Source: Octopus bimaculoides
Lineage: Eukaryota
Length of the DNA stretch: 64,000 nt
NCBI RefSeq assembly: GCF_001194135.2
Contig: NC_068982.1
Location: 89,772,800 to 89,836,799, forward strand
Reading direction: 5' to 3'
Shown in pieces: positions 1-64,000 of this stretch (positions are counted from its first letter, which is position 1; the number at the start of each line of letters is the position of its first letter). Below the pieces are notes generated by a model. The model made no database searches, was not told where the DNA came from, and saw only the letters and a program-made list of their open reading frames with translations. The translations under genes were made by a program, and so were the position numbers.

Positions 1-232
1 TGGGCCTGAAATTACTGATATGGTCCCCCTTGCTCGGGTCTTTTCTGACCAGCGTTACCACTCCCCGACTCACAGAGCAGGGAATTCTCCCATTCTGTTG
101 CCAGTTCGTGTACACGCCAGCCAGCAAGTGTCCGAACAAGTCCGGCATTGTACTATAAAACTCGTAGGGCAGACCATCCAGTCCCGGCGACCTGTCCCGC
201 GCGCTCTCTGCCAGTACCTCTTTGACCTGTTT
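1..232 (-). mobile_element. Tx1/L1-clade non-LTR retrotransposon, N-terminal reverse transcriptase fragment, running off the left edge
   Basis: Open minus frame KQVKEVLAESARDRSPGLDGLPYEFYSTMPDLFGHLLAGVYTNWQQNGRIPCSVSRGVVTLVRKDPSKGDHISNFRP. SPGxDGLPYEFY and GVVTL..K....NFRP are typical of L1/Tx1 RT. GC-rich relative to the window. Confidence 0.8.
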
Positions 233-1174
233 AAGAAGCATCAGTTGTGGTGTGCAAGAGAGACGATTGTGCTGGTATGGTCATGTGACAAGAATGGATG
301 AGGATAGGTGTGTGAAAAAGTGCCACACCCTAGCAGTTGAGGGAACCTGTGGAAGAGGTAAACCCAGGAAGACCTGGGATGAAGTGGTGAAGTACGACCT
401 TCAAACTTTAGGCCTCACCGACTAGTAACCGGAACCTTTAGAAATATGCAGTATGTGAGAAAACCTGGCAAGCCAAGTGAGAGCATAATCTGTGGTCTCT
501 GCCAGAAGTGTAGCCAGCTCACTTATTCGTATCTTTATTTCATTGGACACTAAACTCTGCTTGTGAAGACCTGTTGAGGCAAGTGAATTTGAAATCGAAA
601 GTGAACCAAATTCGATGACTGGCACCCATGCCAACCTCTCCTTCATTGGACACTAAACTCTGCTTGCAAAGACCTGTTGGGGCAAGTGAAATCGAAATCA
701 TAATTGAACGTTATTCAATGACTGGCACCTGTGCCAGTGGAATACTAACACCACCGTCCAAGCGTGATCATTGCCAGAGCAGCTGTCTGGCTTCCATGCT
801 AGTGGCACGTAAATAACACCATTTGAGCGTGATCGTTAGCAGCGTTACCTTACTGGCATTTGTGCCGGTAGCATGTTTAGAAAATCATTTGAGCAAGGTC
901 ATTGCCAGTGCCACTGGACTGGCTCCTGTGCAGGTGGTACATAAAAGACACTATTTTGAGCATGACTGTTGCCAGTACCGTGTGACTGGCCCTCGTGCCG
1001 GTGGCATGTAAAAACACCCACTACACTCTCAGAGTGGTTGGCATCAGGAAGGGCATCCAGCTGTAGAAACTGTCAGATCAGATTGGAGCCTGGTGCAGCC
1101 ATCCGGTTCACCAGTACTCAGTCAAATCGTCCAACCCTTGCTAGCATGGAAAGCGGACGTTAAATGATGATGAT
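233..1174 (+). mobile_element. RTE-clade LINE, 5'-truncated: ORF C-terminus plus 3' UTR ending in (GAT)n
   Basis: RSISCGVQERRLCWYGHVTRMDEDRCVKKCHTLAVEGTCGRGKPRKTWDEVV is nearly the same peptide as at 23.6 kb and 43.7 kb. The 3' UTR has an internal ~100 bp duplication (about 545-720) and the shared tail. Confidence 0.85.
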
Positions 1175-1576
1175 ATTTAACGAGCTATTTTGTATATAGT
1201 AGGCATTCTAGGATACTTTTGCCCCATTCATTCTTATTAGGGGACTGTTTTACTTTATTTTCATCCCTGGCCATTAAATTAGTTAAGAATATTTCAGTAT
1301 AATTTGATCTCAGAATCAAGATGAAACTGCAGAAAAAACAAAAACAAAACACAAAAGAAAAAATAACCCCCAAAAACAACAACAATAAACAAAAAAACTA
1401 CATTGTGTCTTTCTATTCACTTAATTCAAGCTTACATCAATATTAGAATTCATTTCTTTTTCCTTGAATCTAAATTAGCTTAATTGTTTAACTGAATCTG
1501 TTGTTGCTTTAGTTTTTATTTCTGTATTGGTTCTGAGCAAAATCATAGTAATGCTCTCAGGAATTTGAAATTAAAC

Positions 1577-1936
1577 TTGACTGTGGCCATGCTGGTGCAC
1601 CACTTTGAAGAATTTTTTAGTCGAATGAACCTACCCCAGTACATATTTTTTAAAAATCTCGGTACTTATTTTACCAGTCTCTTTTTGCTGAACTGCTAAG
1701 TTACTGGGACTTAAACAAACCAATAGTGGTAGTGGGGCCAAATATAAATACAAACACACACACACATACACATGACAGACATCTTTCAATTTCCGTCTAC
1801 TAAATCTGCCCACAAGTCTTTGGTTGGCTTGAGGCTATGGTAGAAGACACTTGTCTAAGGTGCCTCCCACACAATGGGACTGAACCTGGACCTATGTGGT
1901 TGGGAAGCAAACTTCTTACTACACAGCCACACCTGT
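1577..1936 (-). mobile_element. SINE family A; further - copies at about 2200-2435, 14008-14397, 34762-34905, 36420-36610, 41860-42000, 44750-44900, 48290-48640 and 53605-53970
   Basis: tttgactg.ggccatgctgg, gtttccgtctacc/taaat, gacacttg.ccaagg, aagcaa.cttcttac.acacagcc. Confidence 0.8.
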
Positions 1937-2397
1937 ACCTATGATGTTTAATATATATACATAGGAGTAATATTACTCAATGTAGTTCTCAGGGAGAGTC
2001 AGCATGGCACAGTATGTGACAAAGCTGGACCTTTGAAGTACAGATGCGAGTCATTTTTGCTAACTGAGTGGACTGGAGCACTGTGAAAAAATAAAGCATC
2101 TTGCTCAAGGATACAATGCATCACCAAGGGTTGAACTCATGACCTTACAATCATGAGCCAAATACCCTCACCACTGAGCCACATACCTTCACTATCCATA
2201 TATTATTTTATTCTATTTCAGTTATTTGACTGCAGCCATACTGATGCACCACCCTTTAGTCAAATAAATCGATTTCAAGACTTATTCTTTGTAAGCCTAG
2301 TGCTTATTCTATCGGTCACTTTCCAAAGCCGCTGAGTTACAGGGACGTAAACACAGCAAGCAATGGTGGGGGACCAAACAAAGACACAAACATATAC

Positions 2398-2435
<38 letters not shown>

Positions 2436-3113
2436 NNNNNNNNNNNNNNNNNNNNNNNNNNNNNNNNNNNNNNNNNNNNNNNNNNNNNNNNNNNNNNNNN
2501 NNNNNNNNNNNNNNNNNNNNNNNNNNNNNNNNNNNNNNNNNNNNNNNNNNNNNNNNNNNNNNNNNNNNNNNNNNNNNNNNNNNNNNNNNNNNNNNNNNNN
2601 NNNNNNNNNNNNNNNNNNNNNNNNNNNNNNNNNNNNNNNNNNNNNNNNNNNNNNNNNNNNNNNNNNNNNNNNNNNNNNNNNNNNNNNNNNNNNNNNNNNN
2701 NNNNNNNNNNNNNNNNNNNNNNNNNNNNNNNNNNNNNNNNNNNNNNNNNNNNNNNNNNNNNNNNNNNNNNNNNNNNNNNNNNNNNNNNNNNNNNNNNNNN
2801 NNNNNNNNNNNNNNNNNNNNNNNNNNNNNNNNNNNNNNNNNNNNNNNNNNNNNNNNNNNNNNNNNNNNNNNNNNNNNNNNNNNNNNNNNNNNNNNNNNNN
2901 NNNNNNNNNNNNNNNNNNNNNNNNNNNNNNNNNNNNNNNNNNNNNNNNNNNNNNNNNNNNNNNNNNNNNNNNNNNNNNNNNNNNNNNNNNNNNNNNNNNN
3001 NNNNNNNNNNNNNNNNNNNNNNNNNNNNNNNNNNNNNNNNNNNNNNNNNNNNNNNNNNNNNNNNNNNNNNNNNNNNNNNNNNNNNNNNNNNNNNNNNNNN
3101 NNNNNNNNNNNNN
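2436..3113. other. Assembly gap (N); others at 12246-12323, 14897-15291, 16460-16469, 31702-31711, 35036-35419, 38751-38760, 43824-44490 and 53234-53603
   Basis: Runs of n. These produce all the long X-filled ORFs in the ORF track. Confidence 1.
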
Positions 3114-3435
3114 AATACTTCATTTAGAGAATTAACATTGCTTGTTTTCACCTTTTCAATATCAGTGAAGAATTTCACTGGAAAAGAAGATATAAGGTTT
3201 GCCAGGTTTTTGTCTCTCTCACCAAGGTCATCAGCTGTCGAACGCCGACGAAGGGAAATAACCCTGAAATCCGGATACGTTCGTGCTGCTGGTCGAGGTG
3301 AGAGGGATAACTCCCTTGGCAAACAGGACACAGTCGTGTGTCGATAAGCCAGCTGGAGGAGATGTCCTCCTGGGGCTAAAAGCAACAGTAACATCCACCC
3401 CTAGGGGTCAGCCACACTTATGTGGCAATATACTA

Positions 3436-3476
<41 letters not shown>

Positions 3477-4327
3477 CTTGTAAGTTTAAAAATAATATAT
3501 AATATAAATAGTCTTATAAGATGAACAGATATATGAAGTGAACAGCTGTATAAGATAAACAGTGATATGAATTGAACAGTTTTATGAGAAGATATGTGAA
3601 TAAGATGAATTGTTTTATATAAGATAAGCAATTACATTAAGTAAGCAACTACATAAGGTGAATAGTTATATAATGTGAATATTAAGCAAAATTAAATGAT
3701 TCTAATTTTACTTTTATTGAACATAAAATAAAAGTGTCACTGTAACATGCATATAAAGAGTGCCGAAAATATATGGAAATATAAATAGAGCAGAAGTATA
3801 TAAATGAAACACCCTGGATACATGTTCCGTGCTTGTTCATTCACATGTTCAGTAATTTTGTTCCTTTTCAAAAGAAACTGTGCGTAGGTGTCCCACCTAC
3901 ACTGCTTCCAGGCCTGCCTATTTGTACATATCAAATATATCTTTTATGATCACATCAATATTTTGTTTTTGCCTTTTCTTTTTTAATCTAAATATTTTCC
4001 TGCCACTCACAGTAGAGTAGAAAAGTAAACTGCTAGCAAGCTAATTCTACAAGATACATATATATGATTCTTAATTGTAGCTATTTTATTTTGATTACAT
4101 TACTAATGCTTTTGAGAAGCACATAGATGGAGGAATAAAAAAACTAGTTCATTGATTCTGTTCTCCAAGAGTCTATTTCTAGTCTAAAAATCATAACGGT
4201 TTTTTTTTTTTCAGTGCTGTCCTTTTCTCAGTAGCTGACACTGCTTAGAGAATTTTCAAAGAAACATACACTGAGAATGGCTTTCTGTAATATTTTCCAT
4301 TTCCATAGGAGTATTGAACTCAATACA

Positions 4328-4554
4328 TTAATTGTTTAGCATTCTGATTGTTCTGTCTAATGTAATGATTGTTTATTCACATTATTTTGAATAAATCCTG
4401 TATTGCCTTATAGATTTCAGATTCTTATGAGGTAACTGTTATTTTAAGAATGATATTGTAGGGTAGGCGTGAGGGGCCAGATCTGACAAGTTTGAACATA
4501 AACCAAGAAGAATATTTTGGCCTGGTATGGCTGGCTTAAATGCTAATGGGTTAA
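4328..4554. mobile_element. piggyBac-like MITE (TTAA ends)
   Basis: ttaa..tttagcatt at the left end and aatgctaatgggttaa at the right. The interior is related to 13088-13307. Confidence 0.55.
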
Positions 4555-6971
4555 GCTCTTGAGAAGCAGTCAGTTATACAGGGCTCCCACTGCTTGCAAC
4601 TGAATACTATACCAACACTATAACAGTGAGTTAACATTTGTCGGTCTAAATCAGTGAAAGTCATGACCATAGATACAATAATACTATCTAGTACCACAAT
4701 ACATAAGATGGAGCCTTTGGTTGGCAGCCTGCCACTAAAGTTAGTCATTTATCCTTTTGCCTTAGGTATAGGTATTCTTTATTGCATATGAAACACTGTC
4801 CACCAGATCAGTATCTTATCATTTTAAAATATCTTTCATCCTCACTTACTGCTATCATAGTGTTGTTCACTTTTATCTGTCTGCTTCTATTACAGCTTCA
4901 ATTTTCATTCCACGTTAATCAATATGTTTCACACAACAATTTTCTGTCTCTAATTAACTAAATTATATGGCAACTTGCTCATTTATTTCTCAATTTCCAA
5001 CTACAATAAATGGCTAAACACCTCAATTTTCTTACTAACTCAGTATTTACTGCTTCTGCTTCAAATACACCATCTGAACTGATCTTTATTACATTCACGT
5101 TACTTTCAATATGCATCTACTAATATATATTTTAAATCCCAAAGGCTGATATTAAAATTGAATTAATCGATTTTTTTATCTCGTCTTTCACAAAATAAAT
5201 GATTATCCACATTTTCTATCCTTACAAAAGTATTTAGAAGAAATTAAAAAGTTATTTAGTTTCATTTAAATCTATTTAAAAAAAGAGAAGAATATGATTA
5301 TTCTTCAAATTGTTTTAATATACAGAGAGAGGCAGTTTATGTATTCGGGCACAATCACTCAGGCTATATCAGGGAAAATGGATTGTATTCAACATAGTCT
5401 CAGCGATTGCTTACACACATGAAAACTCCAAGCAGCTACAGACTGAATCCTTAACTTTACACAAATATAGGAATAGAAATGACTGTGTGGTTAAAAAGCA
5501 CACTTTGCCACCATGTTGTTTTGGGTTCAATTCCAACATGCAGCACTTTGGGCAAGTCTCTGTCTTCTTCTATAGCTCCAGGTTGACCAATGATTTGTGA
5601 GTGAATTTGGTAGACAGAAACTGTGTGTAAGCTTCTTTTATATGTGTGTGTGTGTGTGTGTATTTCACTGTGCTTGTGTTCCCATCATCATTACTTGACA
5701 ACTGGTGTTGGTTTGTTTATGTTCCAGTAACTTAGAGATTTGGCAAATGAGACTGATGGAATTAGCACCAGACTTAGAAATAAGTATTAAGGGTTGGTCT
5801 GTTTCACTAAAAATCATTTGAGGTTGTGCCCCAGCATGGCCATGGTCCAATGGCTGAAACTAAGAAAAGATACAAGATAATAATCCCTACTACATGTAAT
5901 GAGTGTTCTTTTCCTAGTTTGTCCCTATAAATGTAAATGTATATTAACAAATATCCGTTATACCCTTTGCTCAGAGTTTTGTGCTGCTTGGTGATCTTCA
6001 AGTAGCATGAAGAAATTCTTATTAAAAAATATTTATGAATTTATTCCTGATATTTATTATAATAAGGGAACGTACTTTGTACTCCTAGTTTGCAGGTCCA
6101 TACTTGTTTACACTATGCAATTTAGTTGGCCTTTGTTTTGCTGTTATAATTTACCAGGTCAAACATGCTATTCTATATGATATATTTGTACCACTGAGAG
6201 AATCTATTGCAGCATTTCTGATTATTTGTTTGGTTCATTGTCCTTGAGTTGTTGAGCTTTCAGTAATACTGTCCACATATCTGAGGTTAAAAATGCTGAA
6301 AATAGCCAATCAAGAACATGAAGAAATATTTAAATCTCTCCAGGTATTCTATAAAACTTTCAACAGATGATAAATTCAATTTTATTATTCTTTGGAGGTA
6401 GATAACTTGTTCTCTCTAAAGGAAATCCTTGTGTAAAACTGCATCTTGGTACAATTTGGAGCAAGTAAAAATATTCAAACTAACAATACTTTTCAATTCA
6501 TTCATGTTGTTTAATTTTAACCAAACCTAGGATCAAAGGTGCTACAAGTTTATTTCTTCAGACCTATCTAAAAATATATTAACCAATGCATCCTTCACTT
6601 TTTGGCATGAAATATATTTGACTGCTATTTCTAGCAGGTCATTCAATTATGCAGAGGCTCTTCTCTCACTCTCTCACTCTCTCTTTCACATGCACACACA
6701 CACACACACACACACACTCTCTCTCTCTCACCCTTATTATTCTATATTACAGACATGAGTGTCCGGAATTTAAGCAAATCCAATGCAGTTCAAAATTTTA
6801 TCCAATCTTTTTCATTGATAAATGAGTTCTATCTTCATAGAATGTATATTTACCAAGAGGTATTTAAGGATTGGATTTGAGATCAATAGCATTTGCAATT
6901 CAGAATAAATGCTTTCCACATGTTTAGCATCGTTGGTGGGTCTCTAGTCAGGAAGACTCACAAGAGTTGCT

Positions 6972-7134
6972 CAGGAGTGGCTGTGTGGTAAGAAGCTTGC
7001 TTCCCAACCACATGGTTCAAGGTTCAGTTCCACTGCATGGTACCTTGAGTAAAAGTCTTCTACTATAACGACAAGCCAACCAAAGCCTTATGAGTCGATT
7101 TGGTAGATGGAAACTGAAAGAAGCCTTTCATATG

Positions 7135-7166
<32 letters not shown>

Positions 7167-7420
7167 AGTATATATATATGTATGTATATGTATATATCTA
7201 TGCATGTGCATCTTTGTGTCCGTGTTTGTCTCCCATTTCCACTTGACAACCGGTGGTGTTGTGTTTACATCCTCATAAGCTTAAGACACTGATAGAATAA
7301 GAATCGGGCTTAAAAAATAAGTACTGGGGCTGATTCATCTGACTAACCATTCAAAACGGTGCCTCAGTATGACCACAGTCTAATGACTGAAACAGGTAAA
7401 AGATAAAATATAAAAGATAC
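6972..7420 (+). mobile_element. SINE family A; further + copies at about 5476-5877, 9470-9590, 13862-13997 and 27345-27600
   Basis: Same head, core, microsatellite and tail blocks as 12058-12570. Confidence 0.8.
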
Positions 7421-7679
7421 TCCACATCACTGTAGCAGTTATTGTAGTTTAGGAATGCTACATAAAAGTCTGTAATTCCTAAATGTCAGACCAAGTTTCC
7501 AGTTTGTAATTCATTTGACTGTATTAATATTCTACTGATTCATTCTATTCTGAAGTCTGTGCATCTTTGTTCAGTTGAGCTTCATACTGTAAATTACAAA
7601 TAGCAAATGATGGAGTGTAATGCTGTGCAGTTGCTTAGCAGTGGTCATTTTTGCCTCACAACTTTGTGGCTGAATTCCT

Positions 7680-8042
7680 TTCATGTGTTGGGCCTCATGG
7701 AGGCAATGACCGAGACCTTTGGCATTGTCATGTTTGAGAAGACCCATCAAGCTGAGCAAAACCAGTCATGGCAGATACTGGTGTCACACAAATTGTCACC
7801 CATGCCAGTGGCACTTAAAAGCACCCCGGTGTCATGCAAATGGCACCCAAGCTAGTGGCACGTAAAAGCACCAATTACACTCACAGAGTGCTTGGCATTA
7901 GGAATGGCATTCAGCCGTAGAAAACAATGCCAAATCAGATTGGAGTCTGGTGCAGCCTTCTAGCATGCCAGCCTGGTCAAACTGTCCAACCCATGCCAAC
8001 ATGGACAATGAACATTAGATGATGATGATGATGATGATGATA
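7680..8042 (+). repeat. Isolated RTE 3' UTR/tail copy ending in (GAT)n; related partial copies at about 9690-9950, 10690-10855, 13390-13495, 19920-20070 and 57670-57790 (+), and 39428-39625 and 41545-41600 (-)
   Basis: Shares aagcacc..acact..gtaaagtggttggc.ttaggaagggcatccagcc.tagaaac..tgccaaatcaga and ccaacccatgccagcatgga..gttaaatgatgat with the tails at 990-1174 and 24020-24212. Confidence 0.8.
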
Positions 8043-11000
8043 TATCTAATATAGGAGATGGAAGAAATTGTATCATCATTTGCATGTCTGCTGTAAATTG
8101 TATATCCATACTAACCACTACATCAAAGCAACATCACAACTCTGTCCTTCTAAAAGTGAGCAGCCAATGTTATAAACCGGTGACAAGCTGCCAGAATCGT
8201 TAGCATGCCAGGCAAAATGCTTAGTGGCACTTTGTTCATCTTCATGATCTTTGTTCAAATTCTGCCAAGGTCAACTTTGCCTTTCATCTTTTTGGAGTCA
8301 ATAAAATAAGTAGCAGTTGAACAATTACTGGCCTTGTGCCAAAATTTGAAACTACCATTATAAACTAGTCCAGTCAACAGGGATGTCAGTTCACACAGTA
8401 TCAACATAATATCAACAGAAATGTATATATATATGCATGAACATAGAAGATAGAAGTATCTTGCTATCTTTTCATTGATTAACATCTTTTAGGCTATTTT
8501 GTCAGGGATAGAGTAGTGACTCTTTATAATCAATTTCAATTGCACACAACACAGTACTACCAAATTTGGTGAGCTATTGGCAATTCAATTCAACAGCATT
8601 TACACCTGCATCTTACTGGTGTTAATTTCAAGGAAACTTTCTGTTTACTGTGCGGGTATGAAGGTCTACAAACAAATAACAGAGAGTGTGGAAAGAAGGA
8701 AAGAAAGAAGGAAAGAGGGAGGGGAGGAGAACAAGAAAGAAAAAAAAGGAGGGGAAATACAGCAAGTGAGTTAGAGTGCATAATTCACCCCATCACACAT
8801 ACTGATTTCTTTATTTGTTAATTGCAGGGCTCAATTTAAAAATTTTTTTTTTTAGAAATGAAGTAGTTCAACCAAAAATTGAGCTAATGTTGCAGATTTT
8901 GTTTCTTAGCTGCTTATGATTTTTCTCAGCATTCATATAAAATCCTTTTTAGATTTGTGAATTTAAGAGAAAAGTAATGTGAATTTAGAACACTAAAATT
9001 ACTGTCACATTGTATGTTGTTTATTTTTTCTTTATTTTTTAACTTTTCATTAATTTTAATGAAATTGTCAAGTCAAATTTGAAATGATTTCTTTGAGAAT
9101 TATGAGATTTGTTATTGATTTTAATATGAAGTTTAAGTACTTCACGGGAATTCTGAAATTTCTGTAGATAAGATGGTAAAACTAATAGCTGTTTACATGG
9201 TATTTGACTGCTGAGTCTGAATTCCCAATAGAATTATTGTCGTTGGCGAAGTTGATAAGTTCTATATTCCAATTCTAAGTGGGAAACTGAACTGTTTCAA
9301 TGTAGATATTGTATGAAAAGTTCTATTAATATTTCGTATACTGACAAGATCAACAAGATGAAGTGTGTAGATTTGATGAACACAAAATAAATTGATAACT
9401 GTTGAAAGAACTGTAGCCATAGAAGTGAGCTGTAGAATGATTTCTAAAAAAAACTACTCAGGAACAGACATGGCTTAAAAATTTACTTCCTAACATCGTT
9501 ATTTCTGATTTAGTCCCACTGTGTGGTTCATTGGGCAAGTGTCTCGGTTGCTCCAGGAGCTGACCAAAGATTTCTGAGTAGATTTGTTACTTTAATCTTT
9601 CCTTATCTAGCATAAAGCCACCGCTCTCTCTACTGTGGCCTTAATGAGTCGGAGAGGATCTTAGTCTTGTGAGCTACATGATGTCCTTCCTAGTACTGGT
9701 GCTATGAAAAAGAAGCACTCAATACACTATGTAAAGTGCTTGGCTTTAGGAAAGGCATCCAGCCATAGAAACAGTGCCAGCATAGAAACAACTGCAATAC
9801 AAGATCCAATAAATAAATGCCTTTCCTGAGAGAATCTTTAATGAAAGTGAAGTAATAGAGCTACTGGGGGTTGGTGCAGTTCTTGGATCAAATCCGGTCA
9901 AACTGTCCAACACATGTCAACATGGAAGATGAACATTAAAAGATGATAATGAACCTATGGATATTTTAAACAGTACACTGTATTTTGATTACAGTTATCG
10001 AATGTACAACAAAATATAAATATTTCATTGATTCAAAGGCATAGTCATTAGTGTATTGGACAGAATGTCTTACAGTATTTGTTCCAACTCTGTGCATTCA
10101 GAGTTCAATTCTAGTTCAACACTGGAAAACAATAATGTTTCTTGCAAGAAGTGTGATTGACAGATGCTATCAGGAGTCAGAAAACCAGTGAGAACAAAGT
10201 TTCCCTCAGTTGATCAGAAGATCAACTGACACAAATACCACTGTCATTGACTCAGTGTGGATAATAGATTCTGTGGATGTTCTCTGATGAATGTCATTAT
10301 TCTGTATACACCTGGTGTCACCTATACGATAACATAGAATTCTGTTTTTATTGTTGTTGACTTACTTCCATGATTCCTACTACATCTCTCTATCCTTCAA
10401 TGACTCCCTCACACTTTGTCTCCTAGTCAATTGCTCCCTTCCCATCCTCTTTCCCTCACACCTTATGTGCCCATTGTAATGTTGAATAGCCCTTAATAGC
10501 TATTCCCCTTACACAGTCCACCCTATTATCTTCAACACTAACCCTCTCTTCTTTTCTTAATCTTGTCACTAATCCCTTATCTCTCCTCTCTTCTCTGCCA
10601 TGCTCCCTCATCCTCTCCTTTTTTGCGATTTTAGGCCCTTGGCCTTGCAATTAATGAGGCAATCATCATTAATGCTAATCCTACTAAAAAGCAGCCAGTA
10701 CACCTTGTAAAGTGATTGGCATTAAAAAGAGCATCCAGCCATAAAAAAACCGTGTCGGAGTAGATATTGGTGCTGGAGACTTTCATCAGTCCTTGCCTAA
10801 ACATACAAACCATACAAATATGGAAACCAAACATTAAATGATGATGATGACGATGAAGTCAATCCTACTTGAGCAGAGAACAATGATCAAAAATGTTCCT
10901 GTATGACCATCTAGTGTTTTCTTCAGGTATAGTGTATCTAAGACTTATCTAAAGTAGACATTGATAAGAAAACTGTAAAAAAATAAATAAATAACTAAAA

Positions 11001-12057
11001 AGTACTTAAAGGTGCTTTTCCAAGGTTCCTTATCATATTTGTTCAGCACTGATTTGTGCAAACACTCACTTGTCACTCTCTGCATTTGAAAATGCAATAA
11101 ACCAGTGATTGGTCTACTGGAAGACTGTAACCAACAACACTATTGTTCAACAACTGCAATACAAAATCCAATAAATAAATGCCTTTCCTGAGGGAATCTT
11201 TAATGAAAGTGAAGTAATAGAGATCCCCAAGGGAATGTTAGCAATTATAATTAATAACACTGAACTGTATGAGAAACCAGATATAGAATTTCATAATATG
11301 GAAGTTTATGTTAGTTATCTGTATGAATAATGAGGGGAAAATGAAGCATATTACAATGTAGGCCAACATAACCTGGACATTTCCTCATTGCAGCAATGCT
11401 ATTTGGCCAGATTGAAGAGAGAGAAAGAGAGAGAGAGAGAGAAAGAGAGAGATGTTATTGGAAGGTGTTCAGATTATTATGATCTGTTAATAGCTAACAG
11501 AGAGTATGTCCCAGAATGGGAGATGTATGTAATATATATTATATAAATCGTTCTAAAAACTAACGATACATTTTGATTTTGGCACAAGGCCAGCAATTTT
11601 TGAGGAGAAGGTCTTGTTGATGCTATAAAACCCCAATATTTCACTGGTACTTTATTTTACCAAGCCTGAAAGGAGGAAAGGAAAAGTTGACCAAAGGAGA
11701 GTTTGAACTCAGAATATAAAGAGGTAGAACAAATGATGCAAAGCATTTTTCCAATACCTAACAATTTTTCCAGCTCACCACTTTATTTTGGGAGCAAATA
11801 ATCCTTTCTACTATAGGCACAAAGTCTGAAATTTTATAGGAAGGGATTACATTATTATAGGAAGGGATTACATCGATTACATTGTTCAACTAATACTTAT
11901 TCCATCAATTTCTGACAAAAGATGAAAGACAAAGTCAACCTCTACGGAATATGAACTCAGAACATAAAGATGGATGAAATGCCACTAAGAATTTTGCCCA
12001 GCATGCTAAGGATTCTGCCAGCTCACCATCTCCTAATATAGTAATGAACATAGTGTT

Positions 12058-12212
12058 TGAGTGGCCGTGTGGTAAGTAGCTTGCTTACCAACCACATGGT
12101 TCCAGGTTCAGTCCTACTGTGTGGCACCTTGGGCAAGTGTCTTCTACTATAGCCTCGGGCCAACCAAAGCCTTATCAGTGGATTTGGTAGACGGAAACTG
12201 AAAGAAGCCCGT

Positions 12213-12245
<33 letters not shown>

Positions 12246-12323
12246 NNNNNNNNNNNNNNNNNNNNNNNNNNNNNNNNNNNNNNNNNNNNNNNNNNNNNNN
12301 NNNNNNNNNNNNNNNNNNNNNNN

Positions 12324-12360
<37 letters not shown>

Positions 12361-12570
12361 CTGTGTGTCTGTGTTTGTCCCCCCCCCCCAACATTGCTTG
12401 ACAACTGATGCTGGTGTGTTTACGTCACCGTAACTTAAGCGGTTCAGCAAAAGAGACCGATAGAATAAGTACTCGACTTCCAAAGAATAAGTCCTGGGGT
12501 CGATTTGCTTGACTAAAGGCGGTGCTGCAGCATGGCCACAGTCAAATGACTAAAACAAGTAAAAGAGTAT
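12058..12570 (+). mobile_element. tRNA-derived SINE family A (CORE-like, octopus OR-type) with internal (TA)n(TG)n; well-preserved copy
   Basis: Head gtggccgtgtggtaag with B-box ggttcagtcc, core ccttgggcaagtgtcttctactatagcc, microsatellite, then tail ggtgctgcagcatggccacagtcaaatgactaaaacaagtaaaaga. Confidence 0.85.
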
Positions 12571-13087
12571 ATATATATATATTTGTTCAGAATCACGCTG
12601 GATATGGAAGAGGAGAGAAAATAGTAATTCAGTAAGGGAGAAGTAGTGAGAGCAATAACCATGATTGAGAGGGACTGAGAGAAAGTAATGGCAATGAGAG
12701 AAAGGAAGGGGTGATTGATGAATAAGGAAGGAAGGGGTGAAAAAAAAAATCAGCATTTCAACTCTGTGTGAGTATGTGTGTGTATGTGTATGCATGTACA
12801 AGGGAGGTATGTGAATGTTTGTATGTGTGATTATTATGTGCTTCATTTTGTACTTTATTTATAAATAAAATACTACAATTAGCTGTCATTATTGACAGCA
12901 TGTGGTCAGCTAGTGTTAATAATAATGATGATAATTGTTTCCTATTTTGGTACAAGGTCAGGGGTTATTTAATTACATCAACCCCATTATTTTATCAATA
13001 CCAGAGGGATGAAAGGCAAAGGTGACTGCAGCAGGATTCGAACTCAAGTGATTCAACAAATGCTGCAAGACATTTCATCCGATGCAT

Positions 13088-13307
13088 TTACTGTTCAGAT
13101 TACTCTGTTAAGTGTACTACTTTTTCACTCAAATTGTTTTGAATTAATCATGCATTATCTTATAGCTTTGAGTCTTCAACGATATGATTGTTTATTTGTA
13201 GAATATCTATGTAGGTTAGGTGTGAGAGGCTAGTTATTGCCAGTTTGAATATAAAATATGTAGAATATCTGGGCCAGATATGACCGGTTTAAATACTAAA
13301 GGGTTAA
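13088..13307. mobile_element. piggyBac-like MITE, second copy
   Basis: Right end ggtttaaatactaaagggTTAA. The interior (cagattactctg..ttttgaattaatcatgcattatc) resembles the 4328-4554 copy. Confidence 0.55.
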
Positions 13308-14200
13308 GGATTTTGCCAATCCACCTCATAATAATTGTTGATAATGCTAAATTTATTAGAGTATTTAATTGAATTTATTTTCTCTACAAGTGAGGGTTCG
13401 TGTCAGGAAGGGAATCTGGTTGCCTAATACAGAATCTGTCTGACCCATGTAAGCATAGAAAAATGGATGTTAAGATGAGGAGGATGATGATGACATTCAG
13501 AGTTTGAATCTGATTTAGATCTAACATAATAATTTTTTATCACTTGCTTTTTTTTCTAGTTAGTTTGCCATACAGATAAAAAAAAGCATGACCTTCATAT
13601 AGTCATAAAGTGTAAAATGTGAGGTGAAGATGAATAATGAAACATGTGAAAAAGAATTGGAGTATGATATAGTATCTAAATATAATGATTAAATTAATTC
13701 TATTCTTTGATTTAATGTTTTATTTTCTTCTCTACATACACATTTCTAATTAACATTTTTGATGCTTGCTGCATTGGGTATATTAATTGTAAGTTGACTG
13801 TTGCTTTATTTTTTTCTTGAATATGCAGATGATGTCTCTGATTAATTAATGTTAAATGCAGTTTACTTCCCAACCACATGGTTCCAGCATCAGTCCTACT
13901 GTGTGGCAACTTGCACAAGTATCTTATACTATAGCCCTGACTTGACCAAAGCTTTGTGAGTAGTTTTGGTAGATGGAAACTGAAAGAAGCCTGAAGCCTG
14001 TTGTATTCTTTTACTTGTTTTAGTAATTTGACTGCAGCCATGCTGGAGCACTGCTTTGAAGGGTATTAGTTGAGCGAATTAACTTGTTCTTTTTTTTAAG
14101 CCTAGTACTTATTCTATTGGTCCCTGTGGTTGAACAGCTAAGTTACATGAACTCACCAACAGGCGGTTATGGGAGGATAAAAAAAGACACAAACACACAC

Positions 14201-14240
<40 letters not shown>

Positions 14241-14529
14241 GTGACAGGTTTGCTTCAGTTTCCATCAACCAAATTTACTCACAAGGCTTTGGTTGGCCTG
14301 AGGCTATAGAAGACACTTGCCCAAGGTTCTATGCAGTAAGACTGAACCCAAAACCATGTGATTGGGAAGCAAGTTTCTTACCACACAGCCATGCCTGTAT
14401 GTATGTAATGTGTGTGTGCGTGTGTGTGCGCGCGCGCGTATGTATGCACTTATACAGTTTGTTTTGTATATATAATTGCATACAGCCATATTTAACATGT
14501 TTATATGTATTCAGATGTAAGAAGACCTT

Positions 14530-14610
14530 TCATTGTTGAAATAGTCCTAAGAAAACCCTTCTCACAGATAAAATATTTGAAAATACGTTCGACTATGAAT
14601 GACACCATGG
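14530..14610 (+). mobile_element. Tiny hAT dimerisation-domain scrap
   Basis: KPFSQIKYLKIRSTMND resembles ERxFSxLKxIK...RSTM. Confidence 0.35.
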
Positions 14611-14623
14611 GATCTAAGGACAT

Positions 14624-15900
14624 CAGGGGCATGCACTCTCAGGCATGTAAGGTATGCGCTGCATGCTCTGTGATTTTTTTATCCATATCATCGGAAAATT
14701 AGATAAAATAGTTACTTTTGTTTCAAAGAAACTCCGTGCAGGTGTTTTCAAAATATTCTGCCTCCCCTTCCCCCTCTCTCACTGACTCGTACGTCTGCTT
14801 TGAGAAGACCACGTAACACCCCCTCTCTGCCTCTTTGTTAGTGTAGAACTGTTGCTAACCTCGTTCCACTTTCTGACCTGGACAAAGGCAATCCCANNNN
14901 NNNNNNNNNNNNNNNNNNNNNNNNNNNNNNNNNNNNNNNNNNNNNNNNNNNNNNNNNNNNNNNNNNNNNNNNNNNNNNNNNNNNNNNNNNNNNNNNNNNN
15001 NNNNNNNNNNNNNNNNNNNNNNNNNNNNNNNNNNNNNNNNNNNNNNNNNNNNNNNNNNNNNNNNNNNNNNNNNNNNNNNNNNNNNNNNNNNNNNNNNNNN
15101 NNNNNNNNNNNNNNNNNNNNNNNNNNNNNNNNNNNNNNNNNNNNNNNNNNNNNNNNNNNNNNNNNNNNNNNNNNNNNNNNNNNNNNNNNNNNNNNNNNNN
15201 NNNNNNNNNNNNNNNNNNNNNNNNNNNNNNNNNNNNNNNNNNNNNNNNNNNNNNNNNNNNNNNNNNNNNNNNNNNNNNNNNNNNNNNNNNNTGTAAACGA
15301 TATTTTGAGAAATAGTTTTTCGAAAAGAGACTTCGATGGAAAACAATTAATTATAAACAGTGGGAGACCAACACCGAATTTACCTAATTTATGAAGCTAC
15401 AAGAAGAAATTCACGAGACAATTTCAGGTTGATTTGTATGAAAAGAAAAAATGGGTAACTGGAAGTGCTACATTTAATAAATTACTCTCTTGGCCTTGTT
15501 TACTTTTTTGTTTAGAAAAGAATGTTTAGAATGATAAAGGTTATGATGATTTAAATAATTTACATATGGCTATGCTAAAGCACGAGCGTTCTCAAAGGCA
15601 TATAAAATCTTTGATAGATCTTAAAATATTTGTGATCTTGTTGAAGCTATGCCAGAACTCTTCAATCTGTGCAAGTTGATTTTGACAATTCCGTCTACCA
15701 CTACTTCTGTAGAGCGATCCTTTTCTGTATTAAGTAGAGTCGAAATATACCAAAGAAATGCGACAGAAGAAAGAAGACTGTCTGGGTTAGCACTAATGTC
15801 AATTGAAAAAGATTTATTACAATTGATGAAAAGAGAAGATCGAAGAATTGAATTAATTTATAAATGAGGTAAATAACATTTTAGAACATTAAAAAAAAAA
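14624..15900 (+). mobile_element. Internally deleted hAT transposon (ZMYM1-like transposase relic) spanning a gap
   Basis: CAGGGGCATGCAC terminus-like start. TTF-type zinc-finger remnant (RQFQVDLYEKKKWVTGS..NKL..PCLLF..KGYDDLNNL..KHERSQRH) is joined directly to the dimerisation motif PELFNLCKLILTIPSTTTSVERSFSVLSRV..R..EERRLSGLALMSIE. Confidence 0.8.
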
Positions 15901-17809
15901 CTTAATATATTAAAGGGCATATATTGCAGGTTTTGGTTAGTGTTTGTTATAACGTAAGTTTCGACCTTCTTACATCAGTATTGTTTCGTAGGAGAAATGG
16001 TTCGACTTCTTCGTCACACCTCACCTACATAGGTTTTCCCTTTCTGTACTGCTGGGTGTAGTCTATTTACGGCTGTAAAAATAAGTGTCTTGTTTCAATC
16101 TCAGAGATGTTGACTTCTGCCACAAGAGTTTTTTTGTCGCGGGTGGGGGTGGGGGCTTTTTACAATGTTGAATTTTGGCAGTCTTTCATTGTGTGTGTAT
16201 TCATGTATATGCGTGTATTTTCAATGTGTGTGCGTGAGACGTAGTCTTTTAATATACGGAGTTCAGTAAGTCTCAGAACAGTCTACTTGAGTTTCAATAA
16301 TTTTCCCCGGAATCAACAAGTAGCATGATAAAGCACCTGACTTGTCTTCGAGAGCGTAACTATCTAAAACCATGGCCATATAATGTAACTAAATGTGTTC
16401 TCTTTATTAAATCAATTCAAATTGATTCAGCTGAACCAATAGGTATAAGGGCTAATGCANNNNNNNNNNCATCTTTATTCCATTTCACTTATGATTTTTA
16501 GACTTTTTTAAGGGAGAGTGAGGATGGGAAAGTACTGACGTTTCGAAGAGAGAGAAAAATACAAACAATACACTTATTTCAGGCTCATCTCTACAGAGCC
16601 ATTTTTTATTCTCTGCTTATTCTAGGTCATACGGGGGTGATTGTATATTCAGAATCTCCCATTTGTAAATCGTAGGAATACGAAAATTCTTTTACTGAAA
16701 AATTGCCAGTGGTGGTGGTGGTTGGTGGTGGGGGGAGAAATTCATTGCATGCCCAACCCCGGAAGTCACCGCATGCCACTGAAGGACATATATGTTTTTG
16801 CTTTCTGTGCACATCATTACTACAGATACAACTTCACCCAACCCTCTAAGAACAATAGTTTTTATTTATAAGAAAAGTAAATAGTACATTTACTGATATA
16901 CATAAAGCTTGATCACTTAGTTCAGTTCTATAGTTTAACATAAGAAAACATTATTCTTCTAAGTGTCACAAATGGAATCTTAGTCACATGATGAAGAGGT
17001 TGATTGTTCAAATCACATCATCAGTGCTATTCTGTATCTTAGATTGAAACTCTTGACAGCCTCGTTGACTGCTTGCTTTCCTATCAACTCTTGACTGTTC
17101 AATTAATTGCCCTGTTAACTATTCAATGAACTTTTAACTATCAAGTGTCCAATGAACCATTGATAGTTCATTTAACTGCTGTCTACTAAACTTTTAACAT
17201 TCCAGTGAACTCTTAGCAGCTCAGTTAACTGTTAATTCTCCAGTAAACAGTTAATACTTTTGTCACCATACAATCAATTTTGAATTACATTCAATTTTGG
17301 AAGTCATGAAGAATTTAGGAAAATGATTGTCATTATTAATCTGGTATTTGGAACATAGCTAAATGATATTTAGATGAAAGGTTTTAATTTTAATCACTTT
17401 AAAACATGAAATTTATATCATAGATTCAGATGAGTTAGTTAGATCTTAGATGTCCAATAATGTTTTAATAATCAGTTAACTTTTGGTAGTCCGCTTAATC
17501 AGTTAACAGTTTAGTCAATTGTCAACAGTACAATTAACTCCTTAATAGTTAATCTATCTTAAACAGTTCAGTTAATAGTTTATTTAATTGCTAACAGTCC
17601 TGTTAACTCTTATCAGTTTAGCCATCTCTTAACAGTCTAATTAATTCTTATTAGTTCAGTCACCTCTTAACAGTCCAATTCATTCTTAATATTCCAAAAA
17701 GATTTTTACAATCCTGCTAGCTCCTAATAGTTCTCTTCATTTAGCTGCGAGTAAATAGTAGACAGTAAAGCATCATTAACAGCACTACAAAATTGAGGAG
17801 TATTTCATT

Positions 17810-18242
17810 ACTCTTACTCTCCTTTACTCTTTTACTTGTTTCAGTCATTTGACTGCGGCCATGCTGGAGCACCGCCTTTTAATCGAGCAAATCGACCCCA
17901 GGACTTATTCTTTGGAAGCCTAGTACTTATTCTATCAGTCTCTTTTGCCGAACTGCTAAGTTACGGGGATGTAAACACACCACCAATGGTTGTCAAGCGA
18001 TGCTGGGGGGGGGGGACAAACACAGACACACAAACATATACACACACCTAGATACATATATATATATATACATATATACGATGGGCTTCTTTCAGTTTCC
18101 GTCTACCAAATTCACTCACAAGGCTTTGGTCGGCCCGAGGTTATAGTAGAAGACACTTGCCCAAGGTGCCATGCAGTGGGATTGAACTCGGAACCATGTG
18201 GTTGGTAAGCAAGCTACTTACCACACAGCCACTCCTGCACCT
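17810..18242 (-). mobile_element. SINE family A, well-preserved full-length copy
   Basis: Reverse complement of the 12058-12570 copy along its whole length. Confidence 0.88.
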
Positions 18243-18661
18243 GTTCACATATTTGATTTAGATTCTTGCTGATGATATGATGTCATTATGAAAGGACTAA
18301 AATAATCACTCTATTTGCAAACAACAAGATATGTATTTCTATTCAGTGAAGAGATTGTGTCTATTGCTTCAGACTGGTGAGCCTGATGAAACCAATGTCC
18401 AGATTGAACATCAGTAGGTCAATGTGTGCACTAAAATGCTTCAAACAGACTAATATCTGCCAAAGTTGTCCAAATAACTATTGATATTAAACCAAGTGGC
18501 ATGGTATGCTTGCCACCCAAAGGATATCCTGGTTTAGTTTAAAAAAATACAGCAATAACAATGACAAACAAGCCAACATAGAAAATCAATAAAAAAATGA
18601 CTCAATAAAAATCTAGTTTCCTATTTTCAAATTGGAAATGTGTATTCCATGTTAGACTTAC

Positions 18662-18915
18662 CTCTCCAAATCTTTGAAGAAGATTCTCAACTGATACTTG
18701 TTTTTTATTTGTTATTGGTCTGATAAGGTCAAGACTAACTTGACGTATGTATTGTGCAGGAGGTATTCGATTGAATAACTCATATTCCGTCTCTGTTAAC
18801 GATAAAGCTACTTCTTCAGGAAAATGAAGAATTTTTTGGATTAATAGAAGTTCTTCAGTATATATATAATTTGTTCCTATATCTGATTGCATCACAAAGT
18901 GCCGCCGGCTATAAT
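18662..18915 (-). CDS. PLCE1: Internal coding exon (phase 1 to phase 0) encoding the start of a CDC25/RasGEF domain of phospholipase C epsilon type; PLC catalytic exons not seen in the window
   Basis: Acceptor tttcatttcattctcttccacAG at 18916 and donor GGAGAG|GTAAGT at 18661. Peptide YSRRHFVMQSDIGTNYIYTEELLLIQKILHFPEEVALSLTETEYELFNRIPPAQYIRQVSLDLIRPITNKKQVSVENLLQRFGE matches recalled human PLCE1 ([23 protein letters not shown].PVDY...RDL...LEDLVMRFNE). The symbol is tentative because only the RasGEF start is visible. Confidence 0.7.
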
Positions 18916-19145
18916 CTGTGGAAGAGAATGAAATGAAAGTTAGTTGTTGTGACAGAAATAATGTAAGCTAAATAAGAAGAAATACAAGAAGGAAGAAGAA
19001 CAAAGAAGAGGGGGCAATAAACACCATGTTTCAATAACAATTGTTATCCTTAAAGGATTTTTAGAGATTCTTGAAGCATGAAATGTAATCAGGTTTATTG
19101 CATTGTCTGTTGTTATTGGTACAAACAAATACCTTATCATTGGTA

Positions 19146-19197
<52 letters not shown>

Positions 19198-20647
19198 GTT
19201 TGTATATGAGATCTTTGGGGTTATTTATTTATTCATTTGTTTGTTTTGCAAATAGAAACCATTCCTAATAATATTTTTCAAATCTCAGTCACTGATATCA
19301 TCCTCCTTCATTCCTGTTATCATCACGATCATCATCATCATCATCATCATCATCAATAGTAGTATCCCATTAGTATCATCATCATCCTTGGTAACATTAT
19401 CATTGCTGTTCAAAGTAATTCTGATGATTAGTATCCTGAACATGATCAATTCAATTAGGATCCTCCTTCTATATCATCATCCTCATCACTATCATCATCA
19501 CCCACCATCATTCTCATCATCATCATCATCATCATCATTTCATTTGTGTTCCTCTATCACTTTCTTGTAATTGGTTGTGCAAGCTAACCAACTTCAAACA
19601 TCTTCAATTCCTCACTACATTGGCATCGAATAACAATGATTAATAACATAGGAATAAGACATAAAATTTGGGGAAATCACAGCTGATTACTGCCATATGA
19701 CATTCTGTGAAGTGCTTTATGCCAATTCTTCCATTTATCACCTCTTCTCTCAGGCAATAACTTTTAAAAATAATTATGAACTACTGTACAGCAAGAAACC
19801 CATTCTGCTCAGTCCCCTTCTCTCATACTTTTGCCCACCTTGCATCTCTCATCTCCTAGCATACATTTTCCCCCACCTCTGGGATTCATAGTCTTGCAAA
19901 CTGTGTAATGACCTCATTAGTGTTGGTGGCATGAAAAAAGCTCCCAGTACACACTGTAAAGTGGTTGGTATTAGGTGAAGATCCAAGCTGTTGAAACCAC
20001 ACTGAAGCAGACACTGAAGTATGATGCAGTTCTTGGGCCTATTGAATTTTGTGAAGCCATCCAACACATGGATCAGGTAGTATATTTTATCTTTGAATAA
20101 GGAGCTTCATTTCACATTGATCCAGTCTACTCAGTTGAAAATGTGCTTATGCCTTGTACCGGTGCCGCGTTGTCTTTTTCTGCTGTCACTTAAGTTCTGA
20201 TGGATTAACGGGAGGGAAGATCAAGAGGTTATCTGTGTCTGCTTATGAATACAAATGCACCGAAGACAGATTTCTTTATTAAGCCATGCAGGGTCGAACA
20301 CAGAGGGAACAATACAATGTAGAAATTTTCTTTTTAAAACCGACCAATAGGAATCATAAACATTTTGGGGCGTGTACACAAAGGATAACAAAGTGTTGTT
20401 TCAAGGCACCTATAATAATTAGCAAAAGCATTGTGCATACTACCAGGTCATACCTGCTTGCAAATATCAGCTATGGGGGTCTTAATATGAGGCTAAAGAC
20501 ATGCCTGAGTTCCAAAAAAGACTAAATCACCTCTTACAGATGACTTTATTTTTACATCTAAAATGATTCTTGTCCATTATTAATACCATTTTTACAATTA
20601 TTTTTTTTAATGCCCTTTGTGATAAATGTTTCAACACTAACTTAACT

Positions 20648-20848
20648 ATTGTAATGTTATTATCAGTCCAATATGCTTGAGGCACATTCAAACTGGAGAA
20701 CAAGCTACTCACTGCATTTTGTCACAGTAAATATATCACACCATTTGTCAACAAATGGATATATTTTCTGTGACAAAACACAGTGAGTAGCTTGTTCTCC
20801 AGTTTGAATTTACCTCAAGTATATTCGGACTGATAATAACATTACAAT
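20648..20848. repeat. Long imperfect palindrome (~95-bp arms, tiny loop)
   Basis: attgtaatgttattatcagtcc..caaactggagaacaagctactcactg..ttgtcacag pairs with ctgtgacaa..cagtgagtagcttgttctccagtttg..ggactgataataacattacaat. Confidence 0.92.
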
Positions 20849-21714
20849 TTTACTTATCACTGCTTAGCACTCCCCCTCTGTAACTTAACTATTGTCTTAT
20901 GCAGATTGAGTCTAAGATTAATTTTATTTCTGGAACATTTGAATTTTCTTATGCCAACAAGTGCGCCCTATTTTATTTTTACCTACATAATACCTACATA
21001 TCACTTTGCTGAGGAGGTCAAATAAGACCAAAACAGGTCAGGAGTTGTTTACCATACTTGACAAAAGAGCTAAATTAGTATTAGTCAATAAGAATGATAG
21101 ATATTGAATTTTTCCTCATCACAGAATTATTTCTAATTGAATTTTTTATATTTCTTATATTAAATATTTTAACAATAACTTTGCTAATATAATATAAGGC
21201 TTGTTTGGATAAGATTATCCAATGATTATTAGCATCACAGAGTCTGCAAGGATAATGGATTCAGTTACCTTCCTTCATTTTGAAGTACACAGGCATAGCT
21301 CTCACTTGCAAGAGAGCATGACTTGGTAGCAGTATCATGCTTTCATTAATTGCTTTAGGTGTTTATGTCATCATAAGTTGGCATAAACAGCTTCTCAATC
21401 TTCCCAGCCTTGATCCAACAGAATGTGAAGATGTGATAGTTGGGGAGAGAGAGAGAGAGAGAAAGGGCTACCCCCTGTACTTGGATATTACTCTTGTTTT
21501 TGTTGAGTAGACCAGAGTAACATAAAATGAAGTGCCTTGCTCAAAGATACAATCTGCTGGAATCAAACTTACAACCTTGTGCTCACAAAACAATACCTTA
21601 ATCCTCTAGGTCATGTGCCCTCACAAGGCAATGTGTCTAAACAATCAAATAAGAAAAAATTGAAGTCTGGGGTTGTAAAACTGATCCAAAATAAAGGAGG
21701 ACAAATTCCTGCTG

Positions 21715-24212
21715 ATGACCAGGTATTTAAGGACATCCTAATTGAGAAATTTGATGAGAGGGAGGAGGAGCTACAGACTTGTGACATAGAAAGCAACTGG
21801 AAATTCCTGTGGAACAGCTTACTGAGTACCACAGACCGGGCGAAATGCTTAGTGGTATTTCGTCTGCCGCTATGTTCTGAGTTCAAATTCCGCCAAGGTC
21901 GACTTTGCCTTTCATCCTTTCAGGGTCGATAAATTAAGTACCAGTTATGCACTGGGGTCGATGTAATGGACTTAATCCCTTTGTCTGTCGTCCTTGTTTG
22001 TCCCCTCTATGTTTAGCCCCTTGTGGGCAATGAAGAAATAAGATAGTGTGTAAGAGAAAATTGTGATGTCACAGGAGAAAAATGTGTCTGCATGGATGAT
22101 GGTGCACTTGCATTTAATGATTCTGCAAAGAAAGAAGCTTGGAGATGCCATTATGAAAGACTGCTGAATGTGGAAAATGAATGGGAGGAGGTGAGTCTGC
22201 CAAATGTTGACCCAATTGCAGGACCAGCTACCCGAATTGACAGTACCTTGGTAGATAAAGTAATTAAGGATATAAAGTCAGGGAAAGCTCCTGGTCCATC
22301 AGGAATTACCACTCGAGATGCTTAAAATATTTGGTGGTGTGGGTTATCAGGTGGTTTACAAAGGCGTCATACCCAATGATTGGTGTAGCAGCACCATAGT
22401 CAACTGCTACAAAGGTAAAGGTGATGCCTTAGAAATAATTACAGAGGTATCAAATTGTTGGATCAGGTGATGAAAGTTACAGAGAGGGTCACAGCCCAAC
22501 TAATTAGGGAGAGAATTAGTCTACATGAGATGCAGTTTGGTTTTGTGCCAGGGAGAAGCATCACTGAAGCTATATTTCCGGTAAGGCAGCTTCAAGAGAA
22601 ATACCTAGTCAAAGATAAACTTACTTCTGTACCTGGCTTTCGTTGACTTGGAGAAAGCCTTTGACAGAGTCCCCTGATCCCTTACCTGGCAGTCAATGTA
22701 AAAATTAAAGATAGATGAGTGGTTGGTGAGAGCTGTACAATCCCTGTACAGGGACGCTACTAGTAAGGTGAGGGTTTGCAATGAGTTCAGCAAAGATTTC
22801 AGGGTACAAATAGGGGTTCACCAAGGATCGGTTCTCAGTCCCCTCTTATTCATCATAGTCCTCCAGGTAATAACAGAGGAATTTAATACAGGCTGCCCTT
22901 GGAAGCTCCTCTATGCTGATGACCTTACTCTTATAGCTGAATCATTACCAGAACTAGAGAAGAAGTTCCAGGTATGGAAGCAAGGTCTAGAATTGAAGGG
23001 CCTTAGAGTTAACCTAGCAAACACCAAAAGTCTTAGTAAGTAGGAAGGTAAACAAATCACAAATCCCTTCAGGTAGATGGCCCTGCTCAATCTGTAGAAA
23101 AGGCATAAGTAGAAACTCCATACGATGCACCCGGTTTAAGCTTTGGATACATAAAAGGTGCAATAATATCAGAGGAAGGTTAATAGGGAAAATAGCTTTT
23201 GTATGTGGAAGATGCACAAGTACAATGAACACCGAAAATATACAGAATATAGACTCCATCAACTGCCGGTGAGGTAAGCTAGAGGTAATAGATAGCTTCT
23301 GTTATCTAGGTGACCAAGTTAGTAGTGTCGGTGGATGCTGTGAGAATGTAGCTGTGAGAATAAGATTAGGCTGGACAAAGTTCAGAGAGCTCCTACCTCT
23401 GCTGGCAACTGTCAGAGTGAAAGGAAAATTGTATGATGCCTGTATGGGAACAGCTATGCTACATGGCAGGGAAACATGGGCTGTAACAGCCGAGGACATG
23501 TGTAGGATTGAAAGGAATGAAGTCAGTATGCTTTAATGGATGTGCAATGTCAGTGTGCATGTTCGACAGAGTGTAAGCATCTTGAGAGAAAAGTTAGGCA
23601 TAAGAGGCATGAGATATGATGTGCAAGAGAGACAACTGGGCTGGTATGGTCATGTGACGTGAATGGACAAGGACAGCTGTGTAAGGAAGTGCCAAACTAT
23701 AACTGTGGAGGGAACCTGTGGTAGAGGTAGATCCAGGAAGACATGGGATGAGGTGGTGAAGCATGATATTTGAACTTTGGACCTCACAGAGGCAATGACT
23801 TTGGCAATATGCTGTACTTAAAGAGACCTGTCAATCCAAGTGAAATCATAGGCATGGCTGATGCTGGTGTCATGTAACTGGCATGTGAAAAGCACCTTTT
23901 GAGCATTGGGTCTCGCAGAGGCAATGACCAAGATATTCGGCATTATATTGTACTTGAGAAGAAGACCCATCAAGCTGAGTAAGATCAAAGTCATGGCAGA
24001 TACCAGTGTCATGCAAATAGCACCCGTGCTGGTGGCATGTAAACGCACACATTACACTTTTGGAGTGGTTGGCGTTAGGAAGGGCATCCAGCCATAGAAA
24101 CCATGCCAAATCAGACTGGAGTCTGGTGCAGCCTTCCGGCTTGCCAGCCATGGTCAAACTGCCCAACCCATGCCAGCATGACGACAGATGTTAAATGATG
24201 ATGATGATGATA
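21715..24212 (+). mobile_element. RTE-clade LINE, disrupted ORF (RT domain and C-terminus) with 3' UTR and (GAT)n tail; SINE nested at 21836-22042
   Basis: Frameshifted RT motifs KAPGPSG, QFGFVPGRS, VDLEKAFDRVP, GVHQGSVLSPLLF, LLYADDL, then RIRLGWTKFREL, MLHGRETWAVT and WYGHV. Confidence 0.92.
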
Positions 24213-25029
24213 ATGATCATTATGAAGGTGTTAAGCTCATGTTCCCGGATTAGGCAGCTTGTCTTGTTTTAAAAGATAGAATATTCAGTTTTACTTTGCA
24301 ATGTGTTTATCTGAAAAGGATCTACAACTGGTCTCCAGGATCTGTGGTTTGGTGTATTCTAAGAAAAATAGAGCAAGGTTCAGTAAGGAATTTAGCATTC
24401 ATGTAAAGGATCGTGAAACATCTGCTCATAGGCACTTCTGTTCTATTGAACTTTTGAATTTAGAACTTAGTGTCTCCGAGAATATTAATTTTATGACCTG
24501 GTTTACAATGAACAAGCTCTGAGGAAGATAGGTGTGTGTAGGGGTGGTGGTAGATAAACCAAATGGACATGGTTAAGGGGTTTTTGTTCAAGAAGCTACG
24601 AAGTAGAATCAAAGACTCATTATAATTGCAAAGCAAACTTCTTAATTACTCGTGTGTGTGTGTGTGTCTCATCATTAGTATCATTCTAATGTCTACTTTT
24701 TCATACCAGTATGGGTCAAACGAAATTTGTTATCACCAATCCTACCTATTTCCTAGTAACACAATATTTCACCTAGTCCTTTGAACATGAACAGTACAAT
24801 AATCAGGTATGATTTCACAGAAAATAGCAAACTACTGAGACAGTGTCTTTGAAGGTGACTTGGATTTGCAATTAACATGCCCTGTCAAGACAAGGAGACT
24901 TGTCTTGATAATGCATGTTAATAGTGAATAAATGTCACTGCACACACACATATGCACACACATGCATGCACACACATGCATGCACACACATGCATGCATG
25001 ATGGCTTCTCACTATTTCTGTCTATCAAA

Positions 25030-26060
25030 TCTGCTTGCAAGGCTTAAGAATGCAAGAAAAGTATTGTTATTTCTAGTAATTTTAACTGGGTGTAAAAGAA
25101 AGGTGATGAACTCTAATATTGCAAAAGAAACCTATATCAGAAATGAAACTGTGGATCTAATTGGGCTAACTATCCTATATAAGCTAAGCAATGAAGTAAA
25201 AGAGGTCAATGTATGATTATATTGGAACAGTGGAGTTGTCAAAGTAGTTTCTAACCAAAATGGACATAATATGGATCATATTAAGAAAAATATCTAATCT
25301 AAAAATCACTATCCACTCTAATCTTGGAACAGTTACTTGCTTAGACATCCCCATGGACTATAATATTATAATTATTATCATCTCCTATAAACTAAATGAA
25401 GAAATCACCTTCATAAATAGAGGCTCCAACTACTTATTTTATGTTATTAAACAGGTCACCAAAAAGTATAAGCAAACATTTCTAGCTTATATTCAGATAA
25501 AGCTACCCTACACTACAATACCTAACACACTAGCAAGGTCTGACTTCAATGAGTGTATCATCTATATTGAATTCACCCAACTATATCTAGAAGACACAAG
25601 TATAAAGGATTTGTGGTTCAATTGATCATATAAAATGAGCATAACTACAAACATAGCTTGATGTTTCTTCACCCTAGTCAACATTCACTTCTCACAAATA
25701 CATAGATGTTCTAAAGTATTTAATTGTAGTACTGTTAAAGTAAGTTATAACTGTCTACCTAATCTTGATTCATAAATCTTTGACCACAACAAAAAAGTTT
25801 AACTTAAGTAACACCCCCACAAGATTTATGCTTTCAGTCATCGTTTTAACAGAAAATGCTTTAAGAAAGAAATGATACACAGAAAAGACTTTTCCAGTGT
25901 ATACAGTTTAACAGAATCCACTATTGGACTCACGGAGAACATCTTTAAAGTAGTCATCCAAATCCCTTCTTTTCCTTTGGCAACTCCTGTGCACACAAGC
26001 CACACTCTAACAGCTACATAAAACTCACAAATATTACACAAATAACCCACGATCTATATA
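25030..26060 (+). mobile_element. Penelope-like element relic: RT thumb, linker and C-terminal GIY-YIG endonuclease
   Basis: Decayed motifs ETVDLIGLTILYKL, LKITIHSNLGTVTCLD, YKLNEEITFINRGSN..VIKQ, LARSDF, LWFN, KVFN.STVKVSY.CLPN, HNKK and IGLTENIFK, in Penelope/Poseidon order. Confidence 0.75.
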
Positions 26061-26222
26061 AGACTACAAAATGGTGGTGAGCTGACAAAATTGCTAGCAT
26101 GCTGAGCAAAATGCTTTGTGGCAATTCGTTTGTGTTTATGGTCCACCAAGCTTGACCTTGCCTTTCATCCTTTTGGGATTATTAAAATAAGTTTTTAACT
26201 ACAAAGCCATGCCCACAGCTAA

Positions 26223-26224
<2 letters not shown>

Positions 26225-26281
<57 letters not shown>

Positions 26282-26300
26282 TGTGTATGTGTGTGTGTGT
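26225..26300. repeat. (TG)n microsatellite, representative of many: (TA)n at 3438, 19148, 33855, 38711 and 44491; (TAT)n at 40785; (CAT/GAT)n at 19320-19540, 35760-35955 and 39380-39430; (CA)n at 6693, 7140 and 38200
   Basis: Directly visible simple repeats. Confidence 0.95.
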
Positions 26301-27896
26301 AAATATCGAAAAGTTGCTATTTCAAATCAGATGGCCTGACATACTAGTACATTCTAGTGAAACATGTGTAAAGACTATGTAATTTATGATGTTATGATAA
26401 AAATTTTAATCGAATTTCCAGATATATTCTGCTCTTGGATGTGTGTGTATGTGTACATACACACACACACACACATATATATATGTATATATATATATCT
26501 GCAAATGCATATCCATTCACACACAAATGGCACATGTGTACATATATGTAGATGTTGTAAATTAGTTGCATGTACCAACCATGAAGTGGTTGCTTGTTCT
26601 CACTGAACCAAATCTTCATACTAGCCTCAATTACAATTTGAAATATGTTCATTTATGCTATTAATATTATCATTTTCATTGAATCAACTGAACTTGATAT
26701 GTATAAGGAATAAATCAATATCAGGACTATATCACAATATCATTTAATTTACACCGAAAAAAAGTAAACCCAGTGAATGTTAAAACTATTAATCAATATA
26801 AGATGCAAGTGTGGTGCCAAAATCTTTTGTGACAAAAGCCAATAATTATATAATTATTGGTTTTTGTCTTAATTGAATTAATAAATATATGTTTTCATTT
26901 TACCATTTCTTAATGAAAGGTTTTGAATTACAGAAAATAACTGAAATAAAATGTCTAAATGAAAATTTCTTTCTTTAAAAAGATAAGATTGTGGAATAGT
27001 TAAACAACAAGAAAACAGGTAGGCTTTGATATCCTTATAATTAGCTTGTTTGTACTTAACCGAAGTTCAACACTCAGGAAGCAGATCTATAATGAAAGTG
27101 TTCCTACCATGACAATCCAGTTTCAGTTTCAGACACTGTATCTGTGTCTTTCAGTGAAATCTAGAATGGAATACTCCAATAGTTACTGATCCACCCCTGC
27201 CTAAACCACAGCTTGAGTTGTAACCTCCATAGAATACTACTTCTACATCAGAGCCATTACTGTTATTGCACCGATAGATATTCTTAATCACATGTAGTTT
27301 TTCCAATACAAAAATATATATTCACTAATAACATAGGTACTGGTTTGCCTTTGTAGTTAAGAAGTTTGATACAAAGCCATATCATTTCAGGCTTAGTCAC
27401 ACTGCATGGTACCTCGGCCAAGTGTTTTCTACTATAACCCCAGACTGACCAATGCTGCATTTATCATATATACCTGTGTATGCATATACTTGTGTTTACC
27501 TATGTGTGTCTGTGTCCATGTGTGTGTTTGTGTGGTTATTTACATTTGCCCTTCTTTGAAAATGACTGAGGTACTTAGTGGTGTCTCATTTCCCTGTCCG
27601 CAAATCATCCTCTAGTTTACACTTTTGAAGATGTAGAACAATGCCTTAACATCCATCTGTAGAACAATGCCTTAACAATATATTCATCTAACCCATGTTA
27701 ACATAAAAAACTAATGTAAAAAAAGAAAAACTTCTATTACAAAGGAAATATCAAATATTCATAAATATTCATTGAAAGTAATGAAAAAAAATTATTGATA
27801 TGACATTTTTGAGTGATAAAATGAATCATTTAATCTTTTCTTGCTGACAACAAAATATATGATTTTGTTTTCAAGCAAAGCAATAAAAAGGCTTAC

Positions 27897-28182
27897 CAAA
27901 ATCTAAACTGTTTCTTCGTAAACCACTAGATGTAAGGAAACGGCCCTCAATATCCATGGCTTCCCAAAGAGCTGCAGCTACATACTTCAGATTTTCAACC
28001 GAAGGTGTTGTCAGTATCCATGGTTTAGCACCTCGAAACTCCAGTACTAGTCCACCATGGGCTCGATCTTCTCCAGTATACCACTCTTGCAAATCACCGA
28101 TGTATTCTGATTTTACTAATGCCTTACTCTTGTGGTCAAGTAAAATGATCTTTTCATGCGTTATACCCAGTAACCTGGATAC
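27897..28182 (-). CDS. Internal coding exon (phase 0 to phase 1) encoding a talin/kindlin-like FERM F3 (PTB-fold) subdomain
   Basis: Minus strand acceptor tttctcttctaatattttgacAG at 28183 and donor TTTG|GTAAGC at 27896. Stop-free 286 nt: VSRLLGITHEKIILLDHKSKALVKSEYIGDLQEWYTGEDRAHGGLVLEFRGAKPWILTTPSVENLKYVAAALWEAMDIEGRFLTSSGLRRNSLDF. It aligns by eye with talin F3 as I recall it (VPRLLGITKE..RVDEKTKE..W..FTLDF). Confidence 0.8.
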
Positions 28183-28258
28183 CTGTCAAAATATTAGAAG
28201 AGAAATGTGCATATGTTAAATACAGAGGAAGATTATGTGAAAGAATATGAAATCAACA

Positions 28259-28415
28259 GACAATAATTAGGGTTCAGAAAATCAAATGAGACAATAATTA
28301 GAGTTCAGAAAATCAAATGAGACAATAATTAGAGTTCAGAAAATCAAATGAGACAATAATTAGAGATCAGAAAATCAAATGAGACAATAATTAGAGTTCA
28401 GAAAATCAAATGAGA
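28259..28415. repeat. 31-bp minisatellite, 5 copies
   Basis: Unit GACAATAATTAGAGTTCAGAAAATCAAATGA repeated with single substitutions. Confidence 0.95.
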
Positions 28416-28649
28416 TCCTGTATTATCAAAAGTCTGTTTGAACAAAGTTCATAAGAAAGCAATGTTTTGCATTAATACCAGAAAATATATTAGGTACATC
28501 ATTCCTTCAAGGAAAAAGTTAATTGTATTCAGTGAAACAAAACAATTCAACACTTGTCTGGAAGGATCTGAAAATGTGGATATTGTCTCTTTTCTTCTAA
28601 CTATCCTATTAAAGAATGAAAAGCAAATCAATTATAGGTAATATCATAA

Positions 28650-29640
28650 AAGTGGAAGAAATTTGGTGAAAACAGTGCTGTGATATTTGAATACTTGACA
28701 TCAGCAAATTCCCCATGTCTAGCATCTGAGTCACTTGGTAAACCAGACCACCTATAGGTTCCAACCAGCTCTTGTTTCTGGAATCAGTTGCTTCCTGTCA
28801 GATGACACCATCACAATGTGCAGTGATGGAGGTCTCTATTGATTGTAATGCACCCCATGGTTTGGCTGTGACCCCCACAATCTTTTTTGTATACATCATC
28901 ATTCTACTTGATATCATCTCATCCTTCATTCCTCCTTAACTCTTTGTACCCACGCAGAAATCTAAAAGTACTTCCTTAGGTGGTTTATGTCAATCAGGTC
29001 ACCTCACAGTACAAAGACAATCACATGAAAACATTATCACACTCCCAGTTAGCATGAATGACACACAACTAAAACTCTCAAGTTGACTACAAATGCAAGG
29101 CCTCAACACCACTGAGTATTTCTACTACTGAATGCACATATTCAACATAGCAAACAATAGATCAAAAAGGCTGGTTCTCTTCTCCAGGGTCAGAAAATAT
29201 TTAATTCCCTCAAACTATTTCTTACAAAGTTTTGGTGAAACCCACGAGCATGTACATATAAGACTACCAAAACTACACATAAGACAACATTACTGCTACA
29301 GTCAGAGGCATCATTGACTGTTTTCAAAGAAAATAATCTTTTGCTTGATCTTATGAAATCACTCAGCAACACAATCTAACTTCTGGCACACAGTCATGCT
29401 ATTTCCTCTCTCCTCCTTAATTATTGCTACTATAGTGGCTTCTGTTCCTCAACTCTCGGACCACCTTCACTCAATCACTCCCATGTCACTTGTCTCTCTA
29501 TATTGTATCTGCTCCCTGACTGTGTACTAATAACTACTCCCATTTCTATCTCTTCATAAAGTCATCTTCCTGGAATTCTGTTCCTGCATATGTTTCTCTT
29601 GTCATTGTTTACCAGCAACTATTTAACAAGAACTTTAACC
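28650..29640 (+). mobile_element. Heavily decayed CR1-group (Crack/Daphne-like) LINE fragments
   Basis: HIFNIANNRSKRLVLFSRVRKYLIP resembles the post-RT HIxxIAxxASKRLxxLxRxR motif. An SDH-like endonuclease remnant lies near 28.75 kb. Confidence 0.4.
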
Positions 29641-29858
29641 ATTCTCAAGAGGCTTGCAGGGGCAATAATCACCACCCCTTACTTCACAGCAAACCAATAA
29701 AAGTATTTAAGTTTCAGATGTTGTGAATGTACTGTGCTAGTATTTTCTTTCTCTTCTGAAACTCTAACAACTAAAATTGTACTCACTTTTCTAATTGTGC
29801 ACATCAGTGTTTAGTTAACACTCCTTTGTGTATCATCAAATCAAACTTTCATCAAATC

Positions 29859-30244
29859 GTTGTTGTTGGCACTCTGTTGCTTACGACGTCTAGGGTTCCA
29901 GTTGATCCGATCAACGGAACAGCCTGCTTGTGAAATTAATGTGCAAGTGGCTGAGCACTCCACAGACACGTGTACCCTTAACGTAGTTCTCAGGGAGATT
30001 CAGCATGACACAGTGTGACAAGGCTGACCCTTTGAATTACAGGCACAACAGAAACAGGAAGTAAGAGTGAGAGAAAGTTGTGGTGAAAGAGTACAGCAGG
30101 GTTCACCACCATCCCCTGCTGGAGCCTCGTGGAGCTTTTAGGTGTTTTTGCTCAATAAACACTCACAACACCCGGTCTGGGAATCAAAACCATGATCCTA
30201 TGACTGCGAGTCCACTACCCTTACCACTGGGCCATTGTGCCTCC
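29859..30244 (-). mobile_element. tRNA-derived SINE family C, full length, with 12-bp target-site duplication and (AAC)n tail
   Basis: Minus head GGAGGCACAATGGCCCAGTGG (A box) and GGTTTTGATTCC (B box). TTTCATCAAATC at 29847-29858 and 30245-30256. Second copy at 52946-53233 (cut by a gap); related pieces at about 1965-2185, 21250-21620 and 35982-36340. Confidence 0.85.
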
Positions 30245-32116
30245 TTTCATCAAATCAAACCTTCATCAAATCAAACTTTCTGTGTCAAAAGTGCAAGGAC
30301 ATGTTAGATAATGCAGTTTTAATTATTTTATGTAATGTCAAAAAAATGATGGCTAGTAATAGCTAGAAAATCATTCATGTTAGGTTTGTTTGATCAGGTT
30401 TGATTCTGTGTCAAACAATAATAAACATTTACCAGTAAATAGATAGTTCTTATTTTGAATACAAATTTTGCCACTTGGAACGTCCATCTACTTTTAATAA
30501 AATATAATATACTCTTGAATATTGTTGCACTTTAAGAATGTCATTTTGCCAATAAACACATATTCTGATTTACTTCAGTTAAAGTTTTATTGTTTGGTAA
30601 TTTAACATAAATTTTCCTTCACACTATTGTAACATTTCCAATTATCTAAAATTTGGAATCCTTGAAAAGGTCATAGCAGTGTTATGAAAAACTTACTACA
30701 AATTAATTAAAAATTAAAATCAAAACTAGTGTACCATAGCATGTGTATGTGCTTCATGTCAGTATGTCCTCTGAAAGTACAACAATGTAAGTAATATCAG
30801 ATTCAAAAATGTGGTTTTACATTAAGATTCTTGCAATAAAATTCAAACTGAATCCATGAAAATGCAATGCAATAAGCTTTGAGGGATATAATGCAAATTT
30901 AATGATATAATAAGAAACAAATAAGAGAAGGAATATTTAACATCTATTTGTCATTGTGACATATTTTGACAAATCGATAAATCTTCTGTATGACCCTTTT
31001 ATTAATATTCTAAACAAAAGCATTTTCTAAAAATTTCATAAAATTAACATTCAATATTTTTCTTCGGGAAATATTCCTCAGTTTTTATTTGCAATAAATG
31101 TTGAGTTGTGGCCATTATGTCTATAGCTTTATGTATAACATATTCACAAACATTTTATATTTCAAAACTAAAAGTTTTGTTTTTTCAACCCTTTCAGAAT
31201 TATATTGCAATTTATTTTGGGTGCTCAACCCTTAGGATGGAAACTGCTGATGTATAAGCTCTAATATAAGGAGTTCAGTTTCTGAAATCAGACTACACTG
31301 TGTTTTCCTGATGGATTATGCTTTACCATAGTGAAGCTATCTAAATATAGACAACAGTTATATCCTATTTCAATGTAGCATGTACAATGATTGTAAAGCA
31401 ACTGTAATTTATTCTGAGGTAAGTTTTTATAAAACCACCTTGAGTTTGCTGGCATTAAAAAATTTCTAAAATATCTCTAGATATTCTGTGCTGTAATAGA
31501 TCTTAGTTACTGTAGCATCATTAATGAATTTCTTTTCAGAGGCATTTAAATTCTTAGTTACACCTTCTTCCCTTCTTCAGGAAAATTAAAAGTTTTGAAG
31601 ACAATTTTGGCAGAGGCTAATCATAGGATTATAAACTGGGTAATTTTCTGTCAAAGACTTTGGGCAATTTTGTGAAAATTTAATCACAGAACTACAAATC
31701 TNNNNNNNNNNAGAGGCTAATCATAGGATTATAAACTGGGTAATTTTCTGTCAAAGACTTAGGGCAATTTTGTGAAAATTTAATCACAGAACTACAAATC
31801 TAATTATATGTTAATCTACAGTCAGGGATTGATTTGAGTTTTACCTGAGTTGCATCTTAACTTAGAATATCCAGATAGGTTATAATTTGCTGTCAGAATT
31901 ATAGTAAATCATGTTCATGAAGTTGCAAACTAAACGGTCATGTTTACATTTGAATTTTTATAGCTCTGTAGATTCTACTGTAGTCTAACTAATGTACAGT
32001 TAAGTACACAAAAGCTGGAAGTTGAAGTAATAACACTAGACGGAGTGTATTTTCATGTACCATAGGACATATGATGGTGTGTGATGGGAAGTATGTCGAA
32101 GTGTTCAGGGGATATA

Positions 32117-33110
32117 CCAGGTTGAGTCAAAAGTGCTTTTTTTGTTTATCACTGATGGTTTTTGGAAACTTGTATCTCTATGTTATATCAGTAATTTGAT
32201 ACAGTTTGTTGTCCAATCATTGCCGAATTGTTTATTCTTTATTTTCATATATAACATATAAACATTAATTTTTTATTCTTTATTTTATAGCTCTGATAAT
32301 GACAGGTCAAAAAATTGCAGTTAGAGCCTCTTTACGCTATCTGCGAAAAATAGGACTGAGCAGCAAAAGAAATTAATGATATGGAAGGCCCAGGAAGTGT
32401 GAATGAACATGTGGCACAAAACTCGTTCAGTCATTTCTAGGAAGGTGACACCATCCTTGAAGACAAACCAAGGTCAGGATCACCTTTTGTTATAGAACAA
32501 CAATCAAGCATAAACATTCATACATTGCTGGCAACATGGTCCTTCATAAGGCACCATCACTCCACACCTCCATAAGATTGACCTTTTGAACAGACACTAT
32601 TAAGAAGTTCTTCGTAAACTGACCAATTTGCAAACAACTGCTGGCGAATCCTCTAGATGCCTGTTTCTAGGGATGAAAAATGGACCTATTTTCGTAATTC
32701 TTATAAGAGAAACCAGTAGCATTGTTCTGGATAGGCCTCAGAATCTGTTGTCAAACAATGGTGGTTTGAACAGGTGGTCATGTTGTGTGTTTGATGAAAT
32801 CTCAAAGAGATGTTGCACTTTGAGCTTGTCCCAGATAGTCTTGCTGTAAATGTGAACCTTTATGCTCAACAACTACAGTAAGTACATGACACTTTGAAAG
32901 CCCACTACCCACATCAGTCAAAGACACATACTCCAACGGCATGACTATGCCCCAACATACATTGCCAATGTGACCAAGTGAAAATCTGAGGAACTTGAAG
33001 GGGCTGGAAGTGCTGCCTCACCCTACCTACAGTCCAGATCATATTACTACCCTTCCCATGTCATGGCTCATTTCTTGCTCAAATGAAGATTCAACAATAT
33101 GGATGAGGTT
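32117..33110 (+). mobile_element. Mariner (DD34D-type) transposon relic
   Basis: TA-flanked left end taCCAGGTTGAGTCAAAAG. Frameshifted transposase motifs MTGQKIAVRA, GDTILEDKPRSG, KWTYFRN, LHFELVP, NLYAQQL, HD(Y)AP and LEVLPHPTYSPD. Right TIR not found. Confidence 0.85.
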
Positions 33111-33340
33111 AGTGTATAATGGAATATATGTTAATAGGCATGGGATGTCTGTTGGTGTGACATGGAATGTATGTTGGTGGGATGTATGTTAGTGTGATGT
33201 CAGATATATGTTTATGTGTCATGGTGCATATGTTGGTATAACATGGGATATATCATGGTATGCTGAGGGGTTGTTTATTGATGTGATTGGGTGTACCTTG
33301 GTGTGTCATGGGATATATGTGCTAATGTGTCATGAGAAGT
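33110..33340. repeat. Degenerate GT-rich minisatellite (units like gtgtcatgggatatatgttggt)
   Basis: Recurring catggg/gtatgttggt motifs. Similar sequence at about 32070-32115 lies on the other side of the mariner. Confidence 0.5.
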
Positions 33341-33852
33341 GTATCTCTGTGTGTAGCAGCAGCACCATCCCAGACCTGGGAGCAATACTCCATTATGAGT
33401 TTTATAGGTTAATAGTTTGGGGCTGAAGTAGTTGTTCTCGGAAGAGGAAATCTGTCACTGAGATACAGTTCTTTTGTGATAAAATGATGATGTTGGGACA
33501 GCCACATTTGTGCTCATATATATATTTTTGCAGTCATATATGTTACAATTTTTGATTTCCATGCATGCTAAGTGTTTTTACCATAGTTTCAAGTCAACTC
33601 AATTCTATAAATGAAATTGGGAAGACACAAACTACATGGAAATTTGAAAGAGCAGTAACTGTAATTCATATTTGGCCATATTTGGCACACATTTTGCCAT
33701 CTTGATTCTAAACAAGACTTTTATGTAAAGTTCAGAGTCTATGGAAAACTCAGCTACATTACACTTATTTATTAAGTAAGTTGTTTATTTATTCAAACAA
33801 CTGAAATACTGTACTGATAAGCTGCCAAAACCAATGAAGGACACATTTCCTA

Positions 33853-33921
<69 letters not shown>

Positions 33922-34635
33922 GTTAACTCTTTTATAGTTTTACAAGTTTCAGCTTGAGAGTTGCTGCCATGCTGGATCACTACCACTACTGGGATACAGT
34001 AGTTGTGGGGTACCACTGCTATATAGGATTCATAAAGAATCAAGGCATACCAATTGGCTTAGTGATCAATGAATAGCTTCACAAGTTTTCATTTAATTCT
34101 GTTTTAAATAATGCCTGATGAGCATGGAAAATTGCATAATGTTGTACACATTTCATGACATCCTGTGCCCACATATGCATATAAATATATACGTATAGAT
34201 GTAAGTATGTACATATACCTATGTATATATGCATATATATATATATATATATATATGCGAGTAAAAATAAATACAAAAAAGGTGGTTTGTTTGTATGATT
34301 GTGTATAGAGGAATATATTATTTTGTTTAAAAGAGTTCCAACACTGTCTGTTTTTTATGTTTTATTTATATTCCTGCAGAACTAATGTGGGGTATAGAAT
34401 ATGGAATATACAATATATAATATAATATACAATATACAATATAAAATAAAATAAAATAAAAATGGATGGCACCATGAAAGAAAGTATTGAATGTAGATGA
34501 AATATTGAGTGTTCAATATAAAGGATCAAATATATAAATGTATATATATAAAAATATATATAAATATATAAAGGCGACTCGAGTTTCAGGGCTATTTCCC
34601 TTCGTCATGGCCGGTATGACAGACTTTAACAGACT

Positions 34636-34675
34636 GAGTGGATTTAATAGACAAAAACTGATTGCATGTAGCTGG

Positions 34676-34765
<90 letters not shown>

Positions 34766-34803
34766 AGCTACATGCAATCAGATTTTGTCTATTAAATCCA
34801 CTC
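34636..34803. repeat. Palindrome with ~40-bp unique arms around a (TA)n core
   Basis: gagtggatttaatagacaaaaactgattgcatgtagctgga (TA)n tccagctacatgcaatcagattttgtctattaaatccactc. Confidence 0.9.
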
Positions 34804-35419
34804 ATAAGGCTTTGGTTTTTTGAGGCTCCAGTAGAAGACATTTGCCCAAGGTACCACACAGTGGCACTGAACTGCACAGTTGGGAAGCAAATTTCTAACA
34901 AAACAGTCGAGACTGCACCTATACACACACACATATACTTGCATAAACACACATACACAAATATATACATATACTATATATATATGTATATACAAATCTC
35001 TCTCTCTCTTTCTCTCTTTCTCTCTCTCTCTCTCTNNNNNNNNNNNNNNNNNNNNNNNNNNNNNNNNNNNNNNNNNNNNNNNNNNNNNNNNNNNNNNNNN
35101 NNNNNNNNNNNNNNNNNNNNNNNNNNNNNNNNNNNNNNNNNNNNNNNNNNNNNNNNNNNNNNNNNNNNNNNNNNNNNNNNNNNNNNNNNNNNNNNNNNNN
35201 NNNNNNNNNNNNNNNNNNNNNNNNNNNNNNNNNNNNNNNNNNNNNNNNNNNNNNNNNNNNNNNNNNNNNNNNNNNNNNNNNNNNNNNNNNNNNNNNNNNN
35301 NNNNNNNNNNNNNNNNNNNNNNNNNNNNNNNNNNNNNNNNNNNNNNNNNNNNNNNNNNNNNNNNNNNNNNNNNNNNNNNNNNNNNNNNNNNNNNNNNNNN
35401 NNNNNNNNNNNNNNNNNNN

Positions 35420-35476
<57 letters not shown>

Positions 35477-38206
35477 TCATGTATGTGCTTCTTTACATGA
35501 ATATATATATATACATATATACACACATATATATGAAACACATATTCATTCATCAAGTAAATAGTTTAGTATATACAATCATACACTCATGCACATATAT
35601 ACTTCTCTCGTCATTATATTGACTATTATAAGGAACTATCCATTATTGATAATGCCACTATTGTAAAGAACACATGATTCTGGAGAAGAAATATTTATGA
35701 CTCTTCACATTTGGAAAAAATAACAAAGATTTAAGAAAATGGACATCGTTCTCTTCTGCTACATCAGCATCATTGTCATAGTCATCATTATCATCATCAA
35801 CATCATCATCATCATCATCGTTACAATTGTCATCATTTTTAATATTGGCATCTAATTCATCACTAATATGATGATAACGAGAGTGATGATAAATATAGGG
35901 AGTATGACAATCATCATCAGTTCCATTGTCATTTTCATTCCTATCATCATCATCACCACTACCTTTAGAACTCAACTCCATCAGTCACGAATGACCATGG
36001 GTGCACCTATGAGGTTTCCCTCCAGGTTATAAGTCTCTGATTGGAAAGTTGCCTTGCTGGTGAATGTACAACCTAAGGTTGTTTTTATGGAAGACCAGAA
36101 ATTTCCCATGCATATCAGCCTCCTCTCCCCACGCCATTGATGTTATCCAAGGGAAAGACAAAGGCCGATACAGCTTGGCACCAGTGACATCGCAACTCAT
36201 TTCTACAGCTGAGTGAACTGGAGTAATGTGAAATAAAGTGTCTTGCTCAAGAACACAACATGCAGCTCGATCTGGGAATCGAACTCACAACCTCGCAATC
36301 ATAAGCTCAACGCTCTAACCACTGAGCCATGTTCCTTCACATCACACCACCACCACCACCACCACCACAATCAAACACCAATGTACCTATAGTGGTGTTT
36401 AATGGGGCAACAAGTGAAGTCTGCAACCTAGAAATAATACTGGTCCCTACTGAGTCCTGCATACAGTTTCTAAGTACCAAATTTCAGTGACCAGGAGTGG
36501 TCAACTGAGGTTATAGTGAAGGACACTTACTTAAGATACCGTACAGTGAATTGAACCTGAAGCTACATATTTACAAAACAAACTTGTTTACCACAGAATC
36601 ATACATGTATTCTTGTTGTTCAGCCCTGGTCAGCCCTGACTGAGCAGATTTGAGGTCAAAGGCATTCTGGTTGTGGCCACCTCATCTTTTCTTCAGACAA
36701 TCTATCTAGGAATACCTTATTGATTGCAAAATATCTTTTCTGTATCAGAACTGAGCTCGGATTGAACAACATCATTAACGATTGCTATCAGAATCTTAAT
36801 CATTTCCTACTTCATTATCATAATAGTCATCATCCTCAACAACCATCATCTTCACTGTTAACATTTTCATTGAAATTTAATGATTCTTTATCATTATTAT
36901 AATTAACATGATCATCACTGGAGTAATTATTTATGCATTCTGTTATTTATATGTCTGGCATTTACATATTATGCATTTCATGTCTGGCATTTACATGTTA
37001 TGCATCTGTGCAAATAGTTTAATAGGCCAACTTCCCTTCTCCTATACTTGCTCCTCACTCATTCTCTCTCCATTGGTTACTCTTGTTTCCACTTTTACTC
37101 AGTGCTAAAATAAGCAGCTAAATTCCATCAAACACAGGAGTGGTGCACAACTGTCCATAAACAGACACTAAGAAAAATCTTTCCTGACTTTGAAATAAAA
37201 TCACACTCCTTAGTTATTCCGAATTGTGTGCTTGTGTGCAACTGTCTGGGAATATGTCATTATGAATTAAAATTTATCTGTTCATGTTGAGGGATTATCA
37301 AAAGATAATCCGTCAACATATCATTCATAGGCTTAACTTGAGCACATATGGCAAGAAGGTATATAAGTACTACAAGAATTATATAAATCCAATAAGTAGA
37401 ATATCAATATTAATATCCTGCAGCTGTCTAGGACAATGTTATACATGTATACATTATACATGCATAAGTGAATAAACATATACATGTGTATTTGTATGTG
37501 TGTGGATATATGAAGATATGTACATGCATATATAAATAGGTGTGTACATATGTATATGAATGCACACATATATGCATATGTAAGTGAGTGGGTGAATGCA
37601 TCTAAGGCTTCAAGAGCCACTATGATGCTGTAGAGTTAATGCATAATTCTTATATTAAATTAATATATAAAAGATATTTTCATTAAATGCATAAAAATAC
37701 ACATATGTATAATTTCATAAATATAATATTAACTAATTCATTCAATAATGTTTTATGTCGTTTTTCTCAGAAGCATGTTGTAAAATCTGCATTATTGGAT
37801 GCTTTACTGCCGGACATCTTGATAAATTAACACAAACTGGCAAGAAACCAAGTGTTGTGTTAATTGCAGAGATGCTGCATGGGAATCATCTCCAACGAAT
37901 CTGTCCTTCATTTGATGGTTGTGTAGATTAATCTATATATTCATACATAATATATGAAGATGATCAGATAAGGACAGTTCAATACATGCTACAAATGTTT
38001 CAGTAGCATGGCAATATATTTGCAATGAATGTATTATATAATAATTAATATATATATATTGAAATTGTCATCAATTTTTGGATCATCAGAAGATAAAAAA
38101 ATCAACTGCCCCATTACTATGTTTTCATTGGAGATTCTACTGTTCAGAAACCAGTGGTATAGCTGGACAGTAGACACACCCACACATGCATGCACGCAGA
38201 CACACA

Positions 38207-38244
<38 letters not shown>

Positions 38245-38341
38245 CCCAAGCACACATAGTCATAAAAATAGGACCTATCATATATATACATATGTATATA
38301 AACACCTATAAATACATATGTATATGATCACCTATATATAC

Positions 38342-38534
38342 ATATGGAGGCAATTATGTGAAGAAACAAATTAAATATAACAATTTGGGTTTGATATACA
38401 AAATATATGTGTATACAAAAAGAAAGCAAAGACTGACGATTTTCAAACTATGAATACATGTAATTTGCATATTTTGTATATCAAGCCCAAATTGTTATAT
38501 TTAATTTTGTTTATTTGCATAATTGCCTCCATAT
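38342..38534. repeat. Inverted repeat (~65-bp arms, ~62-nt spacer), MITE-like
   Basis: ATATGGAGGCAATTATG..TTGATATACAAAATAT (38342-38406) is the reverse complement of 38469-38534 with a few mismatches. Confidence 0.9.
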
Positions 38535-38700
38535 CTTCTCGCCTGGATTCCTCTTATAATCACTCTTTACTCTGTGGAATTCGTCCTTTGTAAAGACACT
38601 GGAGCCTAAGTTTGAATCATTTGAGTGCTAAGTGTTTTCTATATTGAGAATCTCTGGATCTCATCTCGGTATTATATACATATGTGTAGGTGTGTGCGTT

Positions 38701-38748
<48 letters not shown>

Positions 38749-40784
38749 AGNNNNNNNNNNTTTGTTAGTATGGAATGTCCAGCATGATTATGTCTCTGTA
38801 ATATATAAATTTTATAAGTGGCGACACAACACATTTTCTTGGGTCTGCTGTCATTCTAAACTAGTTTGCTCTGTGTCATTTAAGAGCATTTAAAAATATT
38901 TCTAAAATTGTCTTTGTGTGTTTATGTTATTTAATTTTATGTATTTATCTTAGTATTTATTTCTCTCATCTCTTATTTGGTCTTTTGTAGCTTCTGTTTA
39001 TTTATTTCTCTTACTAAGCGAAATGCTGTGTTTGGAATTGTTTTTCCAGTAACAGAATATTCTATTATTTCTGATAGCACTGTCTCTTCCAAGATCAGCA
39101 AAGCTGTTTTTGCTTTTTGTTGTATTTTTTCATTTTCATTTTGTTCTATCATTTAGTTTCCTATGCTAGCATAGTTGGGATGAGACCAGCTTTTGTAAAT
39201 TTAGATATTGTTGAATACCTTTACAGCTGTCAATTATGCCATTATGAAGAAGCAGTGACTTTGGCTGTGAGTCAGGCAGTTTAACATAAGTCAAATAATG
39301 TTTTTTTCTTAGAAACACAATGCAATATTTATAAAGTGAATTCGTCTCATGTCGGCAGTAATTCTGAATATTATATCTACGATGATGACGACGACGATGA
39401 TGATGACGATAATGATGATGATGATGATCATCATCCTTTAATGTCCATTATCCTTGCTGGTATGGGTCAATGGTTTGACCAGAGCCTCCAAGCTAGAGAG
39501 CAGCACCAGGTTCCAGTCTGATTTGGCTTGGTTTCTATGGCTGTATGGCCTTCCTAATGCCAACCACTTTACAGTGTGCTGGGTGCTTGTAGTGTGGCAC
39601 TAAACGAGTGCTTTTATGTGGCACTGCCACAGAATTCTTGCAGGCTAATCCTCTTCACCAAGGGGTGCGACCTTAACACTTCTGCTGTGGAGGATATATT
39701 TTCTTGAGTTGGTAAGGCATTAATTCCATCAGTCCTGTAATATTCATTTTCCCTACATTTAGGGACTCTGTTTATGGACACAAAACCAACAGGAGGCCAC
39801 TCTTCTTCATCATATAATATGCTAAAAATAGCAGCCAAATTCCTTCAAATCATAGCTTACCATTTTAAAAATGGAATGGCATGCTGAATTATGTACACTT
39901 CTTTTGTCCCACATTCACCTTTTCTATATCCGTTGTTTCAGGATTGACCTCATCTTCTCATTTTGTTACTAGAATGATTTTAATCCTAAATATGCTTAAT
40001 TAGTTTTGCCCAAAAGTGAAACAACAACAATTATTTGAACAGCAGATGTCTAGTACCTTTGCTTGCTGGTTATAATCTGCATCATATTAAAATCCTTCAC
40101 CTCTTTATGTCATCTTATGTATTTCTGTCTGATATGGTTTCATCTGGTTGTTATAGTTAACTAACTTGGATTGATTTCATTTCAGAATATCATATTTTAT
40201 TACATTTTTCTTTTATTAAAGCACTAAGTACTAGACAGAGTAGGTAATAGGCCTACATTACCAAAATCTAGGGGAAGGGGTTTCACACAAATTCCGAACT
40301 ACTGAAACACAATTTCTTAATCCAGATAAAAACATGAAAACTTAATAACAAAGTGGAAAAGTAAGATCAAAAAGGATACAGAACTGGAGCAGTGTTGGGC
40401 AGATGAAATAAGATGGTAGTGTAGTGTTATAACCTATTCCATAATTTGGCATGGAAAATTTCAAACTTTACCAGATTTAATCTGTTATAATGGATTTCCT
40501 CAGAGATCTGCATAATCATTAAAGCTATAGATTTCACGTTCACAAATTGATTATAATTTTCAGACTGCATTTTTCAGATGGTGCAAAGAGGGTGATAATT
40601 GTTAGAAATACATTACACAAAACCTGGAGTAGGGGTGCATGCTGTTGGGCTGGCCTGAGGCACAGAATATTCTAGTGATAGTCCCATTACTTTTAATTAT
40701 AATTAGCTACCAAAACACTAATCTGTAAAATCAATTTTGGAAATCTGTTTTCTTCCAGGTTCTTCATTTTGTTGCTGCTGTTAC

Positions 40785-40839
<55 letters not shown>

Positions 40840-41677
40840 TATCCATTTCAACTTTATAATTTTGACAACTTTCTTAGATTGTTAATATCCTCTTGTCACT
40901 CTCGATGCCAGAACCAAATACTCTAAATCCTAATTAGTAGGGCAATATAATCATTTGCACGTTGAGTGAGTACTCCAATAATGTACAAAAAAAATTACTA
41001 AAATATCTGAACTAACCAAATATTTTCTTAATACTTTATTCCTTTCCATTATTGATTTTGTATTTCTTTCAACTAAATTGTATCTCTTTCTATTGAGCTG
41101 TTAAATCAATACAACAACTAACATAATGTTCTGATAAATATTTATTTTTGCCTGTTAAAGGTCTAAACTTTGATGGGGAGGAAGATACAGCTGGTTGAAT
41201 TACTACCGTCATATTACTGTGATACTTCTTTTGTCAAGCTTTGAGAGATGAGGGATACATTTACTCTATTATCTCTATCAACTCAACATTGCCACTATTC
41301 AATATCATACAAGATTATCTCTATTCTGTGTTGAGTAAGAACAAAGAAAGTTATATCAATGTTAGATGTTGTAACTGAGTCTATTTATTTGTTCCAGTAA
41401 TAATCTTGCCATTTTCTTCCTTCTTATCTACCTCTTGTGATCTTGTTGATATGACTTTCAAAATTGTGTCAGGATAAGAAATCAGGAAATCTGTGTTCAA
41501 TTCAAAGCCAGAACTGCTTCTTCTTTCCTCTTATAAATCATCATCATCTTAACATCCACTTTCCATGCTTGTATGGGTTAGATGAAATTCATTGAGGCAG
41601 ATTTTCTATTGAGATTCTCCTCCTTTTGTTACCTCTCGTCTGTTTCCAAGCAAATTAATATTTCCCATTGTATGTAC

Positions 41678-41709
<32 letters not shown>

Positions 41710-43529
41710 CACACATATAAATACATATATGATACAAATGTGGCATACTGGGACAACAAAGGGGCATTGAGAAAAACACACGAGAGAGACAGACATGCTC
41801 AACCCCTCATTGATTACCAACTATCATCGTTATCTTGACACAATAGGTTTCTTTCAACACTTGGTTATAAATCTAGTCACAAGCCTTTAATTGGGCTTGG
41901 GTGATAGTAGAAAACAATTGCTTAAAGTGCCAATCAGTGGGACTGATCTAAAGCCACAACATTTAGAAGCAAGATTTTTAACCACACAGCCATGCCTGTG
42001 CATATAAGTAAATCTAAGATTGTGGCATTGGAAAAAACTAATAGCTGTGGGACTTAGATGGAATGAATAAAAATATGCTGCTGGTCTTACATCATGTTTC
42101 TTGGACAACAATTTTACAATGTCTCATTTTACTTAGCTATTAAGTTCAAGAATTTCCCAAGGAAAGTATCTGTGATAGTTTCCTTTCATTAAGGTTGATT
42201 TTTATTTTGAGCAAATGAAGTGAACTGGTTGATGTGAAAAACAGGGACCAGAAAGAGAAGGGAAATTTAGAGACAACTAATAATACAAATGAAGGATTAA
42301 GAAAAACATTCAGATTAACATTTAGAAAGGTTTGAATATTAAGAGCATTCTAAAGTCAGAGGAATTGTAAGAATGGCAGAACAGCAAACCAAAATGCCAA
42401 ACTGTATTCAGTTCTGTTTATATATATATATTGAGCTAAAATCCAGCTGGGATTGATTTTGGCCTTTATCCTAACAAGGCTAATAAATAAAACAGTACCA
42501 CATGAATTTAGGTCAGTGAAGGGAACATACTCTTCCTTTACAATTGTACTGCATAATGCCAAAGTATAAAGCAGTTGCCACTACAACTAACAAAAAGTAG
42601 ATTCCTTTATCACTATATGTCCCTGTTTAATCTATTGCTCATTTATAAGCTTGTAGTTCTTTCCCTTGACTTTCTTGGTTTGAATTGTCATTAAAGTTAA
42701 TGCATTTCTCATTTACGAGTGTAATTTCAGCTGAATGAAACTTCTGAATGGTTCACTACGTTATCTATGTTAACCGAAAATTCTGGGGTAGGTCAGAATC
42801 AATTAAATCAAACCTAATATTTGACTGGTACTTTAGTTTATGGATCACAAAATGATTAAAAGCAAATTTAATTTCAAAGGGATTTAAACTGCAAAATTTA
42901 AAGGCTGTAATTAAACACTGTGAGGTATTTAATCCACTGCTTAAACAAATCTTCTAATCTATCATTCCATCTTATGCCAATGCTTAAAGTTTAAATCCTA
43001 TCAGGGTTGGCTCTATTTTCTGCTCCCTTATAACTGATAAAATAAATACATTATTAATAGTGTACTGGGAAAAATTCAGCGCAGTAAAATTCATCCTTAT
43101 CCTCCAAAATTTCTTTGGTTATATGCTTGGATATAGAAAATAAATCAATAGAGAAAAAGATTCTATTGCCCTAACTGATAAATCAGAGGTTTCATGAATA
43201 TGTATTCAAAACTATCCTTAATGATAAATGTATGATATTCAACAGTGAAAATATATACAGGTGTGAGATGGCACTTGAGAATATGCAAGTAGATGCTATA
43301 TTCAGATGAATAGCTTTGTAATTAATGCAATAATGCATTAGGTAGGAAAAAAAAAACATATGACTAAAACAGAAACAGAAATTCATAAAAAAAGTCACTA
43401 GAATAAGGAATAGAAGTCATGCTTCAGGAATGTGCAGCCTATATATGTATTTATGTATGTGCGTGTGTGTGTGTGTGTGTGTGTGCATGGATATATACAT
43501 ATATGAATATATATGTATACATTTGAGTA

Positions 43530-43823
43530 TATATGCGTACGAACAACCATGCTACATGGCAGTGAAACATGGGCTGTAACTGCTGAGGACATACGTAAGC
43601 TCGCAAGGAATGAAGCCAGTATGCTCCGTTGGATGTGTAATGTCAATGTGAATACCCGTCAGAGCGTAAGTATCTTGAGAGAAAAGCTGAACATTAGAAG
43701 CATCAGTTGTGGCGTGCAAGAGAGACGATTGCGCTGGTATGGACATGTGGTGAGAATGGAGGAGGATAGCTGCGTGAAAAAGTGCCACACCCTAACAGTT
43801 GAGGGAACCCGTGGAAGAGGTAG
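43530..43823 (+). mobile_element. RTE LINE C-terminal fragment with intact frame, cut by an assembly gap
   Basis: TTMLHGSETWAVTAEDIRKLARNEASMLRWMCNVNVNTRQSVSILREKLNIRSISCGVQERRLRWYGHVVRMEEDSCVKKCHTLTVEGTRGRG. Confidence 0.88.
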
Positions 43824-44490
43824 NNNNNNNNNNNNNNNNNNNNNNNNNNNNNNNNNNNNNNNNNNNNNNNNNNNNNNNNNNNNNNNNNNNNNNNNNNNNN
43901 NNNNNNNNNNNNNNNNNNNNNNNNNNNNNNNNNNNNNNNNNNNNNNNNNNNNNNNNNNNNNNNNNNNNNNNNNNNNNNNNNNNNNNNNNNNNNNNNNNNN
44001 NNNNNNNNNNNNNNNNNNNNNNNNNNNNNNNNNNNNNNNNNNNNNNNNNNNNNNNNNNNNNNNNNNNNNNNNNNNNNNNNNNNNNNNNNNNNNNNNNNNN
44101 NNNNNNNNNNNNNNNNNNNNNNNNNNNNNNNNNNNNNNNNNNNNNNNNNNNNNNNNNNNNNNNNNNNNNNNNNNNNNNNNNNNNNNNNNNNNNNNNNNNN
44201 NNNNNNNNNNNNNNNNNNNNNNNNNNNNNNNNNNNNNNNNNNNNNNNNNNNNNNNNNNNNNNNNNNNNNNNNNNNNNNNNNNNNNNNNNNNNNNNNNNNN
44301 NNNNNNNNNNNNNNNNNNNNNNNNNNNNNNNNNNNNNNNNNNNNNNNNNNNNNNNNNNNNNNNNNNNNNNNNNNNNNNNNNNNNNNNNNNNNNNNNNNNN
44401 NNNNNNNNNNNNNNNNNNNNNNNNNNNNNNNNNNNNNNNNNNNNNNNNNNNNNNNNNNNNNNNNNNNNNNNNNNNNNNNNNNNNNNNNNN

Positions 44491-44541
<51 letters not shown>

Positions 44542-46676
44542 TGCATATATAAATTGGTAGATAGATAGATAGATAGATAGATATAATTATATGTACACAC
44601 TGAGATATGTGTGTATTTGCATGGCTGTCCGTCACAAGGATGTATAACCTGGTGCTTGTACCATACTTTCACCAACTGTTTTACCTACATAGCTGAGAGT
44701 AGATACAGATAGCCTCTCAGCCCCCACCCCACTCATTCTTAGTAAAATGTTAAAATTGCGGCAACTGGGTTACACGTTTGAGTGGGCTGTCTTGAGGCTA
44801 TAGAAAATGACATTTGCTTAAGATGTCATAAAGCAGGATATAACCTGGTTCTTCATGTTTGCAAAGTGGTTTTTTAAAATACCCACCCATAATGCACCTA
44901 CAAGCACAAACACATTCAGTTATTCTCCACTGAAACAAGAAGCTCATATGTGCACCAGAGGGAAGCCTCTTTCACATATAAACTACATCTTCTGTCTGTT
45001 TCTAACACACACATATATAATCTGTCTCTCTTTCACACACACACAAGCACTCACACACACACAAGCACACACACACACATACACACATGCGCATAGACAC
45101 ACACTCACACATAATGTATGCAAACTGAATGATTTTTGTCATGATCCAAATTCACGCAACACAATCTTAAGGTGGACTGTTTTATTTTCGGTGTTTCAAA
45201 CTGCTTTCATAAATATTGGAAAGGGTTCATACATATGTGTCAATTGCTTTTTTGTAGCCAATTTCTAAATGATATTTCGTTGAGATTAGGTTTATGATTG
45301 CTACTGCTCTTTATTCATTGGTTGTTCTGTCACCGTTGGTCGATTTCAGTGTCATATCCGACTGCTCCGAATTTTCTTTTGTTTATGATGCATGTCTTTT
45401 TGATGACTTTCATGACGCTTTTCATTGGCTCATACAGTCATTCTTCTATCTCTACTAGTTGATTTCATCATTATATCCTGTTTCGCTAAAATTCTTATTC
45501 TGTTTACTTTCATTATTACATCCTGCTTTCATCCCCTAAATTGTTATTCTGTATTTGAAGTTGTTAAACGTTGTTTATTCTGTTATCGTGTTCTTTTTTT
45601 TTGTTTGTTTTCCATTTCTGCATTTAGTGTTTAGGCGGTCTGTCCGTAAGCATTAAAGTTCTGAAGATGTTGTATAGTAGCTTTTCATTGGTTAATTCAG
45701 TGCAGTTGATTTCATCATTATATCTTGTTTCACTAGAAATTCTGCTCTGTTTACTTAATTTGAAGTGATAAATTGTTATCTGAATTTGCTGATATCTTAT
45801 GTCACCAAAATCATTGTTCTGTTGTCTTCCATCGTTTGTGTGTTTCTCCCCTGGGGGAGGTTTCTGTGTATTTTCTATCTACTCTCACTGAATTGTTATT
45901 CTTTTGATAGGTTTGATCTCTTTAGTTTCTTATTCCACTGGGGTTAGCATTGTCATACCTCCACTTCCTTGTTACAATTTGGAACAGCTTATACAAGTGA
46001 TTTTTCTCGTGTGTCTGCAGTATAATACCATCTCATTTTATATCACCTTATTTCTTCTTTTGGATAACTATATATGTGGTAATTATATTGTATTTCCTGT
46101 GGTGTACAAAGGTCATATTTCAGTAACATATACATTAGAATGATACCGTCTATTGTTGTCCAGTTACGAATGTGCTTTGAAAAGGACAATACATTCTCTC
46201 TGCAAATGTGAAATAAGTAAATGCATTTTGTGAATTAAAGATTGAACTACAAAATTAGTCGTCCCATATTTTTGGTGCCTTCATTTGTCGAATGAATGTA
46301 TGGATCTGCACTTGGTAAGTTCGTGTCTAAGGGGAAGATCTGGGCAAGGCTTATCCGGAAGACAATAGTAGTTCTCCATGCATAAAAAACCCTTCTCTCC
46401 ATGTCACTCAAAAGGGAAAGAAAGTCAAGTACTGTTACGACATAACATGATTGTTGTCTAAAGCATTGCACTGTGAGTTCAAGGCTCTAACAATTCCACT
46501 AAGTCACAGTTTTGGATCGCGAAAGGATTATAAAGTTTTCTGCAATTCGATTTGAATTCGGTGTTCAGAGAACCAAAAGAAATATCGCACACATCTATCT
46601 CAATATATGCATGTATGTATGTATGTATGTATGTATGTATGTGTGCGTGCGTGTGTGTGAGAGAGAGAGAGACAGA

Positions 46677-46812
46677 TACTTTCTGGACCATCCTAACCAA
46701 GCTAGGTTGCTCACAGAAGTTCACTACATTGATAAAACTCTTTCATGACAATATGACCGGTCAAGTTTTTTGCAATGGTGGCTGCACTAACACTTTCAAC
46801 ATTTCCAATGGT
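46677..46812 (+). mobile_element. BovB-like RTE reverse transcriptase fragment (a second RTE family)
   Basis: FWTILTKLGCSQKFTTLIKLFHDNMTGQVFCNGGCTNTFNISNG fits the LWxILxKxGCPxKF..HDxMxGxV..NG pattern of BovB/RTE RT. Confidence 0.75.
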
Positions 46813-47249
46813 TATTTCCTTGATTTCGGCCACGACCCTAAAGCGGTTGATAATTCTTCTCATGTTTGAATATTTCCTTCCATAAACTGATTTGAGTCAC
46901 ACTGTCTGACGAAGTGAACTGGCTCCAGATTTATTATATAACGTTACATAATTCTTATGTAATATGAAATAAAGGACATCCATTAATCGAAGCATACATA
47001 AAAGTAATTTGACTTGTCTATCAAAATTATTACTGCCTTTGAGAATAATAACATGTCTACTTGATAAACATATATTGGATTTCTGGAGTGCTACAAAAAA
47101 TTAGCTGAAATAAAACCAATCACACTTTGGTTGATTAGAGGGGTAGTTTTTACACTGTTATTTGAAAAATTTACTAGCCAGTTTTTTGCACGAAGTGTTG
47201 CTAAAGTGATAGCTTAAATTATATTTATCCCACTATTATTATTATTATT

Positions 47250-47315
47250 CAGGTCACTGCCTAGAATCGAACTCGGAATCTTGGGTTAGTAGCCCACGCT
47301 CTTAACCAGTACCCG
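47250..47315 (-). mobile_element. Short 5'-truncated tRNA-like SINE with (AAT)n tail
   Basis: Minus TGGTTAAGAGCGTGGGCTACTAACCCAAG..GAGTTCGATTCTAGGCAGTGACCTG(AAT)n. It has A/B-box-like motifs but no intact acceptor stem, so it is not a tRNA gene. Confidence 0.55.
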
Positions 47316-47695
47316 AATAATAATAATAATAATATGTACGTGACATGGTGATCTCATAATAAGATAAACAGCGCATAACCTTGCAGGTGGGGCCTAATTA
47401 GAATTTTCTTCAGATCGAGTGGCCCATCCCGCTCAAAAGGTCCCTGAATAAGGATGTTGAACTAAACACCCATGATTTCACAAGCGAATTATACAAACCC
47501 CAAATAATTCCTTTCAACACATGGATATGATGCTCCTCTACTACTTCTGCTCGTGATCAGAGATGCACATATCGTCAGCCACTAAGGGACATGCTCAACT
47601 GGTAAGGTCGAACAACTGACAAGCAAATCTGTGGTATTGAGCAGAATATTTGCTGTAGCCCATCTTTATATTTGCCCATTATTATTATTATTATT

Positions 47696-47998
47696 GTTCA
47701 GTAGTTTTATTTTTATAACGTGCTTTCACTTCACTACCGAGCGCAGCTCTGTGTGCCTTGGGTATGTGCTGTGGTTTGCTGTGATGCTCTTATGGTTACT
47801 GTATTGAAAGTGTTTTGCGTAGGATGTGTGCAGTGCCTAGTAGTGAAATTTTCTGTATGTTATATATATTTGTAAGTCCTGGTGTTTTTGTTTTGTGTTT
47901 GTCTGAATATATTTTTTATTATACCTAAGGCACCTACTATGATAGGAATTGTTTCTGTTTTTAGATTCCACATTCGAGTTACCTCTATTTCCAGGTCT

Positions 47999-48000
<2 letters not shown>
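47696..48000 (-). mobile_element. Dong/R4-clade non-LTR element, 5'-truncated 3' end (C-terminus of the restriction-like endonuclease region) in a (TAA)n tract
   Basis: EDLEIEVTRMWNLKTETIPIIVGALG, one frameshift, then PGLTNIYNIQKISLLGTAHILRKTLSIQ*, a ~105 nt 3' UTR, and (AAT)n on both sides. Dong elements are known to target TAA repeats. Confidence 0.8.
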
Positions 48001-48036
<36 letters not shown>

Positions 48037-48769
48037 TGTGTCTACGTGTGTGTGGGTGGGTGTGCATACATATGCTGTTAAGTCTACACTAGAGAATATT
48101 GTGAATTTGTCGCAGGAAGGAACTCAGGTGTTAAGATTCGTGACAGTTGGTAATAGCTTTCCTTTGGCGTTAATGAGTAATATTATCTCAGTATTACACT
48201 TATCTACATTATATGCATTATTATATCACCCATTCACTAATATTTGAAACAATTGTAAAGACTGTACCTGCTTGCAGCATGTAAAATGTATCTTTTATTT
48301 GTTTCAATCATTTGACTGCGGCCATGCTAGGGCACCGCCTTGAAGGCTTTAAGTCGAACATCTCGACCCGAGGACTTACTTTTTAAAGCTTGGTACTTAT
48401 TCTATCAGTCACTTTGCCGATCCGCTATGTTACGGATACATAAACACACCAACACCTGTTGTCAAGCGGGATGAGGAACAAACACAGAGATAAAGATACA
48501 CACACATAGATATAAACATATACATATACACAACGGGATTCATTAAGTTTCTACCTACCAAATCCACTCACTTTCCCACAGTGCCATGTTGTGGAGCTGA
48601 ACCAGGAATTATGTGATTGGGAAGCAAGCTTCTTACCTTTCCTCTGACTGACATTTGCAATTCCGAACTCCCTCACCTGATTAAGAGGCTGGAATTTAAG
48701 AATTCAATCTCTCTCAGTCCGACTTAGTGACTATCTATTCCGAGCTTGCACTTCCATTTTGTCACGCAC

Positions 48770-48808
<39 letters not shown>

Positions 48809-50749
48809 ATATATATACATATATGTACGTGTGTGTGTGTGTGTGTGTGTCTGAATAAACTCATATATGTGTATATGTAGGCATGTGCATGTTTACATGT
48901 TTGTGTAATTGTACTTATGATATAGATATACATACATATATATATATATATACACACACACACATACAGACACACACACATGTATGCACTTATCCCTATA
49001 TTCTATTACTCGACTCTGAATTAGTATATCGGTTTTAATCAGTAGTCACATAAATAAATTTTTTACATTCACAAAAATAACAGCAACAACAACAACAAAA
49101 ATATTTAGGATTTTGCATGGCTGCAAATAATATTCTGATAATTTGTCTGACATATGTTGAATATTAATATTTCTATCTTTTAGTGGAATGCTTGACATAA
49201 TTTTTTTCATAATTAATATGACAAGTTTCTGATTGAAAAACTAAAACATCTCTATTTTTTCTTCTGAATATTTTTTAATCGGTATTATTAATTAATACTA
49301 TCTGTAACGAGATATACTCCATCGCAGTATTCTTAAGACCTTATAACTATCCTGTTATCTACACGAATGTTGTAACTAAAGAAAGCAAATTTACAATTGA
49401 CAGTCATATCATGACAATTCATAACAATTGCTTCTAATTTAGTCACAAGACTAGTGATTTTGAGTGGAGTAGGGCAGGCCTCATTGATTATGACATCAGT
49501 ATTTGACTAGCATTGAAGTTTAGCTGTCCCAGGGGGATGAACAGCAAAATTGACTCGGTGAAATTTGAACTCACAACGTAAATATTGCAAGCGCTTCCTC
49601 AGAATAAATATTCTTTTGTACTCTACGCAGAAGGCCCTAAATTTTTGAGGAGGGGGCCAATCGACTAGATCGACCCAGTACACAACTGGTACTTAATTTA
49701 TTGACACCGAAAGGAGGAAAGGCAAAGTCGACCACGGCGGAATTTTAACTCAGAACTCCTCAGAAGAAATATTGCAAGCATTTCTTCCTACGCTGTTACT
49801 ATTTTATTAATTCTCTGGTCTGTGACAAATAATGGTTTCTGATTTTAGCACAAGGCGAGAGGAGTTGATACCATTGACCCAGTACTTGGCTGGTACATTA
49901 TTTTATGAACTCTGGAATAATGAAAGGCATAGTTCACCCTTGCGGAATTTGAACTCGAAATATAAACAGTCAAAGCAATTGCAGCAAATCGTTTGTTCTG
50001 ATGCTTAAACTATTCTGCCAGCTCGCTGCTCTATGATAGAAGATAATAATAATGAAATGGTTAAACAGAATTTGCAGTTGGAACAAAAAATGCTTGTTTT
50101 CGGGCATGGATTATGAGTAACCGATCTCTGTATAATAAATTAATCGCAAATGCTCAGAGAAATAATTGTGAATTCTATAGATCAATAGTGAAATACCGAT
50201 AAAATGGAACGAATTTATTTATGTGCGCATCAGTGGGAAGCCTCAGGTTCTGGTAAATTCACGAACTCCGTCACATAAAGAGTTTGTAATACAGACTCGA
50301 ATTTACTCGTCAAACCATATTTCATCACATCAGACAGCCTTATGAAATTATATTATTTATACTTAAATATTTTGGCCGTCACTGCGTTCGTAAATTAAAT
50401 TAAATCTACTATCTGCATGAGATATTCATAAAGGTCTGTCTTGTTTATTATACAGTCGCCCCTTTTTTTGCTGTCTACTGTATGGTTGATGAACTCGACA
50501 GTCTTTTACAACTGTCTAATATATCTAGAAAATTTAATTAATATATTTAATTTAGATACGTTGAATCGGTGAAAGTTTTTAAATATGACCCAAAGAACTC
50601 TTTAACATGAGAAATAAACACTGCTGGCTCACCAGTGTATTTATTTAACAGCCTCATGAAAGGCGAGAATAGAGAAAATATGGACAAAGCGGCCAGTTGT
50701 AAAAATGCCACAGGCCATGTAGAAATTTAGAAAGATAACGTTAATATCA

Positions 50750-52030
50750 TGATTGAGAAAGTGCCATGAAAGACGACAAAAGCACAAACACTAAGCAGAT
50801 TTATTTTACTAAAGACAACAACAGAAATAATGGAAAATGCAATTATTGTTACCACCAAGGACAAAAAATGGATAACCATTTAATAGAAATACTAAAAAAG
50901 AAGCCAATAAATACGGACTAGAAATGAGAAATGAAAATAATGGTAACATAATTAACAGAGCTATAGTAACCTGTAGGTGTTACTAAAATGTAACTGTAGA
51001 CATGGAGAAAAATGGAGCAAACTGCCACTTTGTTCATCCTAAAATCTAGCATCAATAGGATGCAGGAAAATATTTTGCTTACACAAACAAAAGCTATTGT
51101 GGTAGTAACCTGATAATCTACAGAGCATTATCATTAAAGAAGAAAATCTGAATGAAAGATGCACATACACCTACACAAAAAGGATACAGTGCACATCATT
51201 GGTACGCATGCATCAGTCGAGTATCAATATTAAAAATGACTTAAGGCGGCGAGCAGGCAGAAACGTAACCCCGCCGGGCGAAATGCTTAGCGGTATTTCG
51301 TGTGTCTTTAAGTTCTGAGTTCAAATTCCGCCGAGGTCGACTTTGTCTTTTATCCTTTCGGGGTCAATAAATTAAGCACCAGTTGCGTACTAGGGTCGAT
51401 CTAATTGACTAGCCCCTCCCCAAAAATTTTGGGCCTCGTGCCTAGAGTAGAAAAGAATATTAAAAATTACTCTTAAGTTAGTGCAGCGGATGATTTCGCT
51501 GCAGTAGATACTCCAACGCGCAAATTCACCATAAATAAAACCAAAGATAGTTCTGACACACATCTATTATAATGTCACATTAATCATACTGTTAAATGTC
51601 AGAGATCTGTTATAACTTAGTAACAGAAGTAAAAGTCCTTACACGAGAAACCATTCCAGATGCAATCAAGTAATATGCATGACATTTACAGAAACACATC
51701 TTGCAGCTAACATAACAGATGATGTATTCATACTAAAGTATGTCGTTTATTTGGTATTGTCACGAAAGAAAGATGTTATGGTAGAGTTATAATTTACATT
51801 TATGTAGATGTATCGACTATCAAATGCCCCAAATGATGGGAAACATTTGAAGTGAGTCTTGAAGAGATAGAACTGATATTAACCCAACTAGATCAATATT
51901 TTGATGTACTTCTCTTGGGTAACTTATACCTATACAATCTCAAATGTTCTGTATGCCCCAGTTTCTGCGATACCTAACGAGAAGCAATAATACTCCAAAT
52001 CTGTGCCATAGATAACACTAATTTCATCCA
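50750..52030 (+). mobile_element. Decayed CR1/L2-group LINE 5' part: Cys/His zinc-finger ORF1 remnant plus APE endonuclease start
   Basis: CRHGEK..ANCHFVHPK and ERCTY remnants at 51.0-51.2 kb, then IILLNVR, TETHL, YQMPPND and LLLGN(L) at 51.58-51.93 kb. Interrupted by a SINE. Confidence 0.55.
51242..51455 (+). mobile_element. tRNA-derived SINE family B (Nin-like central domain) with 16-bp target-site duplication
   Basis: ggcggcgagc.ggcagaaacg..gagttcaaattccgccgaggtcgactttg.ctttcatcctttcggggtc.ataaattaag. Flanked by AATATTAAAAATGACT (51226-51241) and AATATTAAAAATTACT (51456-51471). Confidence 0.88.
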
Positions 52031-54118
52031 TAATGTGAAGATGATGTCTACGAATTTCGTTGATGATAAAATGAAGAATTAACGATTAAAAATAATAGAA
52101 TTAACAAATTGTAGATATGTACCTCACAGGAAGCACTCGAATTCTATCCAGCTTAAATTTCATAAGACTCACCAAAAATCAATCCAGAAAGTGATCTTTA
52201 GACGTAGCTGGCTTGACTGTCATTGTAAGACAATGGCAGGAAACTTATTCGTGTTAATAAAGCAAGCTGTATGCATTAAATTTATTTCAAAGAGGAAGGC
52301 AAACATTCACAAAACTAAAGGCAAAATAAAAAGATCTCAGAGCTTTTCAATTGTTAAATCACAGAGATAAAGTCTGGGAGTCTTTTTTGGCTTGTTGAGT
52401 CTACAAGAAAGAGCCTTGCCCATGACTTTTACAAGACCCTCAAGACTGATGAGTTTGATGCCATTAATGTTCCACTTAAATAATTGTAGCTCAATACCTA
52501 CGGCAAAGACATAAAGAGGGAGAAAATTTCTGAGGACTGATTTTATGGGGAGAAAAGACTGAGCATAATTTTTAGGTACCCCCATGGTGCAATACGTCAG
52601 ATCTGAATTAAGATGCTCAGTATGTCAGTTGCTTCTATTACACTAAAATAACCGCAACGCTATTAAAAAAATATCATCTCAAATGTCAAACACACAACTA
52701 CATTTATGTATTAACAGTGAAGTGTGTAGTTACATTTTATAAGAGTAGATATCATATATCTTCGCTAAACGTTTGCACAAATAAAAATACACTAAAATAT
52801 ATATTGATCACCATATAAAAAATTTTTACTAAAAACATTTTTACTGTCAAATGATTAGAAAAATAGATATACAAGTTCATAGGCAGTTATAAAAAACAAA
52901 TACATATATATATACATATGCATAATATATCATAAATGTAGACTATTGGTTGGCACTCCGTCGGTTACGACGAGGGTTCCAGTTGATCCGATCAACAGAA
53001 CAGCCTGCTCGTGAAATTAACGTGCAAGTGGCTGAGCACTCCACAGACACATGTACCCTTAGCATAGTTCTCGGGGAGATTCAGCGTGACAAAGAGTGTG
53101 ACAAGGCTGGCCTTTTGAAATACAGGTACAACAGAAACGGGAAGAAAGAGTGAGAGAAAGTTGTGGTGAAAGAGTACAGCAGGGTTCGCCACCATCCCCT
53201 GCCGGAGCCTTGTAGAACTTTAGGTGCTTTCGCNNNNNNNNNNNNNNNNNNNNNNNNNNNNNNNNNNNNNNNNNNNNNNNNNNNNNNNNNNNNNNNNNNN
53301 NNNNNNNNNNNNNNNNNNNNNNNNNNNNNNNNNNNNNNNNNNNNNNNNNNNNNNNNNNNNNNNNNNNNNNNNNNNNNNNNNNNNNNNNNNNNNNNNNNNN
53401 NNNNNNNNNNNNNNNNNNNNNNNNNNNNNNNNNNNNNNNNNNNNNNNNNNNNNNNNNNNNNNNNNNNNNNNNNNNNNNNNNNNNNNNNNNNNNNNNNNNN
53501 NNNNNNNNNNNNNNNNNNNNNNNNNNNNNNNNNNNNNNNNNNNNNNNNNNNNNNNNNNNNNNNNNNNNNNNNNNNNNNNNNNNNNNNNNNNNNNNNNNNN
53601 NNNACTTAAGTCATTAGACCATGGCCGTGCTGGGACACCACTTTAAAGGGGGTCAAATGAGTCGACCCCCAGTACGTTTTTTATGCCTGATAGTTATTCT
53701 ATTGGTCTCTTTTGCTGAACCTCTAGCATACAGGGATGTAAACACACTAACACCGCTTGTCAAACGGTGGCGGTGGACTGGTACTGGCACAAAGACGCAC
53801 ACAAACACACATATACACGACAGGCTTCTTTCAGTTTCCGTCTACCAAATTCACTCACAAGGCTTTGGCCGACCCGAGGCTATAGTAGAAGACACTTGCA
53901 TAAGGTGCCGGGCAGTGAGACTGAACCATGTGATTGGGAAGCAAGCTTTTTGCTACATATCACAGAGGCCGCGAGGTATTTAGTTTGAGAATCCAATCGT
54001 CACCGGTATTTTATTTATTTACTTCGAAAAGATGAAAGCAAAGCTGACTGCAGCGGATTTGAACTCAGTGTGCTGCCTGTTAGAACAGATACACTTAGAC
54101 ATTCTGTAATGCTCTAAC

Positions 54119-56068
54119 AATTCCTACATTTCCATCATGCACACACTATTTACTACTTAACTTGTTTCTCAGTAATTCCCAACATATCCCACATACCAGT
54201 CAAATCTCGTATCGTGTTTTGTGTGTTTTTTGTGCTTTGTGTGTTTTTTGAAGGTTGTTTTGTGCTACTTTGGTTGTGCTTCTCTCTGTTTTAGGGAGAG
54301 ATGGCTATGGCAATGAAAGGAATGTTCTATTCAGACCTTCGTGGTTCCGAATTATCTTCTTCGGAGGAGGAGCTTATAATGACAGTGGACAGAAAGGATA
54401 AGCATTTGGGAAGAAAAAGCTTTGCTGAAGTGGCGGACGGAAAAAAAAGGAAAGTGAGCTTAACAAATATAGAAAAGTATGGAAGAATGGCTCACAGAGT
54501 AGTGGGTGACGTTAAGTTGTCACCACCACAAATGATATTGGAAGAAATAGACATAAAAAGAAAACAGTCTACAAGGTATATTCTAGGAAAGAAGAGAAAA
54601 TAGTACATGTGGAGGCTGAAGAAATAGAAAGGGCATTATGCACAATATGGCAAGATATAACATACCTGGCGAGAGGCAACAAATATGGAACTATTGTGGT
54701 CCATTCTAAGACAGAAATAAAAGCGAAGGAACATCCCAAAACTACAGTGAAATCGGAAAAGTAGTCTTACTACCCACTTATCTTGGAAGAACTTCCAAGA
54801 TTAGGGTACAAGGAATCCCTCCGGACAGAGATGTGGCTTGGATTGCGGCGGCTGTTCTTCTAGGAAGTAAGGAAGAAACAACTGTCCTCCAAGCCACAGA
54901 AACAGTAAATTCGATTTGGAAAGGCAAAACAATGGACCTCATTAGACAGGCTACAGTGGAAACATTGGAAAGTTTGGTGGAAGCTGTAATAATTGGAGAA
55001 ATGATTTTGAGAGTGTAGGTAGAGGGTAGAATCCCTCGTTGTTTTAATTGTGGCCAAAAAAGCCACAGTAGAGCACACTGCCCTCTACAGAAGCAAGAAG
55101 GTCGGTCAGGAGGAAGATGTAAAGGAGTCGAAGAAGGAGTAGGTACAAGAGGAAGAAAATTAAAATGAAGAGTGGATAGTAGCAGAAGGAAGAAAAAGGA
55201 AGCAGAAGAAAGGACAGTGGAAAGTGGAACCCCAAACCATACTCATTCCCTCTCAGATCCACCCACTCCACAGACACCAAACCCACCCATCCCCCTCCTA
55301 CACAGAGCAAAAGGAAAAAAGAAAAACAGACATACCAGAATGCACAAAATTCCCCTCCCAGTGATAATTGTTACGTATGTATGATGACGACGAATATAGA
55401 CGAGGAATTGCTTCACAAGATAACAAAGTGGAAAACTGCTAAATCTGTTAACGTAGAAGGTTGTACAAGCATAATAGGATGACACTCGTGTGTGATGGTG
55501 ACAGAAAGTCAAAAGGAAGAAATAGTGAAATTAAGAAAGGACGGAAGTGTTGGAAGGTAAGTGCTGATCTGAAAACGATACCGGACAATGTGAGATACGA
55601 GGTGCTAATGGAGGAATATAGCATAACTATTTTGAAAGACTTGTAGTACAAAAGACAAAAGGAAGTAAGTGATACTGCTTGAGGTGGCGCAAGCAGTACC
55701 TTTACATCATTCATTTTCTTATTATCATTCATGTTATCATATCCACAACAAAATGCACCCAAAACGACATAGACTACACAGTCACATAAAAAGTAACACT
55801 TTATCTTCTCACACATGTGAAATTCCTGCATTTCCATCATGCACACACTATTTACTGCTTAACTTGTTTCTCAGTAATTTCCAACATATCCCACACACCT
55901 GTCAAATCTCGTATCGTGTTTTGTGTGTTTTTTTTAAGGTCGTTTTGTGTTGTCCTTTCTTCCGCTTCCTTTTTCTTCCTTCTGCTACTGTCCACTCTTC
56001 ATTTTACTTTTCTTCCTCTTGTACCTCCTCCTTCTCTGACTCCTTTCCATCTTCCTCCTGACCGACCT
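54119..56068 (+). mobile_element. Unclassified retroelement: degenerate ORF1/Gag-like gene with one CCHC zinc knuckle, no ORF2, bounded by repeats
   Basis: Broken frame from 54301. VEGRIPRCFNCGQKSHSRAHCP at about 55017-55083 is C-X2-C-X4-H-X4-C. Direct repeats at 54119-54264 and 55821-55949; inverted copy of 55099-55216 at 55951-56068. Confidence 0.7.
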
Positions 56069-59000
56069 CCTGTGCGTAAGCACTATCGGTAACTTATATA
56101 CACTCTTCATATCCCTTACACTTCCCCTAAAATACACCAATCAACAAACACTGGCATTTACACAGCTGGTATGCACAAACACGTGTACACAAATGCACAC
56201 ATGTCCCAAGAGTATATTTATGCATACATCCATAAATGATAGGCTCCAATCACTGGGTTCAGAATATATACACAACAATGAACACACATATGCGTATACA
56301 TCACATACACAAAGTTCGTACCTTCACACCCTTTCGTACTAACTCATATATAAAGGGTTCATAATACACACACGAACACTGAAAGAAGCACGCACAACTA
56401 TGCCTCAAAGCACAGAGACACACAAATGCATACATAAACTCTTTTGAAACCGACTCTCTCCTGTCTTACCTCCGGTCATTCGACCTTCGCTATTTTCCTC
56501 CACTACTCCTGTTTCTCCTTCCCTAGTTCTGTACATTTCCCTTCTGACTGCTTAACTTTCCGAAGAACTAATGAACGTCAAAGACACTTCTACTTTCTAA
56601 CCTCTCATTGAATGTCAAACTAATAATTTTATTATCACTTTGTTTTCGCATTGTTATTCCTTAATTTTGAACACACACACACACACACACATTAAATCAA
56701 TCAATTACAGTTCAATGTTATTTCAGTTTTAGCCCCTTAGGATTGATCATATACGTATTAGTCATGTACTACGATCTATACAATCGACATTTACTCCCCA
56801 CTAAATTTGAGATCCTACACAATTGTAAATAATCACTCAATACATACATACATACATACATAAATATACATACACGTACTCATATAGATATGTATATGTG
56901 TGAGCATGATTGTTCTTTTATTTCCTTTCAAGTATAAGAATATGAAATAATCCTAAGGGAAATTGATTATATTTCAACATCTCACTAGTTGCCATTCCTG
57001 TGAGAGTGTAAAATTCATTACAGTTAGATATATATTTATTTGTTCGTTTTTCTTTTTATTGGAAAATATTTAAAAATTACCTAAATAGCGACGTGAACGT
57101 TAGATTCTCTTAACGATATATTTCATTTTCTACTAGTTTTAACTTGAAGGGAAATGTATCATCTTAAAGCAACGTATGGATTTTTAAGATTTAGTGTGAC
57201 TTTTACTTAAAACTTCCAGATTTATAAAAGAGAAAAATTAAAATGTATGGCGTTTATATATTTTTTATAGACACTAATTTCCTAAGTGAAATGAATTGCC
57301 TCTAGTTGGCAATTGAAAGCGGTTGCAGACTTTATTTTGCCACTTGAGTCTTTTTTATTACATATGAAATTCTTTGAAGGCAAGGAATAAACTATAGATC
57401 GCCGCGATATATTACTAATGACTCTTCAAGGGTTTGGACAATAAATTCAATGTCTAGCAGAATTTGAAGTTAAAATGCACTAAAAACTATTAGTAAATTT
57501 GATCAGAATATACTAAATACTGTATGATATTCGTTCAAGCGTTTTAGAATCACTACCTGTTGCATTCTGCTTTTAATTAAAATTCTGGGTTAGTCTCCTT
57601 TTCTTTTACTAGAACGAATCATTAAGTAATTGAATTTTAAAATTATTGGTGTGGTTTTAATTAATTAAAATGCCACGAAGAAAACACCCAGTGCACTCTG
57701 TAAAGTAGTTGGCGTTAGGAAGGGCACTCAACCGTTGAAGCCATGTCAAAGCAAGCATTGGAGCACATGATATATGGAATTCTCACGTTGCTACTAGGAA
57801 AGGTGTGTAGTCAGTCATAGCTACCCCAGTAGAATGACAAGGGTGGAAAACTGATAGCAAACCAATGTAGTGCGGTACCAAACCAGCTATGGTAAAACGT
57901 TCACCACAATCAATGTTCTGCTCAGTGCTTCATCGTTCGTCACCAAATTTTTTCAATGATTTTGTTCTATAAAAGCATAGTCACTTTCTATACAACGTTA
58001 CTTCAGAAATATGTGTTACAGTAAAGTATGGGGACTAGATAGTTAGGAAATGACTTGGCTATGAGCATGAATCAGTGAGGAGCTAACTCATTTCCTTCTG
58101 ACTATACGGTCTGTTAGTGATAGCAGCTAAATCTTCCTCAGTGAAAATTGTTTTAGCCATTGACACGTATCAGTGATGGGCTAGTTCAGTACTCTGTGGT
58201 CACCCGCCTACTGGAAGCAACAACTAAATCTCCTCCAAATAATACCGCACCACTGTGTCTGCCTTAAATTCAACTATATGAAACAGATGAAAGGAAATAA
58301 CTCAATTGGCCCAATGATGTACTGAATGATGTATACAAACACCCTTTCAAGGAACTAAAATTCGTCTCTTATTTTGGGAAACAAAATAAAAGCATGATAC
58401 TATCTATCAAAACGGCCAATTAATTCAAGAAATGAAAATTTTATTCCACCAAAAATTAAATTTTTTTGCCCAGTAGGGAAAAATGATATTTGCTAGTATG
58501 CCAAGGGAAAACTACAGACAGGTTTTGGGCGTTAGGAATAATCAGTTGAGCATAGTCTAGCGAAACCTATTTCAGTAAGCTGACGTTACCATAATGACAG
58601 AAAGTTTGCTAAGAGAAATAAAATGGGCCAACGAGTAGGTGTACACTAAAAATTAGTTATGAATTGAAAACTGTTTTTTTATTTGGAAGAACTAACAGAA
58701 ACTAAAAGTGAACCAAAGAAAAGGCAAATAATTTTAAGAATTATTTTTTTAAAATTGTTTCAGAGAAAATTGAAGGTTCATGCTGAGAGTAAAAATCTGA
58801 TTTTTGTTAATGACAGGAACAGTTATGCTTCAATATTACGTCTCATCATTACAGAACTGTACAATCACTGCAGCCTTTGCCATTCGGCAAAAAAGTTTCA
58901 ACTTTGACAAATGACTGTTTAAACTTCAGTGAAGTGAATTGAAAATATCACAAAGTGTCATGGTCTAACAGGAGAGCGCTTTCGCAGTTTATCGACCTAC

Positions 59001-61969
59001 CAGAAATAACCAAACTTATCTCAAATGATACGCAGCAGTATGAAACTTAACTGAAGAAATAATTGCATGCAGTAATTATCTGTGGTCATATTGGTGACTT
59101 TGACGAAAAAATTGCTTGTGAAGAATAGTTTAGAAATTTGATAAATTGCATGACAAAGTGAACGTTTGATATAAGAATATAGAATTTATAATGGACAATT
59201 GAATCTATAAGAAAACAACTGCTAACAATTAGATTTCCAATAAAAAAATTTATTTTCTATCAGCAATAAAAGTCAGCTGCATACTAATTTTGGCAACGCA
59301 AATTCTGAATATTAATTTGATACAAGTGTTATAGTGTTTATTTCTGTTTAGTCTCATAAAACATATTAATATCCTACTTATAAACTATTAAAGCTTCATG
59401 TGCGACTGCAGTTATTTCATTTTGTCACTGATATATTTACAACATTTTACATGTATTTTCTATTTATTTTACCTGTCATGCCTCAACGATGGTTCTTTAA
59501 CACTCTTACTAATTTCCTGCTGTTATAATTTAAGCTATACACAGACAAAACAAAACTACTTCCAATCTACTATACTCTTGCCTCATCGCTATTTACACAT
59601 TGGCACAGTGTAATAGCTTTTATTAATGAAACTCAACAAAATGACGGGTCCTATTGATGTCCCTTCAGTTACTATCACCACGCCATAGTTGTTCTACCAT
59701 CATTAAATTCATCAACCCTTCTGTCAGTGAACCCTACTATCCCTGAAACAAACATCTCTGAACCTGCCATCAACCAAGCCATCCAACTTCTAAGATAAGC
59801 TTAAAAAAACGAATGATGCTTACACTTTTCTCCTACGTCACGCATCAATGAACTTTCATATCTGGAAATTACAGCTAAAGCAAAGATTTTTAGCATTTTA
59901 AAAAGCAAATCCGTCGCCCGTGTCTGGTTTATAACCTCCCGATTCAGTTATTGCTTGATGATGTACTCCACCTTTCTTCAATTTCTCGATCGAAAAGTTT
60001 ATGTTGAACAAATACTCCATTATATCGTACGCCGAAAAACGTTTCCCAGTGTAACAGCTATCAACTTCGCTGCCTGAAAGATAAGTGTTTTCTTCTGCAT
60101 TTATATCATGTACACGTTGATATTTCTGCTCTTACACATCCCTATTTACACATTCTAACGATAGCGTTGGCCACATGGCATCTCATGTGGAATTTGCTAC
60201 CCTAAATGGTAATATGACAACCTAATACCCTTCAGCAGCATTAAAACAAAAATACTACACATATCTAAAGAGATTTTTGTACTACGCCATATCTACAACC
60301 ATCTAAAACTGTTTGGAATTCACTGCCAGTAAACAAACATATTTACAAAAATTAAAGCTGAACATTAACTGCATCGATTTTCTGCTGTCGGAATGTCAGT
60401 ACCAATCATAATCATCCCCGCTACCCCTTCCGACTAAATGGTAGTAAAAGCATATTAAATATCAGAAATGTGGATAAAGTTACTTGCGGTGTGTTGTGCA
60501 TTCAAAAAGCGCGTTTGTTTTTAAAAATATATAGTGTAGTCGTGTAAGGAACAGTTTGCTGATGTAAACTGTAAAAATATTCACGTAAAAAGAAAATGAG
60601 AAGTGATAAAGATGTAATAATTAGTGGATGATGAAGGACTTGAGGAGTCGACTGCAAAAGATTGCTTGCTAGATCACATTTCGCATAAGTGTTCCAAGCA
60701 CTCTGGTCGTACGCACATGCATATAATGTATGTATGTGTGTGTGACAACGGAACATGTGACACTTTGTTCACGGCTAAAATTAAAAATGGAAAACATAAT
60801 TTTTCATGATTTTCTGGTTAATTTTAAAAAAATTCCTTATCATTTTGTTGCTGATTATTTGATAAAAAAAAAATCTTAGAGTTTGTGTGAAATTCTTTCC
60901 CATTAACATCTTGTACCTCAACAATTTTCAAGATGCATTTTTTTCTGTTTGAGCTACAACGCATAATTTCCAAAGAAAGATAAAAACAAATCTATAAGAA
61001 AACAAGATCATGTCGCCATTTTGCTTGTGAAAGAAAAAAATATCTATTATTGATAAAGAGCAGAAATATATCGTGTTGTTAGCTATTCTGTAATTGAATG
61101 GATAAGAAATATCCAAATGTGTTTAACAAAAACATATGGTTTCTTGTATTTCTTGATAAGTTGTTTGAATCTAATAATAGATAACTTAAAACAAAAATGA
61201 ACGACAATCGTTGTTTAACGTTTGGATGTATTCTCATTGCATGCTGAATAAAATGAGAATATAATGAACATTTAAAAAGTGTTGGTTTTCCTATTTTTCA
61301 GGTGTCTGGTGAAGAAAAATTGGCATGAATAATACACATTAAAAAAAAAAGATGTCAATTTTTTAAAGTTAATTTCAACCAGAATTATTTACTGTATTGT
61401 TCACAATACAGAGGGGATTTGAATTGTTCGATAAATCAGGTTTATCTTTTGGCTTGTACGAATAATTTTCTTAAAATTACTAAAATCAAACTGAAGAAAT
61501 ATTTATTGTATTTTCTAAAATCATAGATATAAAAATAGAAAATAAATATTGATATACTATTTCTAGCTAAAAAGGCTTTATATTTTAGAAGAAAACATGA
61601 AGCATGACTTTCATTATCGAGTTCGTGCTTTCCAAAAAGGTATCGTTGATATAACGAACTGAGATGGTTTCAACATAAAAACAAGAAATAACAGCCAACT
61701 TTCAGCAAAATCACACAACAGTTTTAAGACAATGGAAGAGATATGTGTATAAAGGATAATGTAGTGTGTCTATTCTATTTCTTTAAACTATGTTTTCTAG
61801 CTCCAGAAATACGGGAAGATTAAATCATATTGTACTGCTTTTTAAAAAATTTCTATTCCACTCATATTTTCTTATCGTTAACACCCAACCTTCATTCCAC
61901 GTCTACATTTTACATAAATGTCCTACAAAACATATATGCTAGAAATGGAACCCAAATATCCCTCTATTT

Positions 61970-62325
61970 CAGATGTTCTCAACTTGGGTCCGTATGGCTC
62001 CTGAGGGTCCATATAAAATTTTGGCGAGGTCCACGCAATAAAATAGCAAAGTAGGCATACAAAAAGTATTTTAAGGGCCCGTCAAATAATTTTGCTCTAG
62101 ATGTCTGTACTGGTACGTATTCCAAAAAACATCTAGGTTTTTTTTTTCCTTCTCTAACATTTTGCATAATTTAACCTACACAAATCAATGTGTGAAAAAT
62201 AAGGTAGGAATTTTGAAAGAAGTATATATGAACTTAGTTTTTAACCATCGAATGGTTATGGGGATCCATCAGAATAAAACAGTTGTCAAAGGGGTCCATA
62301 GATAAAAAATGGTTGAAAACCCCTG
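61970..62325. mobile_element. Non-autonomous hAT-Charlie-like MITE with 8-bp target-site duplication
   Basis: Ends CAGATGTTCTCAAC and GTTGAAAACCCCTG with subterminal GGGTCC motifs. Flanks CTCTATTT (61962-61969) and CTCTATAT (62326-62333). Confidence 0.8.
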
Positions 62326-63864
62326 CTCTATATTCTTAAAGATGACCGGGTGGTCATAGTTTGAAAGGTTTTGATTATAAGTCTGCTCATTAAGGGTAAC
62401 ATGGAATTAAACAACAACAATCCCTGATACTTATATAAACACCAAAGATTTGAAGGGTGAAGGTCATCCCAAGTGAAATTTGTATCAGAATGCAAAGGAA
62501 CGAAATGAAAATAAGTTCTGCAAACTATCTGTTCAAGCACTGTAATGTTTCTGTTTCAATGCTGTGCTAACAAAATATTACGATTAAAACGAAACTTAAT
62601 AATAGAGACTTAATTAAAAGGGGACTATTGCCAAATTCTAATTTGGCACAAAGCTAGCAATTTGAAGGGGGCAAGTCGATTATATCGATCCCAATACTTG
62701 AATGGCTCTTATTTCATCGAACCCGAAAGGATGGAAGGCAAAGTTGAGTTTGATGAGCTTTGAACGTAGAACTTAAAAATCCAGAAGAAATGCCGCTAAA
62801 CATTTTGTCCGACGCGCTTACGAATGTCTCAGCTCGCCACCTTAGGGACTACTTCTAAATATTTTGTTTTTACTATTTGTATCACTTACATGCGTATACA
62901 TTCTCGTATATACATGTCATACCATCCCAATTAGCTAAAGTTTGGTGCTTAGCCAGGACATTGTTTTAAAGGGAAAAGGTACAAGGCGACCAATGACCGA
63001 GTGAATAAGTTATATATTTTAGTATGCCGTAGCTTCTATTTTTTTTTTATCGTGCATGAATTATGTGTTCCTTACGATTATAATCTGTTAGCAACCTTAC
63101 TCCTCGTTTAATAAGAGTTAATTATAACCGTGAAAAGAAAACAATCGTGTAAATACTTTTGTTCTGCAGTTTTAGAAATAAATACAATTACAGAGCACCA
63201 GTATTATTTATAAAACTGGAAACATGAAAGGACATGTGAAATTTTGCAGTCTATCTCTTCTACGATGAAGTATTCTGTGAATTCCATAAGGTCAAGTTAC
63301 TAGAAGTACTGGAGATAAATATATTTCATTAATATTGACCTTTAACAAGTGGAATAACTATTAACCTTTTAAACACTTTTGTTTTTTTGGTTTTTAAAAG
63401 ATACCTTTGATTGAATCAAGATTCTATTATACAGTTTCAAAGTTTGAATTGGGACCTTTGCAAAAGAACCCAACTTTTCTTTTGTCATAGTGTTCAAATC
63501 TTTATGGTTTTGTTAGGTATGAAGCTAACATTCTGAAACGTGTACCACAGTCGTCATCGATATGTTGCTGTTGTTGTTTATCAAACTAACCAAGCAGATC
63601 TACGATCAAAGCATTCGAACAATAACTATTTTGCCTTCCTTTTCTTGATGCGTGTATCTAAGACTATATTATTCAATGTGACTAAGAAAAATGACTAGCG
63701 CTTAGAACAGTAGATATCACATCAGCTGTGATTTAATACAAACTCAAAAGTTTTAATTAAGCTGCTGTCTCATATTAGACTCGACTGTTATGATTTCTTG
63801 ATTCTTGATTTATTGGCAAGTGGTAAACATTTATTGAATAGAATTCAATAATTCAACCTTTTAA

Positions 63865-64000
63865 TGTGGCGAGCTGGCAGAAACGTTAGCACGCTGGGCG
63901 AAATACTTAGCGGTATTTCATCTGCCACTACATCCTGAGTTCAAATTCCGCTGAGGTTGATTTTGCCTTTCATCCTTTCAGGGTCGATTAAATAAATACC
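63865..64000 (+). mobile_element. SINE family B, running off the right edge; other copies at about 8178-8352, 21836-22042 and 26065-26190 (+), and 11560-11790, 11795-12025, 12940-13075, 42770-42960, 49430-50030 (three in tandem), 54000-54118 and 62620-62845 (-)
   Basis: Shared head (gagctggcagaaacgttagcacg..gggcgaaat.cttagcggtattt) and core (gagttcaaattcc..gaggt.gactttgcctttcatccttt.ggggtcgat). Confidence 0.8.

What the first reader, a model, noticed from the sequence alone, without database searches (positions are those of the whole stretch)
18662..28182. Talin-like FERM F3 module spliced in frame to a PLC-epsilon-type RasGEF domain
Seen: two minus-strand exons with strong splice sites and matching phases give one continuous peptide, VSRLLGITHEK...MDIEGRFLTSSGLRRNSLDF-D-YSRRHF...HFPEEVALSLTETE...ENLLQRFGE. 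Established: V(P)RLLGITxE..D.KxK begins the talin F3 PTB-like subdomain, which binds integrin tails; FPEEVA..RFxE opens the CDC25 domain of PLC-epsilon, a Rap1 GEF. The vertebrate PLCE1 N-terminus as I recall it has no FERM domain. Inference: a FERM-RasGEF(-PLC) protein that could couple membrane/integrin binding directly to Rap/Ras activation. I do not know whether this architecture has been described in molluscs.
Basis: partly seen in the sequence, partly recalled or inferred. Interest (0 to 1): 0.8.

Follow-up and report, generated by a model that had tools for sequence, protein, structure and literature searches.

The report
Exons of a FERM-bearing long PLC-epsilon
These are two real, spliced exons of an invertebrate phospholipase C-epsilon gene whose long form carries a talin-like FERM module just before its Ras/Rap-activating domain. 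The architecture is real, but many invertebrates share it and it was already noted for C. elegans PLC-1.

Summary
Minus-strand exons 28182..27897 and 18915..18662 have AG/GT boundaries and compatible phases, and they join into a 180-aa peptide. More than ten long proteins from gastropods, arachnids, insects, nematodes, an acanthocephalan, a starfish and an acorn worm match it end to end (best E 6e-52). In those proteins the matched stretch lies between a Pfam FERM_M (F2) domain, which ends 14 residues upstream, and a RasGEF domain that starts at peptide residue 130. EF-hand-like, PLC-X/Y, C2 and two RA domains follow, and the full-length forms (about 3,500-3,800 aa) begin with ankyrin repeats. 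A profile of the exon-A region hits talin F3 (E 7.7e-10). A confident AlphaFold model of the spider orthologue's F2-F3 matches talin F2F3 best in Foldseek (E 2.5e-12). Exon A is under strong purifying selection (pN 0.07, pS 0.90). So the architectural reading is right, with two corrections: exon A starts at strand β2 of F3, and no F1 lobe was found. The novelty claim fails. Pfam detects the FERM domain in public orthologues, and Tomioka et al. 2022 reported a FERM domain in the long isoform of C. elegans PLC-1. Integrin binding is untested. Only these two exons of the gene lie in the window.

The parts
27897..28182 (-). Coding exon A (286 nt, starts in phase 0, ends in phase 1). It encodes strands β2-β7 and the C-terminal helix of a talin-like FERM F3 (PTB-like) subdomain, plus the start of the linker (peptide residues 1-95 and the first base of codon 96).
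   Evidence: Translation and splice sites. Orthologue alignments. Family profile against PDB hits talin F3 at E 7.7e-10. Secondary-structure mapping on the spider model. Exon-limited conservation and pN 0.07 vs pS 0.90.
18916..27896 (-). Intron of 8,981 nt (GTAAGC...CACAG, phase 1) between exons A and B. It is rich in repeats. No further exon of this gene was detected in it.
   Evidence: Orthologues align across the junction with no missing residues. Profile HMM searches of all six-frame open segments found only exons A and B. Dispersed repeats.
18662..18915 (-). Coding exon B (254 nt, starts in phase 1, ends in phase 0). It encodes the F3-CDC25 linker (about residues 96-125) and the first ~50 residues of the CDC25/RasGEF domain ('LHFPEEVALSLTETEYELF...LLQRFGE').
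   Evidence: In orthologues the Pfam RasGEF domain starts at the residue equivalent to peptide position 130 (P0153 2057, P0003 720). The frame stops at 18605, and the only GT before that stop is the GTAAGT at 18661.

Best explanation
The window carries two consecutive internal exons of the orthologue of the long, FERM-bearing form of phospholipase C-epsilon. The organism is probably a lophotrochozoan, because gastropods are the closest named relatives at about 50% identity. Full-length orthologues have this order: N-terminal ankyrin repeats, a long poorly characterised region, FERM F2-F3 (talin-like, no F1 detected), a ~45-residue linker, CDC25/RasGEF, EF-hand-like, PLC X, PLC Y, C2, RA1 and RA2. 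Exon A supplies most of F3. Exon B supplies the linker and the start of the GEF domain. Shown here: the exons, their join, their selection, the F2-F3 fold and the orthologues' architecture. Inferred from established knowledge: (a) as in other FERM/PTB modules (talin, KRIT1), F2-F3 probably tethers the enzyme to acidic phospholipids and/or short motifs in receptor cytoplasmic tails; (b) this would place the adjacent Rap/Ras exchange domain and the PIP2-hydrolysing core at a defined membrane site; (c) the C-terminal RA domains then bind the Ras/Rap-GTP produced, giving the feed-forward activation known for vertebrate PLC-epsilon. In C. elegans the long isoform with this N-terminal region is genetically required for a neuronal learning behaviour. 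A shorter isoform that starts just before the CDC25 domain also exists there, so the F3-to-CDC25 junction is probably specific to the long isoform.
For: Exon structure and join. Contiguous 1-180 matches in P0002/P0003/P0153/P0161 (gastropods), P0007/P0167 (tick), P0008/P0170 (spider), P0033 (Saccoglossus), P0051 (nematode) and P0132 (acanthocephalan), and nearly complete matches (to residue 156-160) in P0046 (Asterias) and P0022 (Adelges). Pfam on those proteins gives FERM_M at 29.8-47.2 bits in seven proteins (cut-off 23.8; below it in P0002 at 22.6 and P0022 at 13.1), ending 14 residues before the exon-A equivalent where checked (P0153, P0003). It also gives RasGEF at about 1e-27, EF-hand_like, PI-PLC-X at about 1e-62, PI-PLC-Y, C2, RA x2 and N-terminal Ank. 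Proteins predicted on metagenome and read-assembly contigs (P0065, P0080, P0098) carry the F2 motif, F3 and the CDC25 start in one polypeptide. The F3 profile hits talin-1/2 as the top 24 PDB sequences (best E 7.7e-10). The AF2 model of the spider F2-F3 has pLDDT 87 and pTM 0.76, and Foldseek ranks talin-2/1 F2F3 first (E 2.5e-12, target TM 0.72-0.79), then KRIT1, kindlin, merlin, myosin X and ERM. Purifying selection on exon A. C. elegans PLC-1(L) has a Pfam FERM domain in its isoform-specific N-terminus, and the long-isoform deletion pe1238 has a phenotype: PMC8752840. PLC-epsilon CDC25 is a Rap1 GEF needed for sustained activation: PMC12627389.
Against: No other exon of the gene (F1/F2 upstream, the rest of CDC25 and the PLC core downstream) could be found in the 64-kb window. 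That this particular gene continues into a PLC rests on orthology, not on its own sequence. No transcript evidence is available. The 180-aa peptide alone gives no Pfam hit and a poor AF2 model (pLDDT 56), so the domain calls rely on family profiles and on orthologues. No F1 lobe was seen; the ~70 residues before F2 in the spider model are helical. The membrane or tail-binding role is not tested anywhere, and the talin residues that contact the integrin membrane-proximal helix (K357/R358) are not conserved.
Confidence: 0.85

Rival explanations
1. The two exons belong to different genes or transcripts, a FERM-protein gene and a separate PLC-epsilon/RasGEF gene. The in-frame join would then be coincidental, or an artefact of fused gene models.
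For: No RNA evidence is available here. Some public models start just before the CDC25 domain (P0093, P0129), and C. elegans has short isoforms without the N-terminal region (PMC8752840).
Against: The join is contiguous in independent predictions from at least six phyla. It is also contiguous in single proteins predicted on metagenome contigs (P0065, P0080, P0098). Orthologue residues 2022|2023 map exactly to the exon A/B boundary. Phases match and no stop is created.
Confidence: 0.03
2. The junction is real but is used only in a minority long isoform. The main product would be a short PLC-epsilon transcribed from a promoter or first exon inside the 9-kb intron and spliced into exon B, so most of the protein in the cell would lack the FERM module.
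For: C. elegans PLC-1 exists as long and short isoforms. RefSeq-type models P0093 and P0129 begin 20-35 residues before 'LHFPEEVA', about where exon B starts. This reading is compatible with the best explanation rather than exclusive of it.
Against: No alternative first exon could be recognised in 18916..27896, though such exons are short and poorly conserved. Exon A is under strong purifying selection, so the long form is functional.
Confidence: 0.3
3. The F2-F3 module is not a membrane or receptor-tail adaptor. Instead it is an intramolecular regulator or spacer of the exchange domain, sitting between a cryptic REM-like helical region and the CDC25 domain. This would resemble the RA domain of Epac2 or the PDZ+RA of PDZ-GEF, which are inserted between REM and CDC25.
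For: F3 lies only ~45 residues from the CDC25 start. No F1 was detected. A conserved 'HPxIxxRLLxH' block plus a helical hairpin upstream of F2 resembles a REM domain. Support is sub-threshold: Pfam RasGEF_N at E 0.035 in P0022, and the SOS2 REM region aligned over the whole profile at E 6.4.
Against: The REM similarity is not significant, and the best PDB hits of that profile were GGA VHS domains at E 0.007-0.04. The F3 β5 strand and the Trp equivalent to talin W359 are invariant across phyla, which is what a conserved peptide-binding groove would predict. No model of an F3-CDC25 interface was obtained; the 180-aa model was of low confidence.
Confidence: 0.2
4. The exons are relics of a decaying gene (pseudogene).
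For: Neighbouring exons are not visible in 64 kb, and the window is dominated by repeats and assembly gaps.
Against: Both exons are intact with consensus splice sites. Exon A differs from a related species almost only at synonymous sites (pN 0.071, pS 0.90). Invariant family residues are retained.
Confidence: 0.02

Closest known systems
C. elegans PLC-1 long isoform, PLC-1(L) (PLC-epsilon homologue; Tomioka et al. 2022, PMC8752840)
   Same: It is an invertebrate PLC-epsilon whose long N-terminal extension contains a Pfam FERM domain upstream of the CDC25 domain. Nematode proteins of ~3,500 aa (P0051, P0084) match the window peptide (P0051 over residues 3-178; P0084 in two stretches), and P0051 was confirmed as a nematode, Auanema.
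   Different: It is from a different phylum and shares only about 35-41% identity over the 180 aa. The paper reports the domain only as a Pfam box. It does not resolve F2/F3, the talin affinity, the ankyrin repeats or the phylogenetic spread. The C. elegans sequence itself was not retrieved here.
Vertebrate PLC-epsilon (PLCE1)
   Same: The body is the same: CDC25, PH, EF hands, X/Y, C2, RA1 and RA2. The 'HFPEEVA...RFNEVSSW' opening of the CDC25 domain is a family signature in the invertebrate orthologues.
   Different: According to the literature, the AF2 model of the rat enzyme has no predicted structure in its first ~500 residues (PMC12501065), and the N-terminal 836 residues apart from CDC25 are called uncharacterised (PMC12627389). 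No FERM domain and no ankyrin repeats are described. I could not obtain a vertebrate sequence to test this directly.
Talin head F2-F3
   Same: It is the best sequence-profile match (E 7.7e-10) and the best structural match (Foldseek E 2.5e-12). It shares the 'YG..F.VKE...(basic loop)...RLLGI..E.i.llD.KTK......W' pattern, the Trp359 equivalent and the Asp369 equivalent (Glu here).
   Different: The orthologues have no F0/F1, no rod domain and no I/LWEQ module. Structural identity is about 20%. Talin K357/R358 are not conserved. This is not a talin.
KRIT1/CCM1 (ankyrin repeats + FERM, a Rap1 effector)
   Same: It combines ankyrin repeats and a FERM domain in a Rap1-pathway protein. It is the second-best structural family (Foldseek E ~1e-10).
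   Different: KRIT1's ankyrin repeats abut a complete F1-F2-F3 FERM domain, and Rap1 binds at F1-F2. Here the ankyrin repeats are 650 to more than 1,300 residues upstream, and no F1 was found.
FARP1/FARP2 (FERM-DH-PH RhoGEFs) and Epac2/PDZ-GEF (domains inserted between REM and CDC25)
   Same: They are precedents for a FERM domain fused to a GEF (FARP) and for extra domains placed just upstream of a CDC25 domain in Rap GEFs (Epac2, PDZ-GEF). This comparison rests on my own knowledge and was not tested here.
   Different: FARPs act on Rho-family GTPases through DH-PH domains. Epac and PDZ-GEF insert RA or PDZ domains, not F2-F3.

Membership tests
PLC-epsilon (PLCE1 / PLC-1 orthologue group) | CDC25/RasGEF domain N-terminal to the PLC core | tested here: met
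   Exon B aligns to the first ~50 positions of the Pfam RasGEF domain in orthologues (domain start = peptide residue 130; RasGEF E about 1e-27 in P0153, P0003, P0007, P0033). Only the start of the domain lies in the window, and the peptide alone gives no Pfam hit.
PLC-epsilon (PLCE1 / PLC-1 orthologue group) | PI-PLC X and Y catalytic boxes, C2 domain and two C-terminal RA domains in the same polypeptide | not testable with these tools
   These exons are not in the 64-kb window. All full-length proteins that match the 180 aa contiguously have them, so membership is inferred by orthology.
FERM domain | F3 lobe with a PH/PTB-like fold (7-stranded sandwich plus C-terminal helix) | tested here: met
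   The family profile that includes the window peptide hits talin F3 at E 7.7e-10. The spider orthologue model has 7 strands and a helix at pLDDT 90 or more over most of F3, and matches FERM F2F3 structures. Exon A covers β2 to α1.
FERM domain | F2 lobe (helical, acyl-CoA-binding-protein-like) directly before F3 | tested here: met
   This was tested in orthologues only. Pfam FERM_M scores 29.8-47.2 bits in seven proteins against a cut-off of 23.8, and falls below it in two (P0002 22.6, P0022 13.1). Foldseek alignments of 210-230 columns span F2 and F3. The F2 exons are not in the window.
FERM domain | F1 lobe (ubiquitin-like) completing the cloverleaf | tested here: inconclusive
   No orthologue gave a FERM_N, RA or ubiquitin-like Pfam hit upstream of F2, even at E<=1. 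The ~70 residues before F2 in the spider model are three helices. An F1 further upstream, beyond an insertion, is not excluded.
Talin family | F0-F1-F2-F3 head plus helical-bundle rod with vinculin-binding sites and a C-terminal I/LWEQ actin-binding module | tested here: not met
   The orthologues give no talin-specific Pfam families. F3 is followed by RasGEF and PLC domains. The module is talin-like in F2-F3 only.
REM-CDC25 type RasGEF | REM (RasGEF_N) domain upstream of the CDC25 domain | tested here: inconclusive
   Only sub-threshold signals were found: RasGEF_N at E 0.035 (14.7 bits against a cut-off of 28.3) in P0022, and SOS2 REM at E 6.4 with a spliced profile.

The most novel reading that the evidence does not exclude
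The ancestral bilaterian PLC-epsilon was a ~3,500-aa scaffold. It carried N-terminal ankyrin repeats, a cryptic REM-like region and an F1-less, talin-derived F2-F3 module wedged directly in front of the CDC25 domain. That module would gate Rap/Ras exchange activity in response to a receptor-tail motif or PIP2. Vertebrates would have replaced it with the conserved but disordered ~500-residue N-terminus whose function is still unknown. If so, invertebrate long isoforms such as this one offer a structured, tractable handle on what the PLC-epsilon N-terminus does.
Probability: 0.2. Interest if true: 0.55.

Novelty: new member of a known kind. Interest (0 to 1): 0.3.

Why it matters
The N-terminus of PLC-epsilon is the least understood part of an enzyme that matters in heart, kidney and cancer signalling. 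Recent structural papers call it uncharacterised and find no predicted structure in the rat protein. Invertebrate long isoforms, including this gene, carry a well-folded talin-like F2-F3 module right next to the Rap/Ras exchange domain, and ankyrin repeats at the far N-terminus. This gives a concrete hypothesis for how the ancestral enzyme was targeted, namely membrane or receptor-tail anchoring of a combined GEF and lipase. C. elegans, where the long isoform already has a phenotype, is a genetic system in which to test it. For this window alone the finding is ordinary genome annotation: two exons of an orthologue whose architecture is already in public databases and has been mentioned in print.

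Tried and rejected
1. The search for homologous proteins was run three times: with the 180-aa peptide, with an 11-sequence profile, and with the Saccoglossus CDC25 domain. It returned only a 110-aa fragment (P0001) or short insect/unnamed RasGEF fragments. It retrieved no vertebrate PLCE1, so I could not test directly whether the vertebrate N-terminus keeps a degenerate F2-F3.
2. Pfam and PDB searches with the 180-aa peptide alone gave no Pfam hit and only E 0.4-1.3 to talin F3. Family profiles were needed.
3. AlphaFold2 on the 180-aa window peptide gave pLDDT 56, which is unusable. The fragment lacks β1 of F3 and most of the CDC25 domain.
4. I searched the window for further exons of the gene with tblastn (six orthologues) and with two profile HMMs over all six-frame open segments of 12 aa or more. 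Nothing turned up beyond exons A and B. The apparent extension of the exon-B alignment past 18662 ('EVSLTW' against 'EVSSWV') was rejected. It runs into a stop at 18605 with no other donor, and GTAAGT itself encodes the 'VS'.
5. I first suspected that the two-stretch hits (P0080, P0068, P0065 and others) were vertebrate PLCE1 large-exon ORFs. They are not. They are N-rich invertebrate-type orthologues with an insertion inside F3.
6. The REM-domain hypothesis for the region upstream of F2 stayed sub-threshold.
7. Pfam on ten other long ORFs of the window gave no hits, and no tRNAs were found.
8. The organism could not be identified. The nearest fragments (P0001, P0004) carry no names.

Full report
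OBSERVATION. On the minus strand, 28182..27897 (286 nt) is preceded by ...TTTTGACAG and followed by GTAAGC. 18915..18662 (254 nt) is preceded by a pyrimidine-rich tract ending CACAG and followed by GTAAGT. Exon A ends one base into a codon, and that G plus the AT that opens exon B gives Asp. The join is 540 nt and reads VSRLLGITHEK...NSLDF-D-YSRRHF...HFPEEVALSLTETE...LLQRFGE, 180 codons with no stop. The open frames around the exons are short (28185..27874 and 18967..18605), so the boundaries cannot move by more than a codon or two.

IS IT REAL? A full HMMER scan of 1.84 billion representative proteins gave 214 hits at E<=1e-3, of which 75 are at E<=1e-10. The best two (E 6.2e-52 and 7.0e-50, 49-50% identity) align to residues 1-180 as a single stretch. 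tblastn of the 3,844-aa Bradybaena protein puts residues 1927-2022 on exon A and residues from 2023 on exon B, so nothing is missing at the junction. Many short hits from genomic contigs of other animals start or stop near residue 95/96, which suggests the intron position is old. A 1.2-kb contig from a related, unnamed species aligns to the window only over 28192..27892, with AG and GT at the same positions. Across the exon it differs at 90% of synonymous sites but only 7% of non-synonymous sites. This is a functional coding exon under strong purifying selection.

WHAT THE PROTEIN IS. Names recorded by the sources include '1-phosphatidylinositol 4,5-bisphosphate phosphodiesterase epsilon-1' for snail, tick, spider and acorn-worm proteins. 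The ~3,500-aa aphid-relative and starfish proteins are labelled 'uncharacterized', and the nematode and acanthocephalan ones 'unnamed' or 'hypothetical'. Pfam on these proteins gives the same order every time. FERM_M (F2) scores 29.8-47.2 bits in seven of the nine proteins scanned, against a curated cut-off of 23.8. It falls below the cut-off in the partial snail protein P0002 (22.6) and in Adelges P0022 (13.1). Where I checked (P0153, P0003), FERM_M ends 14 residues before the exon-A equivalent. RasGEF (E about 1e-27) begins at the residue equivalent to peptide position 130. Then come EF-hand_like, PI-PLC-X (E about 1e-62), PI-PLC-Y, C2 and two RA domains. The full-length forms (3,500-3,800 aa) also have ankyrin repeats near the N-terminus. 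Proteins predicted on metagenome or read-assembly contigs (P0065, P0080, P0098) contain the F2 motif, F3 and the CDC25 start in one polypeptide. Such gene calls are normally unspliced, so I read them as single open reading frames (an inference). This argues against a gene-model fusion artefact.

IS EXON A A FERM F3, AND IS IT TALIN-LIKE? The peptide alone is not enough: it has no Pfam hit, and talin F3 scores only E 0.4-1.3. An 11-sequence profile of the region (window peptide plus orthologues) hits talin-1/talin-2 F3 as the top 24 PDB sequences, the best at E 7.7e-10. Myosin VIIa (E 0.005) and kindlin-3 (about 0.5) follow far behind. An AlphaFold2 model of the spider orthologue's F2-F3 region (57-sequence alignment) is confident, with mean pLDDT 87 and pTM 0.76. 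It shows a helical F2 followed by seven strands and a long C-terminal helix. Foldseek against the PDB ranks talin-2 and talin-1 F2F3 first (E 2.5e-12 to 1e-10, target-normalised TM 0.72-0.79, about 20% identity). KRIT1, kindlins, merlin, myosin X and ERM proteins come next.

Mapping the exon onto the model shows that exon A starts at strand β2 (VNRLLGIG in the spider protein, VSRLLGIT here) and runs through β7 and the helix. Strand β1 ('YGC.vFQVKE') and the basic β1-β2 loop are encoded by the preceding exon, which is not in the window. The Trp equivalent to talin W359 on β5 is invariant, and talin D369 is matched by Glu. Talin K357/R358 are Gln/Glu in the window peptide (talin numbering from my own knowledge). 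No F1 lobe was detected. No ubiquitin-like or FERM_N hit appears even at E<=1, and the residues before F2 in the model are helical. What is shown is therefore a talin-like F2-F3 pair, not a complete cloverleaf.

THE REST OF THE GENE. tblastn with six orthologues, and two profile HMMs run over every open segment of 12 aa or more, found only exons A and B in the 64 kb. The neighbouring introns therefore exceed about 18.6 kb (downstream) and about 35.8 kb (upstream), or the missing exons lie in one of the nine N-gaps. That this gene carries F2 upstream and a PLC core downstream is inferred from orthology.

HOW IT PROBABLY WORKS. Established knowledge: the PLC-epsilon CDC25 domain is a Rap1 exchange factor needed for sustained activation, and the RA2 domain binds Ras/Rap-GTP (PMC12627389). 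FERM F2-F3 modules of talin and KRIT1 bind acidic phospholipids and short motifs in receptor tails. Inference: in the long isoform, F2-F3 anchors the enzyme at a particular membrane site or receptor, so that Rap/Ras activation and PIP2 hydrolysis occur there and reinforce each other. Integrin binding specifically is not supported by any test. An alternative, which I rate at about 0.2, is that F2-F3 regulates the adjacent exchange domain intramolecularly. It sits ~45 residues from it and follows a conserved helical region that looks REM-like, but only below significance.

COMPARISON WITH WHAT IS KNOWN. For vertebrates, recent structural work states that the AF2 model has no predicted structure in the first ~500 residues of rat PLC-epsilon and that only CDC25 (510-780) is ordered (PMC12501065). 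A 2025 review calls the N-terminal 836 residues largely uncharacterised apart from the CDC25 domain. A 2026 JBC review mentions neither FERM domains nor invertebrate forms. For invertebrates, however, Tomioka et al. [quoted passage not shown] They also report that a deletion specific to the long isoform (pe1238) impairs salt-avoidance learning, and that putative Akt sites in that region are required. In addition, Pfam FERM_M scores above threshold in public orthologues, several of them named PLC epsilon-1.

VERDICT. The architectural interpretation is right, with two corrections: F3 starts one exon earlier, and only F2-F3 is demonstrated. The novelty claim and the integrin inference do not stand. 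This is a new member (probably lophotrochozoan) of a known kind. What this analysis adds is incremental: the module is specifically talin-like by sequence and by predicted structure, it apparently lacks F1, it is accompanied by N-terminal ankyrin repeats, and it is spread across protostomes and ambulacrarian deuterostomes. Interest 0.3.

Noticed in passing
window 17825-18249, 14004-14397, 12059-12569, 6972-7407, 5480-5870, 1577-1940, 48291-48571, 53606-53957, 34720-34927: A dispersed repeat of about 400 bp is present in at least nine copies on both strands, at 66-91% identity. One copy lies ~400 bp downstream of exon B. It looks like a SINE-type element. ARAGORN found no tRNA-like head.
   Followed up: partly
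window 54295-55480 (+), with inverted copies 55096-55216 / 56071-55951: A string of ORF fragments in shifting frames includes a canonical CCHC zinc knuckle (CFNCGQKSHSRAHC, within 55019-55165). A 121-bp inverted duplicate (93% identity) lies nearby. It looks like a decayed gag-like retroelement. Pfam gave no hit.
   Followed up: partly
window 2-280 (-): An ORF fragment containing 'LDGLPYEFY...VTLVRK' resembles the N-terminal part of a LINE-type reverse transcriptase and is cut by the window edge. It has no Pfam hit. A related piece is repeated at 23601-23850 and 43696-43822.
   Followed up: partly
window 2436-3113, 12246-12323, 14897-15291, 16460-16469, 31702-31711, 35036-35419, 38751-38760, 43824-44490, 53234-53603: Nine runs of N (2,602 bases in all) are assembly gaps. 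Three are exactly 10 N, which is a gap of unknown size. Short exons of the gene could be hidden in them.
   Followed up: no
orthologues, e.g. P0046 1062-1170, P0170 699-870, P0098 515-1060: All long orthologues share a conserved block 'HPxIxxRLLxH' followed, after a variable insertion, by a helical hairpin ('...vL.lL..W.....DL......l..F...L...'), upstream of F2. The pattern resembles a REM (RasGEF_N) domain, but support is sub-threshold only (Pfam E 0.035; SOS2 REM E 6.4).
   Followed up: partly
P0080, P0068, P0065, P0052, P0034, P0083, P0098 (metagenome / Logan contigs): These are Asn-rich, apparently intron-poor orthologues from unnamed organisms. They carry an insertion of roughly 40-60 residues inside F3, between β5 ('DLKSWFSGDGYYNLTP') and β6 ('LFVIEFRN.KW'), and a ~150-250-residue low-complexity linker before the CDC25 domain. 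The F3 fold therefore tolerates a large loop there.
   Followed up: partly
whole window: GC content is about 34%, with abundant (TA)n, (CA)n and (TATG)-type microsatellites that translate as YIYIYI or HTHTHT runs in many ORFs. Two exons in 64 kb implies very long introns.
   Followed up: no
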